A stretch of 64,000 nucleotides of DNA. It comes from Macrostomum hystrix. Lineage: Eukaryota > Animalia > Platyhelminthes. Positions within the stretch are counted from its first letter, which is position 1. Every line of letters starts with the position of its first letter. Positions 1-64,000 of this stretch are shown piece by piece. The position numbers and the translations under genes were made by a program. The stretch lies in the NCBI GenBank assembly GCA_950097015.1, contig CATNEN010000038.1, positions 28,458,001 to 28,522,000 on the forward strand, written 5' to 3'. The notes under the pieces were generated by a model. That model was not told the DNA's origin, made no database searches, and saw only the letters and a program-made list of their open reading frames with translations.

Positions 1-3000
1 CAATACACGGGACTCCCACAAGCTGTCCGAGAAGACTACGGACAGGTGAGAACACAACTCCGAGAGCTGTATGACACCAGAGCGATGGACCGACCCACGG
101 CAGTACTCCAACTCTCCATGAGGAGGATGCACCCAGGAGAGGATGTTAACAAGTTCATCGCCGACATCACACAACTAGTCGAGAACTCAGTGTTCCAAGA
201 ACCAGCGCCGGAGGGTGAGAATGAGAACGACAGAGGCGCAAGAATCAACCGCAACAAACGCATAGTCCAAGACCACATCATGCTGCACGTACAACAGAAT
301 GCCACACCGGCATTGCGACTATATCTAGCCAGAGGACGTTACCAGACAGTACCGGAGATGGTGCGTGAAGCACTTCAATGGCAAGCACTGCGAGAGCTGG
401 AACACGACTCCAACGACGTACACAAACTGACAGCCATGGTAGCCCAGATGGAGACCACGATCAGGCAAGCGGGTAAGCACTTCCAGGAGCGAGGCCAACA
501 GCCACAGAAGGAAGATGCAACTAAGTACCCAGATGGCAATCCGAGGCCAACCTGCCAGATCTGCGACAAGATAGGCCACACAGCCAACAGGTGCTACCAA
601 AGGAACCAGAACACCGGTAACCGGAATATCGGTAAGAGTACCGGGGGCCAAGTGCAGTCACGGGGCAGACAAGATCGAAGTAACGTTAAATGCAACAAAT
701 GCGGAAAGAGAGGCCACTTTGCAAAAGAGTGCAGAGACCAGCGATATTGCAAGAACTGCAATATGCAGAACCATTGGACATCGGAATGCGGCAGACCACG
801 CCAGGGTGATCAAGGACGGCATCCGCAGCAATGGCAGCAGCCAAAGCGGATCGCCGAAGTCACGGTCCAGGACCCCAGTCCGCAGCCAGCCCAACTGGCG
901 AGTGAGTCTAGCCAGACAGCACACATCTTGGCAGTCAGCACGTGGGAAGCGACAACGCCGACAAGGACAAGAAGCGACGTCATACAAGCAAGACGACAGA
1001 ACAGGAAGAACAAGACGGCGACAATCGCCCTAGTTCAGACCGCTCCACAGCTCGAAGGACGAAAGCGAGAGCAGAGGGCTAGAAAGGCTAGTGATGGCTG
1101 GAAGGCACCAGCCGGACCGATATGCGCACTCCTGCTAAAAATACTACTCCTCGCATTGCTCTGTACCACGGCGGAGACGATAAACCCAAGACACCAGAAC
1201 TGGGTGGACACACCGATGTACTGCCCGGAGCCCTCCAGGCCACAGATCTTCAAGCTGCCACCGGACATCGAGTGCAAGATGCCTAGCAGCATACAGCAGC
1301 ACCGACAGCCGATCAACCTGGCAATCTTTAGACCAAACCAGGTCACTCACCGATCAACACTCAAGATCTGTTACCGAGAAACGTATGTCTTCACCAGCGT
1401 AGCATTAAAAACGATTGCCGCTAAAGTGGTAAGACCAGAAATGACTGTTACGGTCCAGAAACATCTAGTTTCAGAGGAAGATTGTGAGTCCTGGGAGGAA
1501 GGTTACCGAACTCCAGATGGCATCCTTGAAGAAGATGGGAAAGCCCCGAACAAAGCTGAACGTTTCACTACTCACATCTGGACAACAGAGGAATTCGACC
1601 CAACGGCTAGTACCCAAACTAGATATACGAAATCCGCGTCCACGCTGATAACGAAAATTCCGTTCTTCGTGGAGAATAAGAAAATGTCATCGCTGTATAT
1701 CCCACTAGGACATTGCAATTACACCATAGGAAAATGTCTTCACGAGTCCACTCTACAGGCCGAGAAGGATGCGCCGCTGGAGAGACAAGTACCCAATAAA
1801 TTATGGGAAGCTCTGAGATACTACGACACACAATTCAAGGTCGCTGGAGAACGCCAGTACAGATATGCCTGGACACCCAGCGCCGCAATTGACTGCCCGT
1901 ACCAGGAAGACAGGCGAATTGAAGGAACCATACACACAGGATGGTTCATGTCCAAGGACGCTACCTACGCTTTGACTTTTAAACACCCACCACACTCAAT
2001 GGAGCTGAAATGCGGAGGAACGACAACTAAACTATTCAGGTCAGAACAAGGAAAGTTGGTTAAACTAGAAGGATCTGAAGCAGAATTCTTATCGATAGTA
2101 CAAGGCAATTTTAATAACTCTAGCACAGTAAAGAGGGCAAAGAGAGACTTGGTATCACAGGAAACTCTAGCAGTGAAACTACAGAGCGTTGAACTTACAA
2201 TGGAAAACAGAATTGGTGATCTGACTCGTCATGTAATCCTTCAACAATGCCGACTCCAACAGACCATTTTTAGATACATTAAGGACTTCATAAGGATGCA
2301 ACCAACACTAGCGGTGAGGACACTGTTCAAAGACAAGCACCTCAAGGCCAGAACAATAGCCCAGCATGTCGTAATCTTCAAATGCATCCCAGTGACCGAC
2401 TTCGAATTCCATCAACCATACTGGAATCAAAGCCGATGTTTCTCCAAACCTCCGTTGAAGTACAAAGTAGCGGAGACCAACCGTACAGGATTCTTGAATG
2501 TAAGAACTATGGAAATTGAGACAGAATACCCCACCTTTCAGGAATGTTCGAATCAAACTGGGTACCTTCTACCCAAAGAGGACAGAGTGTACAAGGCCGA
2601 CTTAAATTTCACCAACTTCGAACCTATACAGATAAGGAAATTGAAGAGCGAAGATTGGGGAATAGAGCCTATGAAATTACCGAAGATCAAACGAATTCTT
2701 TTTATACCAGAAACAGACATCAAAATAGAAGACATCCGAAGCCCGATTACGGTACACGATCTGTACACGCAGATGAGGGACCAGAGAGAATTTCTGAGAA
2801 CAGTATTCAAACTACCAAAGCAGAAGAATCCAGAAACGATCGACCTCCCACCATTGGAGGCAAACATAGCTCTTAAAACTTATGACTTCGCATCTTGGAC
2901 GCCATGGATAGGTATAAAACTCAATATTTTCAACATAACAGTTGGATTTGCCGCAATTTGTGTATATGTGTACATCATGCTCAAAACTATAATAGTTTGT

Positions 3001-6000
3001 CACAGGCTCCTCCGGCAAAAATACGAGCGACCAGGCATCCGAGCAATTCAAAGACGGATAAAGGCAACACAAGAACGACACGAATTGCGGGGACAACCCA
3101 GCACGGACACTAACTACAGACACACGGGCCCACGCCGCCCAGCACCAGAGGCACCAGCCACAAATAAGGAACAGCATCAACCGATGATTCCGTCTGCTCC
3201 ACTGGCTTCATCAATCTATCCGACGATCAGCTCATGGCCACCGCCGATAGTGGCAGCAATTACGAACGGCCAGAAATACAAGGTGACGCGACTGAAGATA
3301 GGCACGCGAGTCTGCAGAGCGCTGATAGATAGCGGAGCAGAGAGGTCGCTGATAGACGAAGTGACGGCGCGCCGATACAGTGACAGCTTCGAGAAGCCGA
3401 CAACAGAGCTACAAGGAGTACACGGAGGAAAGCTCACGCAATCCGGAATGATCACGTTACCAGTCGAAGCAGGAGACACAATCGTCAACGTTAAGTTTCA
3501 TGTCATTCCGAATTTGAGTTCGGGGAGATACCATGCACTATTAGGAATTGATTACTTAAGTCAGTTGCAGAAGGGCATGTCTATCAATTACCAACAGCAA
3601 CAGATGCAGTTAAATGGCAGATCGTATGAAATCATGACAGTCGCCGCCCAAGAAGCCACAAATAAGATCAGACTAGTTTCCGTGGTAAACCTGAATCCAT
3701 GGGAAACAGCTCAAATTACAGCTAGAACCGACTCAAAGGAGGAATTGCCTGACACGGTACTTTTCGAGCCAGACAGGAGTATCATCGAGAAGAAGGCGAT
3801 AGGTCTGACTCAGGAGATAGTTCATCCGGACGAGAAGGGAGAGATACACGTTCTCATATCTAACGAATCAGCCAGACCTATCACTCTGTACCCGGATACA
3901 GCCATAGGTTCGTATGAGACAGAGATAGAGACATATGAAATAGCGGCGAATCAGGAACAGGCATCGGCAATGACAGAGACAGAATTTAGAGAAGCGATTA
4001 ATCTGCAGGGAGCCGAGATAACAGCAGAGCAGAAAGAACAACTAAGAGAGATCCTCTGGGAGAACAAGGAAGCATTTTGTCTCTCAGATGAGGAGATAGG
4101 CTTTACAGAAATAGCGAAACACGAACTCCACATAAAACCGAATGTGGAAGTGAAGCTGAATAAGAGATATCCGATTCCACACCAGCTTACAGGAGAACTG
4201 AAGAAGGTGATAGACAGAATGGAGATGCAGGGGATTCTCATGAAAGCACCGACACCGTATATTTCACCAATTCTCCTCGTTAAGAAAAAATCGGAGTTGC
4301 CAGACGCCAAACCGGTGTATCGCCTGTGCGTGGACTTCAGGGACTTAAACCGATTGTTGATCCCCGAGAGACAGTGTATGCCCAGAATTCCAGATCTGCT
4401 GGCCAAACTCAAAGGATCAAAGTACTTCACGACTCTAGACATGGCCCAGGCATTCTTTCAAGTGGCCCTGCACGAGGACAGTAGAAAGTACTGCGGGATT
4501 TCTACACCAGACGGAGAAACGTTAGTCTTCTTAAGGGCGCCGATGGGATTACAGTCGAGCCCTGCCGCTTTGTCTAGGGCTGCCAGCATCATCCTCAAAG
4601 GCATCGAGAGAGTCTCTACATACGTGGACGATTTGCTAGTATTCACGGAAACGTTCGAGCACCACCTCCAGACACTCAAAAGTACCTTGGAAGCCTTGAA
4701 AAAGCACGGATTAAAGCTGAAACTCCAGAAATGTCGATTCGCGCAACCCAGCATTACCTTCCTGGGACACAAGATCGACCAGAACGGTATCCAGATAGAT
4801 CGCACTCTAGTGGACAAGGTACAGAAGGTAACCAAACCTGATAATGTGACTCAGTTAAGAGCATTCCTCGGACTGTGCAATTTTTTTAGGAAGCATGTCC
4901 CACATTATGCTAAGAAAGTACAACCGCTAACGGATATGCTCAAAGGGGCACCGACCTCAAAAGGACAAGCAACGAAGACCAACCTAAAGTGGACCGAGGA
5001 AGCGGACTACACTTTCGAGGCCATGAAGAAATGGATAGCCGAGGATCTCAGGCTAGCACATCCGGATTTCAACAAACAGTTCATAGTCTCGAGTGACGCC
5101 TCAACTAAAGGAATAGGAGCGATGCTTTCGCAGAAAGATGAGATGGGACGGGAGAGACCGATAGCATTCACGAGTAGACAACTCAGAGATGCAGAAACGA
5201 GGTACGGAATCACTCATCTCGAACTTCTAGCAGTCTACCATGCATTCAGAAACTTCGAACAGTTCTTATACGCCGCTCCCATACCTACACTACTGAGAGT
5301 AGATCACGCCCCACTCAGAGGCTTACTCACAGGCAGAATACTGCAGAACAACCAAATTTTGCGTTGGTTACTATACTTACAGCAATTTCAGATACAGATC
5401 GAATATGTACCTGGAGCATCAGTCACGCATGCAGTACCGGACGCACTCTCGAGATTATACGACGAGAAACCAATGGAACAAATCAATTATGTCACAATAT
5501 CACATCCAATCCCACACCTACAAGCACTCAAGGACGCCCAGGCGGAAGACCCGTTCTGCCAACAAATCCGAGCAATGTGGAACGGAGAATCCGCAGTAGA
5601 ATCACTGGCTCCGAAGTACAGACGCCACATCGATAGACACCTGGCGGACTACGCGGAGATTGGAGGAGTTCTACACAGAACAGCGGATCAAACACAGCAG
5701 ATCATCCTACCGTTTCAGTATCGTGAGACCATTTGCCACTCACTACACGCATTGCCATTAGCGGCACATCTAGGATTCGAGAAAACCTTGGAGAGAATCC
5801 GTAGACACTACTTTTGGATCACCATGGTATCCGACATCCGAGGATTCAGTAACAACTGCATAGAGTGCGCCAGGAATAAATCAGGAAAAACCCATAAGGG
5901 ACTGATTCAGTTTTCAGAGATCCCAATGCGACCAATGGACAAATTGTCGGTTGACATAGTGGGTCCAATGGTGCCCACTAAAGTGAGAAATGAAACAGTA

Positions 6001-6942
6001 ACACACATTCTCACAATCCTTTGTTGTTTTTCGAAATTCGCATTCGCCATTCCGATCCCAGATCTTACAGCTGAAACGACGGCAGAGACACTATTCACTG
6101 TGTTTTGTACCTTTGGGATCCCGATTGAGATGTCCACGGACAATGGAAAGAACTTCACAGCAACTCTACTAGCCGAAGCATTAGAAATCCTGGGGATCAA
6201 ACACATCTTGACATCCCCATACAACCCTCGAGCGAACCATGTGGAACGACTGCATTCGACACTCCACAACATGTTACGCCACTACACAGCCGAGAATCCG
6301 GACCAGTGGCACAAGTACCTGCAGGCAACGATGTTCGCCTACAACACAGCAAAGCAAGCATCATCGACATACTCGCCATTCGAGTTAGTTTTCGCCCGAC
6401 GACCTCTGATGCCTACTCAACTTACTACCCAGTTGAACGTGGTAAAGTACATGGATGAACCATCATTCGCATCTAGAATGAAAGAAGCTGTAACACTAGC
6501 CAGAGAGATAGCGAGACACCACCTACAGGTCGCACAAGAGAAGAATACCGGAAAAGCAAATGAAAACCGCAAACCGACTACACTGGAAGTAGGGAGTAGA
6601 GTTATGTTGCAAATTCCTATGAGACAGGGAAAGCACCAAGCTAAATTTACAGGACCCTATGAGATTGTGAAGAGGAGCAGCCAGACTTCAGTCACAATCC
6701 GGAAAATCGACGATCCAAATCAGGAGTCCTTTCAAGTGCACACCGACAGGCTGAAACCAATGGCCACGTCAACACCACATGTGATGCTTCCGGACCTCAG
6801 ACCGAGCGACCCACAGCGTCACCAGCGACAGCCAAGGCAGCGATTCACCAAGGAAGTGAGCGTGCAGGCAGAGGAGCTGGACGCGCAGGATGACACAGCT
6901 CGGAAGAAGTACAATCTGAGGAGCAAAGTGAAACTTCCTTGA
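1..6942 (+). CDS. Single Gag-Env-Pol polyprotein (>2313 aa, 5'-truncated by the window; frame is open from base 1, so GTG at 46 is not the real start)
   Basis: CX2CX4HX4C knuckles at 553-594, 691-732, 748-789; hydrophobic signal 1120-1173; gB-like ectodomain; TM 2926-3000; protease LIDSGA (DSG 3328-3336); RT YRLCVDFRDLN, LDMAQAFFQ, PMGL, YVDD (4621-4632); RNase H SDAS (5092-5103), ELLAV, VDH; integrase HX6H..CIEC, SVD, TDNG, VER, GPY (6652). Confidence 0.95.
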   Translation, partial: QYTGLPQAVREDYGQVRTQLRELYDTRAMDRPTAVLQLSMRRMHPGEDVNKFIADITQLVENSVFQEPAPEGENENDRGARINRNKRIVQDHIMLHVQQNATPALRLYLARGRYQTVPEMVREALQWQALRELEHDSNDVHKLTAMVAQMETTIRQAGKHFQERGQQPQKEDATKYPDGNPRPTCQICDKIGHTANRCYQRNQNTGNRNIGKSTGGQVQSRGRQDRSNVKCNKCGKRGHFAKECRDQRYCKNCNMQNHWTSECGRPRQGDQGRHPQQWQQPKRIAEVTVQDPSPQPAQLASESSQTAHILAVSTWEATTPTRTRSDVIQARRQNRKNKTATIALVQTAPQLEGRKREQRARKASDGWKAPAGPICALLLKILLLALLCTTAETINPRHQNWVDTPMYCPEPSRPQIFKLPPDIECKMPSSIQQHRQPINLAIFRPNQVTHRSTLKICYRETYVFTSVALKTIAAKVVRPEMTVTVQKHLVSEEDCESWEEGYRTPDGILEEDGKAPNKAERFTTHIWTTEEFDPTASTQTRYTKSASTLITKIPFFVENKKMSSLYIPLGHCNYTIGKCLHESTLQAEKDAPLERQVPNKLWEALRYYDTQFKVAGERQYRYAWTPSAAIDCPYQEDRRIEGTIHTGWFMSKDATYALTFKHPPHSMELKCGGTTTKLFRSEQGKLVKLEGSEAEFLSIVQGNFNNSSTVKRAKRDLVSQETLAVKLQSVELTMENRIGDLTRHVILQQCRLQQTIFRYIKDFIRMQPTLAVRTLFKDKHLKARTIAQHVVIFKCIPVTDFEFHQPYWNQSRCFSKPPLKYKVAETNRTGFLNVRTMEIETEYPTFQECSNQTGYLLPKEDRVYKADLNFTNFEPIQIRKLKSEDWGIEPMKLPKIKRILFIPETDIKIEDIRSPITVHDLYTQMRDQREFLRTVFKLPKQKNPETIDLPPLEANIALKTYDFASWTPWIGIKLNIFNITVGFAAICVYVYIMLKTIIVCHRLLRQKYERPGIRAIQRRIKATQERHELRGQPSTDTNYRHTGPRRPAPEAPATNKEQHQPMIPSAPLASSIYPTISSWPPPIVAAITNGQKYKVTRLKIGTRVCRALIDSGAERSLIDEVTARRYSDSFEKPTTELQGVHGGKLTQSGMITLPVEAGDTIVNVKFHVIPNLSSGRYHALLGIDYLSQLQKGMSINYQQQQMQLNGRSYEIMTVAAQEATNKIRLVSVVNLNPWETAQITARTDSKEELPDTVLFEPDRSIIEKKAIGLTQEIVHPDEKGEIHVLISNESARPITLYPDTAIGSYETEIETYEIAANQEQASAMTETEFREAINLQGAEITAEQKEQLREILWENKEAFCLSDEEIGFTEIAKHELHIKPNVEVKLNKRYPIPHQLTGELKKVIDRMEMQGILMKAPTPYISPILLVKKKSELPDAKPVYRLCVDFRDLNRLLIPERQCMPRIPDLLAKLKGSKYFTTLDMAQAFFQVALHEDSRKYCGISTPDGETLVFLRAPMGLQSSPAALSRAASIILKGIERVSTYVDDLLVFTETFEHHLQTLKSTLEALKKHGLKLKLQKCRFAQPSITFLGHKIDQNGIQIDRTLVDKVQKVTKPDNVTQLRAFLGLCNFFRKHVPHYAKKVQPLTDMLKGAPTSKGQATKTNLKWTEEADYTFEAMKKWIAEDLRLAHPDFNKQFIVSSDASTKGIGAMLSQKDEMGRERPIAFTSRQLRDAETRYGITHLELLAVYHAFRNFEQFLYAAPIPTLLRVDHAPLRGLLTGRILQNNQILRWLLYLQQFQIQIEYVPGASVTHAVPDALSRLYDEKPMEQINYVTISHPIPHLQALKDAQAEDPFCQQIRAMWNGESAVESLAPKYRRHIDRHLADYAEIGGVLHRTADQTQQIILPFQYRETICHSLHALPLAAHLGFEKTLERIRRHYFWITMVSDIRGFSNNCIECARNKSGKTHKGLIQFSEIPMRPMDKLSVDIVGPMVPTKVRNETVTHILTILCCFSKFAFAIPIPDLTAETTAETLFTVFCTFGIPIEMSTDNGKNFTATLLAEALEILGIKHILTSPYNPRANHVERLHSTLHNMLRHYTAENPDQWHKYLQATMFAYNTAKQASSTYSPFELVFARRPLMPTQLTTQLNVVKYMDEPSFASRMKEAVTLAREIARHHLQVAQEKNTGKANENRKPTTLEVGSRVMLQIPMRQGKHQAKFTGPYEIVKRSSQTSVTIRKIDDPNQESFQVHTDRLKPMATSTPHVMLPDLRPSDPQRHQRQPRQRFTKEVSVQAEELDAQDDTARKKYNLRSKVKLP
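1120..3000 (+). other. Envelope domain inside the polyprotein: class III (herpesvirus gB-like) fusion glycoprotein
   Basis: Signal ICALLLKILLLALLCTTA; Cys-rich ectodomain with N-glycosylation sequons (NYT, NNS, NQS, NRT, NQT, NFT); furin site KRAKR (2131-2145); QCRLQ..MQPTLAVRTLF..LKARTIAQHVVIFKCIPV..CFSKP resembles the gB motif WCELQ..LNPNAIAS..VSARMLGDVMAVSTCVPV..CYSRP (recalled, aligned by eye); TM IFNITVGFAAICVYVYIMLKTIIVC. Confidence 0.8.
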
Positions 6943-7109
6943 CATTTGAAGTCAAGGAAGGGAGGAAGTAGACGGACAATTTTACATTTTAACTATTTAT
7001 TACCTTGCGGGTGTGCGCTCTGATATTTAGAATTATATATTTTGCACTACTCGTAAGTAGCCACTATTTAATCACTCACAAATATTTAACCCACCCTTCG
7101 GATGATCAG

Positions 7110-7874
7110 ATGTATTCGACGGAGCTAGACACAGTGGATGATTGCACCATCGACGAGCCGCTTACGACCTACACACTGGTCAAGCCACTGTTTCCATCGG
7201 CAGGACTAAGCCCGGCAGTCGGGAAGGAGATGAACATTAGGAACAGCGCCGCCACGGAACAGCAACGGCGACATCTCCAAGCCCAATGGGAGATCAGAAG
7301 ATCCAGAGACGGTCTGCCGCAGTGTCCAACAGTGCTGAGAGAGAGACACAGACGGGAAGAAAAAGACCTATCATTTACGGAGCTGTACGACTTCATGGAT
7401 AGACAGCCCATCCAGAGCAAGCCTAATCGGCACGGTGAGATGAAACTATTTGACATTCACCTGGACATGCTGGATGCGCCACGAATCCCAGCTAACGTAG
7501 TAACACATCTGACCACAAAGCGCATCCTAGCTGAGGACAATAACCCCATCTGGCTCCTCTCTGACTATAACATTCTACGTAACCGTACAACAATTTTCTT
7601 TCACTATGGAGAACAAGACGCCTTTACTTGCGTCATAATTAAGGCACTCTGCCGTACGCTATCCGTCAACCTGATCCACCCTTGGGGCCCGCAGCCTAAT
7701 GTGATATGTACTAAGTTATTTAATTACTTGTCCAATGCGTTGGTTTATCATGGAATTCAAAGTAGTTGCCGCGAAATGAAGATGCTAGTAATTCGAACGT
7801 ATTCGCCGGCGTTGCTACAGTGGCCACAGCTAAAGGCGGCACTGGAAGCCTCGCAAGAGCCTACTCGTCAGTAA
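7110..7874 (+). CDS. Accessory ORF2 of the LTR element (254 aa from first ATG); C-terminal half resembles a degenerate integrase core
   Basis: Long ORF with element-like composition between pol stop and PPT; motifs IHLD..VVTHLTTKRILA..FTCVIIKALCRTLSVNLI. Confidence 0.6.
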   Translation: MYSTELDTVDDCTIDEPLTTYTLVKPLFPSAGLSPAVGKEMNIRNSAATEQQRRHLQAQWEIRRSRDGLPQCPTVLRERHRREEKDLSFTELYDFMDRQPIQSKPNRHGEMKLFDIHLDMLDAPRIPANVVTHLTTKRILAEDNNPIWLLSDYNILRNRTTIFFHYGEQDAFTCVIIKALCRTLSVNLIHPWGPQPNVICTKLFNYLSNALVYHGIQSSCREMKMLVIRTYSPALLQWPQLKAALEASQEPTRQ

Positions 7875-8426
7875 GAATGTAGGGACGTGAATGTAAGGGC
7901 ATAAGGAGACACGAGAGCTGAGACACTGACACAATGTTAAGACAGATGGGTCGTCTCGACCGGAAGTCCTATCATTGTGACACTCTCACTCAGGTGCAAT
8001 CCTGAGGCTAGAACCAGTTTCACGGAAAGAACTTTGGGAAAGCGCCTCGCTACCTGAAGCATCAGACCAGTGAACTAGGGGAAGCCAGGCCCGTCACTCA
8101 AATTGAATCTAAGCTTAAAAAAACAAAGACAAGGCTTCACCGAATTCCATGATGAGGCACACGTATTTATTATAAGCCAATTCATTATTTATTCCGACAC
8201 ATTTGTGCACTACGACACGTACCAGCACCAGCAAATCACAACTTACAAACAAACAAGGAAAGAAAAACACACAAAAATAATGGAAACATACGTGCCAATA
8301 TCAATGATTATACAACAGCAAATAAGAGAGCAGTTCAACAGAGCAAATTAACAGCACACCATGAATAGTCATAAGAACATAGAACATAAAGAACATAGTC
8401 ATAAGAACATAAGAACTTGACAACAG

Positions 8427-8669
8427 TTAAGGGGCCATAGGAGCGGCCTGGCGCCGCCGGCAACAAAGCCACACCAGAAGCAGCCCGAACAAGGCCAGGG
8501 CAAGGCCTCCGGCCCCGAGACCTCCGGAGAGACGACGTAGAAACGACAACCCGTTCTCTAAAGACTGGGTGCGGGTAGCTTCTAGGGCCAGGCGGGCCTC
8601 CAGGCGAAGGACCCGAGCCTCCAGCTCGGACATCAGCTCGGCGAGTTGGGCCATTTCAAAACGCGACAT
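8427..8669 (-). CDS. Antisense small membrane protein (80 aa): coiled coil, Gly-rich TM, CC-RRR
   Basis: GC-rich ORF island in AT-rich surroundings; heptad LAELMSELEARVLRLEARL; TM GGLGAGGLALALFGLLLVWL then CCRRR; minus-strand TATATAAA at 8751-8758 and AATAAA at ~8166-8171. Confidence 0.6.
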   Translation of the reverse strand: MSRFEMAQLAELMSELEARVLRLEARLALEATRTQSLENGLSFLRRLSGGLGAGGLALALFGLLLVWLCCRRRQAAPMAP

Positions 8670-9390
8670 GAAATCAAGTGGTCGATGAGGCAGACGAAAA
8701 GGCAGTTAAAAAGATGCGTCTGAGCAGATAAAAGGGGCCCAGGGGAAAAGTTTATATAACCAGTACAAGGCAAGATGGAGGGCAAGTATTCAACAATCAC
8801 AGCCCCCCTATCCGCCGCGGAGAAAGGACCCCAATGTACATCCCGAGAGATGAAAAGTAGAGTCATCAGTGCCCCGGGCCAGAATCGAGACCTAAAGTGC
8901 AACACCACACAGATAACATGCCCGAGTGGATTAGACCAACCATGGCCTCAGTAAACAAAAATAGGACACAGGCAACAAACACACCATAACCAAGAATTCA
9001 GCTTGTCACAAGTAAGAGAGACACAGCCAGATCAGAATACATCATAACCACATGCCATAGTACTTTAACCAATGTGATTTTATAATGCAAGCAATGCTCT
9101 GATCCGGCGAGGCCCAGAAATGTTATTGATTAATTGGGCTCTCAAAGCATATATATATTCTCTCCAACGTGATTAACAATAAATATTATGTAGACTTCTT
9201 TGGAAGCCCCACAGGTTCATTGTCTGTCTAACTAACTTTCAATTAAATCTTAGACGTCATCAATAATAGATAAAACAGCAGCAATAAGCATGTCAGAGAG
9301 AAATTAGGAGGACATTCAGGAAAATAAGCTGAGGGATGCAGTACATGTATAGGAAAATGACAAGTCTCGGACACTTTCACAGCAAGTACC

Positions 9391-9720
9391 ATGGCCGATG
9401 AGGATTACAACCGCCGCCCAGGAGAAAAATTTGTCGATATTAACATCCGAGGACGGCCGGTGGTGAAGGTCGATGCGGTCACGCAGGTGACCGAAGAAGA
9501 CATCGACGGTGGCATAACAACCGCCACGTCCACGGCTGACCTCCAGGAGCCTTACCTGGAAGACCTCTATGCCACTAGGCAAGCACAAGGTACCTGGGAG
9601 GCCCAGGGCAACTATCAGCCCGAGCCGAAAACCAAACATCAGCCATGGCCAACACCGAGAGGCCTCCGAAAATACTATCGGGAAAAGTACCCGGAACCGC
9701 CAAAGGATGAACAATTTTAA
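9391..9720 (+). CDS. Accessory ORF3 (109 aa, acidic/Pro-rich, unknown function)
   Basis: ATG in strong context (ACCATGG); GC-rich coding-like island flanked by AT-rich spacers just upstream of the PPT. Confidence 0.45.
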   Translation: MADEDYNRRPGEKFVDINIRGRPVVKVDAVTQVTEEDIDGGITTATSTADLQEPYLEDLYATRQAQGTWEAQGNYQPEPKTKHQPWPTPRGLRKYYREKYPEPPKDEQF

Positions 9721-9952
9721 TGATTCCCTATTAATTAACTTAACACTAAAACCACGCATACTCACACCATATTATTCACTATTTACAACAATGCTTAAAC
9801 GAATGAATTATACACTTACCCATTTACCCTCCTAATCCAATACTTTCAGATTTCAATGTCTTATATGTTCACAGACCTACTAGCAGTAGGCAGATTGACA
9901 ATCCGAAGAAGGCAATAGGCTGCATCTCCCTTGACCAGTCAAGGATTTCTTC

Positions 9953-9962
9953 AAAAGGGGGA
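9953..9962 (+). other. Polypurine tract (plus-strand primer)
   Basis: AAAAGGGGGA immediately followed by TG. Confidence 0.75.
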
Positions 9963-10993
9963 TGATATAAGACTTAGAAATCTGAAGGGAATTTAAGAGT
10001 TCGTCAGCGGGAAGCGAAAGCAAAAAATAGCAACAGCAGAAAGTGCGAGCAACCGAAAGGAGAATGATTAGACAAAATCCGCCCCCCAGAGATTAACTAT
10101 TCATTTCAGCGCAGGCCCGGTTCGGCATGACAGCAGCTGTGCCGACGTGGAGCTGGCTGAGACCGGATCCGCAGAGGCGCCGACGTGGAGCTGCCGGAGA
10201 CCGGATCCGCAGCTGTGCTGACGTGGAATGGCCCGAGACCGGAACGCAGCTGCGCTGACGTGGAGCTCCCGGAATCAACCCGGCCTACCCCGACCTGCAG
10301 CTGCCTGCATCGACCCAGCCCAGTCTGAAATTGGAGCCGCCCGGACCCGATCGGGAACGAGATCTGGAGGAGGCCGGAACCGCACAAGAAGACTGGATCG
10401 ATGAAGGGAAAGGGGATAATGAACAGTAGGAAAGAGGTCTCAGTAGAATTGGGAACGCATCCTAACTCAACTAAGGTATTTTCAGGACTTTTCCCCACCT
10501 CCCATAGAAAATGGGTTGGCGTGCCTGCTAACCAACTAGTTTAATGACAACAACTGTACTAGACTCGAGGCTGCGACCTCACTCACCCCAAATTCTCATG
10601 CGTACTGTTGCTATGGTATTTTCTTCCCCTCGGATCGAGGGTTTTAAAGACATTATATATATTGGTGCGGAGCGCGGAAAAAGATTCGCCGCTCCAGTTA
10701 GTTAGAGACTCACTTTGAGCTCCGTTTAGAAAATCATTGTGTTTGCGTTCTTTCTTAAGTAGAATCAGTGATAACGATCTAGAGATATCACCACTGCCAG
10801 CCGGTATACTGAGTATCGATAGTCGTTAGGAGTTATAGCCTTCAAGACTTTTAGACTGCAATAAACCGCTAGACAAAGTATAGGAAAACTACGAGTGAAG
10901 AAGAAGAGGAACACCAAACTTGAAGCGCTATAGAGTCGAAGGCCTTTAGAAAGTCTACGAAGATTCAGATGACCGTCGACTAGTCTCTTCTCA
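9963..10993 (+). repeat. 3' LTR (~1.03 kb)
   Basis: Imperfect inverted termini TGATATAAGAC / GTCTCTTCTCA; TATA-like TATATATAT ~10655; AATAAA 10860-10865; internal GC-rich repeats 10135-10270. 5' LTR and TSD cannot be checked in this window. Confidence 0.72.
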
Positions 10994-12200
10994 AATGCGG
11001 CGCAAAGCGAGAATCTGGTTCACCGTGCCCCTATCTGGCCAGAAGCCGTTTTGCTCTCGCCGGAGGAACGGGTCCAACACAGGTTGCAGCCGCGTCAGCA
11101 GTACCCTGTTGTACAGCTTCGCGGCGCAGGACATTAGAGATATTCCGCGACGTTCTTCAACCTTGATAGTTCCGGGCTTCATCGGGATCCCGACGATGTG
11201 CGCCGTCCGACATTCAGCGGGGGCGGGACCTCCCGCCAGCACGCAGTTCATCACTTGCGTGACTTCTTGCGCCACCAGCGGGAGGCGCAACACTTCGACA
11301 GACGCGTCGTCAGGTCCGGTGGCTTTGCTTCTTAGCGAGCAGAAGCACCTCGTCAAAGGTGATAGTGATAGGACTGGTGTTGAAAGAACTTTCTTCTGGC
11401 AGTGCGACCTCCGCGGGCAGAGACATGTTGTCTCTTGGCGCCGGCGGAGACGCGTTAACGATGCCAGAGAAAAAGGCTCTCAGTTCGTTTCGCCTCTTTT
11501 CGGGTGTGTCCCCAGACAGGTTCAGCGTACTGCGCCGTTTACGGCCTGTCAATTGGTTTACTACAGACCAAACGGCACGGGGCTAATTCTTGTCGGGCCC
11601 GGCATCGGTAATTTCTTGGATTGCGGCCTCAACAGCGGCGCGTTGCCGGGCCTTAAAAAACTCTGCTAAGGCCATCTAAGCTTCCTACGCAGGCTGTCCG
11701 CTCCTCGCCAGTCTTTCCACAATTTGCCGGGCCTGTCGCAGCGCCTCGTCGTTTTGCCGCACAGGCTGACCGCTTGCTACTGGTTTCACCAGAGGCAGCG
11801 TTTTAGTAGCGGCATCGTTTTAGTCCGAGTATTTGACAGGTGCTGCTGGTTCCGGTCGTTTATCCAGCGCGTCAGCAAAGGCCAGGCAGAAACGGTCTCT
11901 TGTGTTTGGGTCGCGCAAGGCGCGGAAAAAGCGTTTTGGCTGCTGCTTCGGTGGTCGGTATAGTGGGTCCCCTAGGCGCAGGTCACAGTAAAGCTATGGT
12001 CAGACCGAATTGCCAAAGGTGCTACCGTGTCGCAGTTGACTTCACGGCGCCGTTCTCTCCAGCGGATTAGTGCCTCGTCGGTGTTGTTGTTTTCGCGTGG
12101 GGTGACAAAGAGAGCTCGTTTAGACTTTCGCATAAGCGTTGAGGTCCACGCTTCCAAGCACAAGCACCGAGTCACGCTGAGCAACCGCCGAGAGGAACTC
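10994..12200 (-). pseudogene. Decayed non-LTR retrotransposon (LINE, RTE/CR1-like) ORF2 fragment: end of APE endonuclease to start of RT, frameshifted and interrupted by the LTR element
   Basis: RSDH endonuclease end motif (~12000); KATGPD..RGISLMSCAAKLYNRVLLTRL..REQNGFWPDRGTVNQI RT N-terminal motifs split over frames. Confidence 0.85.
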
Positions 12201-12921
12201 CAGAAATTGACGGTGCTCCATCGGGTGCGCAGCTGTGGGTGCATATAGCACAGAATAAGTGAATATTACGGGTGCGATATTTTTTCAAGAAGATGAAGCT
12301 GTCTGGCATTATCCCGCTGCAATGGGCACTGACGCATGATTGATGAAAGTTTTCCATTAATAGATGATCGGTCTGTCCCATCTCCGTTCTCACTCTGGGG
12401 TGCACATGCGCGCCGTAAGAAGGACACGATGTAGTAGCTCGTGCATCTGCCAATAACTTTTATTTGTCAGGCCGTGTGCACTCTAAGTGTGGCTGTGGGT
12501 TCTCAAGGGGGTAAAGGCAACTAACTTCTCTCTGAGGCAGCACACACATTAAAAACTTGGGCCATCGGCTCGGATTCGAGCGAACAGGAACCTTGGTGCA
12601 AATGTGTTTCAAATTTTGCCACTCACCTCTAAAAGGAATATTACCAACATGATGTGCTTCATACATTTCGCAAGGTTTAAGATTGTTTAAAGACCCTGTC
12701 TGTTTTACACAACGTGTACTATTTGTTATATTTATCCGCCTCAACTAGAGATTTAGAAACGTTACTTAAATAATTAATATGCATAGATGATAAGCGCTAT
12801 AAAAAATATGCAGCTCATATACATTGTGAGTCGATATTAACGTTAAATTTCTCATTTTCATTCATTCTTAGTTGCTTCTAAATTGCTTTGTTCTCACAGC
12901 TTCCATTTTTCAATAATATCC

Positions 12922-14065
12922 AGAGCTCGATTCCGCGGCGAGGCCACTTTGATTTAGGGCGCAGCCGCGGATAGAAGTCTTTGGGGCCTGTCATGCAATT
13001 TACGCCCTTGAGGGCCAACCTCTAAGGCACAGTAAGGGTGTACACCAGGGGTAGGCAAACTTATTTGCTGGCGGGCCAAAGAGAGAGCCTAAAAGACGAC
13101 AGCGGGCCGCATTGACTGTATAAAAGACAGGGAAGAGATTAGACACGGAAGAGATTAGATACGAGAGCGATGAGACACGAGAGAGATTAGACACGGCAGA
13201 GATTAGACACGGGAGAGATTAGATACGAGAGCGATGAGACACGAGAGAGATTAGACACGGCAGAGATTAGACACGGGAGAGATAAGACACGAGAGATATA
13301 AGACAGGGGAGAGATGAGACACGGGAGAGATTAGATACGAGAGCGATGAGACACGGGAGAGATTAGACACGGGAGAGATTAGATACGAGAGCGATGAGAC
13401 ACGAGAGAGATTAGACACGGCAGAGATAAGACGGGAGAGATGAGACACGGGAGAAATTAGATACGAGAGCGATGAGACACGGGAGAGATTAGACACGGGA
13501 GAGATTAGATACGAGAGCGATGAGACACGAGAGAGATTAGACACGGCAGAGATTAGACACGGGAGATATAAGACAGGGGAGAGATGAGACACGGGAGAGA
13601 TTAGATACGAGAGCGATGAGACACGGGAGAGATTAGACACGGGAGAGATTAGACACGGGAGAGATTAGATACGAGAGCGATGAGACACGGGAGAGATTAG
13701 ACACGGGAGAGATGAGACACAGGAGAGATAAGACACGGGAGAGATGAGACACAGGAGAGATTAGACACGGGAGAGATTAGACACGAGAGAGATGAAACAG
13801 GACACTGTAGATGTCAGAAGGGGCAACGGGCCGGATTTGGGAGCTTCGAGGGCCGCATCTGGCCCGCGGGCCGGAGTTTGCCGACCCCTGGTGTACACTG
13901 CCTGACGATAAGGATGTCTGGGCAGATGTACACACCTGTGTGCGTGTGTGCTCAGGAGTCAGCGAAATGGGCAGAATTGTCTCCTCGCTGAATACGGGTC
14001 TAGTGTCACCAAAAGATGTGCCATTGCCCGCAGCCATCCTGCACTTATTATTATTATTATTGTCA
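12922..14065 (+). mobile_element. tRNA-derived SINE family A copy, 5'-truncated and split by a hAT MITE
   Basis: 12922-13045 and 13891-14065 are collinear with the copies at 31710, 36026 and 53768; (TTA)n tail. Confidence 0.8.
13046..13890. mobile_element. Non-autonomous hAT (Charlie/Buster-type) MITE carrying a 16-bp minisatellite
   Basis: TIRs CAGGGGTAGGCAAAC / GTTTGCCGACCCCTG; 8-bp TSD GTGTACAC at 13038-13045 and 13891-13898; internal (GAGACACGGGAGAGAT)n-like array ~13125-13800. Confidence 0.92.
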
Positions 14066-14280
14066 TTAATAAGCATTCCGTCACCAGAAAATACCAATAA
14101 GAACAAAACAAAAATGTGAAAAAAACATAAACTAGTGAGATAACTATCGACTAAGGTGGACAATGGAAGTGAATTGGCGTAGCATTAAATTGAATCCACT
14201 GTGGCCAATTTCTTCGGAAATTGCGATCAGACAATGCGGCTTAGTAAAAAAAGTGTTTAAAGCCTTCAAGGTCACGCAGC

Positions 14281-14638
14281 TCACGCGCCCTCTCTGCCAG
14301 CAGTGCAGCTGCAGCACAGCGACCTTAGGCCAGACAGTCTGCCCAGGCCTCGCTGGCGTTCTCTGCCAGCTGACTTCAATTCGCCTATCTGTAGCTTAAC
14401 TTGCTGCCGTTTAACAGCAGCGATCAGCAAATCGTAGAATGCCTTCTGCACATTGTCCATTGTCAGGGCGGACGCTTCCAAGTAGGTCATGCTATAGTGT
14501 CTAGCGAATGTGTCAGCCTCAATATTGGATATGAGCCGACGGTCAGCCAAGTCAGATTTGTTGCCAACCAGAGCATAGTCAATGTGCTGGCAAAGTTCGA
14601 CGCTTTTAGCTTTCATCTTTGCCGACTCCTGAACTACT

Positions 14639-14673
<35 letters not shown>

Positions 14674-14826
14674 TTGACATTGGCTACAATTCGATAGGCG
14701 CCGAATGCGATCTAGCCAGACTGGCAACTGTTGAAATGACTCGAAATTGTCCAGAGCAAAGACGAGCATGACTGCATGAACGTCGGCGTAAAAGTCTGCC
14801 AATTGGTCACGCTCATGCAGTTTCTC
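14281..14826 (-). CDS. Divergent Rab-like small GTPase, exon 2
   Basis: AG acceptor 14828-14827 gives in-frame EKLHERDQLADFYADVHAVMLVF; LVGNKSD (G4), YLEASA (G5); poly-Q insert; LCCSC near C-terminus. Confidence 0.85.
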
Positions 14827-15309
14827 CTGCGCAGTTTAGTTTTTAGAAATGTCAAATTAATACGTAATAAACATTCTTTTAGTGGTCCGCCTGACCTTAC
14901 GAATGTGATTCAATCTACTGACATACTATCTACAGTATGTCCTTAGTGGGAGAGTGGGAGAGGGATACGGCGATAGGGAAAGAGGAATGGGAATAGGAAT
15001 AGGTGTGAATAGCACGAGATTCAGGCACAGTAGGGTAGAAAGGGAGGCAAACAGCCGGAGGTGGATAGGGGAGAAACTGAAAGAATGGAGGGAGAGGGGA
15101 GTGGGATGAAAGGAGAAGAAGAAGGCGAGGGGAATAGGGAGAAAGAGAGAGGAAGAGGTGGAGTTAAATAGTCCCGAATAGAGAGAAAGGGAGAGGAGGG
15201 GAGAGGAAGAGGATGAGGAAGAGAGAGAGGAAGAGGAGAGGAAGAGAGGGAAGAAAAAAGGAGAAAGAGAGATGAAGATTGGTAGGGGAATCTGGAGAAC
15301 GGGAGAGGA

Positions 15310-15640
15310 ATAGGGGAGATGGAATGGGGAGAAAGAAAGAGGAGGGGAGATGGAATGGGGAGAAAGAAAGAGGAGGGGGATGGAATGGGGAGAAAGAAAG
15401 AGGAGGGGAGATGGAATGGGGAGAAAGAAAGAGGAGGGGAGATGGAATGGGGAGAAAGAAAGAGGAGGGGAGATGGAATGGGGAGAAAGAAAGAGGAGGG
15501 GGATGGAATGGGGAGAAAGAAAGAGGAGGGGAGATGGAATGGGGAGAAAGAAAGAGGAGGGGAGATGGAATGGGGAGAAAGAAAGAGGAGGGGAGATGGA
15601 ATGGGGAGAAAGAAAGAGGAGGGGAGATGGAATGGGGAGG
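15310..15640. repeat. 31-bp purine-rich minisatellite in Rab intron (within a purine-rich tract ~15060-15830)
   Basis: (GGGGAGATGGAATGGGGAGAAAGAAAGAGGA)n, ~10 copies. Confidence 0.9.
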
Positions 15641-15907
15641 AAATAAAGACAAAGAGAGGAGGGAAAGGGGAGAAAGGGAGAAGAAGGGAGAAGAAGGGAG
15701 AGGAGGAGAGGGGAAAGGAGAAGAGAGAAGGAGAAAATGAGAGTAAGAGTAGGCGAGAGATGAAAGGGAGAGGGAATAAAGGGAGGGAAAAAGGGGAAGG
15801 GAAAGGCGAGGGGATAAAGACAGACGAAGTGGATGTAAGACTGAGACTAGATTTGACCATCGACTAGAGTACAAAAAGTGGACATAACTCTCAGTATTGA
15901 TACACAC

Positions 15908-16246
15908 CATGCCGCCCATGTCCCAAATTCTGACGTGAACTCTTCTGCCGTCAATGTCGACTATGAAGTGATGAAAATCGCCAGGCAGCGTCTGTTTCAG
16001 ATGCTCGATGCTGGCTTCGGCTCTGGCGAATCTACTAACCAAACTAGTCTTGCCAACTAGGCTAGAACCAACTAGCAATAGCTTCAACTTCAGCTCGGCT
16101 TTACAATTTAGCCGATGTTCCATTAGTTGCAGTTCCACGTTTTTCTCTTTCTTCTGTTTCCTTTGTTTAGGCTCCGATTGGCCATGTCGCTGGTCGATGT
16201 CTATGCGCTGTTCTGCTTGTTCTTCTATGGGCAGTTGCGCAGACAT
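15908..16246 (-). CDS. Divergent Rab-like small GTPase, exon 1
   Basis: KLLLVGSSLVGKTSL (G1), TLPGDF (G2 region), IWDMGGM (G3); GT donor at 15907, phase 0. Confidence 0.85.
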
Positions 16247-17803
16247 CTGTTAAATTTGCTGCTTGTTTTTTCTTGTTAGTCGAAGACGCTCTTTTGACGA
16301 ACGACGATTAAACAAAAAACCAACCTTGGCCAACTTAGAATGCAACGCTTAAAACGCGCCTTTTCTCTTCTTAAGTAAGCTTTTGGTCTCTGCCTTATAA
16401 TTATTGTTCTAGGCAGCCCTCTAGCCCTCTTACCCCCCTATCTTACCCCCGCCGTCCGTCCTGACCCACCACCCCATTTTCACACCCCAATCGCAAGCGG
16501 TCCGCTGCATGCCTAGTCTCGACAGCTCAAAATAGCAAGGACTGACCAAATGTACATTCTAAAGTTCCCCCTGCTGATTTCCCATTCAATATAAATACGT
16601 TTCATAAACTAACTGCACACTTCTCTGAATGTACTTACTGAACTCTGAACTCGTAAAGTCTGTACAATAGAAATAGGATAAGCCCAGAAAGTTCCTTTTT
16701 AGAACAGCGTGAGTAGTAATAACAAAAAATTCTAGTTTTCCGAGAATTGCAACTTAATTGTCGATTTTTTTTGGTTTATGTATAACATAAACGCGTTTTA
16801 TAAACATTCTGTGTTTAGAAAGTCCGAAACTTTTAACCATAGACTTTGATTAATTAAACGGCGTTTATTTAGATTATATAAAATCTGTTTGCCATTAAAT
16901 TAAATGATTTAATGAGCTCGTCGTGCAGACTGTTTGAACCATAGACAATATATTGCATGCCTAGAAGAAGCCCATTGAACGTCTAATACATAAGCCAGTC
17001 GGGTTTTATATCCATTCGGCAATCGCTGGTGCAAAAGTGAGTGCAAGAACATCCATAATAAGTTATTGTGTGCATTTAATCACACGCCAAAATCTTTGGA
17101 AAAGACAGTGCGAGACTGCATATGAGTTTTCTTGATATTAATGTTATATCTGGTCGAGGACTTTCGACCATAGAACCGAAATTCGGCGGGTATTATAAAA
17201 CTTGACCGTTTGAAATACAGCTAAAGTTTTCATTAAGAAAGACATAGAAAAGCTTCATTTAATTGGCCTCGTTTTCAGGCCTGCTATATCATGCATATTA
17301 TTGGCAACTTTTTAGTCACGATAATAAGACAGACCATGGACAAAAAATGGAGACTTTCTACAGTACAGTAAGTAAAGGACTATATATACGCAACATAACT
17401 AGTGTTTCTGAAGTTCAATGTTGTTATAATAAGTTTCAATTCATCAATGTGGTAGAATAATTATTTTGCTTTTGCAATTGAATAGTTTTTTACCATAGAC
17501 AGCAAGATTTGACAATTTTAAATGCGTGCGACCCTTCTGTGCAAGATTGGTCGAAGGACTAACGTGTAAAATGTGTAAATATAAACGTGTAAAATGTAGC
17601 ATATTTTATTATGGCTGAATAATAGAAATCAATGTGTTCCATGATCGCGCTTTAATTGGACTATTTGACAGCAGAAAAGGTCTCAACATTTTTTCAACGT
17701 TTTCTATACACAACATTAGAACTGGAAAGCAATCTAAAACACTATTCTCATGAATATTGGAATGCAGTATGACTCGAAAACTAGCGTTAGAATGCAATGG
17801 AAG

Positions 17804-19096
17804 CAGTGTTGGGCAAGTTACTTTAAAAAAGTAACTTCCGGTCAAGTAACTTCCGGTTCTAAAGAAAGTAACTCCCGGTAGTAGTTCCGGTACCGGCACT
17901 CGAAAATAAAAGTAACTTCCGGTTCTTCGGCACCGGTACTTTCTACTTTTGAAAAATCGCGTGTTAAAGAAGGGCTTAATTATGTTTTTATTATTAAAAA
18001 ACCAATAATAACATGCCTTTGCAACTGCCAACTTGTCTAGAGTAAAACCAAGTGGAAAATGATTAAATGAAATTATTGAAAACGAAAAATTAATTTCTGA
18101 AAACCTATATTTTTATGGTTTTTGCTTCTTTTTCCAGCACTAAGGTTCAATCCTTGCTGTGGCAGAACTTTACCAATTACCACTCAAAAGTTTGGCCTGC
18201 GCAACTAAAAAAGCTGAAAAAAAATTAGATTTGCATGTATTTTACACCATAACATTACATTAAGTTTAAATTTGAATAAAGCGTGCGCAAATAGACTAAA
18301 CGTGATCAGTAAAAAATGAAAATTCGAAAATTGAAAAATCGCGCCTCTGTTTGACGATAATTCGAGCCTGCCCTCAGAAATCGCATATTCGCGCCTCAAT
18401 CACACCACTGAATAACTAACAACACAAGAGTCTTACAAACTAATGACATAAAGTGACAACTCTAAAAAGGTGGAAGGAGTAGCTCTAGTGGCGCTGCTGC
18501 CCTGCTGATAATTACCTTTATTAATTCAATAACCTTTTAAGCCCTGAAAAAACTACTTTGACATTTAGACAATTTAGCCTAGGTTAACAGCTGAGAAAAA
18601 AAGTTTGCATGCTTCTTAAAAGGAACCCCCGTAATTTAAACTTGAAAGCTTTAGCACTAGTGTAAAAGCTAGATATAGACAGTCATGTTGTCACAATTCA
18701 CATCAAATGCCTGTTGCCGCGAAGTAGTACAAGGCGGTTTAGTGTCGCATCGGCAAGAGGTGCTCGCTTTGCTCGAATTAAAAATTTAATTTTTTAAAGA
18801 ACCAAAAAGTTGTTAAAATTCACCAACTAAATAAAATTCGAAATTTCTCGGCATTTCTTACGACATTATGAACTGATGATATGAAAATTCTTTCAATTTG
18901 TATGTTTTCTTTACTTTCTGTCTCTTTTTTTCTCTGCATTTAAAAAAGTGCCGGAAGTACCGGACTTAACAAAAAGTAACTTCCGATACCCTAGTCCGGC
19001 ACTACAAAAAAAAGAACCGGAAAAAAGTGCCGCTTTGAAAAACAGTAACTTCCGGCACAAAAAGTGCCGGAAGTGCCGGAAGGTTGCCCAACACTG
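17804..19096. mobile_element. Non-autonomous hAT DNA transposon (1293 bp)
   Basis: 13-bp perfect TIR CAGTGTTGGGCAA / TTGCCCAACACTG; 8-bp TSD AATGGAAG at 17796-17803 and 19097-19104; subterminal AAGTAACTTCCGG repeats at both ends; no transposase ORF. Confidence 0.93.
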
Positions 19097-19719
19097 AATG
19101 GAAGCAACTCTAACAAGATGTATATGACTCTGGTGACATCTCTTAATACATGTACGAGATCGTATACGAAACATGTGTTGAAATTTAAATACTTGAAATT
19201 TTCTGGCAATAAGTGTCTATCAATCAAACTATTTAAAACTGAATTCAAGGATGGGTAAGACTAGACTCACCTTAGACAGGAGAAAACGCTTTTCAAAACA
19301 CATATAGGCTCAGGACTTGCTCTTCAAAACCGAAAAAACTAAACTCATACAGTCGCTTCCCTGTCTCTAAGTTGAAAGACACTTCAGAAGTTGAGTACCG
19401 CGAGAATAAAACTCATCCAGGACAGTGTGAAACTCTTCAGACTTCGACATGAGGGACAGTTGCGACTGCGTTTGTCGCATCAGGATATGTTTTATATCAA
19501 TTGACAGACTTGACAAACGTTGAAATTGCCTTAAGTTAATTGCCCCATCATCTTCATCATCTTCATCAAAATTGACAGTCTTAAAAACTCATCAAGACGC
19601 AGGAGTGGTGCAAATACTTAACAGACAGCGCAGTCAGTCCTGCATGCTACTCTAACAAACAGCTCAACCAACAAAGCTGAACAAAATATTTGAAGGCAAT
19701 GACTGGAAATAATTCTGGC

Positions 19720-20475
19720 ATGAAGTCCGACTCAATCATTGTGGCGTTGCTACTGCAGGTCCTGTTGCACTCGCATCCGTCGTTGTCGCTGTGTCCAGCT
19801 CCGTTCAAACAGGAGGCAGGCAGGTGCGTGTTCGTGAACACTACTCAGAGCTTCACCTGGTGCTCGGCCAATCGGCAGTGCGCATCGATCGGAGGTGAGC
19901 TCATCAACTCGTACAGCTCGCTGCAGCTGCTCAGCAGCATGCCGAGCTTCAACTGCGGCTGCAACATTTGGCTCGGAGTTTCTGACATGGCTGATGAAAA
20001 AAACAAGAGTAGGTCAGGCTGGCAGATCATTCTCGACAAAGGAATTTTACCGCTGAATAACTCATTGTGGCGAAATGGGGACCCGAACAACAATGGCGGC
20101 ATCCAAGACTGCATTGGACAGAACTATGACGCTATTGGAAAGCTCTCTGACAACAGATGTTCTCAGCCTAGGGGGTTTGCGTGCGAGTTGGCTGGATCTG
20201 TCCCGACTGCAACTGGCTCAAGCCACACATGGCTGGCGACTCCTTTCAAGCGCACCAGCTACAATCCGAGCACCGAGTACTGCTACTCTGACATCAGCAA
20301 TGTCCGGAGTGATCTTGAATGCGTCTTTTTTGCTTATAACGAGGGCAACAGCAGGCGCGTGCTGTACAACAGCAGGCTGAGGACTTGTCGCCTGCTGCTG
20401 TTCATCGACGCTCAGGTTGAGGAGGCCATCGAGACGAGCGCTGATTGGGTCAAGTTCGACATCAATACTAGATAA
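19720..20475 (+). CDS. Secreted C-type lectin domain + C-terminal PAN/apple-like domain protein, copy 1 (intronless; alternative ATG at 19699)
   Basis: Signal peptide; CP..F...GRC, TW..A..C..IGGEL, IWLG, W..GDPNN..QDC, LSD..C...FACE; C-terminal S..EC...Y....C.L pattern; AATAAA at ~20635. Confidence 0.88.
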   Translation: MKSDSIIVALLLQVLLHSHPSLSLCPAPFKQEAGRCVFVNTTQSFTWCSANRQCASIGGELINSYSSLQLLSSMPSFNCGCNIWLGVSDMADEKNKSRSGWQIILDKGILPLNNSLWRNGDPNNNGGIQDCIGQNYDAIGKLSDNRCSQPRGFACELAGSVPTATGSSHTWLATPFKRTSYNPSTEYCYSDISNVRSDLECVFFAYNEGNSRRVLYNSRLRTCRLLLFIDAQVEEAIETSADWVKFDINTR

Positions 20476-21746
20476 GAATATGATTCGCAGCTTTGTGTCG
20501 GATTATTTGTTGCGAAGTTTGAATTGTAGATCGAAGTTATAGGTGATAAACCTCTCTCCTGTTCGTGTTAAACAAGGCAAACAACAAGAAATGATTAAAC
20601 TTAAAGAAGATAAACAAAAAATGCACTTCATGTCAATAAAATAACAACGTGACGCTTTATTATTGGATGGCTACAATTGATCGATATGTTATTGGTACCT
20701 ATTGGTTATAGCTGTTACTGAATCCGCATCGATAAGCAAAAAAAATCTAACGCACTAACATTCGCAGAGCTACTATTAAACGGCCCTTCTGGGTCTTCGT
20801 GTTCCAAACTGTTATATTACTTTGAAGTGTAACGACACAACGCTTTGACACCACTCCTTAACCGAAAATGGACAGTATACATTAAAATGCTGAATTCTGG
20901 CCACCAACTTTGAACAGCCCGATGAGTGCAGACCTCGTATGATTTTAGATCAACCTGAATAATTTTACGTCCTTAAAACTCTTGTATAAATACTAATACT
21001 CCTATAATTATTAGCAGTGGTAGCAGTTATAATAGCGTGTAATAATCTGCAGCTGTCATCTAGCTTGTGACATCTTAGAGTTTCGGACTCACCCCTTAAG
21101 GGTCGGGGGGAGGTGAAGTTCCCGACTCCGGTGGGACAACTAGTGTCCAATAGCAAAATAGAGAACTCATTCTCTAAATTGATTTGGTTCACTCAGCTGT
21201 TACACAGGTACCAGCATTTAGCTTGGCTTATTTAGTGCAATTGCGTGCAATAACTGCGGCTGTGCTGTCGGTTAAACATCTAAGCAAAATTGAATAAAAA
21301 TAATAATAATAGAGATATGGTAGACAAAAAATTAAGCTCGATTTTAATGCTCGTGTCGATTTTCAGTCACTTTAGCTGCTTCTACGTAAAAAATGTCAAC
21401 ACTCATTGGAGTTGCACGCGTACATTTAGTGTCATACAATCATGTGAAAAACGTTTTCATGCAGCATTATACGAGCGTAGCTCCTAAGATCTAGCATTCT
21501 TCATTCAGGTACGGCACACTTTCAAAAATTGTCTGGGTTATGATGTGTGCATGTATATTTTCGGCACGTGATGAACTAAAAACAGCAAAAAGGTTTAAAA
21601 TCGATTCCAAAAAATAGCAACCGACATTATCCACGTCTAAAGATTCCTATATCCTATGCCACCTGAGGCCACCCAATCATGACCTCGCTTAAGCCGTAGG
21701 ACCTAAATCTGACAGTTGTAATTTTCTCATTTCGCATCAAAATTCT

Positions 21747-22501
21747 CTAGAATATGCCTAACTTGACCCAGTCAGCGCTTATCTCGATGTCCTCCTCAAC
21801 CTGAGCGTCGGTGAACAGCAGCAGGCGGCAAGTCCTCAGCCTGCTGTTGTACAGCACGCGCCTGCTGTTGCCCTCGTTATAGGCGAAAAATACGCATTCA
21901 AGATCACTCCGGACACTGCTGATGTCAGAGTAGCAGTACTCGGTGCTCGGATTGTAGCTGGTGCGCTTGAAAGGAATCGCCAGCCATGTGTGGCTTGAGC
22001 AAGTTGCAGTCGGGACAGATCTAGCCAACTCGCACGCTAATCCTTGTTGCAGAGTGCACCTGATGTCAGATAGTTTTCCAGGAGGATCATTTTGCTGTCC
22101 AGTGCAGTCCTGCATCATTCCCATGGTGTTTGGTTCCCCATTTCGCCACAATATGTCATTCAGTCGTAAAATTTCTTTGTCGAGAATGAGCTGCCAGCCT
22201 GACCTACTCGTGTTTTTTTCATCAGCCAGGTCAGACACTCCGAGCTAAATGTTGCAGCCGCAGTTGAAGCTCGGCATGCTGCTGAGCAGCTCATGCAGCG
22301 AGCTGTACGAGTTGATGAGCTCACCTCCGATCGATGCGCACTGTCGATTGGCCGAGCACCAGGTGAAGCTCTGAGTATAGTGTTCACGAACACGCACCTG
22401 ACGGCCTCCTGTTTGAACGGAGATGGACACAGTGACAACGACGGATGCGAGAGCAACAGAATCTGCAGTGACAACACCAGCAGGATTGAGACGGTCTTCA
22501 T
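21747..22501 (-). pseudogene. C-type lectin/PAN-like paralogue, copy 2 (pseudogene)
   Basis: Close paralogue of copy 1 with a 2-bp TA insertion at ~22376-22380 and TGG>TAG stop at 22245-22247 in the IWLG motif. Confidence 0.85.
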
Positions 22502-24311
22502 ACCCAAAATGCTATGCGAATTGGGTCTAAAATTTTATGTATTTTATGTATGAGTTTAGTTTTTGTATCATTTATTCTCTCAGTCTGGTAGAACCACATG
22601 TTTTATGCAGCTGGCGCCCTTAATTCAGTTGTGATGCTTCTGCTGTTCATAATGGATTTTGACGACTTTTAAGTGGATCATCTGGCTACTAGATTGGATG
22701 AAACTGTTAGCTAATAGAAATAAGGATTAAATACATTGTATTTTCACACTTGGACGCATGGATGAAAGTCGCCTACCGAGACAAGGCCTAATTTGAGTTT
22801 GTCCGGTGTCACGTCTAATTTAATTTCTGCTTAATTTTATTCGGCTGAAGGAAATAAGAAGACAAAAGTACGGCCGAATATATTTATGTCGTCTAAATTT
22901 ATTCGGCCATCTCGAATTAATTCTCTTACCCACTGAACAGAACAGAAACTATCTCATGCCTTATTGTGCCGTATTCAATCTGGGCCCGAATAAAATAGCG
23001 CATCTAAAGTTATTCAGCCGAAAACTTTTCTGCCTACTAGGCTAATGGTTGGCATAACACCGGTGCTAAACAGACACCCACGGCCTTCACTAATCTTTCG
23101 CGCAAGCCATATTTAGAAGCTTTGAATCCATTTGTCTGATAACGCACTTTCCAATGCTTTTTCCTTGTTAGTTACTTTTAGACATAATACTTTTATAGAC
23201 AGAGGCACAAGCAGCACATATAATGGTAAGGGACAAACTCGCCGAAAGAAATCGTTAAAATGTTGTAAATGCAAATATTGTCCGAGTACAAGCTAAAGTC
23301 TACCAATAGTTATTTATATCTCTTGGAACATTTTATCCATGGCAGATTTGATTAATATGATATTCAGCACATTGCTGTTCAACGCAGATAGATTGTTTAA
23401 GACTGTAATGTGTGTGGCAATAAGTACTGTTTTTAGAACAAATATGCTACATGGGTTCGGTCTGCAGCAGCTACTTAGTCAACAAACTGCAAATTCAATG
23501 TATCGAATGGTTTGCTAAAACTGACAAAATCCCACGACTCGTTCGTGGGATTTTCTTGCCAATAAGTGAGCCGGCAGTTCCTTTCTCGCGAATGAACAAG
23601 GAAAAGCATCCACAAGGCAGTAAGTACGAGTATCAGCATATACCCGGGGCACTCATTGGCGTCTCGGTCGCGTCAGGTTTGCTCATAAAACATTTCAGTT
23701 TTTAAAACGTAATGCAATAGGGCTTTTTAAACTTTAGCAATCCTAATTAGTATAACACTTTATAATATTATATTAGAGTAGTTATAATTTAACTCTATGA
23801 TAGCATGCAAGTGTCCGAGCGGCAAGACACTACTCTTTACTTATTAATATGAATAAATCGTATGTATATTAGTTGCACTGATTATATTATTGACACAGTC
23901 TTATTAAGTTCAGTCCCAATAAAGGGCTACCAGTGGATCGGAGGGTGTCCAATCTTACACACACTCACTCTCTGATTCGGAATTACTCCTTATTTCATCT
24001 ATTTCACTTTGCAAATCTGCAATATTTGAATCCCTTCTGGGCCTTTTTGTCTAATTTCGATCCAACCTGGATATCTTAGTTCAGTACGAATTCTCGCTTA
24101 TGGCATACAGTTTCCAGCTTGTAGCCTTTAGCTAAATACTCGTAATAAGAAAACTTGATTTGCTTAAACAGCTTGTCTCACGAACTTGCGGAAGAGACGC
24201 CAGTTGTGGACCTTTCCGTCTAAAACCGCTTGTATATATTGAGTTTCTTTTGGGGTTGTGGACATGGTTATAACAAAAAGCGTCAAATAAACAAAATATT
24301 TAATTCTACGG

Positions 24312-24887
24312 CAGGGGTCGGCAACCTCCGGCCCGCGGGCCAGATGCGGCCCTCGAAGCTCCCAAATCCGGCCCTTAGCTCTTCCTAACACCTACTCTAC
24401 AGTACACCCTATCTCATCTCATCTCTCTCATGTCTCATCTCTCCCCTGTCTCATCTCTCCTGTCTCACCTCTCCCCTGTCTCACCTTTCCCCTGTCTCAC
24501 CTTTAACCTGTCTCATCTCTCCCCTGTCTCACCTTTCCCCTGTCTCATCTCTCCCCTGTCTCACCTTTCCCCTGTCTCATCTCTCCCCAGTCTCACCTCT
24601 CTCCTGTCTCACCTCTCCTTTGTCTCACCTTTCCCCTGTCTCATCTCTCCCCTGTCTCACCTCTCTCCTGTCTCATCTCACCCCTGTCTCACCTTTCCCC
24701 TGTCTCATCTCTCCCCTGTCTCATCTCTCCCCTGTCTCATCTCTCACCTGTCTCATCTCTCACCTGTCTCATCTCTCACCTGTCTGATCTCTCATGTGTC
24801 TAATCTCTCCCCTTTCTTCATGCGGCCCGCCGTCGTCTTTAAGATTCTCTCTTTAGCCCGCGGGGTACATAAGGTTGCCGACCCCTG
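24312..24887. mobile_element. Second copy of the minisatellite-bearing hAT MITE, opposite orientation
   Basis: TIRs CAGGGGTCGGCAACC / GGTTGCCGACCCCTG; 8-bp TSD TTCTACGG at 24304-24311 and 24888-24895; internal (TGTCTCATCTCTCCCC)n. Confidence 0.92.
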
Positions 24888-25379
24888 TTCTACGGTAACG
24901 TTACGTTTCTAAGAAATACAAAAATTTAAATGTAGAAATACGGCATTAATCGCAGCTACTACAAAAGCAAAGTCTTTTTGTAAAATAAAAAATTTTTTAT
25001 ATAACGGAAATTAATTCCTACATATAATAAAAGTTAAATTCGCGCCGACGCCAAGAAACATTTTGTTTGAATTACCGTATTTTGTAAAATATCGTAACGC
25101 ACATTTGTTAAAAATCAAGACAAGGGTAAAAATACACACGAGTTTTGAGTAGGAAAAACAACGTCGTTTGCGCCCGCACGGTCAAATAATAAGAAAAAAT
25201 CTGATTGAAAAAATCTTGTTTTTTCAAATTAAGAGAGAAAGGTTCGTGCTAAAGTGTTGCAATTATTTTTCTATACAAGAGGTTGAAAATACGACGAATA
25301 TCTGTGACGAAATAAACGGCAGACAGAGTCTTGCGGAAGTTTAATATTCCAATTAGAGTCCAGAGTTCGCGTAATCTAG

Positions 25380-26560
25380 TGTAGCGGTAGCACTTTATCT
25401 TTATTTATTATCACTGAGACACACGACAAGCAATATAATTAAAGTCAGGTGCAGGAGCTCAATGATGACGATGCAATAGAGAAGACAGCGAATGACAGTA
25501 AATAGGTAATGACAGAACGAAACACTCGGCAGAACAGTGGGTAAGTAGGTCGCAGTGAAAGTAACAGTGGCCGGGACAAGAGCAGTGACAAAAGGGGTGA
25601 GCCGGTTGCAGCACGGGCGGGCCCAGGGGGCCTAGTTAAATAAGCTAGCCCGCGGTAAAAACAGGGCGATCGATAATCTAGAGAAACAGAGCACGCACGC
25701 TCATTGGCTGAGAGAAATGACATTAATGCAACTGCGAGATAAGTTCTGGTTTGGACTGGTGGACTGGTTTGCACGTGCTTCTCACAGCGTGAGGCGAATT
25801 GCGGTGAACGATAAAAGTCACTGCAATAAAACACGCTTCCTTTTATAGAGTCATTTTAACACCAAATTAGGTCGATCGGCGAGGTGGATGCCTGGCTGTA
25901 GCTTGAGCCAAGGCGACAAATCACAGTAAACTTGCGACCGCCGTTCTGAGCCCCGGGGTAGCTTCTTGCTGAGGGTAGACAGATAGTGAGGCCGGGTCGC
26001 TCGCTGATTGGCCGGGACTGTAGCCAGGGGTAGCGCTCGCGGGGTGGTGGGCGTCCGTTCCCCCGGCTGGTCCGGCCCGGCTTGGCGTGGGTGACTTTTA
26101 GCAAAAAACAAGTGTCTAAAAATAAGTATTGAATGATAACACGGGGAGATAGAAGGGCAAACAAGCTGACACTACAGGGGGCCGGGGCACTTGTCGCACA
26201 AGCGACGGAGCGGCACGCCCCCACACCGGCGAACTAGGCGCTTAGCGCCCCATCGCGCCGCCTCCCATGAGCAGGCACCACACAGCAGCACAGACCAGCC
26301 GGGGAGGGCAGGAGGCACCAAGAATTGGCAGCAGTGCCCACCCCAGACGCACACGCACGGAGCAGACCAAGCCGGAAGGCTGATAAGAAATCAGTCCTCA
26401 GGGGGGGGCGGGTGATGAGTGTACACTTATCCAATAGCGCTGACGGAAATCTAGAAAGCGCGCGGCGGTGTACACCCGCCCCCCAGCCACCCAAGGCCTC
26501 ACGCCCCAGCGCCAACGCACACAACTCACACAACGCAGAACAGGCACACAGAAGGTAGGA
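25380..26560. mobile_element. LTR-like GC-rich insertion(s), boundaries uncertain
   Basis: TGTAG (25380)...CTACA (26176) inverted termini; minus-strand AATAAA near left end; 26177-26560 shares motifs (CCCGCCCCCAGCCA) with the solo LTR at 27573; no matching TSD found. Confidence 0.35.
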
Positions 26561-27009
26561 GCGAAGCTATTATTTTAAGCTTTGATTTCCCGAAATATGG
26601 TGCACCTCCGCCGGTCGCTACTGTCCAAACCCTCCAACAAGTCCCGAAATTAATCGTGACTTAAAGGGAGAATCGAACTAGCGTCAATTGGAGTGCGAGG
26701 CAGCGACGTTAGCCGCTGACCCACTCGCCCTGTTTTGTGCTTCAAAAATCGATACTTGAAATTTCTAACGCCAGTTGTTGTAACAAGCAAGGCTGTCTGA
26801 CTAAGCAAAAGAAAGAGAAAGGCACAATGGAAAGACAGAATACGTTAAAAAGCTTAAAACTGACTTCAGAAAATAGAAATCTTGGGTTTTAGCTCTATTA
26901 TTACGATAGAGAGATATTACGATGTTTCGTCAACGAATACATGAAATTTGTATAAAAATCTTGAATGTGTGAGAAGCTTGTTTACAATTATTTTCTTGTG
27001 TTCCACAGC

Positions 27010-27450
27010 TCGCAGCTGGTGCCCGTGTGGTCTTTGTGTCCGTCACCGTACAGTCACCGTGCGTCTTTGTGAACGCAGTCCAGAACTTCACCTGGTGCTC
27101 GGCCAATCGCGAGTGCGCCTCGATCGGTGGCGAGCTGGTAAACTCGTACAGCTCGCTGACTCTGAGCATGCCGAGTGTTCTCAACTGCGACTGCAGGCTC
27201 TAGCTCGGCCTGACCGAGCTTGTGAACGGGAACGGCATTTTCCAAATGACTCGATCGATGCGGAGCGTCAACAACCCGGGTGGCAAGTGGAACACACCCG
27301 AGGACTGCGTCGACAGAATACCCAACAGTAAACGCGTGTTGTACAACCGCGCGCTGAAGAAGTGCCGCCTGCTGCATGCAGCTCACAGACGCTCAGGTTG
27401 AGGAGGCCATCGAGGTGAGCGCCGACTGGATCAAGCTCAGTGTGTACTGA
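27010..27450 (+). pseudogene. Highly deleted C-type lectin/PAN-like paralogue, copy 3
   Basis: Recognisable blocks TTCACCTGGTGCTCGGCCAATCG, CGCGTGTTGTACAAC, GACGCTCAGGTTGAGGAGGCCATCGAG with frameshifts, stops and internal deletions. Confidence 0.8.
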
Positions 27451-27572
27451 GCCAACCGATAAACTAAACGATTGCATTCTAAAAAACACATTGAGCTAAA
27501 TCAATAAAAAAAGCTAAAATTTAGCTAAAGTTCGATGAAAGCGCTAAATTAAAGCCGTAAATGTTATAGTGA

Positions 27573-28247
27573 TGTAGTGACAGTGGTCGATTTGAGATCC
27601 CCGGCCCACAGCCCTATTAAGTAAAACATCACTGAACCAGGCGTTAGGACGCACTGTTGCAGCCAGGAACTGGTGGCGTTAGGACGCTCAGACAGTACTT
27701 CTAAGACTATTACAGTACTCCGTGCGGCCTGGCACTCCGAAAGGACAGGCACGAATACAGCGCTTACCGGTCGGGACGCACGATATGATAACAGCATGAT
27801 GCCGGCGATGTGTTTGCAGTCAATAATTGCACTTCAATGAACGATAATGAATAGTCAATAGTCAATAAACACTTCGCATGCAAGGAATTGAGCCTTCGCC
27901 GTAAGAGACCGTATTTACGGCACGATCTTTTAAAGTTCGCCAAACGGGAGGGGGCAGACAGGGGCGGAGCACAAACAAAGCCTACAGTGCGCTGGGGGGG
28001 CAGGGTTGTACGCTCTGGACGTGTGGACGGGCAAAGCTACGCAGAGCTTATTAGCGTGAGGGCAAAGCCACGCAGGGCTGGGGTAGGATAGACACAATGC
28101 CCGCCCCCAGCCAATCAGATGGCGGCACCGGGCACTCTGAGCCAGGACGGGGGGAGGGTGAGGACCAAGGCCGCGCCACACGAACCGGCCTAACACGGCA
28201 GCTAGCCGTGGGCTGCCGGCCAGGACACCGGCAGTGCCGGCACCACA
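27573..28247. mobile_element. Solo LTR (675 bp), Gypsy-type
   Basis: Termini TGTAGTG...CACCACA; 4-bp TSD GTGA at 27569-27572 and 28248-28251; GC-rich in AT-rich flanks. Confidence 0.7.
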
Positions 28248-28612
28248 GTGATTTAAAAATTCGAATTAATTTTATTGAATTAAATCATCCAATTCTCCAA
28301 ATCCCAAATGAAAAAGACGAACAGTATCTGTGTGCGTGTATGCTCAGCAGTCAGTGGAATCGACGCAAGACTGTGAGTCCACTCTCACTAAAATGATGAA
28401 CAGTCCCAAGAGCTCCTGCAAATGTTGTGATTAATATTAATAATCACAAACCGTTAAAGATGTTCGTTTTTTCCTTTATATTTTAAAACACCATATCATT
28501 TCAATCAGACTTGAGTAGATTTCTTTACACGATGTCAACGCTCTAATGTTTTGATATCAGCTTGGCTCGACACGAAACGAGGCTAAAGGATGGACCTCCT
28601 CGCATTTTTCGA

Positions 28613-29362
28613 TTAAAAGGTGCCGAACTTGACCCAGTCAGCGCTCGTCTCGATGGCCTCCTCAACCTGAGCGTCTGTGAACTGGAGCAGGCGGCAAGTC
28701 CTCAGCCTGCTGTTGTACAGCACGCGCCTGCTGTTGCCCTCGCTGTAGGCAAAAAAGACGCATTCAACAATGTTCCGGACATTGCTGATGTCAGAGTAGC
28801 AGTACTCGGTGCTCGGATTGTAGCTGGTGCGCTTGAAAGGAGTCGCCAGCCACGTGTGGCTTGAGCAAGTTGCAGTCGGGACAGATCCAGCCCACTCGCA
28901 CGCAAATCCCCTAGGATGAGAGCATCTGTTGTCAGAGAGCTTTCCAATAGCGTCATAGTTCTGTCCAATGCAGTCTTGGTTGCCTCCATTGTTGTTCGGG
29001 TCCCCATTTCGCCACAATGAGTTATTCAGCGGTAAAATTCCTTTGTCGCGAATGAGCTGCCAGCCTGACCTAATTATTTCCCTTTCATCAGCCATGTCAG
29101 ACACTCCGAGCCAAATGTTGCAGCCGCAGTTGAAGCTCGGCATGCTGCTGAGCAGCTGCAGCGAGCTGTACGAGTTGATGAGCTCACCTCCGATCGATGC
29201 GCACTGCCGATTGGCCGAGCACCAGGTGAAGCTCTGAGTAGTGTTCACGAACACGCACCTGCCGGCCTCCTGTTTGAACGGAGCTGGACACAGCGACAAC
29301 GACGGATGCGAGAGCAACAGAATCTGCAGGGACCATACCAGCAGGATTGAGTTGGACTTCAT
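28613..29362 (-). CDS. Secreted C-type lectin + PAN-like protein, copy 4 (intact, intronless; upstream in-frame ATG at 29437)
   Basis: Near-identical to copy 1 over most of its length; signal MKSNSILLVWSLQILLLSHPSLS. Confidence 0.88.
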   Translation of the reverse strand: MKSNSILLVWSLQILLLSHPSLSLCPAPFKQEAGRCVFVNTTQSFTWCSANRQCASIGGELINSYSSLQLLSSMPSFNCGCNIWLGVSDMADEREIIRSGWQLIRDKGILPLNNSLWRNGDPNNNGGNQDCIGQNYDAIGKLSDNRCSHPRGFACEWAGSVPTATCSSHTWLATPFKRTSYNPSTEYCYSDISNVRNIVECVFFAYSEGNSRRVLYNSRLRTCRLLQFTDAQVEEAIETSADWVKFGTF

Positions 29363-30464
29363 GCCAAAATTTATAGTCCAAACGCTGCTTCTCGGGTTTT
29401 TACAGGTAGCCGTTATTGGGGTTGAGCTTATTTTCATCTGGCGCTCCCAGTTTTGCAGCTAAATTTTCTATTTAAATGCTGCATGCAAAAATTTTCCCAT
29501 TGTTTGTTTTACTGTGTGGTGAAGTGTTGTTTTCTCATGTGGAGGAAGTTAACCCGATTGATACACACTCAGCTGATGATAATCATGACTCAAATTAAAT
29601 AGAAAGCCATTAGTCTATTTTTCCACACTTTCTGTCACTGCACGAGAAAAAACTTTGAAATCACTTTCACTGGCACTCGATCAAATGCAGAGTTCTGACA
29701 GTGGACACTTGTACGCAAAATAATGGTAAATGTTCCTGTTTTCGTTTGCTTCATCATCAAACCTGATATTAAGCACCATGCAGATAATAATGAGAAAATG
29801 ATTTTTTGTCAATTACTGGCTAACTAAAATTGCTTGATGGCATAGTAAGCGAGCCTTAACTTGGTGACCTGTGAAGAGCAGCACAATAACTCTCCCTTGT
29901 TACGCGCAACATTTTATGAGTCTAGCAGAAACGAATTTCGATGAGTGCTCGTATTTCAACGGCTGAGAATTTCTGCTTTTGGTTTTCAACTTCTATTTCA
30001 AACTAAGTAACTTCAATTTCGTCTTGCATTTTTTTCATCCGGCTTCAAACATTAATATAGGCCATGATGGGCCTGTACTTTCAATATATATGTTTGACGT
30101 CTCAGGCAAGACACCAAGTGGGAGACAACCAACAAAAAGATCTCGTATTCTCGCTCCAATAAGATTGGAGCTTCAGGAGCGGCTGGATGTGAAAGTGTCG
30201 GCGCTATCCAATTAGCTGAATCCTTTATTGTGATTCTGTGCTATAGGGTCATAAATTCACAGGGTCATAAATCTCTCGACACTCGACAGAATTTTCATAA
30301 TTGCATTGCAGCGGAGTCGGTGCAGGTTGCGGCGAAGATCAAAGGCAAGGACAAAGTCCCTATTTCACAGAGCGGACGCAAACACAAATCGCTGTGCTGA
30401 AGAGACGAAATAGAAGTTACATTTTGTGCAATCGATTTACTCGAACTTGGGCAGGCCGGTTTCG

Positions 30465-31070
30465 CGGACGAAATTGAATACTGATCGGGTACACACGAGC
30501 ATCCCCCTCCCCGCGGACGAAATTGAAGTTACTGATCGGGTGGGTACACACGAGCATCCCCCTCTCCGCGGGCGAAATTGAAGTTACTGATCGGGTGGGT
30601 ACACACGAGCATCCCCCTCCCCGCGGGCGAAATTGAAGTTACTGATCGGGTACACACGAGCATCCCCCTCCCCGCGGGCGAAATTGAAGTTACTGATCGG
30701 GTGGGTACACACGAGCATCCCCCTCCCCGCGGGCGAAATTGAAGTTACTGATCGGGTGGGTACACACGAGCATCCACCTCCCCGCGGGCGAAATTGAAGT
30801 TACTGATCGGGTGGGTACACACGAGCATCCACCTCCCCGCGGGCGAAATTGAAGTTACTGATCGGGTGGGTACACACGAGCATCCCCCTCCCCGCGGGCG
30901 AAATTGAAGTTACTGATCGGGTACACACGAGCATCCCCCTCCCCGCGGACATAATTGAAGTTACTGATCGGGTGGGTACACACTAGCATCCCCCTCCCCG
31001 CGGGCATAATTGAAGTTACTAATCGGGTACACACGAGCATCTCCCTCCCCGCGGGCGAAATTGAAGTTAC
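30465..31070. repeat. Minisatellite, 55/51-bp unit, ~11 copies
   Basis: (GCGGGCGAAATTGAAGTTACTGATCGG[GTGG]GTACACACGAGCATCCCCCTCCCC)n. Confidence 0.92.
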
Positions 31071-31709
31071 TTAGTTTGAAAACTAGTAGTGCTCCTGCTT
31101 CTGATACGGCTTGTATTCTGATGTATTTAATATTTCCTGAGTGGGGAATGGGTTTAAAGCATTGCCGTTGACCAGTTGGCACACACGCACATGGATACAA
31201 AGACAGGCATACATTCGCACAGGTGTGTACAACTACACTGACTTTAAAATTCGGCATTGTACACTGTCACAGTTCGTAGACGAAATTGCACAATGAGCTC
31301 CATGACTTTCCAAAAATTAATCTGGCCTCACCACAGAGTCGAGCTCAGGAGCTCTTGTGTGAGAGTAAGAGAGACAAAGCAATAATCTACTGTTTTGAAC
31401 TGTAGATAGATCTCAACCAACCCCCCTTTTTCTGTCGCTAACAACTGATAAAGGTAAATAACTTAAGCAGAAAAGTTTATTTATTACTCATACAATGCTT
31501 CCTACAGCTAGTGCATTAATTTGACATCCTGGCACTACTAAACCAAGATTATGCTAAACACTGGAATTTTCAAGGCCATTGGCCTGAGCAGGGGACTTTG
31601 ATGCAAGCCGCTATACAGAGCTCTATCAACATTTCCGACAAGAAAAACAAAGGCAATTCATTGGACTCTTATAGGCAGCAGGAGAAACTGTTTCGTTAGG
31701 CATCCAGGA

Positions 31710-32033
31710 TATTAATAATAAATATAATAATTGGAGGAGGGCTGCGGGCAATGGCACATCATTTGGTGACAGTAGACCCGCAGCCAGCGAGGAGGCAATT
31801 CTGCCCATTTCGTTGACGGGTTTGAGTACATCTGCCCTGACTTTCTCATCGTCAGGCAGTGTACACTCTCACTGTGCCTTGGAGGTTGGCCCACAAGGGC
31901 GTGAATTGCACAACAAGCCCCCAAGCCTTCTCTCCGTGGCTGCGCCCCAAATGAATGTGGCCTCGCCGCGGAGTCGAGCTCCGCGACCTTGGTGCGAAAG
32001 GTAAACGCGTTAACCGCTCTGCCACTCACACCC
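31710..32033 (-). mobile_element. tRNA-derived SINE family A, full length
   Basis: Minus strand: A-box-like GTGGCAGAGCGG, B-box-like GAGCTCGACTCC, conserved body, 3' hairpin GGCTGCGGG..CCCGCAGCC, TTA-rich tail. Confidence 0.82.
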
Positions 32034-33344
32034 AGGCATCCAATGCGACTGAACTGCCGTGCTAAAAGACCGGACTTAGTCACCAAAGCAAACGGGGTGT
32101 ATGAGCAGTTCGTGTTTAACATCTGAAGAGTGGGTCTTCTCACACAGTAAAACTCTACTCCTCACTTGTAGATTTATTTGAATCTAGGTAACTATAGATC
32201 CCCTCTAGAAATTTACTACTTCGCAATATATATATTATATATATATCAACTGAAGAGTCTGCCTACCTCTGTCTTTCTGCGAAGGAGGCCTTGGAAGTAG
32301 ATTCTGGTGCCGCTGAGCTCTCAGTACAGATTCTTCTCGATACGGTCGACCTGGGCTGCGCTGCGAATAACTTAATGAAGGTTGGAGTCTCAGGTAGACT
32401 CAAGTACTCAACTGAAGTTATCAAAGTCCTACGCTTCATCGGCTTAATGCCACGCGCGGTTGTACTAGATACTCGTATAACTACCCAACGCGCGGTTGTT
32501 CCCCGTGAACATCTATTTGGCCTTCTGTCTCTGAAACTAATTAGAGAGGACCGGATAACCTCCGAGTTCCTCCTGTAGTTCCTCGAAACTCGGGCTGACC
32601 TGATAATCCCCGCTAGCTGCATAGAGAGGAGGAATGCTCTGCTAAGTGTGCCTAAGATTAAAATGACTAACTCAACACAAAAGGATATTAATATATTTAT
32701 TGGCTGTAGGCCGGGAAAATCTACTTACGTGAAGCCGAAGATGCTTCTTTTAGGACTGGTAGACGCCGGGTGGATCCGATGATCTGAATCTCCGGGACTC
32801 TAGCGTGTGTGTATATATAGTCTTTCAGAATTAGTTATAATTGTATGGTGCAGTCGCGTGATGTATCCATGCTGGTTCTGGCTGGCCTACTGACAGTTTG
32901 ACATTTTCTACTAAAGATGCGGAAGCTGAAGGGGTGGCTACTTGACGGATTAACTAAAGGTGTGATATCGTCATTGAGTCGTTCTATTTCCGTCGTTCTA
33001 TTTTTTATTCTTACCGTAACGGCGTTGTTGCGCATGCCTGTGTATAGCGTTGCAAAGTTACCGTATCTATTGTCGTAAGCGTTTTAATTGTATTCGAATG
33101 TTATACTTTCTACTATTGAAACGCGAGTAGTAGTGAAGTATGTATATGAATTTGCAATATTAAAAATCGCATGAGTTGTACTTTCACTGTTAGCGTTGAC
33201 CACTCCACACATCTCTGCGCTTTCGGTTTCTAAGTGTTTTTTACTTCTCAAAACAGCTCGTTTCTTAGTGCGTATATATATGACTCTTAAATCGAATAAT
33301 TTATAATGGATCACACCTGCCACAACAGTGCCAGATGTGCAGAC

Positions 33345-33550
33345 GACAGCACAGCCGCAGGCTGCGTATGGCTGTTCAGTCCATGGACTGGGGGGACGCC
33401 ACACCCACCCTCAATTACCCCCGCTGATGCTGGTACCCATTTAACAGCTGGGTGAACTGTAGCAGCGCGAAGTAAAGTGACTTGCTAAAGGGCACAAATG
33501 TTTCTAGTGGAGTCGGGAATCGAACCCCGACCTTCAAGTTGTGAGCTTTA
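33345..33550 (-). mobile_element. tRNA-derived SINE family B with CORE-like domain
   Basis: Minus strand: B box GGTTCGATTCCC then GTGCCCTTTAGCAAGTCACTTTAC..CAGCTGTTAAATGGG, resembling the CORE-SINE consensus; related copies at ~21095-21225, 53535-53680, 54150-54235. Confidence 0.7.
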
Positions 33551-36025
33551 GCTTTAAAGGATATTGGGTCTTCAACTTCATTCAAGATTATCCTAGAAGC
33601 GAATTAAGTATTTTTAGCTGGATTTTCAATTTTGACGAAGATATCTTCAGGATAAAATTGAACAAAGAGGGTATGTAAACACGATATTTAAACACAAAAG
33701 ATAAGAACCGCATTGTGTTAGCTTGAAACTAACGAGTCGATGATACTTAAAGTCGTCGATAAACTATTAAATACTTTTACTTTGTTTTCATGTTAGCATT
33801 TTTAGTAGCGTAAACTAAAATTTAATGGATTTTACAATGACGTTAAGATTTCACAATAATTTTTAAGGGGCTAGCAAAATGATAACAATCTATCTTGAGT
33901 ACAAATGAGGATCAAACAGCTATATTGTTTAAATTTGCAGGAAACAAATAGATATCTGAAAAAATACGCAAATAGGCTGTAACTCCTGCTGCAAGTAGGG
34001 CGCGTGCGTGTAAAATCACAAGATAACGTATATTTTCGTCAGACTTTGCATGTAAGGTTGCAAATTTTATTGATCAATAATGACAGATGTGAGTCTTAAA
34101 ATTGTTTTTTTAAGTAAACTATTTTTCCGTGAGTAAGGTATTTTAGTGCTTCATTTAATCCATATATATTATCAAAACTATCACAAAAAATCGATAGTAT
34201 GTCAGCAAAATGTCAGGAAGCTTGCTGAGTAGCCCGGAGGCTAGAACTTTGAACTTCTCACCGACGAAAATCTGTGCTTAATGGAGACAATTAACAATAG
34301 AAAGGCCTCTGTGTGTATTTCAAATACCCAGTTTCTGTATTGGGAGATACAGAAACTGGAGTTGTCTCCAGAGATACAAAACTGCGTAGGGCGTAGCAAC
34401 CGTTGTTCAGCGCACTCTGCGCACCTGTAGATACGAGCTTCTGGCTATAGCAACTTTTTTAAAAAGCAGTCCTCACATTTTCAGGTGTGAGGTGCAGCTG
34501 CTAAACCCGGTAACAGTGCACCAAAACACCCGAGAAACACGGGACAGATGAGATTTTGTTTTAATTAACAGTTCTCACACAGTGCTCTCGGCAACAGCAG
34601 CTCGTATGTGCAGGACTACAGATGTACATGACAATTTTTTATCATTTGCGAAATTTAAAATACTAACTTACCACACCCGTAAAGTTCGTTTTGAACTTCT
34701 TTTTTTAGTCTCGTCTACTTCGAAATTCACGTCGCACCACCTGAAGCTAAGAACATGATATAAGACATTATTCTTAGATTGCGCTATTGCGCTAGCCTAT
34801 ATATAAGCTTGTTGTTGCTGGACTGGGCTGTGTATAGAATTCAAAAGTGCTGCTTTTATGACTCGCTGCTTTCAGCTATTTAGCCAGCTAGTGCATGGGG
34901 TGGCAAACTTGCTATTGAAACTGCTGGCCTCTTAAACATGTGCGTGTGTGTGTTGTAAAAAAGATCACAGAGGAGTGCCGACGCAAGGCCGGTACGATCG
35001 CACAGACAGGCTTTAGCCTTACCTTCGCAAATCGACACGTTAGAATCTACTTCTTTATACTACTTAATAGCTACTTGTTGTAAGTAGCATGAAAGAATAT
35101 GCATGAATTTTCTGCGACCCCTGATTCATCAGCAAAACAATAAATTATAGTGTGACTTCAGCTGCCGTTTCAGTTGAGACTGGAGTCGATCCGTTTTGAA
35201 AAAGTCAATAGAGAGGCCAGCTAGAAGTTTGGCGAGATAAATGAGCCAATCTCTTTCCTCATCGTTCAAAAAAACTATTCTTCCATCAATTAAACACACT
35301 AGAATTACCTTAAGCCCATTAATGAGTCTTTGTTCGCATGGAGAGAGAAGAGAGGTGAGCAGATTTATAAAAAAGGATGGAGTTGTAAATCTTTCACCTC
35401 TGAGCGGGTTGTAATCTGTTCCGGTTGCAGGCTATTATTGAACCTCCTGCAGCGGCGCAGTGAGTAAGGCGATAGGGGGGCTCAGATAATAACAATAATA
35501 ATAGCTCTCTCGATCAAAGCGTGGAGGAAAGAGATCAAACGAGAATGCCGACAGACAAAAAAGAGAGAGACGGAGAGCCGACTCCAATGCCACAGTGGGG
35601 CCATGATCAGAACTATTTATAATTATAGCATATCTGCATTCCCTTATGTGTGTTTGTTTGTGTAAACCAAGTTACAATATTGATTCTATTTAAAATGACC
35701 GAAGCCAATATGGTGCAAGTAGCAATTTAGCTGTCTATAGATATGAAATGGTTTCAACTTCAAGCCGCAGTATATAATATGCGAGCTTTCGGGGCGGTTC
35801 AGTGATATTTAATTTATCAATCTAACGTACACTTGTATATCAGATTGAGTTTGTCTCTATATATTCGCTACCTACTAAGCGTAAACAAAACTTTGCCGTT
35901 GGTTTTAAGTGGATAAAATTTCAGATCCCCAACTAATCAAAATCGGAGTTTCGCAGCAATAATTCTTCAAGTTAAATAACACGATCACTATTTACCTACT
36001 CACTGGCTGCACTCTTAGGAGAATT

Positions 36026-36358
36026 GTGGGCAATGGCACATCATTTGGTGACATTAGACCCGCAGCCAGCGAGGAAGCAATTCTGCCCATTTCGCTGACT
36101 CCTGGGCACACACGCACAGATAACGTACGCAGGTACATGCTCACACAGGTGTGTACATCAGCCGTGACTTTCTCATCGTCAGGCAGTGTACACTCTCACT
36201 GTGCCTTGGAGGTTGGCCCTCAAGGTCGTATATTCCACGACAAGCCCTCAGTCTTCTCTCCGTGGCTGCGCCCCAAATAAATGTGGCCTCGCCGCGGAAT
36301 CGAGCTCAAGGACCTTGGTACGAGAGGCAAACGTGATAACCACTCTGCCAGTCACCCC
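36026..36358 (-). mobile_element. tRNA-derived SINE family A copy
   Basis: Collinear with 31710-32033; head CTGGCAGAGTGG..GAGCTCGATTCC. Confidence 0.82.
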
Positions 36359-37617
36359 GATATTACTTGTACTGACAATCTATACTTATTTTCTAATCTG
36401 GTGCAATATTTTATCGTGCTTAAACATTGCCGCATGGCAACAAGTGATTAATAGCCACGGACAATAGCATTCAAATTCCAGCCAATTAGTAAAACACGAT
36501 TATAATTTAGAATGTGCTAGAGAGCCAGCAATGTCCAGCCACCGTTACCTACTTCTGTGGTACAGGCCCTGAAGTTGTCGATTCTGTCAAGATTTCAGGC
36601 ACAAAAGCAGAATTAATTATCGGTTTGATATACCTGGCAGTCTTGCGGTAGCAAACACTGATGGAAATTCCCCCCACCGATGATAAATGTGACAACGGCC
36701 ATAGATACCGCACGGCACTTTCTGGCCTAGATTTTTTTCCGTATCTTGGCTCCCGAGGGAGTGAAAAATATGCAGCCCGTGACTTACAACTGAAAGCAGC
36801 CCCCCCTGAAAGATTGATGACATGCAATGGTCGGCATAGCCAAGAAGTGGATTCCTTTGTAATGCTACAAAGTGATTTAGGCTGAAGCCAAAATCATTGA
36901 CCGCTTCTTACTCGCAGAGAAAAGATTTGCACAGAATGCATTTTGCTATACATTGCGACTAAGCGGAGCAAAAAATACTTTAACTATTGTCTCCGTAAGA
37001 TTCCCCTGAGTTCAAAGTTCCAAACTTCCATAGAATACAAATTCATGAATAGTAGCTCTTCCATCTATCATTTACAAAGAGTATATTTTCCCCTATAACT
37101 CTCCCCCTAGTCCTTCTCCCATTCTCCCTCTCCCTTCTCCTTTTCAATATTCCCAACACGAAAAGCACTAATTTATTTTCAAAGTTTCCGTTTTCTTCAT
37201 CAGATATACCAGAGACAAAAGCAGTTGTAAATTACAGCATATCTGGATATCTTTATCAACAGAAAACATCGAAACATTTTTGGCACACGATCGTTTCCCC
37301 TTACTGCGCATTTTCGTGTGCGTGGTGACTGTTTCAAATATGTGTTCAACGACAGCTATAGCGCGCAAAACTTCAGCATGGCAACCCAACACTGCAGGCT
37401 GCATTGCTGCATTATAGGAAAGAGAAAGTGCTTGCTGCAGATTTTAGCAACAAACAACTTTCGGGTCTTTCAATTTGGGCATTTTGCGCAGTTAAAATCT
37501 TGTACCATTTTCCTACATTTTATGAAATTCTAATTAAACCTGATGCACGAATCGATATAATTCAAGATGCTCCAGTCTTGATTCAATTAGAGACATGGTA
37601 TGCACCGGAGGGAGGGA

Positions 37618-40600
37618 TAGAATGGGGATCAGAGAGACTGGATGGGAGAAATAGACAGAATGGGGATCAGAGAGACTGGATGGGAGAAATAGACAGAATG
37701 GGGATCAGAGAGACTGGATGGGAGAAATAGACAGAATGAGGATCAGAGAGACTGGATGGGAGAAATAGACAGAATGAGGATCAGAGAGACTGGATAGGAG
37801 AAATAGACAGAATGAGGATCAGAGAGACTAAATGGGAGAAATAGAAAGAATGAGGATCAGAGAGACTGGATGGGAGAAATAGACAGAATGGGGATCCGAG
37901 AGACTGGATAGGAGAAATAAACAGAATGAGGATCAGAGAGACTGGATGGGAGAAATAGACAGAATGGGGATCAGAGAGACTGGATAGGAGAAATAAACAG
38001 AATGGGATCAGTAGACGGGATGGGAGAAATAGACAGAATGGGATCATAGAGACTGGATGGGAGAAATAGACAGAATGAGGATCAGAGAGACTGGATGGGA
38101 GAAATAGACAGAATGGGATCAGTAGACTGGATGGGAGAAATAGACAGAATGAGGATCAGAGAGACTGGATGGGAGAAATAGACAGAATGGGATCAGTAGA
38201 CTGGATGGGAGAAATAGACAGAATGAGGATCAGAGAGACTGGATGGGAGAAATAGACAAAATGGGGATCAGAGAGACTGGATGGGAGAAATAGACAGAAT
38301 GAGGATCAGAGAGACTGGATGGGAGAAATAGACAGAATGGGGATCAGAGAGACTGGATAGGAGAAATAGACAGAATGAGGATCAGAGAGACTGGATGGGA
38401 GAAATAGACAGAATGGGATCAGTAGACTGGATGGGAGAAATAGACAGAATGGGGATCAGAGAGACTGGATGGGAGAAATAGAATGGGGATCAGAGAGACT
38501 AGATGGGAGAAATAGACAGAATGAGGATCAGAGAGACTGGATGGGAGAAATAGACAGAATGGGATCAGTAGACTGGATGGTAGAAATAGACAGAATGGGA
38601 TCAGTAGACTGGATGGGAGAAATAGACAGAATGAGGATCAGAGAGACTGGATGGGAGAAATAGACAGAATGGGGATCAGAGAGACTGGAGGAGAGAAATA
38701 GACAGAATGGGATCAGTAGACTGGATGGGAGAAATAGACAGAATGGGATCAGTAGACGGGATGGGAGAAATAGACAGAATGGGATGAGTAGACTGGATGG
38801 GAGAAATAGACAGAATGGGGATCAGAGAGACTGGATGGGAGAAATAGACAGAATGGGATCAGAGAGACTGGATGGGAGAAATAGACAGAATGAGGATCAG
38901 AGAGACTGGATGGGAGAAATAGACAGAATGGGGATCAGAGAGACTGGATAGGAGAAATAGACAGAATGGGGTCAGTAGACTGGATGGGAGAAATAGACAG
39001 AATGGGGATCAGAGAGACTGGATGGGAGAAATAGACAGAATGAGGATCAGAGAGACTGGATGAGAGAAATAGACAGAATGGGATCATAGAGACTGGATGG
39101 GAGAAATAGACAGAATGGGATCAGTAGACGGGATGGGAGAAATAGACAGAATGGGATGAGTAGACTGGATGGGAGAAATAGACAGAATGGGATCAGAGAG
39201 ACTGGATGGGAGAAATAGACAGAATGGGATCAGTAGACTGGATGGGAGAAATAGACAGAATGGGGATCAGAGAGACTGGATGGGAGAAATAGACAGAATG
39301 GGGATCAGAGAGACTGGATGGGAGAAATAGACAGAATGAGGATCAGAGAGACTGGATGGGAGAAATAGACAGAATGGGATCAGTAGACGGGATGGGAGAA
39401 ATAGACAGAATGGGATCATAGAGACTGGATGGGAGAAATAGACAGAATGAGGATCAGAGAGACTGGATGGGAGAAATAGACAGAATGGGATCAGTAGACT
39501 GGATGGGAGAAATAGACAGAATGAGGATCAGAGAGACTGGATGGGAGAAATAGACAGAATGGGATCAGTAGACTGGATGGGAGAAATAGACAGAATGAGG
39601 ATCAGAGAGACTGGATGGGAGAAATAGACAAAATGGGGATCAGAGAGACTGGATGGGAGAAATAGACAGAATGAGGATCAGAGAGACTGGATGGGAGAAA
39701 TAGACAGAATGGGGATCAGAGAGACTGGATAGGAGAAATAGACAGAATGAGGATCAGAGAGACTGGATGGGAGAAATAGACAGAATGGGATCAGTAGACT
39801 GGATGGGAGAAATAGACAGAATGGGGATCAGAGAGACTGGATGGGAGAAATAGAATGGGGATCAGAGAGACTAGATGGGAGAAATAGACAGAATGAGGAT
39901 CAGAGAGACTGGATGGGAGAAATAGACAGAATGGGATCAGTAGACTGGATGGTAGAAATAGACAGAATGGGATCAGTAGACTGGGTGGGAGAAATAGACA
40001 GAATGAGGATCAGAGAGACTGGATGGGAGAAATAGACAGAATGGGGATCAGAGAGACTGGAGGAGAGAAATAGACAGAATGGGATCAGTAGACTGGATGG
40101 GAGAAATATAGACAGAATGGGATCAGTAGACGGGATGGGAGAAATAGACAGAATGGGATGAGTAGACTGGATGGGAGAAATAGACAGAATGGGGATCAGA
40201 GAGACTGGATAGGAGAAATAGACAGAATGAGGATCAGAGAGACTGGATGGGAGAAATAGACAGAATGGGATCAGTAGACGGGATGGGAGAAATAGACAGA
40301 ATGGGATGAGTAGACTGGATGGGAGAAATAGACAGAATGGGATCAGAGAGACTGGATGGGAGAAATAGACAGAATGGGATCAGTAGACTGGATGGGAGAA
40401 ATAGACAGAATGGGGATCAGAGAGACTGGATGGGAGAAATAGACAGAATGGGGATCAGAGAGACTGGATGGGAGAAATAGACAGAATGAGGATCAGAGAG
40501 ACTGGATGGGAGAAATAGACAGAATGGGATCAGAGAGACTGGATGGGAGAAATAGACAGAATGGGGATCATAGAGACTGGATGGGAGAAATAGACAGAAT

Positions 40601-40735
40601 GAGGATCAGAGAGACTGGATGGGAGAAATATATAGAATGGGGATCATAGAGACTGGATGGGAGAAATAGACAGAATGGGGATCAGAGAGACTGGATGGGA
40701 GAAATAGACAGAATGAGGATCAGAGAGACTGGATG
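37618..40735. repeat. Minisatellite, 38/36-37-bp unit, ~80 copies, with higher-order duplication
   Basis: (GATCAGAGAGACTGGATGGGAGAAATAGACAGAATGGG)n; the same rare variant series recurs 1372 bp apart (38469 vs 39841). Confidence 0.95.
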
Positions 40736-41289
40736 GGGTGGAGAAATCAAGAAAATAGAAATGGGATTTAAAAACTTAATGGGAGAAGAATGCTAACTCA
40801 GCATTTGAGAGCCAGCCCTGGTCAGCAATAGATCCTCAGTTATGTATGAAAATTTTAAATGACGCAATTTCCACATTTTTGAAGAAGCTCAAAGCTAAGC
40901 GTAGGTGAAGTTTGTGATTAATGACATTCTTAAGACTGCTATAGCTACAAGCAGTCTTTTTCGCCTTTCTGATTGCAAACAATGATTCTTGATAGTGTAA
41001 AGCTATACTGGTGACTTCTCAAAGATTGCTTTGAGATTTGAGAGCAGCAAGCAACCAAGCAGTAACAGACACAGTAGATTTCTATCTAAATTGATGCCTG
41101 TAAGGGCAAGTTGCATTATCTGCTTGCCAATCTTTCACCTATACCAGGTGTTTGTTTTAAATATAATCAGAGACCAATTATGATTTTAACTGCCTTTTAA
41201 AAGCGGAATGACAGCTTAAAAGCGATTTTTATGCCGACAGTAATTGATGAAGCAGAATTATGGATACTAAATCCAGAACAATGCATCCG

Positions 41290-41432
41290 AATTTCGAAAC
41301 CAGAATCCCGAAACCGAAATCCCGAAACCAGAATCCCAAATCCAAAATCCCGAAACCGAAATCCCGAATCCCGAATCCCGAATCCAGAATCCCGAAACCG
41401 AAATCCCGAAAGCAGAATCCCGAAACCAGAAT
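41290..41432. repeat. Short (AATCCCG/AAACCG) tandem repeat
   Basis: Direct reading. Confidence 0.8.
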
Positions 41433-41969
41433 CTGGTTTCATGAATATTATTAAAGTGAATCGCATAGCTATGAAATCTATGAAGATACGCTCCGTGACA
41501 CTTTTCGTCTCTATTGTTGAACTGAAAAACTGTTCGTATGACGGAAATCCCTCAAGACATAGCAAATTTATGCCAAATGGGGACAATCAATCACTGCATT
41601 TGTGCAGCAAGGAGAATAGTCCGAGCGAACTCAGCAGAGCAGAATAATTTTCTAGACCATCGATAACAACTCTGAGCCCATCTTGTAGCAACCCCGCCAC
41701 GAGCCACGTAGCGATCTGAGCACCCAGCTCACTGGAGGTAATCACTGACCTTCAAGACACTCTTCTCTAGAAACCCTTCGAAAAATATGCAAATCAGCTT
41801 GCACAACTCAAATTGATGAGGGCCAGCTATATCTCCCGCATTCCACTAATTGATGGTCTCAAAGTTAAGCGTGAGCATGATATCATCTTTCACGTAAAAG
41901 TTTCATTTTAACGGATAAAAATTAGCAAATCACTGATTCTATTCGCGTAATGTAGTTGATGATAATTCT

Positions 41970-42572
41970 TGGGGGCGCCATGCTACTGGGGGGCGCCATG
42001 CTACTGGGGGGCGCCATGCTACTGGGGGGCGCTATGCTACTGGGGGGCGCTATGCTACTGGGGGGCGCCATGCTACTGGGGGGCGCCATGCTACTGGGGG
42101 GGGCGCCATGCTACTGGGGGGCGCCATGCTACTGGGGGGCGCCATGCTACCAGGGGGCGCCATGCTACTGGGGGGCGCCATGCTACTGGGTGGGGGCGCC
42201 ATGCTACTGGGGGGCGCCATGCTACTGGGTGGGGGCGCCATGCTACTGGGTGGGGGCGCCATGCTACTGGGGGGCGCCATGCTACTGGGTGGGGGCGCCA
42301 TGCTACTGGGTGGGGGCGCCATGCTACTGGGGGGCGCCATGCTACTGGGGGGGCGCCATGCTACTGGGGGGGCGCCATGCTACTGGGGGGCGCCATGCTA
42401 CTGGGGGGCGCCATGCTACTGGGGGGCGCCATGCTACTGGGGGGGGCGCCATGCTACTGGGGGGCGCCATGCTACCAGGGGGCGCCATGCTACTGGGGGG
42501 GGCGCCATGCTACTGGGGAGCGCCATGCTACTCGGGGTGCCATGCTACTGGGGGTGCCACTACCAGGGGGCG
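41970..42572. repeat. G-rich ~18-bp minisatellite
   Basis: (G5-8 CGCCATGCTACT)n, ~30 copies. Confidence 0.95.
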
Positions 42573-43546
42573 CCTGATAGATTTGTCAGCCGATTAGGGG
42601 GGCAAGGCCGCGCTACGCGGCCCCTTCAAACAATATTTTTAATGTTTTTCATGGACTGTTTACGACTAATAGCTGATTCTAACTATAATTATCTCGATAG
42701 ATCTCTAGAAGCATTTACGAGCTAGAATCGTTCAGATCTTGACTTTTTGTGCTATATATTTTTTACTATGTTTTTATGCTAACAAAGAATAACTGCAGCA
42801 ACGCGAAAAACTGTTATCAAAATACAATGCTATAAACAAAGAATTTATCTACCCGTGCGTTAGAAAAATATGAAACAAGTGTCAGACTGAAATACAAAAA
42901 ACTGCATGATTTGCTATTAAGAACAAAGATTGAAGCTTAAGGTGTTAAACTGTTCATGCATAAATATCGACTTCCAGTCAAACCGATCGACCGCCTCTTA
43001 TTCCGTTGACGTCGAGAGGTGTGAATTGACTGAAGTTAAACTGCGCCTTGAAGGCTTTCGGGAATAAAGATTTTCAACTTTAGTTCAACTAATAACACTC
43101 TCAATGACTGTGGCTTTTAGACAGGTGAAAGTGGCAATCGAAGTGGGGCGTGATGCGTGACATTGTAAATCGAACTTCAGCTCCTGAAGGCCCCGCCCCG
43201 CTCAAACCCGAAAATAAACACAGCGCGCACACACACTTGTCTTTTGAATTCTGAGATGGCGTTTAGGTGTGAATTCGCGACAAATCTGTCATTGTTGCGA
43301 GAGATAGAATTTTACAATCCACTTCAGTCTCATTCTCTGGCTGCTCATAAAATAATTCGACTCAATGACTTTGTCTGAAGATAATGAGGAACTGAATTAA
43401 ATTATTGCAGGTAGAAAAAGGAGAAAACTAAATTATGAGGAGAATCTAAGGATTGGGAGGACCTAAGGATTAGAAGAATCTGAGGATCGAGAAGACCTGA
43501 GGGTTTGTACGACCTGAGTGCTGGGAGGACCTGAATTAGAGAAGGA

Positions 43547-44330
43547 ACTGAGGATTGGGAGAACCTGAGGATTGGGAGAACCTGAGGATTGGGAGAACCT
43601 GAGGATTGGGAGAACCTGAGGATTGGGAGAACCTGAGGATTGGGAGAACCTGAGGATTGGGAGAACCTGAGGATTGGGAGAACCTGAGGATTGGGAGAAC
43701 CTGAGGATTGGGAGAACCTGAGGATTGGGAGAACCTGAGGATTGGGAGAACCTGAGGATTGGGAGAACCTGAGGATTGGGAGAACCTGAGGATTGGGAGA
43801 ACCTGAGGATTGGGAGAACCTGAGGATTGGGAGAACCTGAGGATTGGGAGAACCTGAGGATTGGGAGAACCTGAGGATTGGGAGAACCTGAGGATTGGGA
43901 GAACCTGAGGATTGGGAGAACCTGAGGATTGGGAGAACCTGAGGATTGGGAGAACCTGAGGATTGGGAGAACCTGAGGATTGGGAGAACCTGAGGATTGG
44001 GAGAACCTGAGGATTGGGAGAACCTGAGGATTGGGAGAACCTGAGGATTGGGAGAACCTGAGGATTGGGAGAACCTGAGGATTGGGAGAACCTGAGGATT
44101 GGGAGAACCTGAGGATTGGGAGAACCTGAGGATTGGGAGAACCTGAGGATTGGGAGAACCTGAGGATTGGGAGAACCTGAGGATTGGGAGAACCTGAGGA
44201 TTGGCAGAACCTGAGGATTGGGAGAACCTGAGGATTGGGAGAACCTGAGGATTGGGAGAACCTGAGGATTGGGAGAACCTGAGGATTGGGAGAACCTGAG
44301 GATTGGGAGAACCTGAGGATTGGGAGAACC
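43547..44330. repeat. Near-perfect 17-bp minisatellite, ~46 copies
   Basis: (CCTGAGGATTGGGAGAA)n with one visible substitution (~44205) and degenerate flanks. Confidence 0.96.
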
Positions 44331-45524
44331 TGCATAACAGAAGGACCTGAGGACTGGGAGAACCTGAGAAAAGGAACTATAAGACAAATAGGTTCGCCGA
44401 ATATATTGAAAGCCAAGAAAACCAAGAATATATTGGTTTCGCCTCAGCCTCAGCAAAACTCAACTAACAGGTTCGACAGGATTTACTCTGCGCGAACTCA
44501 CCAACGAATTGACGATGCGTTTCCGCTTATTACACCCGAGCAACACGGTACAGAAAGAGAAATTTTCAGTCTTGTTGTGTTGTCTTGGCCTCCCGAACAC
44601 GAACAAATAGGCTCTAGGCGGAGCAATATTGTCTTCTCGTGTCTTTCATGTTCAGCCTCTGGGCGCCTTCATCCCAACCCAAACTTCTCTCTCTTCTCTT
44701 CTCCCCCTCCTGCCGACGCTTCCCATTGCGGCCCGACTTGTCCAGGGTCCAAAAAAAGTTTTTTTGCAACCAAAGTTCCACCACTAGCCAATCCCATGCA
44801 GGCCCGGCTCCCTAATCCGACCCGCAAACCCATTCTGAAGTGCCGTGTTTAAAAAATATACTGCAACACACCCACACACACACACAAGCCTGCGTTGCAC
44901 CGGCTTCCACAGTCAGTTGGTAGGGGGGTCTAACGCTTAAGCTGCTTCTACTAGAAAGATCAAAGCGCTCAGATCCGACACAAATAAGCCTTATTATTTC
45001 CCCCCTACCAGCCTTCAAGCGGCACCAGGGCTTGCCGCCAAAGAGAGAAGAGAGAGAGTCAAAGCGGTGGTTGTTTTTGCTGAACTGGTTAGTTAGTTAG
45101 TTAGTAGGGCCGGGTTGGTGGGGGCAAGTTACGCAGACCAGCAGAACAGAATTGCGGAGCCAAACCCACGAAAGAGAGGCTTGTTGGCCAACCAAACTCT
45201 TTCCATGCTCTCCCCTCCCCTCGCTCTCTTCCCCTTCTTCCGCCGCTAGTCATCCCCTCACTCCGCCAGGCCAACCGAGGGCCCTCCTAATTGCCAGACT
45301 AACGAAACTTCCCGAGAAGAGACGCCCGTTTCGCAGCAGCGGTAGAGCAAACTGTAAAACTCATATCATAAAACTCAAATCATATTAAATAGATCGGCAA
45401 GCGGCGATTCGTGCATAAGTAATCATAAATTGGCTTTCTCAGCTGAAACACCTTGTGCCATATAAGTCTAACGACTCGACTGTAATTCTGTTCAACATAG
45501 ATAGAGATTTGGTCAGATAGCAAC

Positions 45525-45831
45525 ATGACAAACGTACACGGACCTCAGCAGCAACAGCAGCAGCAGCAGCAGCATTCCAGCCGGCACAATGGCATCGTGA
45601 GCGGCGGAGCTGGCATGCTGCATCACCCGATCTATCCTTGGATGCTGGAGAGCAGGCACAGCTCCGCCAGCAGCAAGCACGCCCCTGGCGGTGGCGGCTT
45701 AAGATCTAGCAAGAGCGGCTCCGCAGCCGCCGCAGCAGCAGCAGCAGCAGCAGCGGCGGCGGCGGTGGCAGCGGCAGCGGCGGAGTCGGCGGCGACTTGT
45801 CAGTCGGATTGCGGCATGTCGTTTTCGGGTG
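45525..45831 (+). CDS. Hox3: Hox paralogy group 3 gene, exon 1 (hexapeptide exon)
   Basis: PIYPWM hexapeptide, poly-Q and poly-A; donor GTAAGT at 45832, phase 1, matching exon 2 phase. Confidence 0.85.
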
Positions 45832-46214
45832 GTAAGTTTCGCAATTAATGTCGATCCCGCCCGTTGCTATTATAGCCCGCCCAGTGGCCCCCCTAAAAGA
45901 AGTTGTTCGCGCATATATCAGATTTTTTCCTAGGTTAATTAGTCTAAATTTATGGCCGACAGTGAAATTTTTATGACCCAATGGGGTCTTACATTTCGGT
46001 AGGTGGCTCGTAAAAAGTAGTTTGCAATGCGCGATACCATCGCTTGCAATCTGCATTTTGCGAATGGGATTTCATTGTCGTCAACTTCAACTGTAAATCA
46101 TGCTCAAATCAGTTCGGACTTATGAGAGAAAATTGCTTAAGTATTCGTGTCGTACATTCCAGGAATTCTGTGGATTCATATTCGACTGCATCAATTAATG
46201 AGTTGGGATTTTAG

Positions 46215-46632
46215 AGATCGATATGGGATTTCATAAATTTATTATGGGATTTGATGAATTGATTTGGGATTTCATGAATTGATTTGGGATTTCATGAATT
46301 GATTTGGGATTTCATGAATCGATATGGGATTTCATGAATCGATATGGGATTTCATGAATCGATGTGGGATTTTATGAATCGATGTGGGATTTCATGAATC
46401 GATGTGGGATTTCATGAATCGATATGAGATTTCATAAATTGATATGGGATTTCATGAATCCATGTGGGATTTCATGAATCGATATGGGATTTCATGAATC
46501 GATATGGGATTTCATCAATTGATATGGGATTTCATGAATTGATATGGGATTTCATCAATTGATATAGGATTTCATGAATCGATATGGGATTTCATGAATT
46601 GATATGGGATTTTAGGGATCAATATGGGATTT
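46215..46632. repeat. 20-bp minisatellite in Hox3 intron 1
   Basis: (GATATGGGATTTCATGAATC)n, ~20 copies. Confidence 0.92.
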
Positions 46633-47354
46633 TAAAAGTCATAGTGGGATTTCGTGATCAAGTAGCTAGCAGTTTCATCAAAGCCACAAAGAACTCAAAC
46701 AAATTATGGTACTAATGATGAATTTTCAAAAAGTTTCAAATACACAATGTTCTCTTGACATTCTGTTAAACTTGTCATCAAAGTTTCAATCGGTTATAAA
46801 ATAATCAAACGGATTATTAAACGGTTCGCCTAGCAACAATCCGGTGCGCTGGTGCCCTTAAGCCTCTAAAACTCAAATCAGAACTATAGGTAAATAAGCC
46901 CCACTGTAGCTACAGCCAGTATCACGGAGCAATTTTGATCCGGACACAAGATCTCCCCTCGAAAACTCCCCTTTCCTCCCCCACCCCAGACACAGGAGGT
47001 CCATGACGCTATTAGATTCATGGGGGCCATAATTTATAATCTGCAGCCGCGAGACCCGAAATGCCCCCTTTCCAAAGCAGCCATTCACCGCTGGAACACA
47101 ATAATAGCAAACTAGAACTAGACTAGAGAATACACACACGCAGACACACAGACACAGTCAGTCAGTGGGCTGAATTAGCGGTCATAAATTTTCACTTCTA
47201 CATTGGACACCGCTTCCGCACAGCCCTGTATGGGAGAATCCTCCCCAATGCGCTCTGTAGCAACACGATCCCGCGCACTTATTTTTCCTATTGCTGCGCA
47301 TTATGCCGCGATTGTTCCTGTAGATTTGGTTTAAGAAAACGGTCAACTAATGCG

Positions 47355-50300
47355 CTCTCTCCCGTGTCTCATCTCTCTCCCGTGTCTCATCTCTCCTGTG
47401 TCTCATCTCTCCCGTGTCTCATCTCTCCTGTGTCTCTCTCCCTTGTCTCATCTCTCCCGTGTCTCATCTCTCCTGTGTCTCATCTCTCCTGTGTCTCTCT
47501 CCCTTGTCTCATCTCTCCCGTGTCTCATCTCTCTCCTGTGTCTCATCTCTCCTGTGTCTCTCTCCCTTGTCTCATCTCTCCCGTGTCTCATCTCTCCCGT
47601 GTCTCATTTCTCCTCTGTCTCATCTCTCCCGTGTCTCATCTCTCCTGTGTCTCATTTCTCCCGTGTCCCATCTCTCCTGTGTCCCATCTCTCCTGTGTCT
47701 CATCTCTCCTGTGTCTCATCTCTCCTGTGTCTCATTTCTCCCGTGTCTCATTTCTCCCGTGTCTTATTTCTCCCGTGTCCCATCTCTCTCCTGTTTCTCA
47801 TCTCTCCCCTGTCTCACCTCTCCCGTGTCTCATCTCTCCCGTGTCTCATCTCTCCCCTGTCTCATCTCTCCCGTGTCTCATTTCTCCTCTGTCTCATCTC
47901 TCCCGTGTCTCATCTCTCCTGTGTCTCATCTCTCCTGTGTCTCTCTCCCTTGTCTCATCTCTCCCGTGTCTCATCTCTCTCCTGTGTCTCATCTCTCCCG
48001 TGTCTCATCTCTCCTGTGTCTCATCTCTCCTGTGTCTCTCTCCCTTGTCTCATCTCTCCCGTGTCTCATCTCTCCTGTGTCTCATCTCTCCTGTGTCTCT
48101 CTCCCTTGTCTCATCTCTCCCGTGTCTCATCTCTCTCCTGTGTCTCATCTCTCCTGTGTCTCTCTCCCTTGTCTCATCTCTCCCGTGTCTCATCTCTCCC
48201 GTGTCTCATTTCTCCTCTGTCTCATCTCTCCCGTGTCTCATCTCTCCTGTGTCTCATTTCTCCCGTGTCCCATCTCTCCTGTGTCCCATCTCTCCTGTGT
48301 CTCATCTCTCCTGTGTCTCATCTCTCCCGTGTCTCATCTCTCTCCTGTGTCTCATCTCTCCTGTGTCTCTCTCCCTTGTCTCATCTCTCCCGTGTCTCAT
48401 CTCTCCCGTGTCTCATTTCTCCTCTGTCTCATCTCTCCCGTGTCCCATCTCTCCTGTGTCTCATTTCTCCCGTGTCTCATTTCTCCCGTGTCTTATTTCT
48501 CCCGTGTCCCATCTCTCTCCTGTTTCTCATCTCTCCCCTGTCTCATCTCTCCCGTGTCTCATCTCTCCCCTGTCTCATCTCTCCCGTGTCTCATTTCTCC
48601 TCTGTCTCATCTCTCCCGTGTCTCATCTCTCCTGTGTCTCATCTCTCCTGTGTCTCTCTCCCTTGTCTCATCTCTCCCGTGTCTCATCTCTCTCCTGTGT
48701 CTCATCTCTCCCGTGTCTCATCTCTCCTGTGTCTCATCTCTCCTGTGTCTCTCTCCCTTGTCTCATCTCTCCCGTGTCTCATCTCTCCTGTGTCTCATCT
48801 CTCCTGTGTCTCTCTCCCTTGTCTCATCTCTCCCGTGTCTCATCTCTCTCCTGTGTCTCATCTCTCCTGTGTCTCTCTCCCTTGTCTCATCTCTCCCGTG
48901 TCTCATCTCTCCCGTGTCTCATTTCTCCTCTGTCTCATCTCTCCCGTGTCTCATCTCTCCTGTGTCTCATTTCTCCCGTGTCCCATCTCTCCTGTGTCCC
49001 ATCTCTCCTGTGTCTCATCTCTCCTGTGTCTCATCTCTCCTGTGTCTCATTTCTCCCGTGTCTCATTTCTCCCGTGTCTTATTTCTCCCGTGTCCCATCT
49101 CTCTCCTGTTTCTCATCTCTCCCCTGTCTCATCTCTCCCGTGTCTCATCTCTCCCCTGTCTCATCTCTCCCGTGTCTCATTTCTCCCGTGTCTCATTTCT
49201 CCCGTGTCTTATTTCTCCCGTGTCCCATCTCTCTCCTGTTTCTCATCTCTCCCCTGTCTCATCTCTCCCGTCTCTTATTTCTCCCGTGTCCCATCTCTCT
49301 CCCGTGTCTCATCTCTCCCCTGTCTCATCTCTCCCGTGTCTCATCTCTCCCCTGTCTCATCTCTCCCGTGTCTCATTTCTCCCGTGTCTCATTTCTCCCG
49401 TGTCCCATCTCTCTCTCCTGTTTCTCATCTCTCCCCTGTCTCATCTCTCCCGTGTCTCATTTCTCCTCTGTCTCATCTCTCCCGTGTCTCATCTCTCCTG
49501 TGTCTCATCTCTCCTGTGTCTCTCTCCCTTGTCTCATCTCTCCCGTGTCTCATCTCTCTCCTGTGTCTCATCTCTCCCGTGTCTCATCTCTCCTGTGTCT
49601 CATCTCTCCTGTGTCTCTCTCCCTTGTCTCATCTCTCCCGTGTCTCATCTCTCCTGTGTCTCTCTCCCTTGTCTCATCTCTCCCGTGTCTCATCTCTCTC
49701 CTGTGTCTCATCTCTCCTGTGTCTCTCTCCCTTGTCTCATCTCTCCCGTGTCTCATCTCTCCCGTGTCTCATTTCTCCTCTGTCTCATCTCTCCCGTGTC
49801 TCATCTCTCCCGTGTCCCATCTCTCCTGTGTCCCATCTCTCCTGTGTCTCATCTCTCCTGTGTCTCATCTCTCCCGTGTCTCATCCCTCTCCTGTGTCTC
49901 ATCTCTCCTGTGTCTCTCTCCCTTGTCTCATCTCTCCCGTGTCTCATCTCTCCCGTGTCCCATCTCTCCTGTGTCTTATTTCTCCCGTGTCCCATCTCTC
50001 TCCTGTTTCTCATCTCTCCCCTGTCTCATCTCTCCCGTGTCTCATCTCTCCCCTGTCTCATCTCTCCCGTGTCTCATTTCTCCTCTGTCTCATCTCTCCC
50101 GTGTCTCATCTCTCCTGTGTCTCATCTCTCCTGTGTCTCTCTCCCTTGTCTCATCTCTCCCGTGTCTCATCTCTCTCCTGTGTCTCATCTCTCCCGTGTC
50201 TCATCTCTCCTGTGTCTCATCTCTCCTGTGTCTCTCTCCCTTGTCTCATCTCTCCCGTGTCTCATCTCTCCTGTGTCTCATCTCTCCTGTGTCTCTCTCC

Positions 50301-52100
50301 CTTGTCTCATCTCTCCCGTGTCTCATCTCTCTCCTGTGTCTCATCTCTCCTGTGTCTCTCTCCCTTGTCTCATCTCTCCCGTGTCTCATCTCTCCCGTGT
50401 CTCATTTCTCCTCTGTCTCATCTCTCCCGTGTCTCATCTCTCCTGTGTCTCATTTCTCCCGTGTCCCATCTCTCCTGTGTCCCATCTCTCCTGTGTCTCA
50501 TCTCTCCTGTGTCTCATCTCTCCTGTGTCTTATTTCTCCCGTGTCCCATCTCTCTCCTGTTTCTCATCTCTCCCCTGTCTCATCTCTCCCGTGTCTCATC
50601 TCTCCCCTGTCTCATCTCTCCCGTGTCTCATTTCTCCCGTGTCTCATTTCTCCCGTGTCTTATTTCTCCCGTGTCCCATCTCTCTCCTGTTTCTCATCTC
50701 TCCCCTGTCTCATCTCTCCCGTGTCTCATCTCTCCCCTGTCTCATCTCTCCCGTGTCTCATTTCTCCCGTGTCTCATTTCTCCCGTGTCCCATCTCTCTC
50801 CTGTTTCTCATCTCTCCCCTGTCTCATCTCTCCCGTGTCTAATCTCTCCCCTGTCTCATCTCTCCCGTGTCTCATCTCTCCCCTGTCTCATCTCTCCCGT
50901 GTCTCATTTCTCCAGTGTCTCATCTCTCCTGTGTCTCTCTCCCGTGCCTCATCTCTCCTGTGTCTCATCTCTCCTGTGTCTCATCTCTCCTGTGTCTCAT
51001 CTCTCCTGTGTCTCATCTCTCCTCTGTCTCATCTCTCCCGTGTCTCATCTCTCCTCTGTCTCATCTCTCCTGTGTCTCGTCTCTATCCCGTGTCTCACCC
51101 GAAATGCGAATGATACTTTGGTTCGAGTCCACGCTTTCTTATCCGGGAGGGTTTGGAGGTGGGTGGGGAACCGGTTTTTTCTACCTGTGTCTCTCTCCCT
51201 TGTCTCATCTCTCCCGTGTCTCATCTCTCTCCTGTGTCTCATCTCTCCTGTGTCTCTCTCCCTTGTCTCATCTCTCCCGTGTCTCATCTCTCCCGTGTCT
51301 CATTTCTCCTCTGTCTCATCTCTCCCGTGTCTCATCTCTCCTGTGTCTCATTTCTCCCGTGTCCCATCTCTCCTGTGTCCCATCTCTCCTGTGTCTCATC
51401 TCTCCTGTGTCTCATCTCTCCTGTGTCTTATTTCTCCCGTGTCCCATCTCTCTCCTGTTTCTCATCTCTCCCCTGTCTCATCTCTCCCGTGTCTCATCTC
51501 TCCCCTGTCTCATCTCTCCCGTGTCTCATTTCTCCCGTGTCTCATTTCTCCCGTGTCTTATTTCTCCCGTGTCCCATCTCTCTCCTGTTTCTCATCTCTC
51601 CCCTGTGTCATCTCTCCCGTGTCTCATCTCTCCCCTGTCTCATCTCTCCCGTGTCTCATTTCTCCCGTGTCTCATTTCTCCCGTGTCCCATCTCTCTCCT
51701 GTTTCTCATCTCTCCCCTGTCTCATCTCTCCCGTGTCTAATCTCTCCCCTGTCTCATCTCTCCCGTGTCTCATCTCTCCCCTGTCTCATCTCTCCCGTGT
51801 CTCATTTCTCCAGTGTCTCATCTCTCCTGTGTCTCTCTCCCGTGCCTCATCTCTCCTGTGTCTCATCTCTCCTGTGTCTCATCTCTCCTGTGTCTCATCT
51901 CTCCTGTGTCTCATCTCTCCTGTGTCTCATCTCTCCTCTGTCTCATCTCTCCCGTGTCTCATCTCTCCTCTGTCTCATCTCTCCTGTGTCTCGTCTCTAT
52001 CCCGTGTCTCACCCGAAATGCGAATGATACTTTGGTTCGAGTCCACGCTTTCTTATCCGGGTGGGTTTGGAGGTGGGTGGGGAACCGGTTTTTTCTACCT
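47355..52100. repeat. 4.7-kb pyrimidine-rich 16-bp minisatellite in Hox3 intron 1
   Basis: (TGTCTCATCTCTCC[C/T]G)n; same unit as inside the hAT MITEs; terminal ~914-bp block duplicated. Confidence 0.95.
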
Positions 52101-52284
52101 TTTGTGATTCTGTCTCAGTTTTGTTACCACTGTTTTCGCTGGTTCCTGTAAATGTAAGTTAAAAATTGGCTGAAGGCAAGTGGAAATGTATTTTTTCAAT
52201 TTTGCTTTTTCCATATCAGGAATCTAAAATTCACCGCTTGTATAATATACATATTATTTGATTTATAGATGATCTCAGATAGGG

Positions 52285-52612
52285 CGAGAGAGACACGGGC
52301 GAGAGAGGAGACTCGGGAGAGATATAAGACACGGGAGAGATATAAGACACGGGAGAGATATAAGACACGGGAGAGATATAAGACACGGGAGAGATATAAG
52401 ACACGGGAGAGAGATGAGACACGGGAGAGAGATGAGACACGGGAGAGAGATGAGAAACGGGAGAGATGAGACGATGAGACACGGGAGAGAGATAATACAC
52501 AGGAGAGATAAGACACGGGAAAGATGAGACAAGGGAGAGAAAAGACACGGTGGAGATAAAACACGGGAGAGACGAGACACGGGAGAGATAAGAAACAGGA
52601 GAGATGAGAGAT
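52285..52612. repeat. Inverted short array of the same 16-18-bp minisatellite
   Basis: (GACACGGGAGAGATATAA)n, followed by degenerate GGCCCGCAGG/CCGGCCTGCGGGC MITE-like motifs. Confidence 0.8.
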
Positions 52613-53767
52613 GAAGATGTAGCGATGTGAAAATGGGAAGATCAGACTGCAGAGAGGTACTTAAAAAGGCCCGCAGGTATAGATGCGCGGACTTGGGTCT
52701 GTGTATCCGGCCTGCGGGCAAAAATGATAGAGAATTCTAAGAAATCTGGGTGCGGTCGCACCTTGGTTCGGTGTGTCATTTGTCAACTGCATGCTCATGA
52801 ATCCAGGCGCACACTGGGGTATCAATACGGCAAGCTCATCTGTCTCTAGATGAAATTACGATGAGATTGAGAAGGATGAGACTGGAATACAACACTGGAG
52901 TAGCTATAGCAAGAGAAAGTCTATTAATCTTCAAGGACGAATGATAAATTAGCCACACTGCATTGGATTACTTAAGCCTTTGTTTTTGCTTGGAAAAGAG
53001 TCTTAAATTCCTGGCCCGCAGAGCATTTTGAGTCGGAATTAGCATGAATGAAAAATGAGGCCCCATCAGGGCCCACATATACCAGCAACGGTAATTTGTT
53101 TGTTTGGGATTTCGCTTTGAGATTGATGGCGCCTTCAAAAATATTCCTCCCATGCGCAGCACGGCACCCAGTTGATTCCCAGTGGGATAATGTTAGAATT
53201 TTCGAAGAGGATTTGCTATACAGGAGAAGCAATTTCCTATAAAATCTGCAATAATTGCATACAGGCAAACACTGCGATCATGAGAAGGCCAAGGCCAATG
53301 TCTTTATAGGTGATGCACATGAATACGAAATTGGATGAAAACAGACTGACGCTAAGAAAATTGATTTAGTGCATTTTTATGCTATTATTCGGTTCATTAT
53401 GATGTTGCAGTTAATTGTTCACTCAGAATGTTAATTGTTTTCTGAGGAAAATTTGCGTGCACAACTAAGTTATTAATAATAATAATAGTTGATTAAACCT
53501 GTCCTAACAAGGCCAGATATGCAGGCTTTGCGTGGCTAGCTGTTCAGTCCATGGACTGGGCGCCAGACGCCACACCCACCCTCAATTACAGAGTGGGTGC
53601 AGAGAATGTAGAGTTAAGATGTCTTGCTGAATGATACGAATTGTTCCAGTAAAGTCGGGAATCGAACCCCTGACCTTTGACTATATTTGCCGCCATTATT
53701 TGAAAATATAGCTAACCTGTGCTTTCCGAGAAAGAATAAATGACAACTGCTCCATTCTGGTTCGGGT

Positions 53768-54116
53768 GGGGGGTGAGTGGCAGAGCGGATATATGCGTTT
53801 GCCTCTCGCGTCAGGGTCCCTGAGCTCGATTCCGCGGCGAGGCCACATTCATTTGAGAAGGCTGGGGGCTTGTCGTGCAATTTACGCCCTTAAGGGCCAA
53901 CCTCTTAGGCCCAGTGGCAGTGTGCACTGCCTGACGATGAGAAAGACAGGGAGGATGTACTCACCCGTTCGAGTGTGCCAGTGTACAGTATCTGTGTGCG
54001 TGTGTGCTCAGGAGTCAGCGAAATGGGCAGAATTGCCTCCTCGCTGGCTGCGGGTCTAGTGTCACCAAATGATGCGCCACTGCCCGCAGCCCTCCTGAAA
54101 TTATTATTATTATTAT
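53768..54116 (+). mobile_element. tRNA-derived SINE family A, full length
   Basis: GTGGCAGAGCGG, GAGCTCGATTCC, body, 3' hairpin, (TTA)5 tail. Confidence 0.82.
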
Positions 54117-54689
54117 AAACTATTGATTTCGGATTTAAGGGTAGTTGTTGGAACATCGGACTCATGACTTTAAGGTGGGGGTTCGATTCCTGACTTTTTT
54201 AAGCAAGACACTTAACTCTGGATTGCTTTAGTTTACTAATTGCTTTTTTCTTCTCCTAGATAAAAAAAGTCAAACTAAAAAGCTTTTCAGATGCAATTCA
54301 TTCTCGGCTAGATGTCATGAAAGTTTTTAGTCCAATAAATTGTACCGCATTGCAGGCAAGAAAAAAGTTGCATTATTATCAGGGCGACTCTTCTAGAAGC
54401 TTTGAAGAAAGTTTACTTCAGACTTTTAGACACGCAATCTGTTTTCTGGGCCAAAACTGCGTAGGACACATGTGTACTAATTTGCAGGACAAGCCGGGCA
54501 GCAAACAGTTTACGCCCCCAGCCGAATTGAAAGAGGCATTTCTGTGATTTAGTTTCCATGGTTTAGATTTATGACAGAAATAGGCGGAAATTTATAATTT
54601 ATAATTCAGATTGAAAATATTTTTTTATATTAATACCCTCGAAGGTGGGATAGACAAAGAGGCAGAGGGAGAGGCAGAGGGATAGGGTG

Positions 54690-56022
54690 AAGAGAGGGAG
54701 AGGAGAGGGAGAAGAGGGAGAAGAGGGAGAAGAGGGAGAGGAGAGAGGGAGAAGAAGGAGAAGAGGGAGAGGAGAGAGAGGAAAGAGAGGAGGGAGAAGA
54801 GGGAGAAGAGGGAGAGGAGAGAGGGAGAAGAAGGAGAAGAGGGAGAGGAGAGAGAGGAAAGAGAGGAGGGAGAAGAGGGAGAAGAGGGAGAAGAGGGAGA
54901 AGAGGGAGAAGAGGGGGAGGAGAGAGAGGAAAGAGAGGAGAGGGAGAAGAGGGAGAAGAGGGGGAGGGAGAAGAGGGAGAAGAGGGAGAGGGAGAAGAGG
55001 GAGAAGAGGGAGAAGAGGGAGAGGGAGAAGAGGGAGAAGAGGGAGAGGGAGAAGAGGGAGAAGAGGGAGGAGAGGGAGAAGAGGGAGAAGAGGGAGAGGA
55101 GAGAGAGGAAAGAGAGGAGAGGGAGAAGAGGGAGAAGAGGGGGAGGGAGAAGAGGGAGAAGAGGGAGAGGGAGAAGAGGGAGAAGAGGGAGAAGAGGGAG
55201 AGGGAGAAGAGGGAGAAGAGGGAGAGGGAGAAGAGGGAGAAGAGGGAGAGGGAGAAGAGGGAGAAGAGGGAGAGGGAGAAGAGGGAGAAGAGGGAGAGGG
55301 AGAAGAGGGAGAAGAGGGAGAGGGAGAAGAGGGAGAAGAGGGAGAAGAGGGAGAGGGAGAAGAGGGAGAAGAGGGAGAGGGAGAAGAGGGAGAAGAGGGA
55401 GAAGAGGGAGAGGGAGAAGAGGGAGAAGAGGAAGAGGGAGAAGAGGGAGAAGAGGGAGAAGAGGGAGAGGGAGAAGAGGGAGAAGAGGGAGAGGGAGAAG
55501 AGGGAGAAGAGGGAGAGGGAGAAGAGGGAGAAGAGGGAGAGGAGAGAGAGGAAAGAGAGGAGGGAGAAGAGGGAGAAGAGGGAGAGGAGAGAGGGAGAAG
55601 AAGGAGAAGAGGGAGAGGAGAGAGAGGAAAGAGAGGAGGGAGAAGAGGGAGAAGAGGGAGAAGAGGGAGAAGAGGGAGAAGAGGGGGAGGAGAGAGAGGA
55701 AAGAGAGGAGAGGGAGAAGAGGGAGAAGAGGGGGAGGGAGAAGAGGGAGAAGAGGGAGAGGGAGAAGAGGGAGAAGAGGGAGAAGAGGGAGAGGGAGAAG
55801 AGGGAGAAGAGGGAGAGGGAGAAGAGGGAGAAGAGGGAGAGGGAGAAGAGGGAGAAGAGGGAGAGGGAGAAGAGGGAGAAGAGGGAGAGGGAGAAGAGGG
55901 AGAAGAGGGAGAAGAGGGAGAAGAGGGAGAGGGAGAAGAGGGAGAAGAGGGAGAGGGAGAAGAGGGAGAAGAGGGAGAAGGGAGAAGAGGGAGAGGAGAG
56001 AGAGGAAAGAGAGGAGAGAGGG
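54690..56022. repeat. ~1.3-kb homopurine tract (GAGGGAGAA-based)
   Basis: Only A/G seen between 54689 and 56022. Confidence 0.95.
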
Positions 56023-56707
56023 TAAAGAGGGAGAGTAGCGAGAGAGAGGAGGGAGAGTACGCGAATATAGAATAGGAGCCACAGAAGAAGAAGACACAGT
56101 ATCCAACTTAGCAGTATGTCAAGTGTGCATTTCGTAGTCAATAGGTAAAATGGCATCTAGCCCAGTGGTTGATCTAAAGGCTTTAGGAAGATGAATTAGA
56201 CATGCCTGGGTGAGGAACATTCTGAACTGCCTGGCACACGCTCATCGACCATTAGCCTTTGACAAGTTTGCATGCAACTGTGTGAATTCATTTCGCTTCT
56301 TTCTGAAGGCAATGGAACAATCTTCTGATTGTCTCCCCCCCTAGCTGGTGTCGCTAAGCATTTTGAAAACCGATTATTCATTTCAACTTCGAGTTCTAAC
56401 GGTAAAATATGAAAAATGTGCCCACACAGAAAGTCGATTATCTTCTTTAAAAGCTGTAGAGGGGAACAGGAACTGATTTCTACCAAATCGCCATGAAACC
56501 CAGAATACGGCCTATTAGTTTCCGCTCAGCCCTATATTAAATAACTTACAGAGTCACAAAACATCGACATCGTCGAGATATTCAAGGATTCTCGTCTGAG
56601 TTTCTGGGGGCAAGAACCACAAATATATGGATTTGTCAAAAGCAACTTATTATTAGTTTTAAAAGTGCAAAAACAGCAAACAAGGCATTTTTGAACCGAC
56701 CCTCCAG

Positions 56708-56957
56708 ATGACGCTGCGGCTTCGAAGCGGGTGCGAACCGCCTACACCAACGCGCAGCTGGTTGAGCTGGAGAAGGAGTTCCACTTCAATCGCTACCTGT
56801 GCCGGCCTAGGCGTATTGAGTTGGCCAGCTCGTTGAACCTGACCGAGCGCCAGATTAAAATCTGGTTCCAGAATCGACGAATGAAGTTCAAGAAGGACCA
56901 GAAGGTGCGCGACAACGAGCAGCAGGCTAGGCGACTGGGAGCCGATTTCATCAAGGA
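56708..56957 (+). CDS. Hox3: Hox3 exon 2 (homeodomain)
   Basis: CAG acceptor 56705-56707; [61 protein letters not shown] has PG3 signature residues ([34 protein letters not shown]); donor GTGAGT at 56958. Confidence 0.93.
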
Positions 56958-56989
56958 GTGAGTTTCGATGCATAACTGCTTTTGAATCT

Positions 56990-57580
56990 AACAGGAATTC
57001 TGTCTGTGTCTAACAGGCTAAGAATGGTCTAACAGGTTTATTCTGTGTCTAACAGGTTCAGTCCGTGTCTAACAGGTTGAATGTGTCTAACAGGTTTATT
57101 ATGTGTCTAACAGGTTCTGTCTGTGTTTAACAGGTTGCATGTGTCTCAAGGGTTGAATATGTCTTACAGGTCTAGTCTGTGTCTAACTTGTTCAGTTTGT
57201 GTCTAACACGTTAAATGTATCTAACAGGTTCTGACTGTGTCGAAAAGGTTGAATGTTTCGGACTGGTTAAATTTGTCTAACAGGCTGAGTGTGTCTAACA
57301 GGTTAAATGTGTCTAACACGTTAAATGTGTCTAACACGCTAAATGTGTCTAACAGGTTCTGACTGTGTCTGTGTCTAACAGGTTGAATGTTTCGAAATGG
57401 TTGAATGCGTCTAACAGGTTGAATGTGTCTAACAGGTTGAATGCGTCTAACAGGTTGAATGTGTCTAACAGGTGGAATGCGTCTAACAGGTGGAATGCGT
57501 CTAACAGGTTGAATATGTCTAACAGGTTGAATGTGTCTAACAGGTTGAATGTGTCTAACAGGTTCTTTCTGTGTCTAACT
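56990..57580. repeat. 18-bp minisatellite filling Hox3 intron 2
   Basis: (TGTGTCTAACAGGTTGAA)n, degenerate 5', homogeneous 3'. Confidence 0.9.
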
Positions 57581-57604
57581 TAAAAAATACCGCTTTGCAT
57601 TCAG

Positions 57605-57752
57605 AGAGAAGTACAGCATGCACATGAGTGGGATTCCGATTGCAACGGATCAGCTGTTGCACCAGCAGCAAGTTCAGCAGCAGCAGCAGCACCTTGCTCA
57701 TGCGATACAGCAGCAGCTACATTCGCAACATAACGAGATAATGAACGCCTGC

Positions 57753-57786
<34 letters not shown>

Positions 57787-57932
57787 CAACTCTACCGATC
57801 GGGTTTCACGGCGATGGTTCTTCGATGTTTTTCGATGAGGCTCAGCAGCAGCAGCAGCAGCAGCAGCAGTACACCCAGCAGACAAATGCTATTCCAGTGC
57901 AGCAGCAAGCCTGTAGCAGGTCATTTGTTTAA
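57605..57932 (+). CDS. Hox3: Hox3 exon 3 (Q-rich C-terminus)
   Basis: CAG acceptor 57602-57604 joins phase 2 in frame to the 57618-57932 ORF; AATAAA at 58051 and 58086. Confidence 0.75.
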
Positions 57933-58411
57933 TGACAAAAAGCATATTAAGACCATTTGACTAACTCTAGCCACATTTTCACTTCAGAAGTTATCGATAA
58001 GCAAAGTATTCTCCTCATAGTAGGTAGCCGGAATTGTGAACCACCTCATTAATAAATGTACTACTGATGCACGCAGCACATTGTAATAAATTTTATTGCT
58101 ATGCTTCACTGTATAATGGAAAAGCAGGAACTGCTTGCATTTCTAAATGAAATTACTAGTAGTATACGAAGGACACTTGTCAGTAGTCATAGTGCGACTA
58201 CCTAACTCAAAAAACTGTTTGGCCTATCTTTTAAAAGTTGCTTATTCTTTCCACATATATGCAAAAATGCTTACTTGCCCTAAATATTGCTGTAATGCAA
58301 TAAATACATCAATGTGTACTGTGACTCGCTGTTTGCTATTCATTAATTATTCATGTATGCTGCATATATAATGACTCTATGTTTGTGTTACATTGGCTCA
58401 GAGGCACAAAC

Positions 58412-60215
58412 CTAGGATACCGAAATCTTACTCCTACACTGATAATAGGATACCGAAGTCTCACTCCTACACTGATGATAGGATACCGAAGTCTCACTCC
58501 TACACTGATGATAGGATACCGAAATGTCACTCCTACACTGATGATAGGATACCCAAGTCTCACTCCTACACTGATGATAGGATACCGAAATGTCACTCCT
58601 ACACTGATGATAGGATACCGAAATGTCACTCCTACACTGATGATAGGATACCGAAATGTCACTCCTACACTGATGATAGGATACCGAAATGTCACTCCTA
58701 CACTGATGATAGGATACCGAAATGTCACTCCTACACTGATGATAGGATACCGAAGTCTCACTCCTACACTGATGATAGGATACCGAAGTCTCACTCCTAC
58801 ACTGATGATAGGATACCGAAATCTCACTCCTACACTGATGATAGGATACCGAAGTCTCACTCCTACACTGATGATAGGATACCGAAATCTCACTCCTACA
58901 CTGATGATAGGATACCGAAATCTTACTCCTACACTGATAATAGGATACCGAAGTCTCACTCCTACACTGATGATAGGATACCGAAATGTCACTCCTACAC
59001 TGATGATAGGATACCCAAGTCTCACTCCTACACTGATGATAGGATACCGAAATCTCACTCCTACACTGATGATAGGATACCGAAGTCTCACTCCTACACT
59101 GATGTCCTACACTGATGATAGGATACCGAAATCTCACTCCTACACTGATGATAGGATACCGAAGTCTCACTCCTACACTGATGATAGGATACCGAAGTCT
59201 CACTCCTACACTGATGATAGGATACCGAAATGTCACTCCTACACTGATGATAGGATACCGAAATCTCACTCCTACACTGATGATAGGATACCGAAATGTC
59301 ACTCCTACACTGATGATAGGATACCGAAATCTCACTCCTACACTGATGATAGGATACCGAAGTCTCACTCCTACACTGATGATAGGATACCGAAGTCTCA
59401 CTCCTACACTGATGATAGGATACCGAAATCTCACTCCTACACTGATGATAGGATACCGAAGTCTCACTCCTACACTGATGATAGGATACCGAAGTCTCAC
59501 TCCTACACTGATGATAGGATACCGAAGTCTCACTCCTACACTGATGATAGGATACCGAAGTCTCACTCCTACACTGATGTCCTACACTGATGATAGGATA
59601 CCGAAATCTTACTCCTACACTGATGATAGGATACCGAAATCTCACTCCTACACTGATGATAGGATACCGAAATGTCACTCCTACACTGATGATAGGATAC
59701 CGAAATCTCACTCCTACACTGATGATAGGATACCGAAGTCTCACTCCTACACTGATGATAGGATACCGAAATCTCACTCCTACACTGATGATAGGATACC
59801 GAAGTCTCACTCCTACACTGATGATAGGATACCGAAATCTCACTCCTACACTGATGATAGGATACCGAAGTCTGACTCCTACACTGATGATAGGATACCG
59901 AAGTCTCACTCCTACACTGATGATAGGATACCGAAGTCTCACTCCTACACTGATGATAGCATACCGAAGTCTCACTCCTACACTGATGATAGGATACCGA
60001 AATCTCACTCCTACACTGATGATAGGATACCGAAATGTCACTCCTACACTGATGATAGGATACCGAAATCTCACTCCTACACTGATGATAGGATACCGAA
60101 ATCTCACTCCTACACTGATGATAGCATACCGAAGTCTCACTCCTACACTGATGATAGGATACCGAAATCTCACTCCTACACTGATGATAGGATACTGAAG
60201 TCTCACTCCTACACT
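58412..60215. repeat. 33-bp minisatellite, ~54 copies
   Basis: (CTCACTCCTACACTGATGATAGGATACCGAA[G/A]T)n. Confidence 0.96.
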
Positions 60216-60579
60216 AAAAAGAAGTTAAGACGATAAATATGAAGCAAATGTCGCATTAATCAATACGATTACATAGGGCAAAACAAGCAATAAACATTAT
60301 ATTTATAGAATGTATATTCAGTTAAAACCTAAAAAATGTCAACATTTTGACAAGAAAACAAAAACCAACAAAGCCTAACAGAGACAAACGCAATTGAAAA
60401 CAGACAGATTGCGCCAAAACAATAATTGACACAGACGAAACAAATCTCGAACAAAAGAAGAATCGACAGTTAGGTACGTTACAGGACAAGACCAAATCGC
60501 GTGTTCGCAAATCTGTGTAAAGTCGACTGGACACGCGAATGACTGACGGGACAGAAACCCTTGCCAATGTGAATTAGGA

Positions 60580-61115
60580 GAAACCCAGAGCAATGGTCCT
60601 TCACAGAAACCCAGAGCAATGGTCCTTCACAGAAACCAAGAACAATGGTCCTTCACAGAAACCCAGAGCAATGGACCTTCACAGAAACCAAGAACAATGG
60701 TCCTTCACAGAAACCCAGAACAATGGTCCTTCACAGAAACCAAGAACAATGGTCCTTCACAGAAACCCAGAACAATGGACCTTCACAGAAACCCAGAACA
60801 ATGGTCCTTCACAGAAACCCAGAACAATGGTCCTTCACAGAAACTCAGAACAATGGTCCTTCACAGAAACTCAGAACAATGGTCCTTCACAGAAACCCAG
60901 AACAATGGTCCTTCACAGAAACTCAGAACAATGGACCTTCACAGAAACCCAGAACAATGGTCCTTCACAGAAACCCAGAACAATGGTCCTTCACAGAAAC
61001 CCAGAACAATGGACCTTCACAGAAACCCAGAACAATGGTCCTTCACAGAAACCCAGAACAATGGTCCTTCACAGAAACCCAGAACAATGGACCTTCACAG
61101 AAACCCAGAACAATC
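60580..61115. repeat. 26-bp minisatellite, ~20 copies
   Basis: (AACAATGGTCCTTCACAGAAACCCAG)n. Confidence 0.95.
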
Positions 61116-61592
61116 GACCTTTAAAGAAACCCAGGACAGGGATCCTTCAAAAAAAAAGTTTTAAGAACACATGCACGTATCTCTTAGCTGGTGCACAGAA
61201 TTATAATTATATTTTCTAAATATAACTACAATTTAGAAGCTGAATTTAAATGACACAATTAGCAATGAAAAAAAAAACAGGAAAAGTGTGACACAAACTA
61301 CTAAACAAACAAAGACAGTAGTAAATATCGAAAAAAGCAATATCAACAAACAGAAAATGTCCCGTTTCTTTAAATAAGTGAAACGAAAATCAGATGCAGT
61401 AGTTAAGATCAAACGGCAATGAATAAAAGCAATCAGGAAACTGAAAACATGGAGCCATATACTGATAGATTCAGGTCATTTTTTGTTAATAAACATGTGC
61501 CAATATTTCACATTCTCGCTTGAGAAAAACAACAGGATTCAAAAACTGCTCATCGAATATTGCTTGCTAATATCTAAGCATGAAACAGCTGC

Positions 61593-62758
61593 TTAGGGAA
61601 GGGCTGAGTCAGAGGTGTGATACTGCTGCTGCTGCTGCTGGTACAGGCAAGACACCACATCAGCAGCGGCGGCCGCAGCGGCAACAGCGGGGTCTGGCGA
61701 TATGACACCGGACACCAACGCGGAAGAATCCTGCGCTGAATAATCCGACTGTGGCCATGGCAGCCCGTGCTGCTGATGCTGATGAAGATGATGATGCGGC
61801 ACGCCGTGATGACTCATCTGGTCCGGCATCAGTGGCGGGGGAGGCGGCTGCTGCGTCTGCTGCTGCCAGCAGTAATCGTAGCCCGCGCTAGTCTGCCAGC
61901 AGTTGTCCAGACCCTGCTGATGAAGCTGCGGCTGTTCCATCATCAGGTGCGAGGAGGAGGAAGTCTGCGGCTGCGCCGGCGGAGGCGGCAGCGGCTGTTG
62001 AGAGGCGGTCTGCACGCAGGCGCATGTACACAACAGGAACTCGAGCTCATCTGAGCAGGGATTGTGAAAGGCGGCCAGGCTGCAGTGCATCTGGCGGTAC
62101 TCGACTCCGCCATCAATGGCACCGTCGCCAACGGTCCTCAGGCGGCAGGCGGCGGCGCAGTGGGCCTGACCGCGGCCGGCAGCGGCTGCCAGAGCGGCCG
62201 CTCTAAGCCTGGCCCGGTCGGCAGGGGCTGCCAGGTCGGACAGCGGCCGGCCAATCAGATCCGAAGGCCGGTGACCAAGAATGCCGGCGACTCGCTGATC
62301 GCAGAATGTCACCAGCGTGGGATCCGACTCACCGCTGTCCGATCCCGCAGGCGGGCAGATTCTGAGAACAAACTCGGACTGGGACTGGCCTAGAGCTCCC
62401 ATCATTAGCGCCAGCTGCTGCTGCTGCTGCTGCTGCTGAGGAGCAGGATGATGCGGCAGGTCGGGTGGCAGAGCTGTTGGCTGCAGTCTGGCTAGGGCAA
62501 CTAGACAATGTGGCACTGAGGAAGCTGCATCAGCAGCCTCATCCGATTGTACGTGATGATGATGATGCTGCTGCTGCTGTGAGGGCCATTGCTTCAAATA
62601 GCCGGACACATGAGCTATCACGTACTGTTGACCGTCTGTAGCCGGAGCGAGCATTGTGCGCTGCCTCTGGCGCTGGTGCTGATGTTGCGAATCCGGCTGG
62701 GCCATTCTCATCCGGCAGATGAAGGAGCGCCTGGCTCCCATTGTGCTGCGCATGTGGG
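61593..62758 (-). CDS. ARNT: ARNT/tango last coding exon (end of PAS-A, PAS-B, Q-rich tail)
   Basis: Acceptor TTCAATTCCTCAG (AG 62760-62759) in phase; MGARRSFICRMR, HVSGYLKQWP, CLVALARLQ, TFCDQR, FHNPCSDELEFLLCT. Confidence 0.9.
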
Positions 62759-62967
62759 CTGAGGAATTGAAAGAATTCAGGCCAATGCTTGAGATACAGC
62801 GCAGTGAATTAGGAGAATTACTGTTAACAAGCAACAGTAACGGAATGCCAAGCCATTGTCAGAGATGAGAGGTCTAAGAAGCTCGACACAGTGTCTGCGA
62901 GAACTTATTTGAAATGAGCAGGATGCGGTTAATAGAGGTCAGGTGACATAAGCCAAAGAGATTTAAA

Positions 62968-63760
62968 GGTGACTAAAGCAGGATGGAGTCAAAGGTCAGG
63001 TGACTCAAGCAGGATGGAGTCAAAGGTCAGGTGACTCAAGCAGGATGGAGTCAAAGGTCACGAAGACTCTGAAAGCAGGATGGAGTCAAAGGTCAGGTGA
63101 CTCAAGCAGGATGGAGTCAAAGGTCACGAAGACTCTGAAAGCAGGATGGAGTCAAAGGTCAGGTGACTCAAGCAGGATGGAGTCAAAGGTCACGGTGACT
63201 CAAGCAGGATGGAGTCAAAGGTCACGGTGACTCAAGCAGGATGGAGTCAAAGGTCAGGTGACTCAAGCACGATGGAGTCAAAGGTCAGGTGACTCAAGCA
63301 GGATGGAGTCAAAGGTCACGGTGACTCAAGCAGGATGGAGTCAAAGGTCAGGTGACTCAAGCAGGATGGAGTCAAAGGTCAGGTGACTCAAGCAGGATGG
63401 AGTCAAAGGTCAGGTGAATCAGGCAGGATGGAGTCAAAGGTCACGAAGACTCTGAAAGCAGGATGGAGTCAAAGGTCAGGTGACTCAAGCAGGATGGAGT
63501 CAAAGGTCAGGTGACTCAAGCAGGATGGAGTCAAAGGTCACGGTGACTCAAGCAGGATGGAGTCAAAGGTCAGGTGACTCAAGCACGATGGAGTCAAAGG
63601 TCAGGTGACTCAAGCAGGATGGAGTCAAAGGTCAGGTGAATCAGGCAGGATGGGGTCAAAGGTCAGGTGACTCAAGCAGGATGGAGTCAAAGGTCAGGTG
63701 ACTCAAGCAGGAGGGGGTTCAAAGGTCAGGTGAATCAGGCAGGATGGGGTCAAAGGTCAC
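62968..63760. repeat. 31-bp minisatellite in ARNT intron
   Basis: (GTGACTCAAGCAGGATGGAGTCAAAGGTCA[C]G)n, ~24 copies, running up to the splice donor. Confidence 0.95.
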
Positions 63761-63768
63761 GGGCTTAC

Positions 63769-64000
63769 CGTGATAGCCGTCCTTCTTCACGGTACCAGTT
63801 TTGAGGTCCAGAACTCTAGCGGCCGCAGGATCCGCTGATGCTAGCTGGTCGCGAACCTTCTCTCTATCGTCCGGATGCAGCAGGTCGTACAGTGGTCTCT
63901 GATAGCATTCGGCCTGGCTAAAGCCTAGCACTGGACTAACAGAGTCGCTAACATAGACTAGGCGGCCTGTGTCGCACTGGCAGACGAACAGGAACCCGTC
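63769..64000 (-). CDS. ARNT: ARNT/tango bHLH-PAS factor, PAS-A exon (continues beyond the window)
   Basis: [49 protein letters not shown] is diagnostic of ARNT PAS-A; donor GTAAG at 63768, phase 1. Confidence 0.92.

What the first reader, a model, noticed from the sequence alone, without database searches (positions are those of the whole stretch)
1174..3000. Envelope looks like a class III gB-type fusogen, not a retroviral or baculovirus-F type Env
Seen: KRAKR followed by a long helix ending QQCRLQQ, then MQPTLAVRTLF..KARTIAQHVVIFKCIPV, CFSKPPLKY, GFL, and C..QTGYL. Known: herpesvirus gB domains III/IV carry WC..Q..NP..V.AR..GDV..V..C.PV, CYSRP, GQL; gB-like glycoproteins also occur in chuviruses and some invertebrate retroelements. 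The segment looks more T-rich than the flanking gag, consistent with capture from a virus (qualitative impression).
Basis: partly seen in the sequence, partly recalled or inferred. Interest (0 to 1): 0.8.

Follow-up and report, generated by a model that had tools for sequence, protein, structure and literature searches.

The report
Retrotransposon with mid-polyprotein gB-like envelope
An intact virus-like jumping gene, likely from a flatworm, encodes its capsid, a protein predicted to fold like the herpesvirus fusion protein gB, and its copying enzymes in one reading frame; this is real but a layout already described in nematodes, bryozoans and flatworms.

Summary
The fold call is right; the capture argument is not. 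Bases 1174-3003 are the Env part of one stop-free 2,313-codon frame, gag-env-protease-RT-RNase H-integrase, of a Ty3/gypsy element. Env passes Pfam PF24664. A 48-row profile hits only herpesvirus gB in the PDB (best E 1.6e-20). The AlphaFold model (pLDDT 80) matches gB (E 1e-20) and, slightly better, nyamivirus-type G models (E 5e-26). T-richness is no capture signal: env 20.0% T, pol 19.8%; gag (12.2%) is the outlier. Env and RT both place it beside a Macrostomum lignano polyprotein (31% and 36% identical), so the pairing is old. Chary & Hayashi (PMC13524379) already report GAG-ENV-POL gB-type elements in nematodes, bryozoans and flatworms, and this scan found the kind twice before on other DNA. 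This is a new family of a known kind. One oddity: its predicted fusion loops hold 1 aromatic residue against a median of 7 in 27 relatives. Fusion activity is untested.

The parts
1..6942 (+). Single stop-free ORF (2,313 aa, open at the window's 5' edge): gag-env-PR-RT-RH-IN
1..1107 (+). C-terminal part of Gag with three CCHC knuckles (553-594, 691-732, 748-789) and a basic linker
   Evidence: Pfam zf-CCHC; motif scan
1123..1173 (+). Internal signal-peptide-like hydrophobic stretch; cleavage before 1174 is inferred
   Evidence: hydropathy; a like stretch in 16 of 18 env-bearing relatives examined; no signal-peptide predictor was run
1174..2907 (+). Class III (gB/G-like) Env ectodomain, 12 Cys, 7 N-x-S/T sites
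1402..1437 (+). Predicted fusion loop 1 (tip of the first domain-I hairpin): aliphatic and basic, no aromatic residue
   Evidence: model secondary structure; loop counts
1588..1620 (+). Predicted fusion loop 2: polar, one Phe
2134..2145 (+). Furin-type site RAKR in a disordered loop before the central helix
   Evidence: R-x-K/R-R in 33 of 41 rows covering the site; pLDDT under 50 at model residues 314-327
2158..2298 (+). 47-residue central helix (gB domain III equivalent)
   Evidence: H329-375 in the model; aligns with gB
2341..2628 (+). Beta 'crown' domain (gB domain IV equivalent)
2914..3003 (+). Transmembrane anchor
   Evidence: hydropathy
3004..3270 (+). Pro/Arg-rich cytoplasmic tail running in frame into the protease
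   Evidence: a contig of organism B spans 1165-3722 without gaps (X15 record 18)
3286..3573 (+). Aspartyl protease (LIDSGA)
   Evidence: Pfam RVP
4282..5388 (+). Reverse transcriptase (YVDD) and RNase H
   Evidence: Pfam RVT_1, RT_RNaseH
5713..6759 (+). Integrase (H2C2, core, C-terminal)
7110..7874 (+). Accessory ORF, 254 aa, no family; weak Ulp1/C48-like lead only
8130..9710 (.). Segment replaced or absent in other copies; holds an 80-aa antisense ORF (8427-8669: coiled-coil-like, hydrophobic stretch, basic tail) and a 109-aa sense ORF (9391-9720)
   Evidence: joints; ORFs
9953..10932 (+). Inferred polypurine tract (9953-9962) and 3' LTR (9963-10932); the 5' LTR lies outside the window, so the limits are not confirmed by an LTR pair
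   Evidence: sequence; loose ends behind 10932 in X3 and X6; no second copy in the window

Best explanation
The segment is the envelope part of an intact Ty3/gypsy retrotransposon whose gag, env and pol lie in one reading frame, and it is predicted to fold as a class III fusion protein that likely lets the element's particles enter other cells. Shown: the single frame, the domain order, the hydrophobic stretches on both sides of Env, the RAKR site, and that variant copies differ mostly at silent sites. Predicted: the gB/G-like fold. Inferred: Gag is made in the cytosol; the internal signal threads Env into the ER, where signal peptidase would free its N-terminus; the TM helix stops transfer, so Pol returns to the cytosol joined to the Env tail. 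Env would trimerise, be cut by a furin-like protease, and carry Pol to the budding site until the element's protease releases it. On a target cell, most plausibly the germline as for Drosophila gypsy, Env would refold and fuse membranes. The env-pol pairing is old and inherited with the element, not a recent capture.
For: One ORF with PR-RT-RH-IN order and no BEL/Pao family hit. PF24664 35.1 bits against cut-off 27. Atlas top hit 0.95, PF24664 cluster. Profile against PDB: 46 of 46 matches are herpesvirus gB. Model pLDDT 79.8; all 36 Foldseek PDB rows shown (to rank 50) are gB, E 1e-20 to 4e-18; viral library led by Nyavirus G, E 5e-26. All 12 Cys kept in 21 of 47 relatives, most of the rest being fragments. 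13 of 46 Env relatives carry protease and/or RT downstream in the same protein. Sister to P0121 (M. lignano) in env (SH-aLRT 99) and RT (97/98). 12 of 14 listed env variant sites are silent, against 22-33% expected. Published kind: PMC13524379.
Against: No fusion, processing or particle data exist here. The predicted fusion loops are the poorest in aromatic residues of 28 rows (1 vs median 7). TM-scores to gB are only 0.26-0.39 and pTM is 0.53. A strict 1:1:1 Gag:Env:Pol output is odd for a capsid and no mechanism for excess Gag was found. The variant sites are the 14 env rows among 40 shown of about 1,300. The flatworm host is inferred from one sister sequence at 31-36% identity.
Confidence: 0.8

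Rival explanations
1. The Env keeps the class III fold but no longer fuses membranes in this flatworm-associated lineage; it is kept as a membrane anchor, attachment protein or scaffold that brings Gag and Pol together.
For: The four rows with fewest loop aromatics are the window (1), P0121, P0124 and P0126 (2 each), against a median of 7; three of them form one env clade (99). The element cannot drop env without keeping the frame open to pol.
Against: Furin site, 12 Cys, central helix and crown are all kept. Loop 1 is rich in aliphatic residues. Loop alignment is gappy. An in-frame env deletion would be easy, and none that removes env is among the joints listed.
Confidence: 0.15
2. Env was captured recently from a nyamivirus-like RNA virus or a herpesvirus and still carries the donor's base composition.
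For: Best structural matches are viral; T at fourfold sites is higher in env than in pol, p 0.019 uncorrected.
Against: Total T, T3 and GC3 equal pol. Identity to viral proteins is 16% or less, against 31% to another retroelement Env. Env and RT trees give the same sister. None of the 10 relatives looked up is named as a virus protein.
Confidence: 0.03
3. The in-frame gag-env-pol fusion is an assembly artefact or a one-off dead chimera.
For: No single listed contig spans the whole stretch.
Against: A contig from a second organism spans env into protease with 129 differences and no gap. Seven independent polyproteins have the same order. The frame has no stop in 2,313 codons.
Confidence: 0.01

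Closest known systems
GAG-ENV-POL HSV/gB-type Ty3/gypsy 'errantiviruses' of Nematoda, Bryozoa and Platyhelminthes (Chary & Hayashi, eLife 2026, PMC13524379), including Platyhelminthes_Rhabditophora_Mlig_errantivirus_2
   Same: Ty3/gypsy pol, gB-type Env flanked by signal and TM, env between gag and pol, intact and present as several variant copies.
   Different: Probably not the listed Mlig element: its table row implies about 680 nt from pol stop to 3' LTR and an 864-nt LTR, against about 3,020 nt, accessory ORFs and about 970 nt here. Sequences could not be compared, because no sequence of that element turned up in the supplement searches. The paper calls the fusion loops hydrophobic and highly conserved; here they are aromatic-poor.
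Macrostomum lignano polyprotein PAA86625.1 (P0121, 2,852 aa)
   Same: Same order; sister in env and RT trees; also aromatic-poor loops.
   Different: Only 31% (Env N-half), 36% (RT-RH) and 30% (aa 712 onward) identical; it has a Thr-rich insert of about 200 aa before the central helix that the window lacks.
Nematode non-canonical endogenous retroviruses (Sacco et al. 2022, doi 10.1099/jgv.0.001739; seen only as cited in PMC13524379, content recalled)
   Same: env before pol; recalled as one continuous gag-env-pro-pol ORF with a Nyamiviridae-like glycoprotein. C. tropicalis and Globodera polyproteins are among the Env relatives.
   Different: Separate RT branch: the label needs 3 changes on the tree, although one clade is not rejected (AU p 0.21).
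Herpesvirus gB and nyamivirus/chuvirus G (class III fusogens; Pfam PF24664, PF00606)
   Same: Predicted domain layout, Cys pattern of the C-terminal half, long central helix, crown domain.
   Different: 9-16% identity; the ectodomain is embedded in a retroelement polyprotein; no gH/gL-like partner was found in the element.

Membership tests
Class III viral fusogen (gB/G/gp64 fold) | Sequence-profile relationship to class III proteins | tested here: met
   PF24664 above cut-off; profile hits gB at E 1.6e-20
Class III viral fusogen (gB/G/gp64 fold) | Fold: beta fusion domain, PH-like domain(s), long central helix, beta crown | tested here: met
   Predicted model, pLDDT 79.8; Foldseek prob 1.0 over the whole length to gB and G; TM-scores modest
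Class III viral fusogen (gB/G/gp64 fold) | Hydrophobic (usually aromatic) bipartite fusion loops | tested here: inconclusive
   Hairpins present; loop 1 aliphatic, loop 2 polar; 1 aromatic vs median 7
Class III viral fusogen (gB/G/gp64 fold) | Homotrimer around a three-helix core | not tested
Class III viral fusogen (gB/G/gp64 fold) | Membrane fusion activity | not testable with these tools
   needs an assay
Class I Env (retroviral SU/TM, baculovirus or errantivirus F) | Profile or fold match to F or TM proteins; fusion peptide right after the furin site | tested here: not met
   No such Pfam hit at E up to 1; none among the PDB rows shown; the residues after RAKR are polar. One fragment relative (P0122) has a sub-threshold Baculo_F hit near its C-terminus
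Ty3/gypsy (Metaviridae) LTR retrotransposon | pol order PR-RT-RH-IN with gypsy-type profiles, no BEL/Pao profiles | tested here: met
   named GyDB reference clades were not in the trees
Ty3/gypsy (Metaviridae) LTR retrotransposon | Paired LTRs, primer-binding site, target-site duplication | tested here: inconclusive
   PPT and one inferred LTR; the 5' end is outside the window and no genome is held
GAG-ENV-POL HSV/gB-type errantivirus (Chary & Hayashi, operational term) | Uninterrupted gag, gB-type env and pol in the order gag-env-pol | tested here: met
GAG-ENV-POL HSV/gB-type errantivirus (Chary & Hayashi, operational term) | Assignment to a cysteine-bridge class (C1a-C2c) | not testable with these tools
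   The class definitions are in figures that are not held as text

The most novel reading that the evidence does not exclude
A flatworm-associated lineage of gag-env-pol elements keeps a class III envelope under purifying selection although it has lost the aromatic fusion loops. It either fuses membranes by another route (aliphatic loops, or help from the small antisense membrane protein in the swappable 3' segment) or has turned the fusogen into a membrane tether that packages Pol through the Env tail.
Probability: 0.15. Interest if true: 0.6.

Novelty: new member of a known kind. Interest (0 to 1): 0.25.

Why it matters
It adds an intact, divergent family to the gag-env-pol gB-type elements and supports their long env-pol co-descent. 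How any of these elements process one Gag-Env-Pol chain across the ER membrane, and whether their Env fuses without gH/gL-like partners, is open (PMC13524379 says the entry mechanism is unknown). A small, intact Env with unusual loops in a probably lab-tractable flatworm group is a usable test case, but the kind itself is not new.

Tried and rejected
Single-sequence searches missed everything: PDB phmmer gave only E 0.62 or worse; word-index searches gave 0 of 3,651 and 0 of 2,337 candidates; metagenome and viral contig scans gave 0 of 54 and 0 of 1 confirmed. Single-sequence AlphaFold was useless (pLDDT 30.5). No whole genome is held. No RNA holder was listed; X15 and X17 are only guessed to be RNA, so expression is not shown. 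Excess Gag by splicing or frameshift: a GTGAGT donor-like site lies at 902, and no slippery heptamer lies between the knuckles and env; no joint at 901 was among those listed, so this is left as a lead. T-richness as a capture signal was rejected. BEL/Pao identity was rejected. Sacco et al. 2022 is not held, and 'gag-env-pro-pol' returned 0 papers. No tRNA gene in the window. Rows dropped: 20 of 48 from the env tree (under 380 of 579 columns); 85 of 125 from the careful RT tree; 20 of 48 from the loop count.

Full report
Observation. The segment is not a separate gene: bases 1-6942 form one stop-free frame of 2,313 codons. Pfam gives zinc knuckle, PF24664 Monjiviricetes_fusion (aa 724-856), protease, RT, RNase H and integrase in that order. 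Hydrophobic stretches flank the Env part at aa 369-394 and 972-1001. The T excess over gag is real (0.200 vs 0.122) but pol is the same as env (0.198, p 0.88), and GC3 does not differ from pol (p 0.45). Only T at fourfold sites is higher in env than in pol (45/230 vs 64/501, p 0.019, one of 12 uncorrected tests). Gag is the compositional outlier, so this is no evidence of capture.

What the Env is. Scanned alone it scores 35.1 bits on PF24664 (cut-off 27), with no retroviral or baculovirus F family at E up to 1. ESM Atlas features give 0.95 to a PF24664 cluster, then rhabdovirus G, gp64 and gB clusters; the recognition value was below the tool's usual level, so this is supporting only. An exhaustive search found 46 relatives at E up to 0.001; an RT search added P0046. 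In the 48-row alignment all 12 ectodomain cysteines are kept in 21 of 47 relatives, most others being fragments. Its profile matches 46 PDB sequences, all herpesvirus gB, best E 1.6e-20, with both the N-terminal and the helix-crown halves aligned. AlphaFold with that alignment gave pLDDT 79.8 and pTM 0.53, with a long beta hairpin domain, a 47-residue helix and a beta crown. Foldseek ranks gB in all 36 PDB rows shown (E 1.1e-20 at best, TM 0.26-0.39). Among predicted viral structures the best are Nyavirus midwayense G (5e-26) and Beihai rhabdo-like virus 3 G (1e-25; a nyamivirus by recall), then entomopoxvirus proteins, herpes gB, chu-, xinmo-, borna- and rhabdovirus G, at 9-16% identity. So class III is well supported, 'gB-type' is a fair label, and a herpesvirus donor is not shown.

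The element. 13 of the 46 relatives carry protease and/or RT downstream in the same protein. Seven of the 8 other non-redundant Env-bearing proteins with a full RT have the order gag-env-pol; P0037 has env last. The closest relative is a Macrostomum lignano polyprotein, PAA86625.1, 31% identical over the Env N-half and 36% over RT-RH. It is the window's sister in the env tree (28 of 48 rows, SH-aLRT 99) and in RT trees (125 rows, 0.988; 40 rows, 97/98). P0154, P0161 and P0163 (two named as nematode) form one RT clade and fall in one 9-row env clade. The gag-env-pol label needs 3 changes on the RT tree, but one clade is not rejected (AU p 0.21). The host is an animal (C-type lectin, Ras-family and PAS genes nearby); flatworm is an inference from the sister sequence. 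Public runs of two coded organisms hold the stretch (20 runs, 7 studies). Contigs show variants at about 88-100% identity, and one from organism B spans 1165-3722 with 129 differences and no gap. Of the 14 env sites among the 40 best-supported differences shown, 12 are silent, against 22% expected for all changes and 33% for transitions. The element begins at least 1,700 nt before the window (X15 record 17). It most likely ends at 10932, where contigs of two runs diverge, after a purine tract at 9953-9962 and a roughly 970-nt LTR, next to a LINE fragment. The LTR is not confirmed by a second copy and ends in TATA, not CA.

How it likely works. Shown: frame, order, hydrophobic anchors, RAKR (a furin-type site is present in 33 of 41 rows). 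Inferred, by analogy with capsid-signal-glycoprotein polyproteins of other viruses (established knowledge, not tested here): the internal signal translocates Env, signal peptidase frees it from Gag, the TM returns Pol to the cytosol on the Env tail, Env trimers cluster Pol at the budding site, and the element's protease releases it. Entry into neighbouring or germ cells follows the Drosophila gypsy model as summarised in PMC13524379. Against this: the predicted fusion-loop tips hold 1 aromatic residue, the lowest of 28 rows (median 7), and the three next-lowest rows include the two closest Env relatives. Loop alignment is gappy and loop 1 is aliphatic, so this lowers but does not remove the fusogen claim. 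No route to excess Gag was found.

What is known. Chary & Hayashi (PMC13524379; I read the abstract, sections 5 part 1, 6, 9 part 1 and 14, passages, and search rows from supplementary files 1, 2, 4, 5 and 6; figures are not held) report HSV/gB-type Env across metazoan Ty3/gypsy elements. They state that those of Nematoda, Bryozoa and Platyhelminthes are arranged GAG-ENV-POL and are not monophyletic. Their table lists 9 flatworm elements, one from M. lignano with 16 copies; its coordinates imply a different 3' layout from this element, and its sequence was not found in the supplements searched, so identity is unlikely but not excluded. Sacco et al. 2022 was seen only as a citation; its content is recalled. 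PMC10084718 (passages) covers chuvirus glycoproteins beside arthropod retroelements. PMC12801592 (passages) surveys M. lignano LTR families and has no 'glycoprotein' in its main text. PMC2753318 and PMC7642597 were seen as search listings only. Two earlier notes of this scan describe the same kind on other DNA; I had found the paper before reading them, and no note matched this place or sequence.

Verdict. Real, correctly called as class III, and a new family of a published kind. Interest 0.25. The boldest reading left open is a lineage whose class III Env works without aromatic fusion loops or has become a tether (probability 0.15, interest 0.6).

Noticed in passing
window 7110-7874 (+): 254-aa ORF between pol and the 3' LTR, with no Pfam hit; ESM Atlas gives only sub-0.9 leads, several to Ulp1/Peptidase_C48 clusters. 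The 10 listed variant sites are not biased to third positions (3 of 10, counted by hand).
   Followed up: partly
window 8130-9710: Segment skipped or replaced in other copies (joints 8129 to 9711 and 9840, 8128 to 8503, 8531 to 9772). A 29-nt piece at 8503-8531, inside the antisense ORF, is retained in organism B contigs.
   Followed up: partly
window 8427-8669 (-): 80-aa antisense ORF with a coiled-coil-like N-half, one hydrophobic helix and a CCRRR tail; it looks like a small membrane protein; no family above cut-off.
   Followed up: partly
window 902: Splice-donor-like CGA/GTGAGT between the zinc knuckles and the Env signal; one of two such sites in the ORF; no joint seen there.
   Followed up: partly
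window 6953-6969: A second purine-rich tract just after the pol stop codon.
   Followed up: no
window 10133-10283: Four tandem 38-nt repeats inside the inferred LTR, one fewer in organism B contigs; also a 22-nt inverted repeat pair at 9845-9866 and 9965-9986.
   Followed up: no
window 10933-12300 (-): Decayed non-LTR (LINE-like) RT fragment directly after the element's end; the element seems to have inserted into it.
   Followed up: partly
P0121 about aa 1000-1210: Thr/Pro-rich mucin-like insert of about 200 aa before the central helix in the M. lignano sister Env, absent here.
   Followed up: no
P0046, P0155, P0037: Relatives with extra features: an RRM domain between gag and env (P0046), a NADAR domain upstream of env (P0155), and a single-ORF gag-pol-env order (P0037).
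   Followed up: no
window 19681-20475 (+), 21747-22244 (-), 28613-29458 (-): Three near-identical C-type-lectin gene copies, each in one open frame, among minisatellite arrays; Ras-family exons at 14281-16249 (-) and a PAS-domain, poly-Q frame at 61593-62858 (-).
   Followed up: no
ranks 3, 9, 17, 27: Uncharacterised entomopoxvirus proteins rank among the best structural matches to this Env.
   Followed up: no
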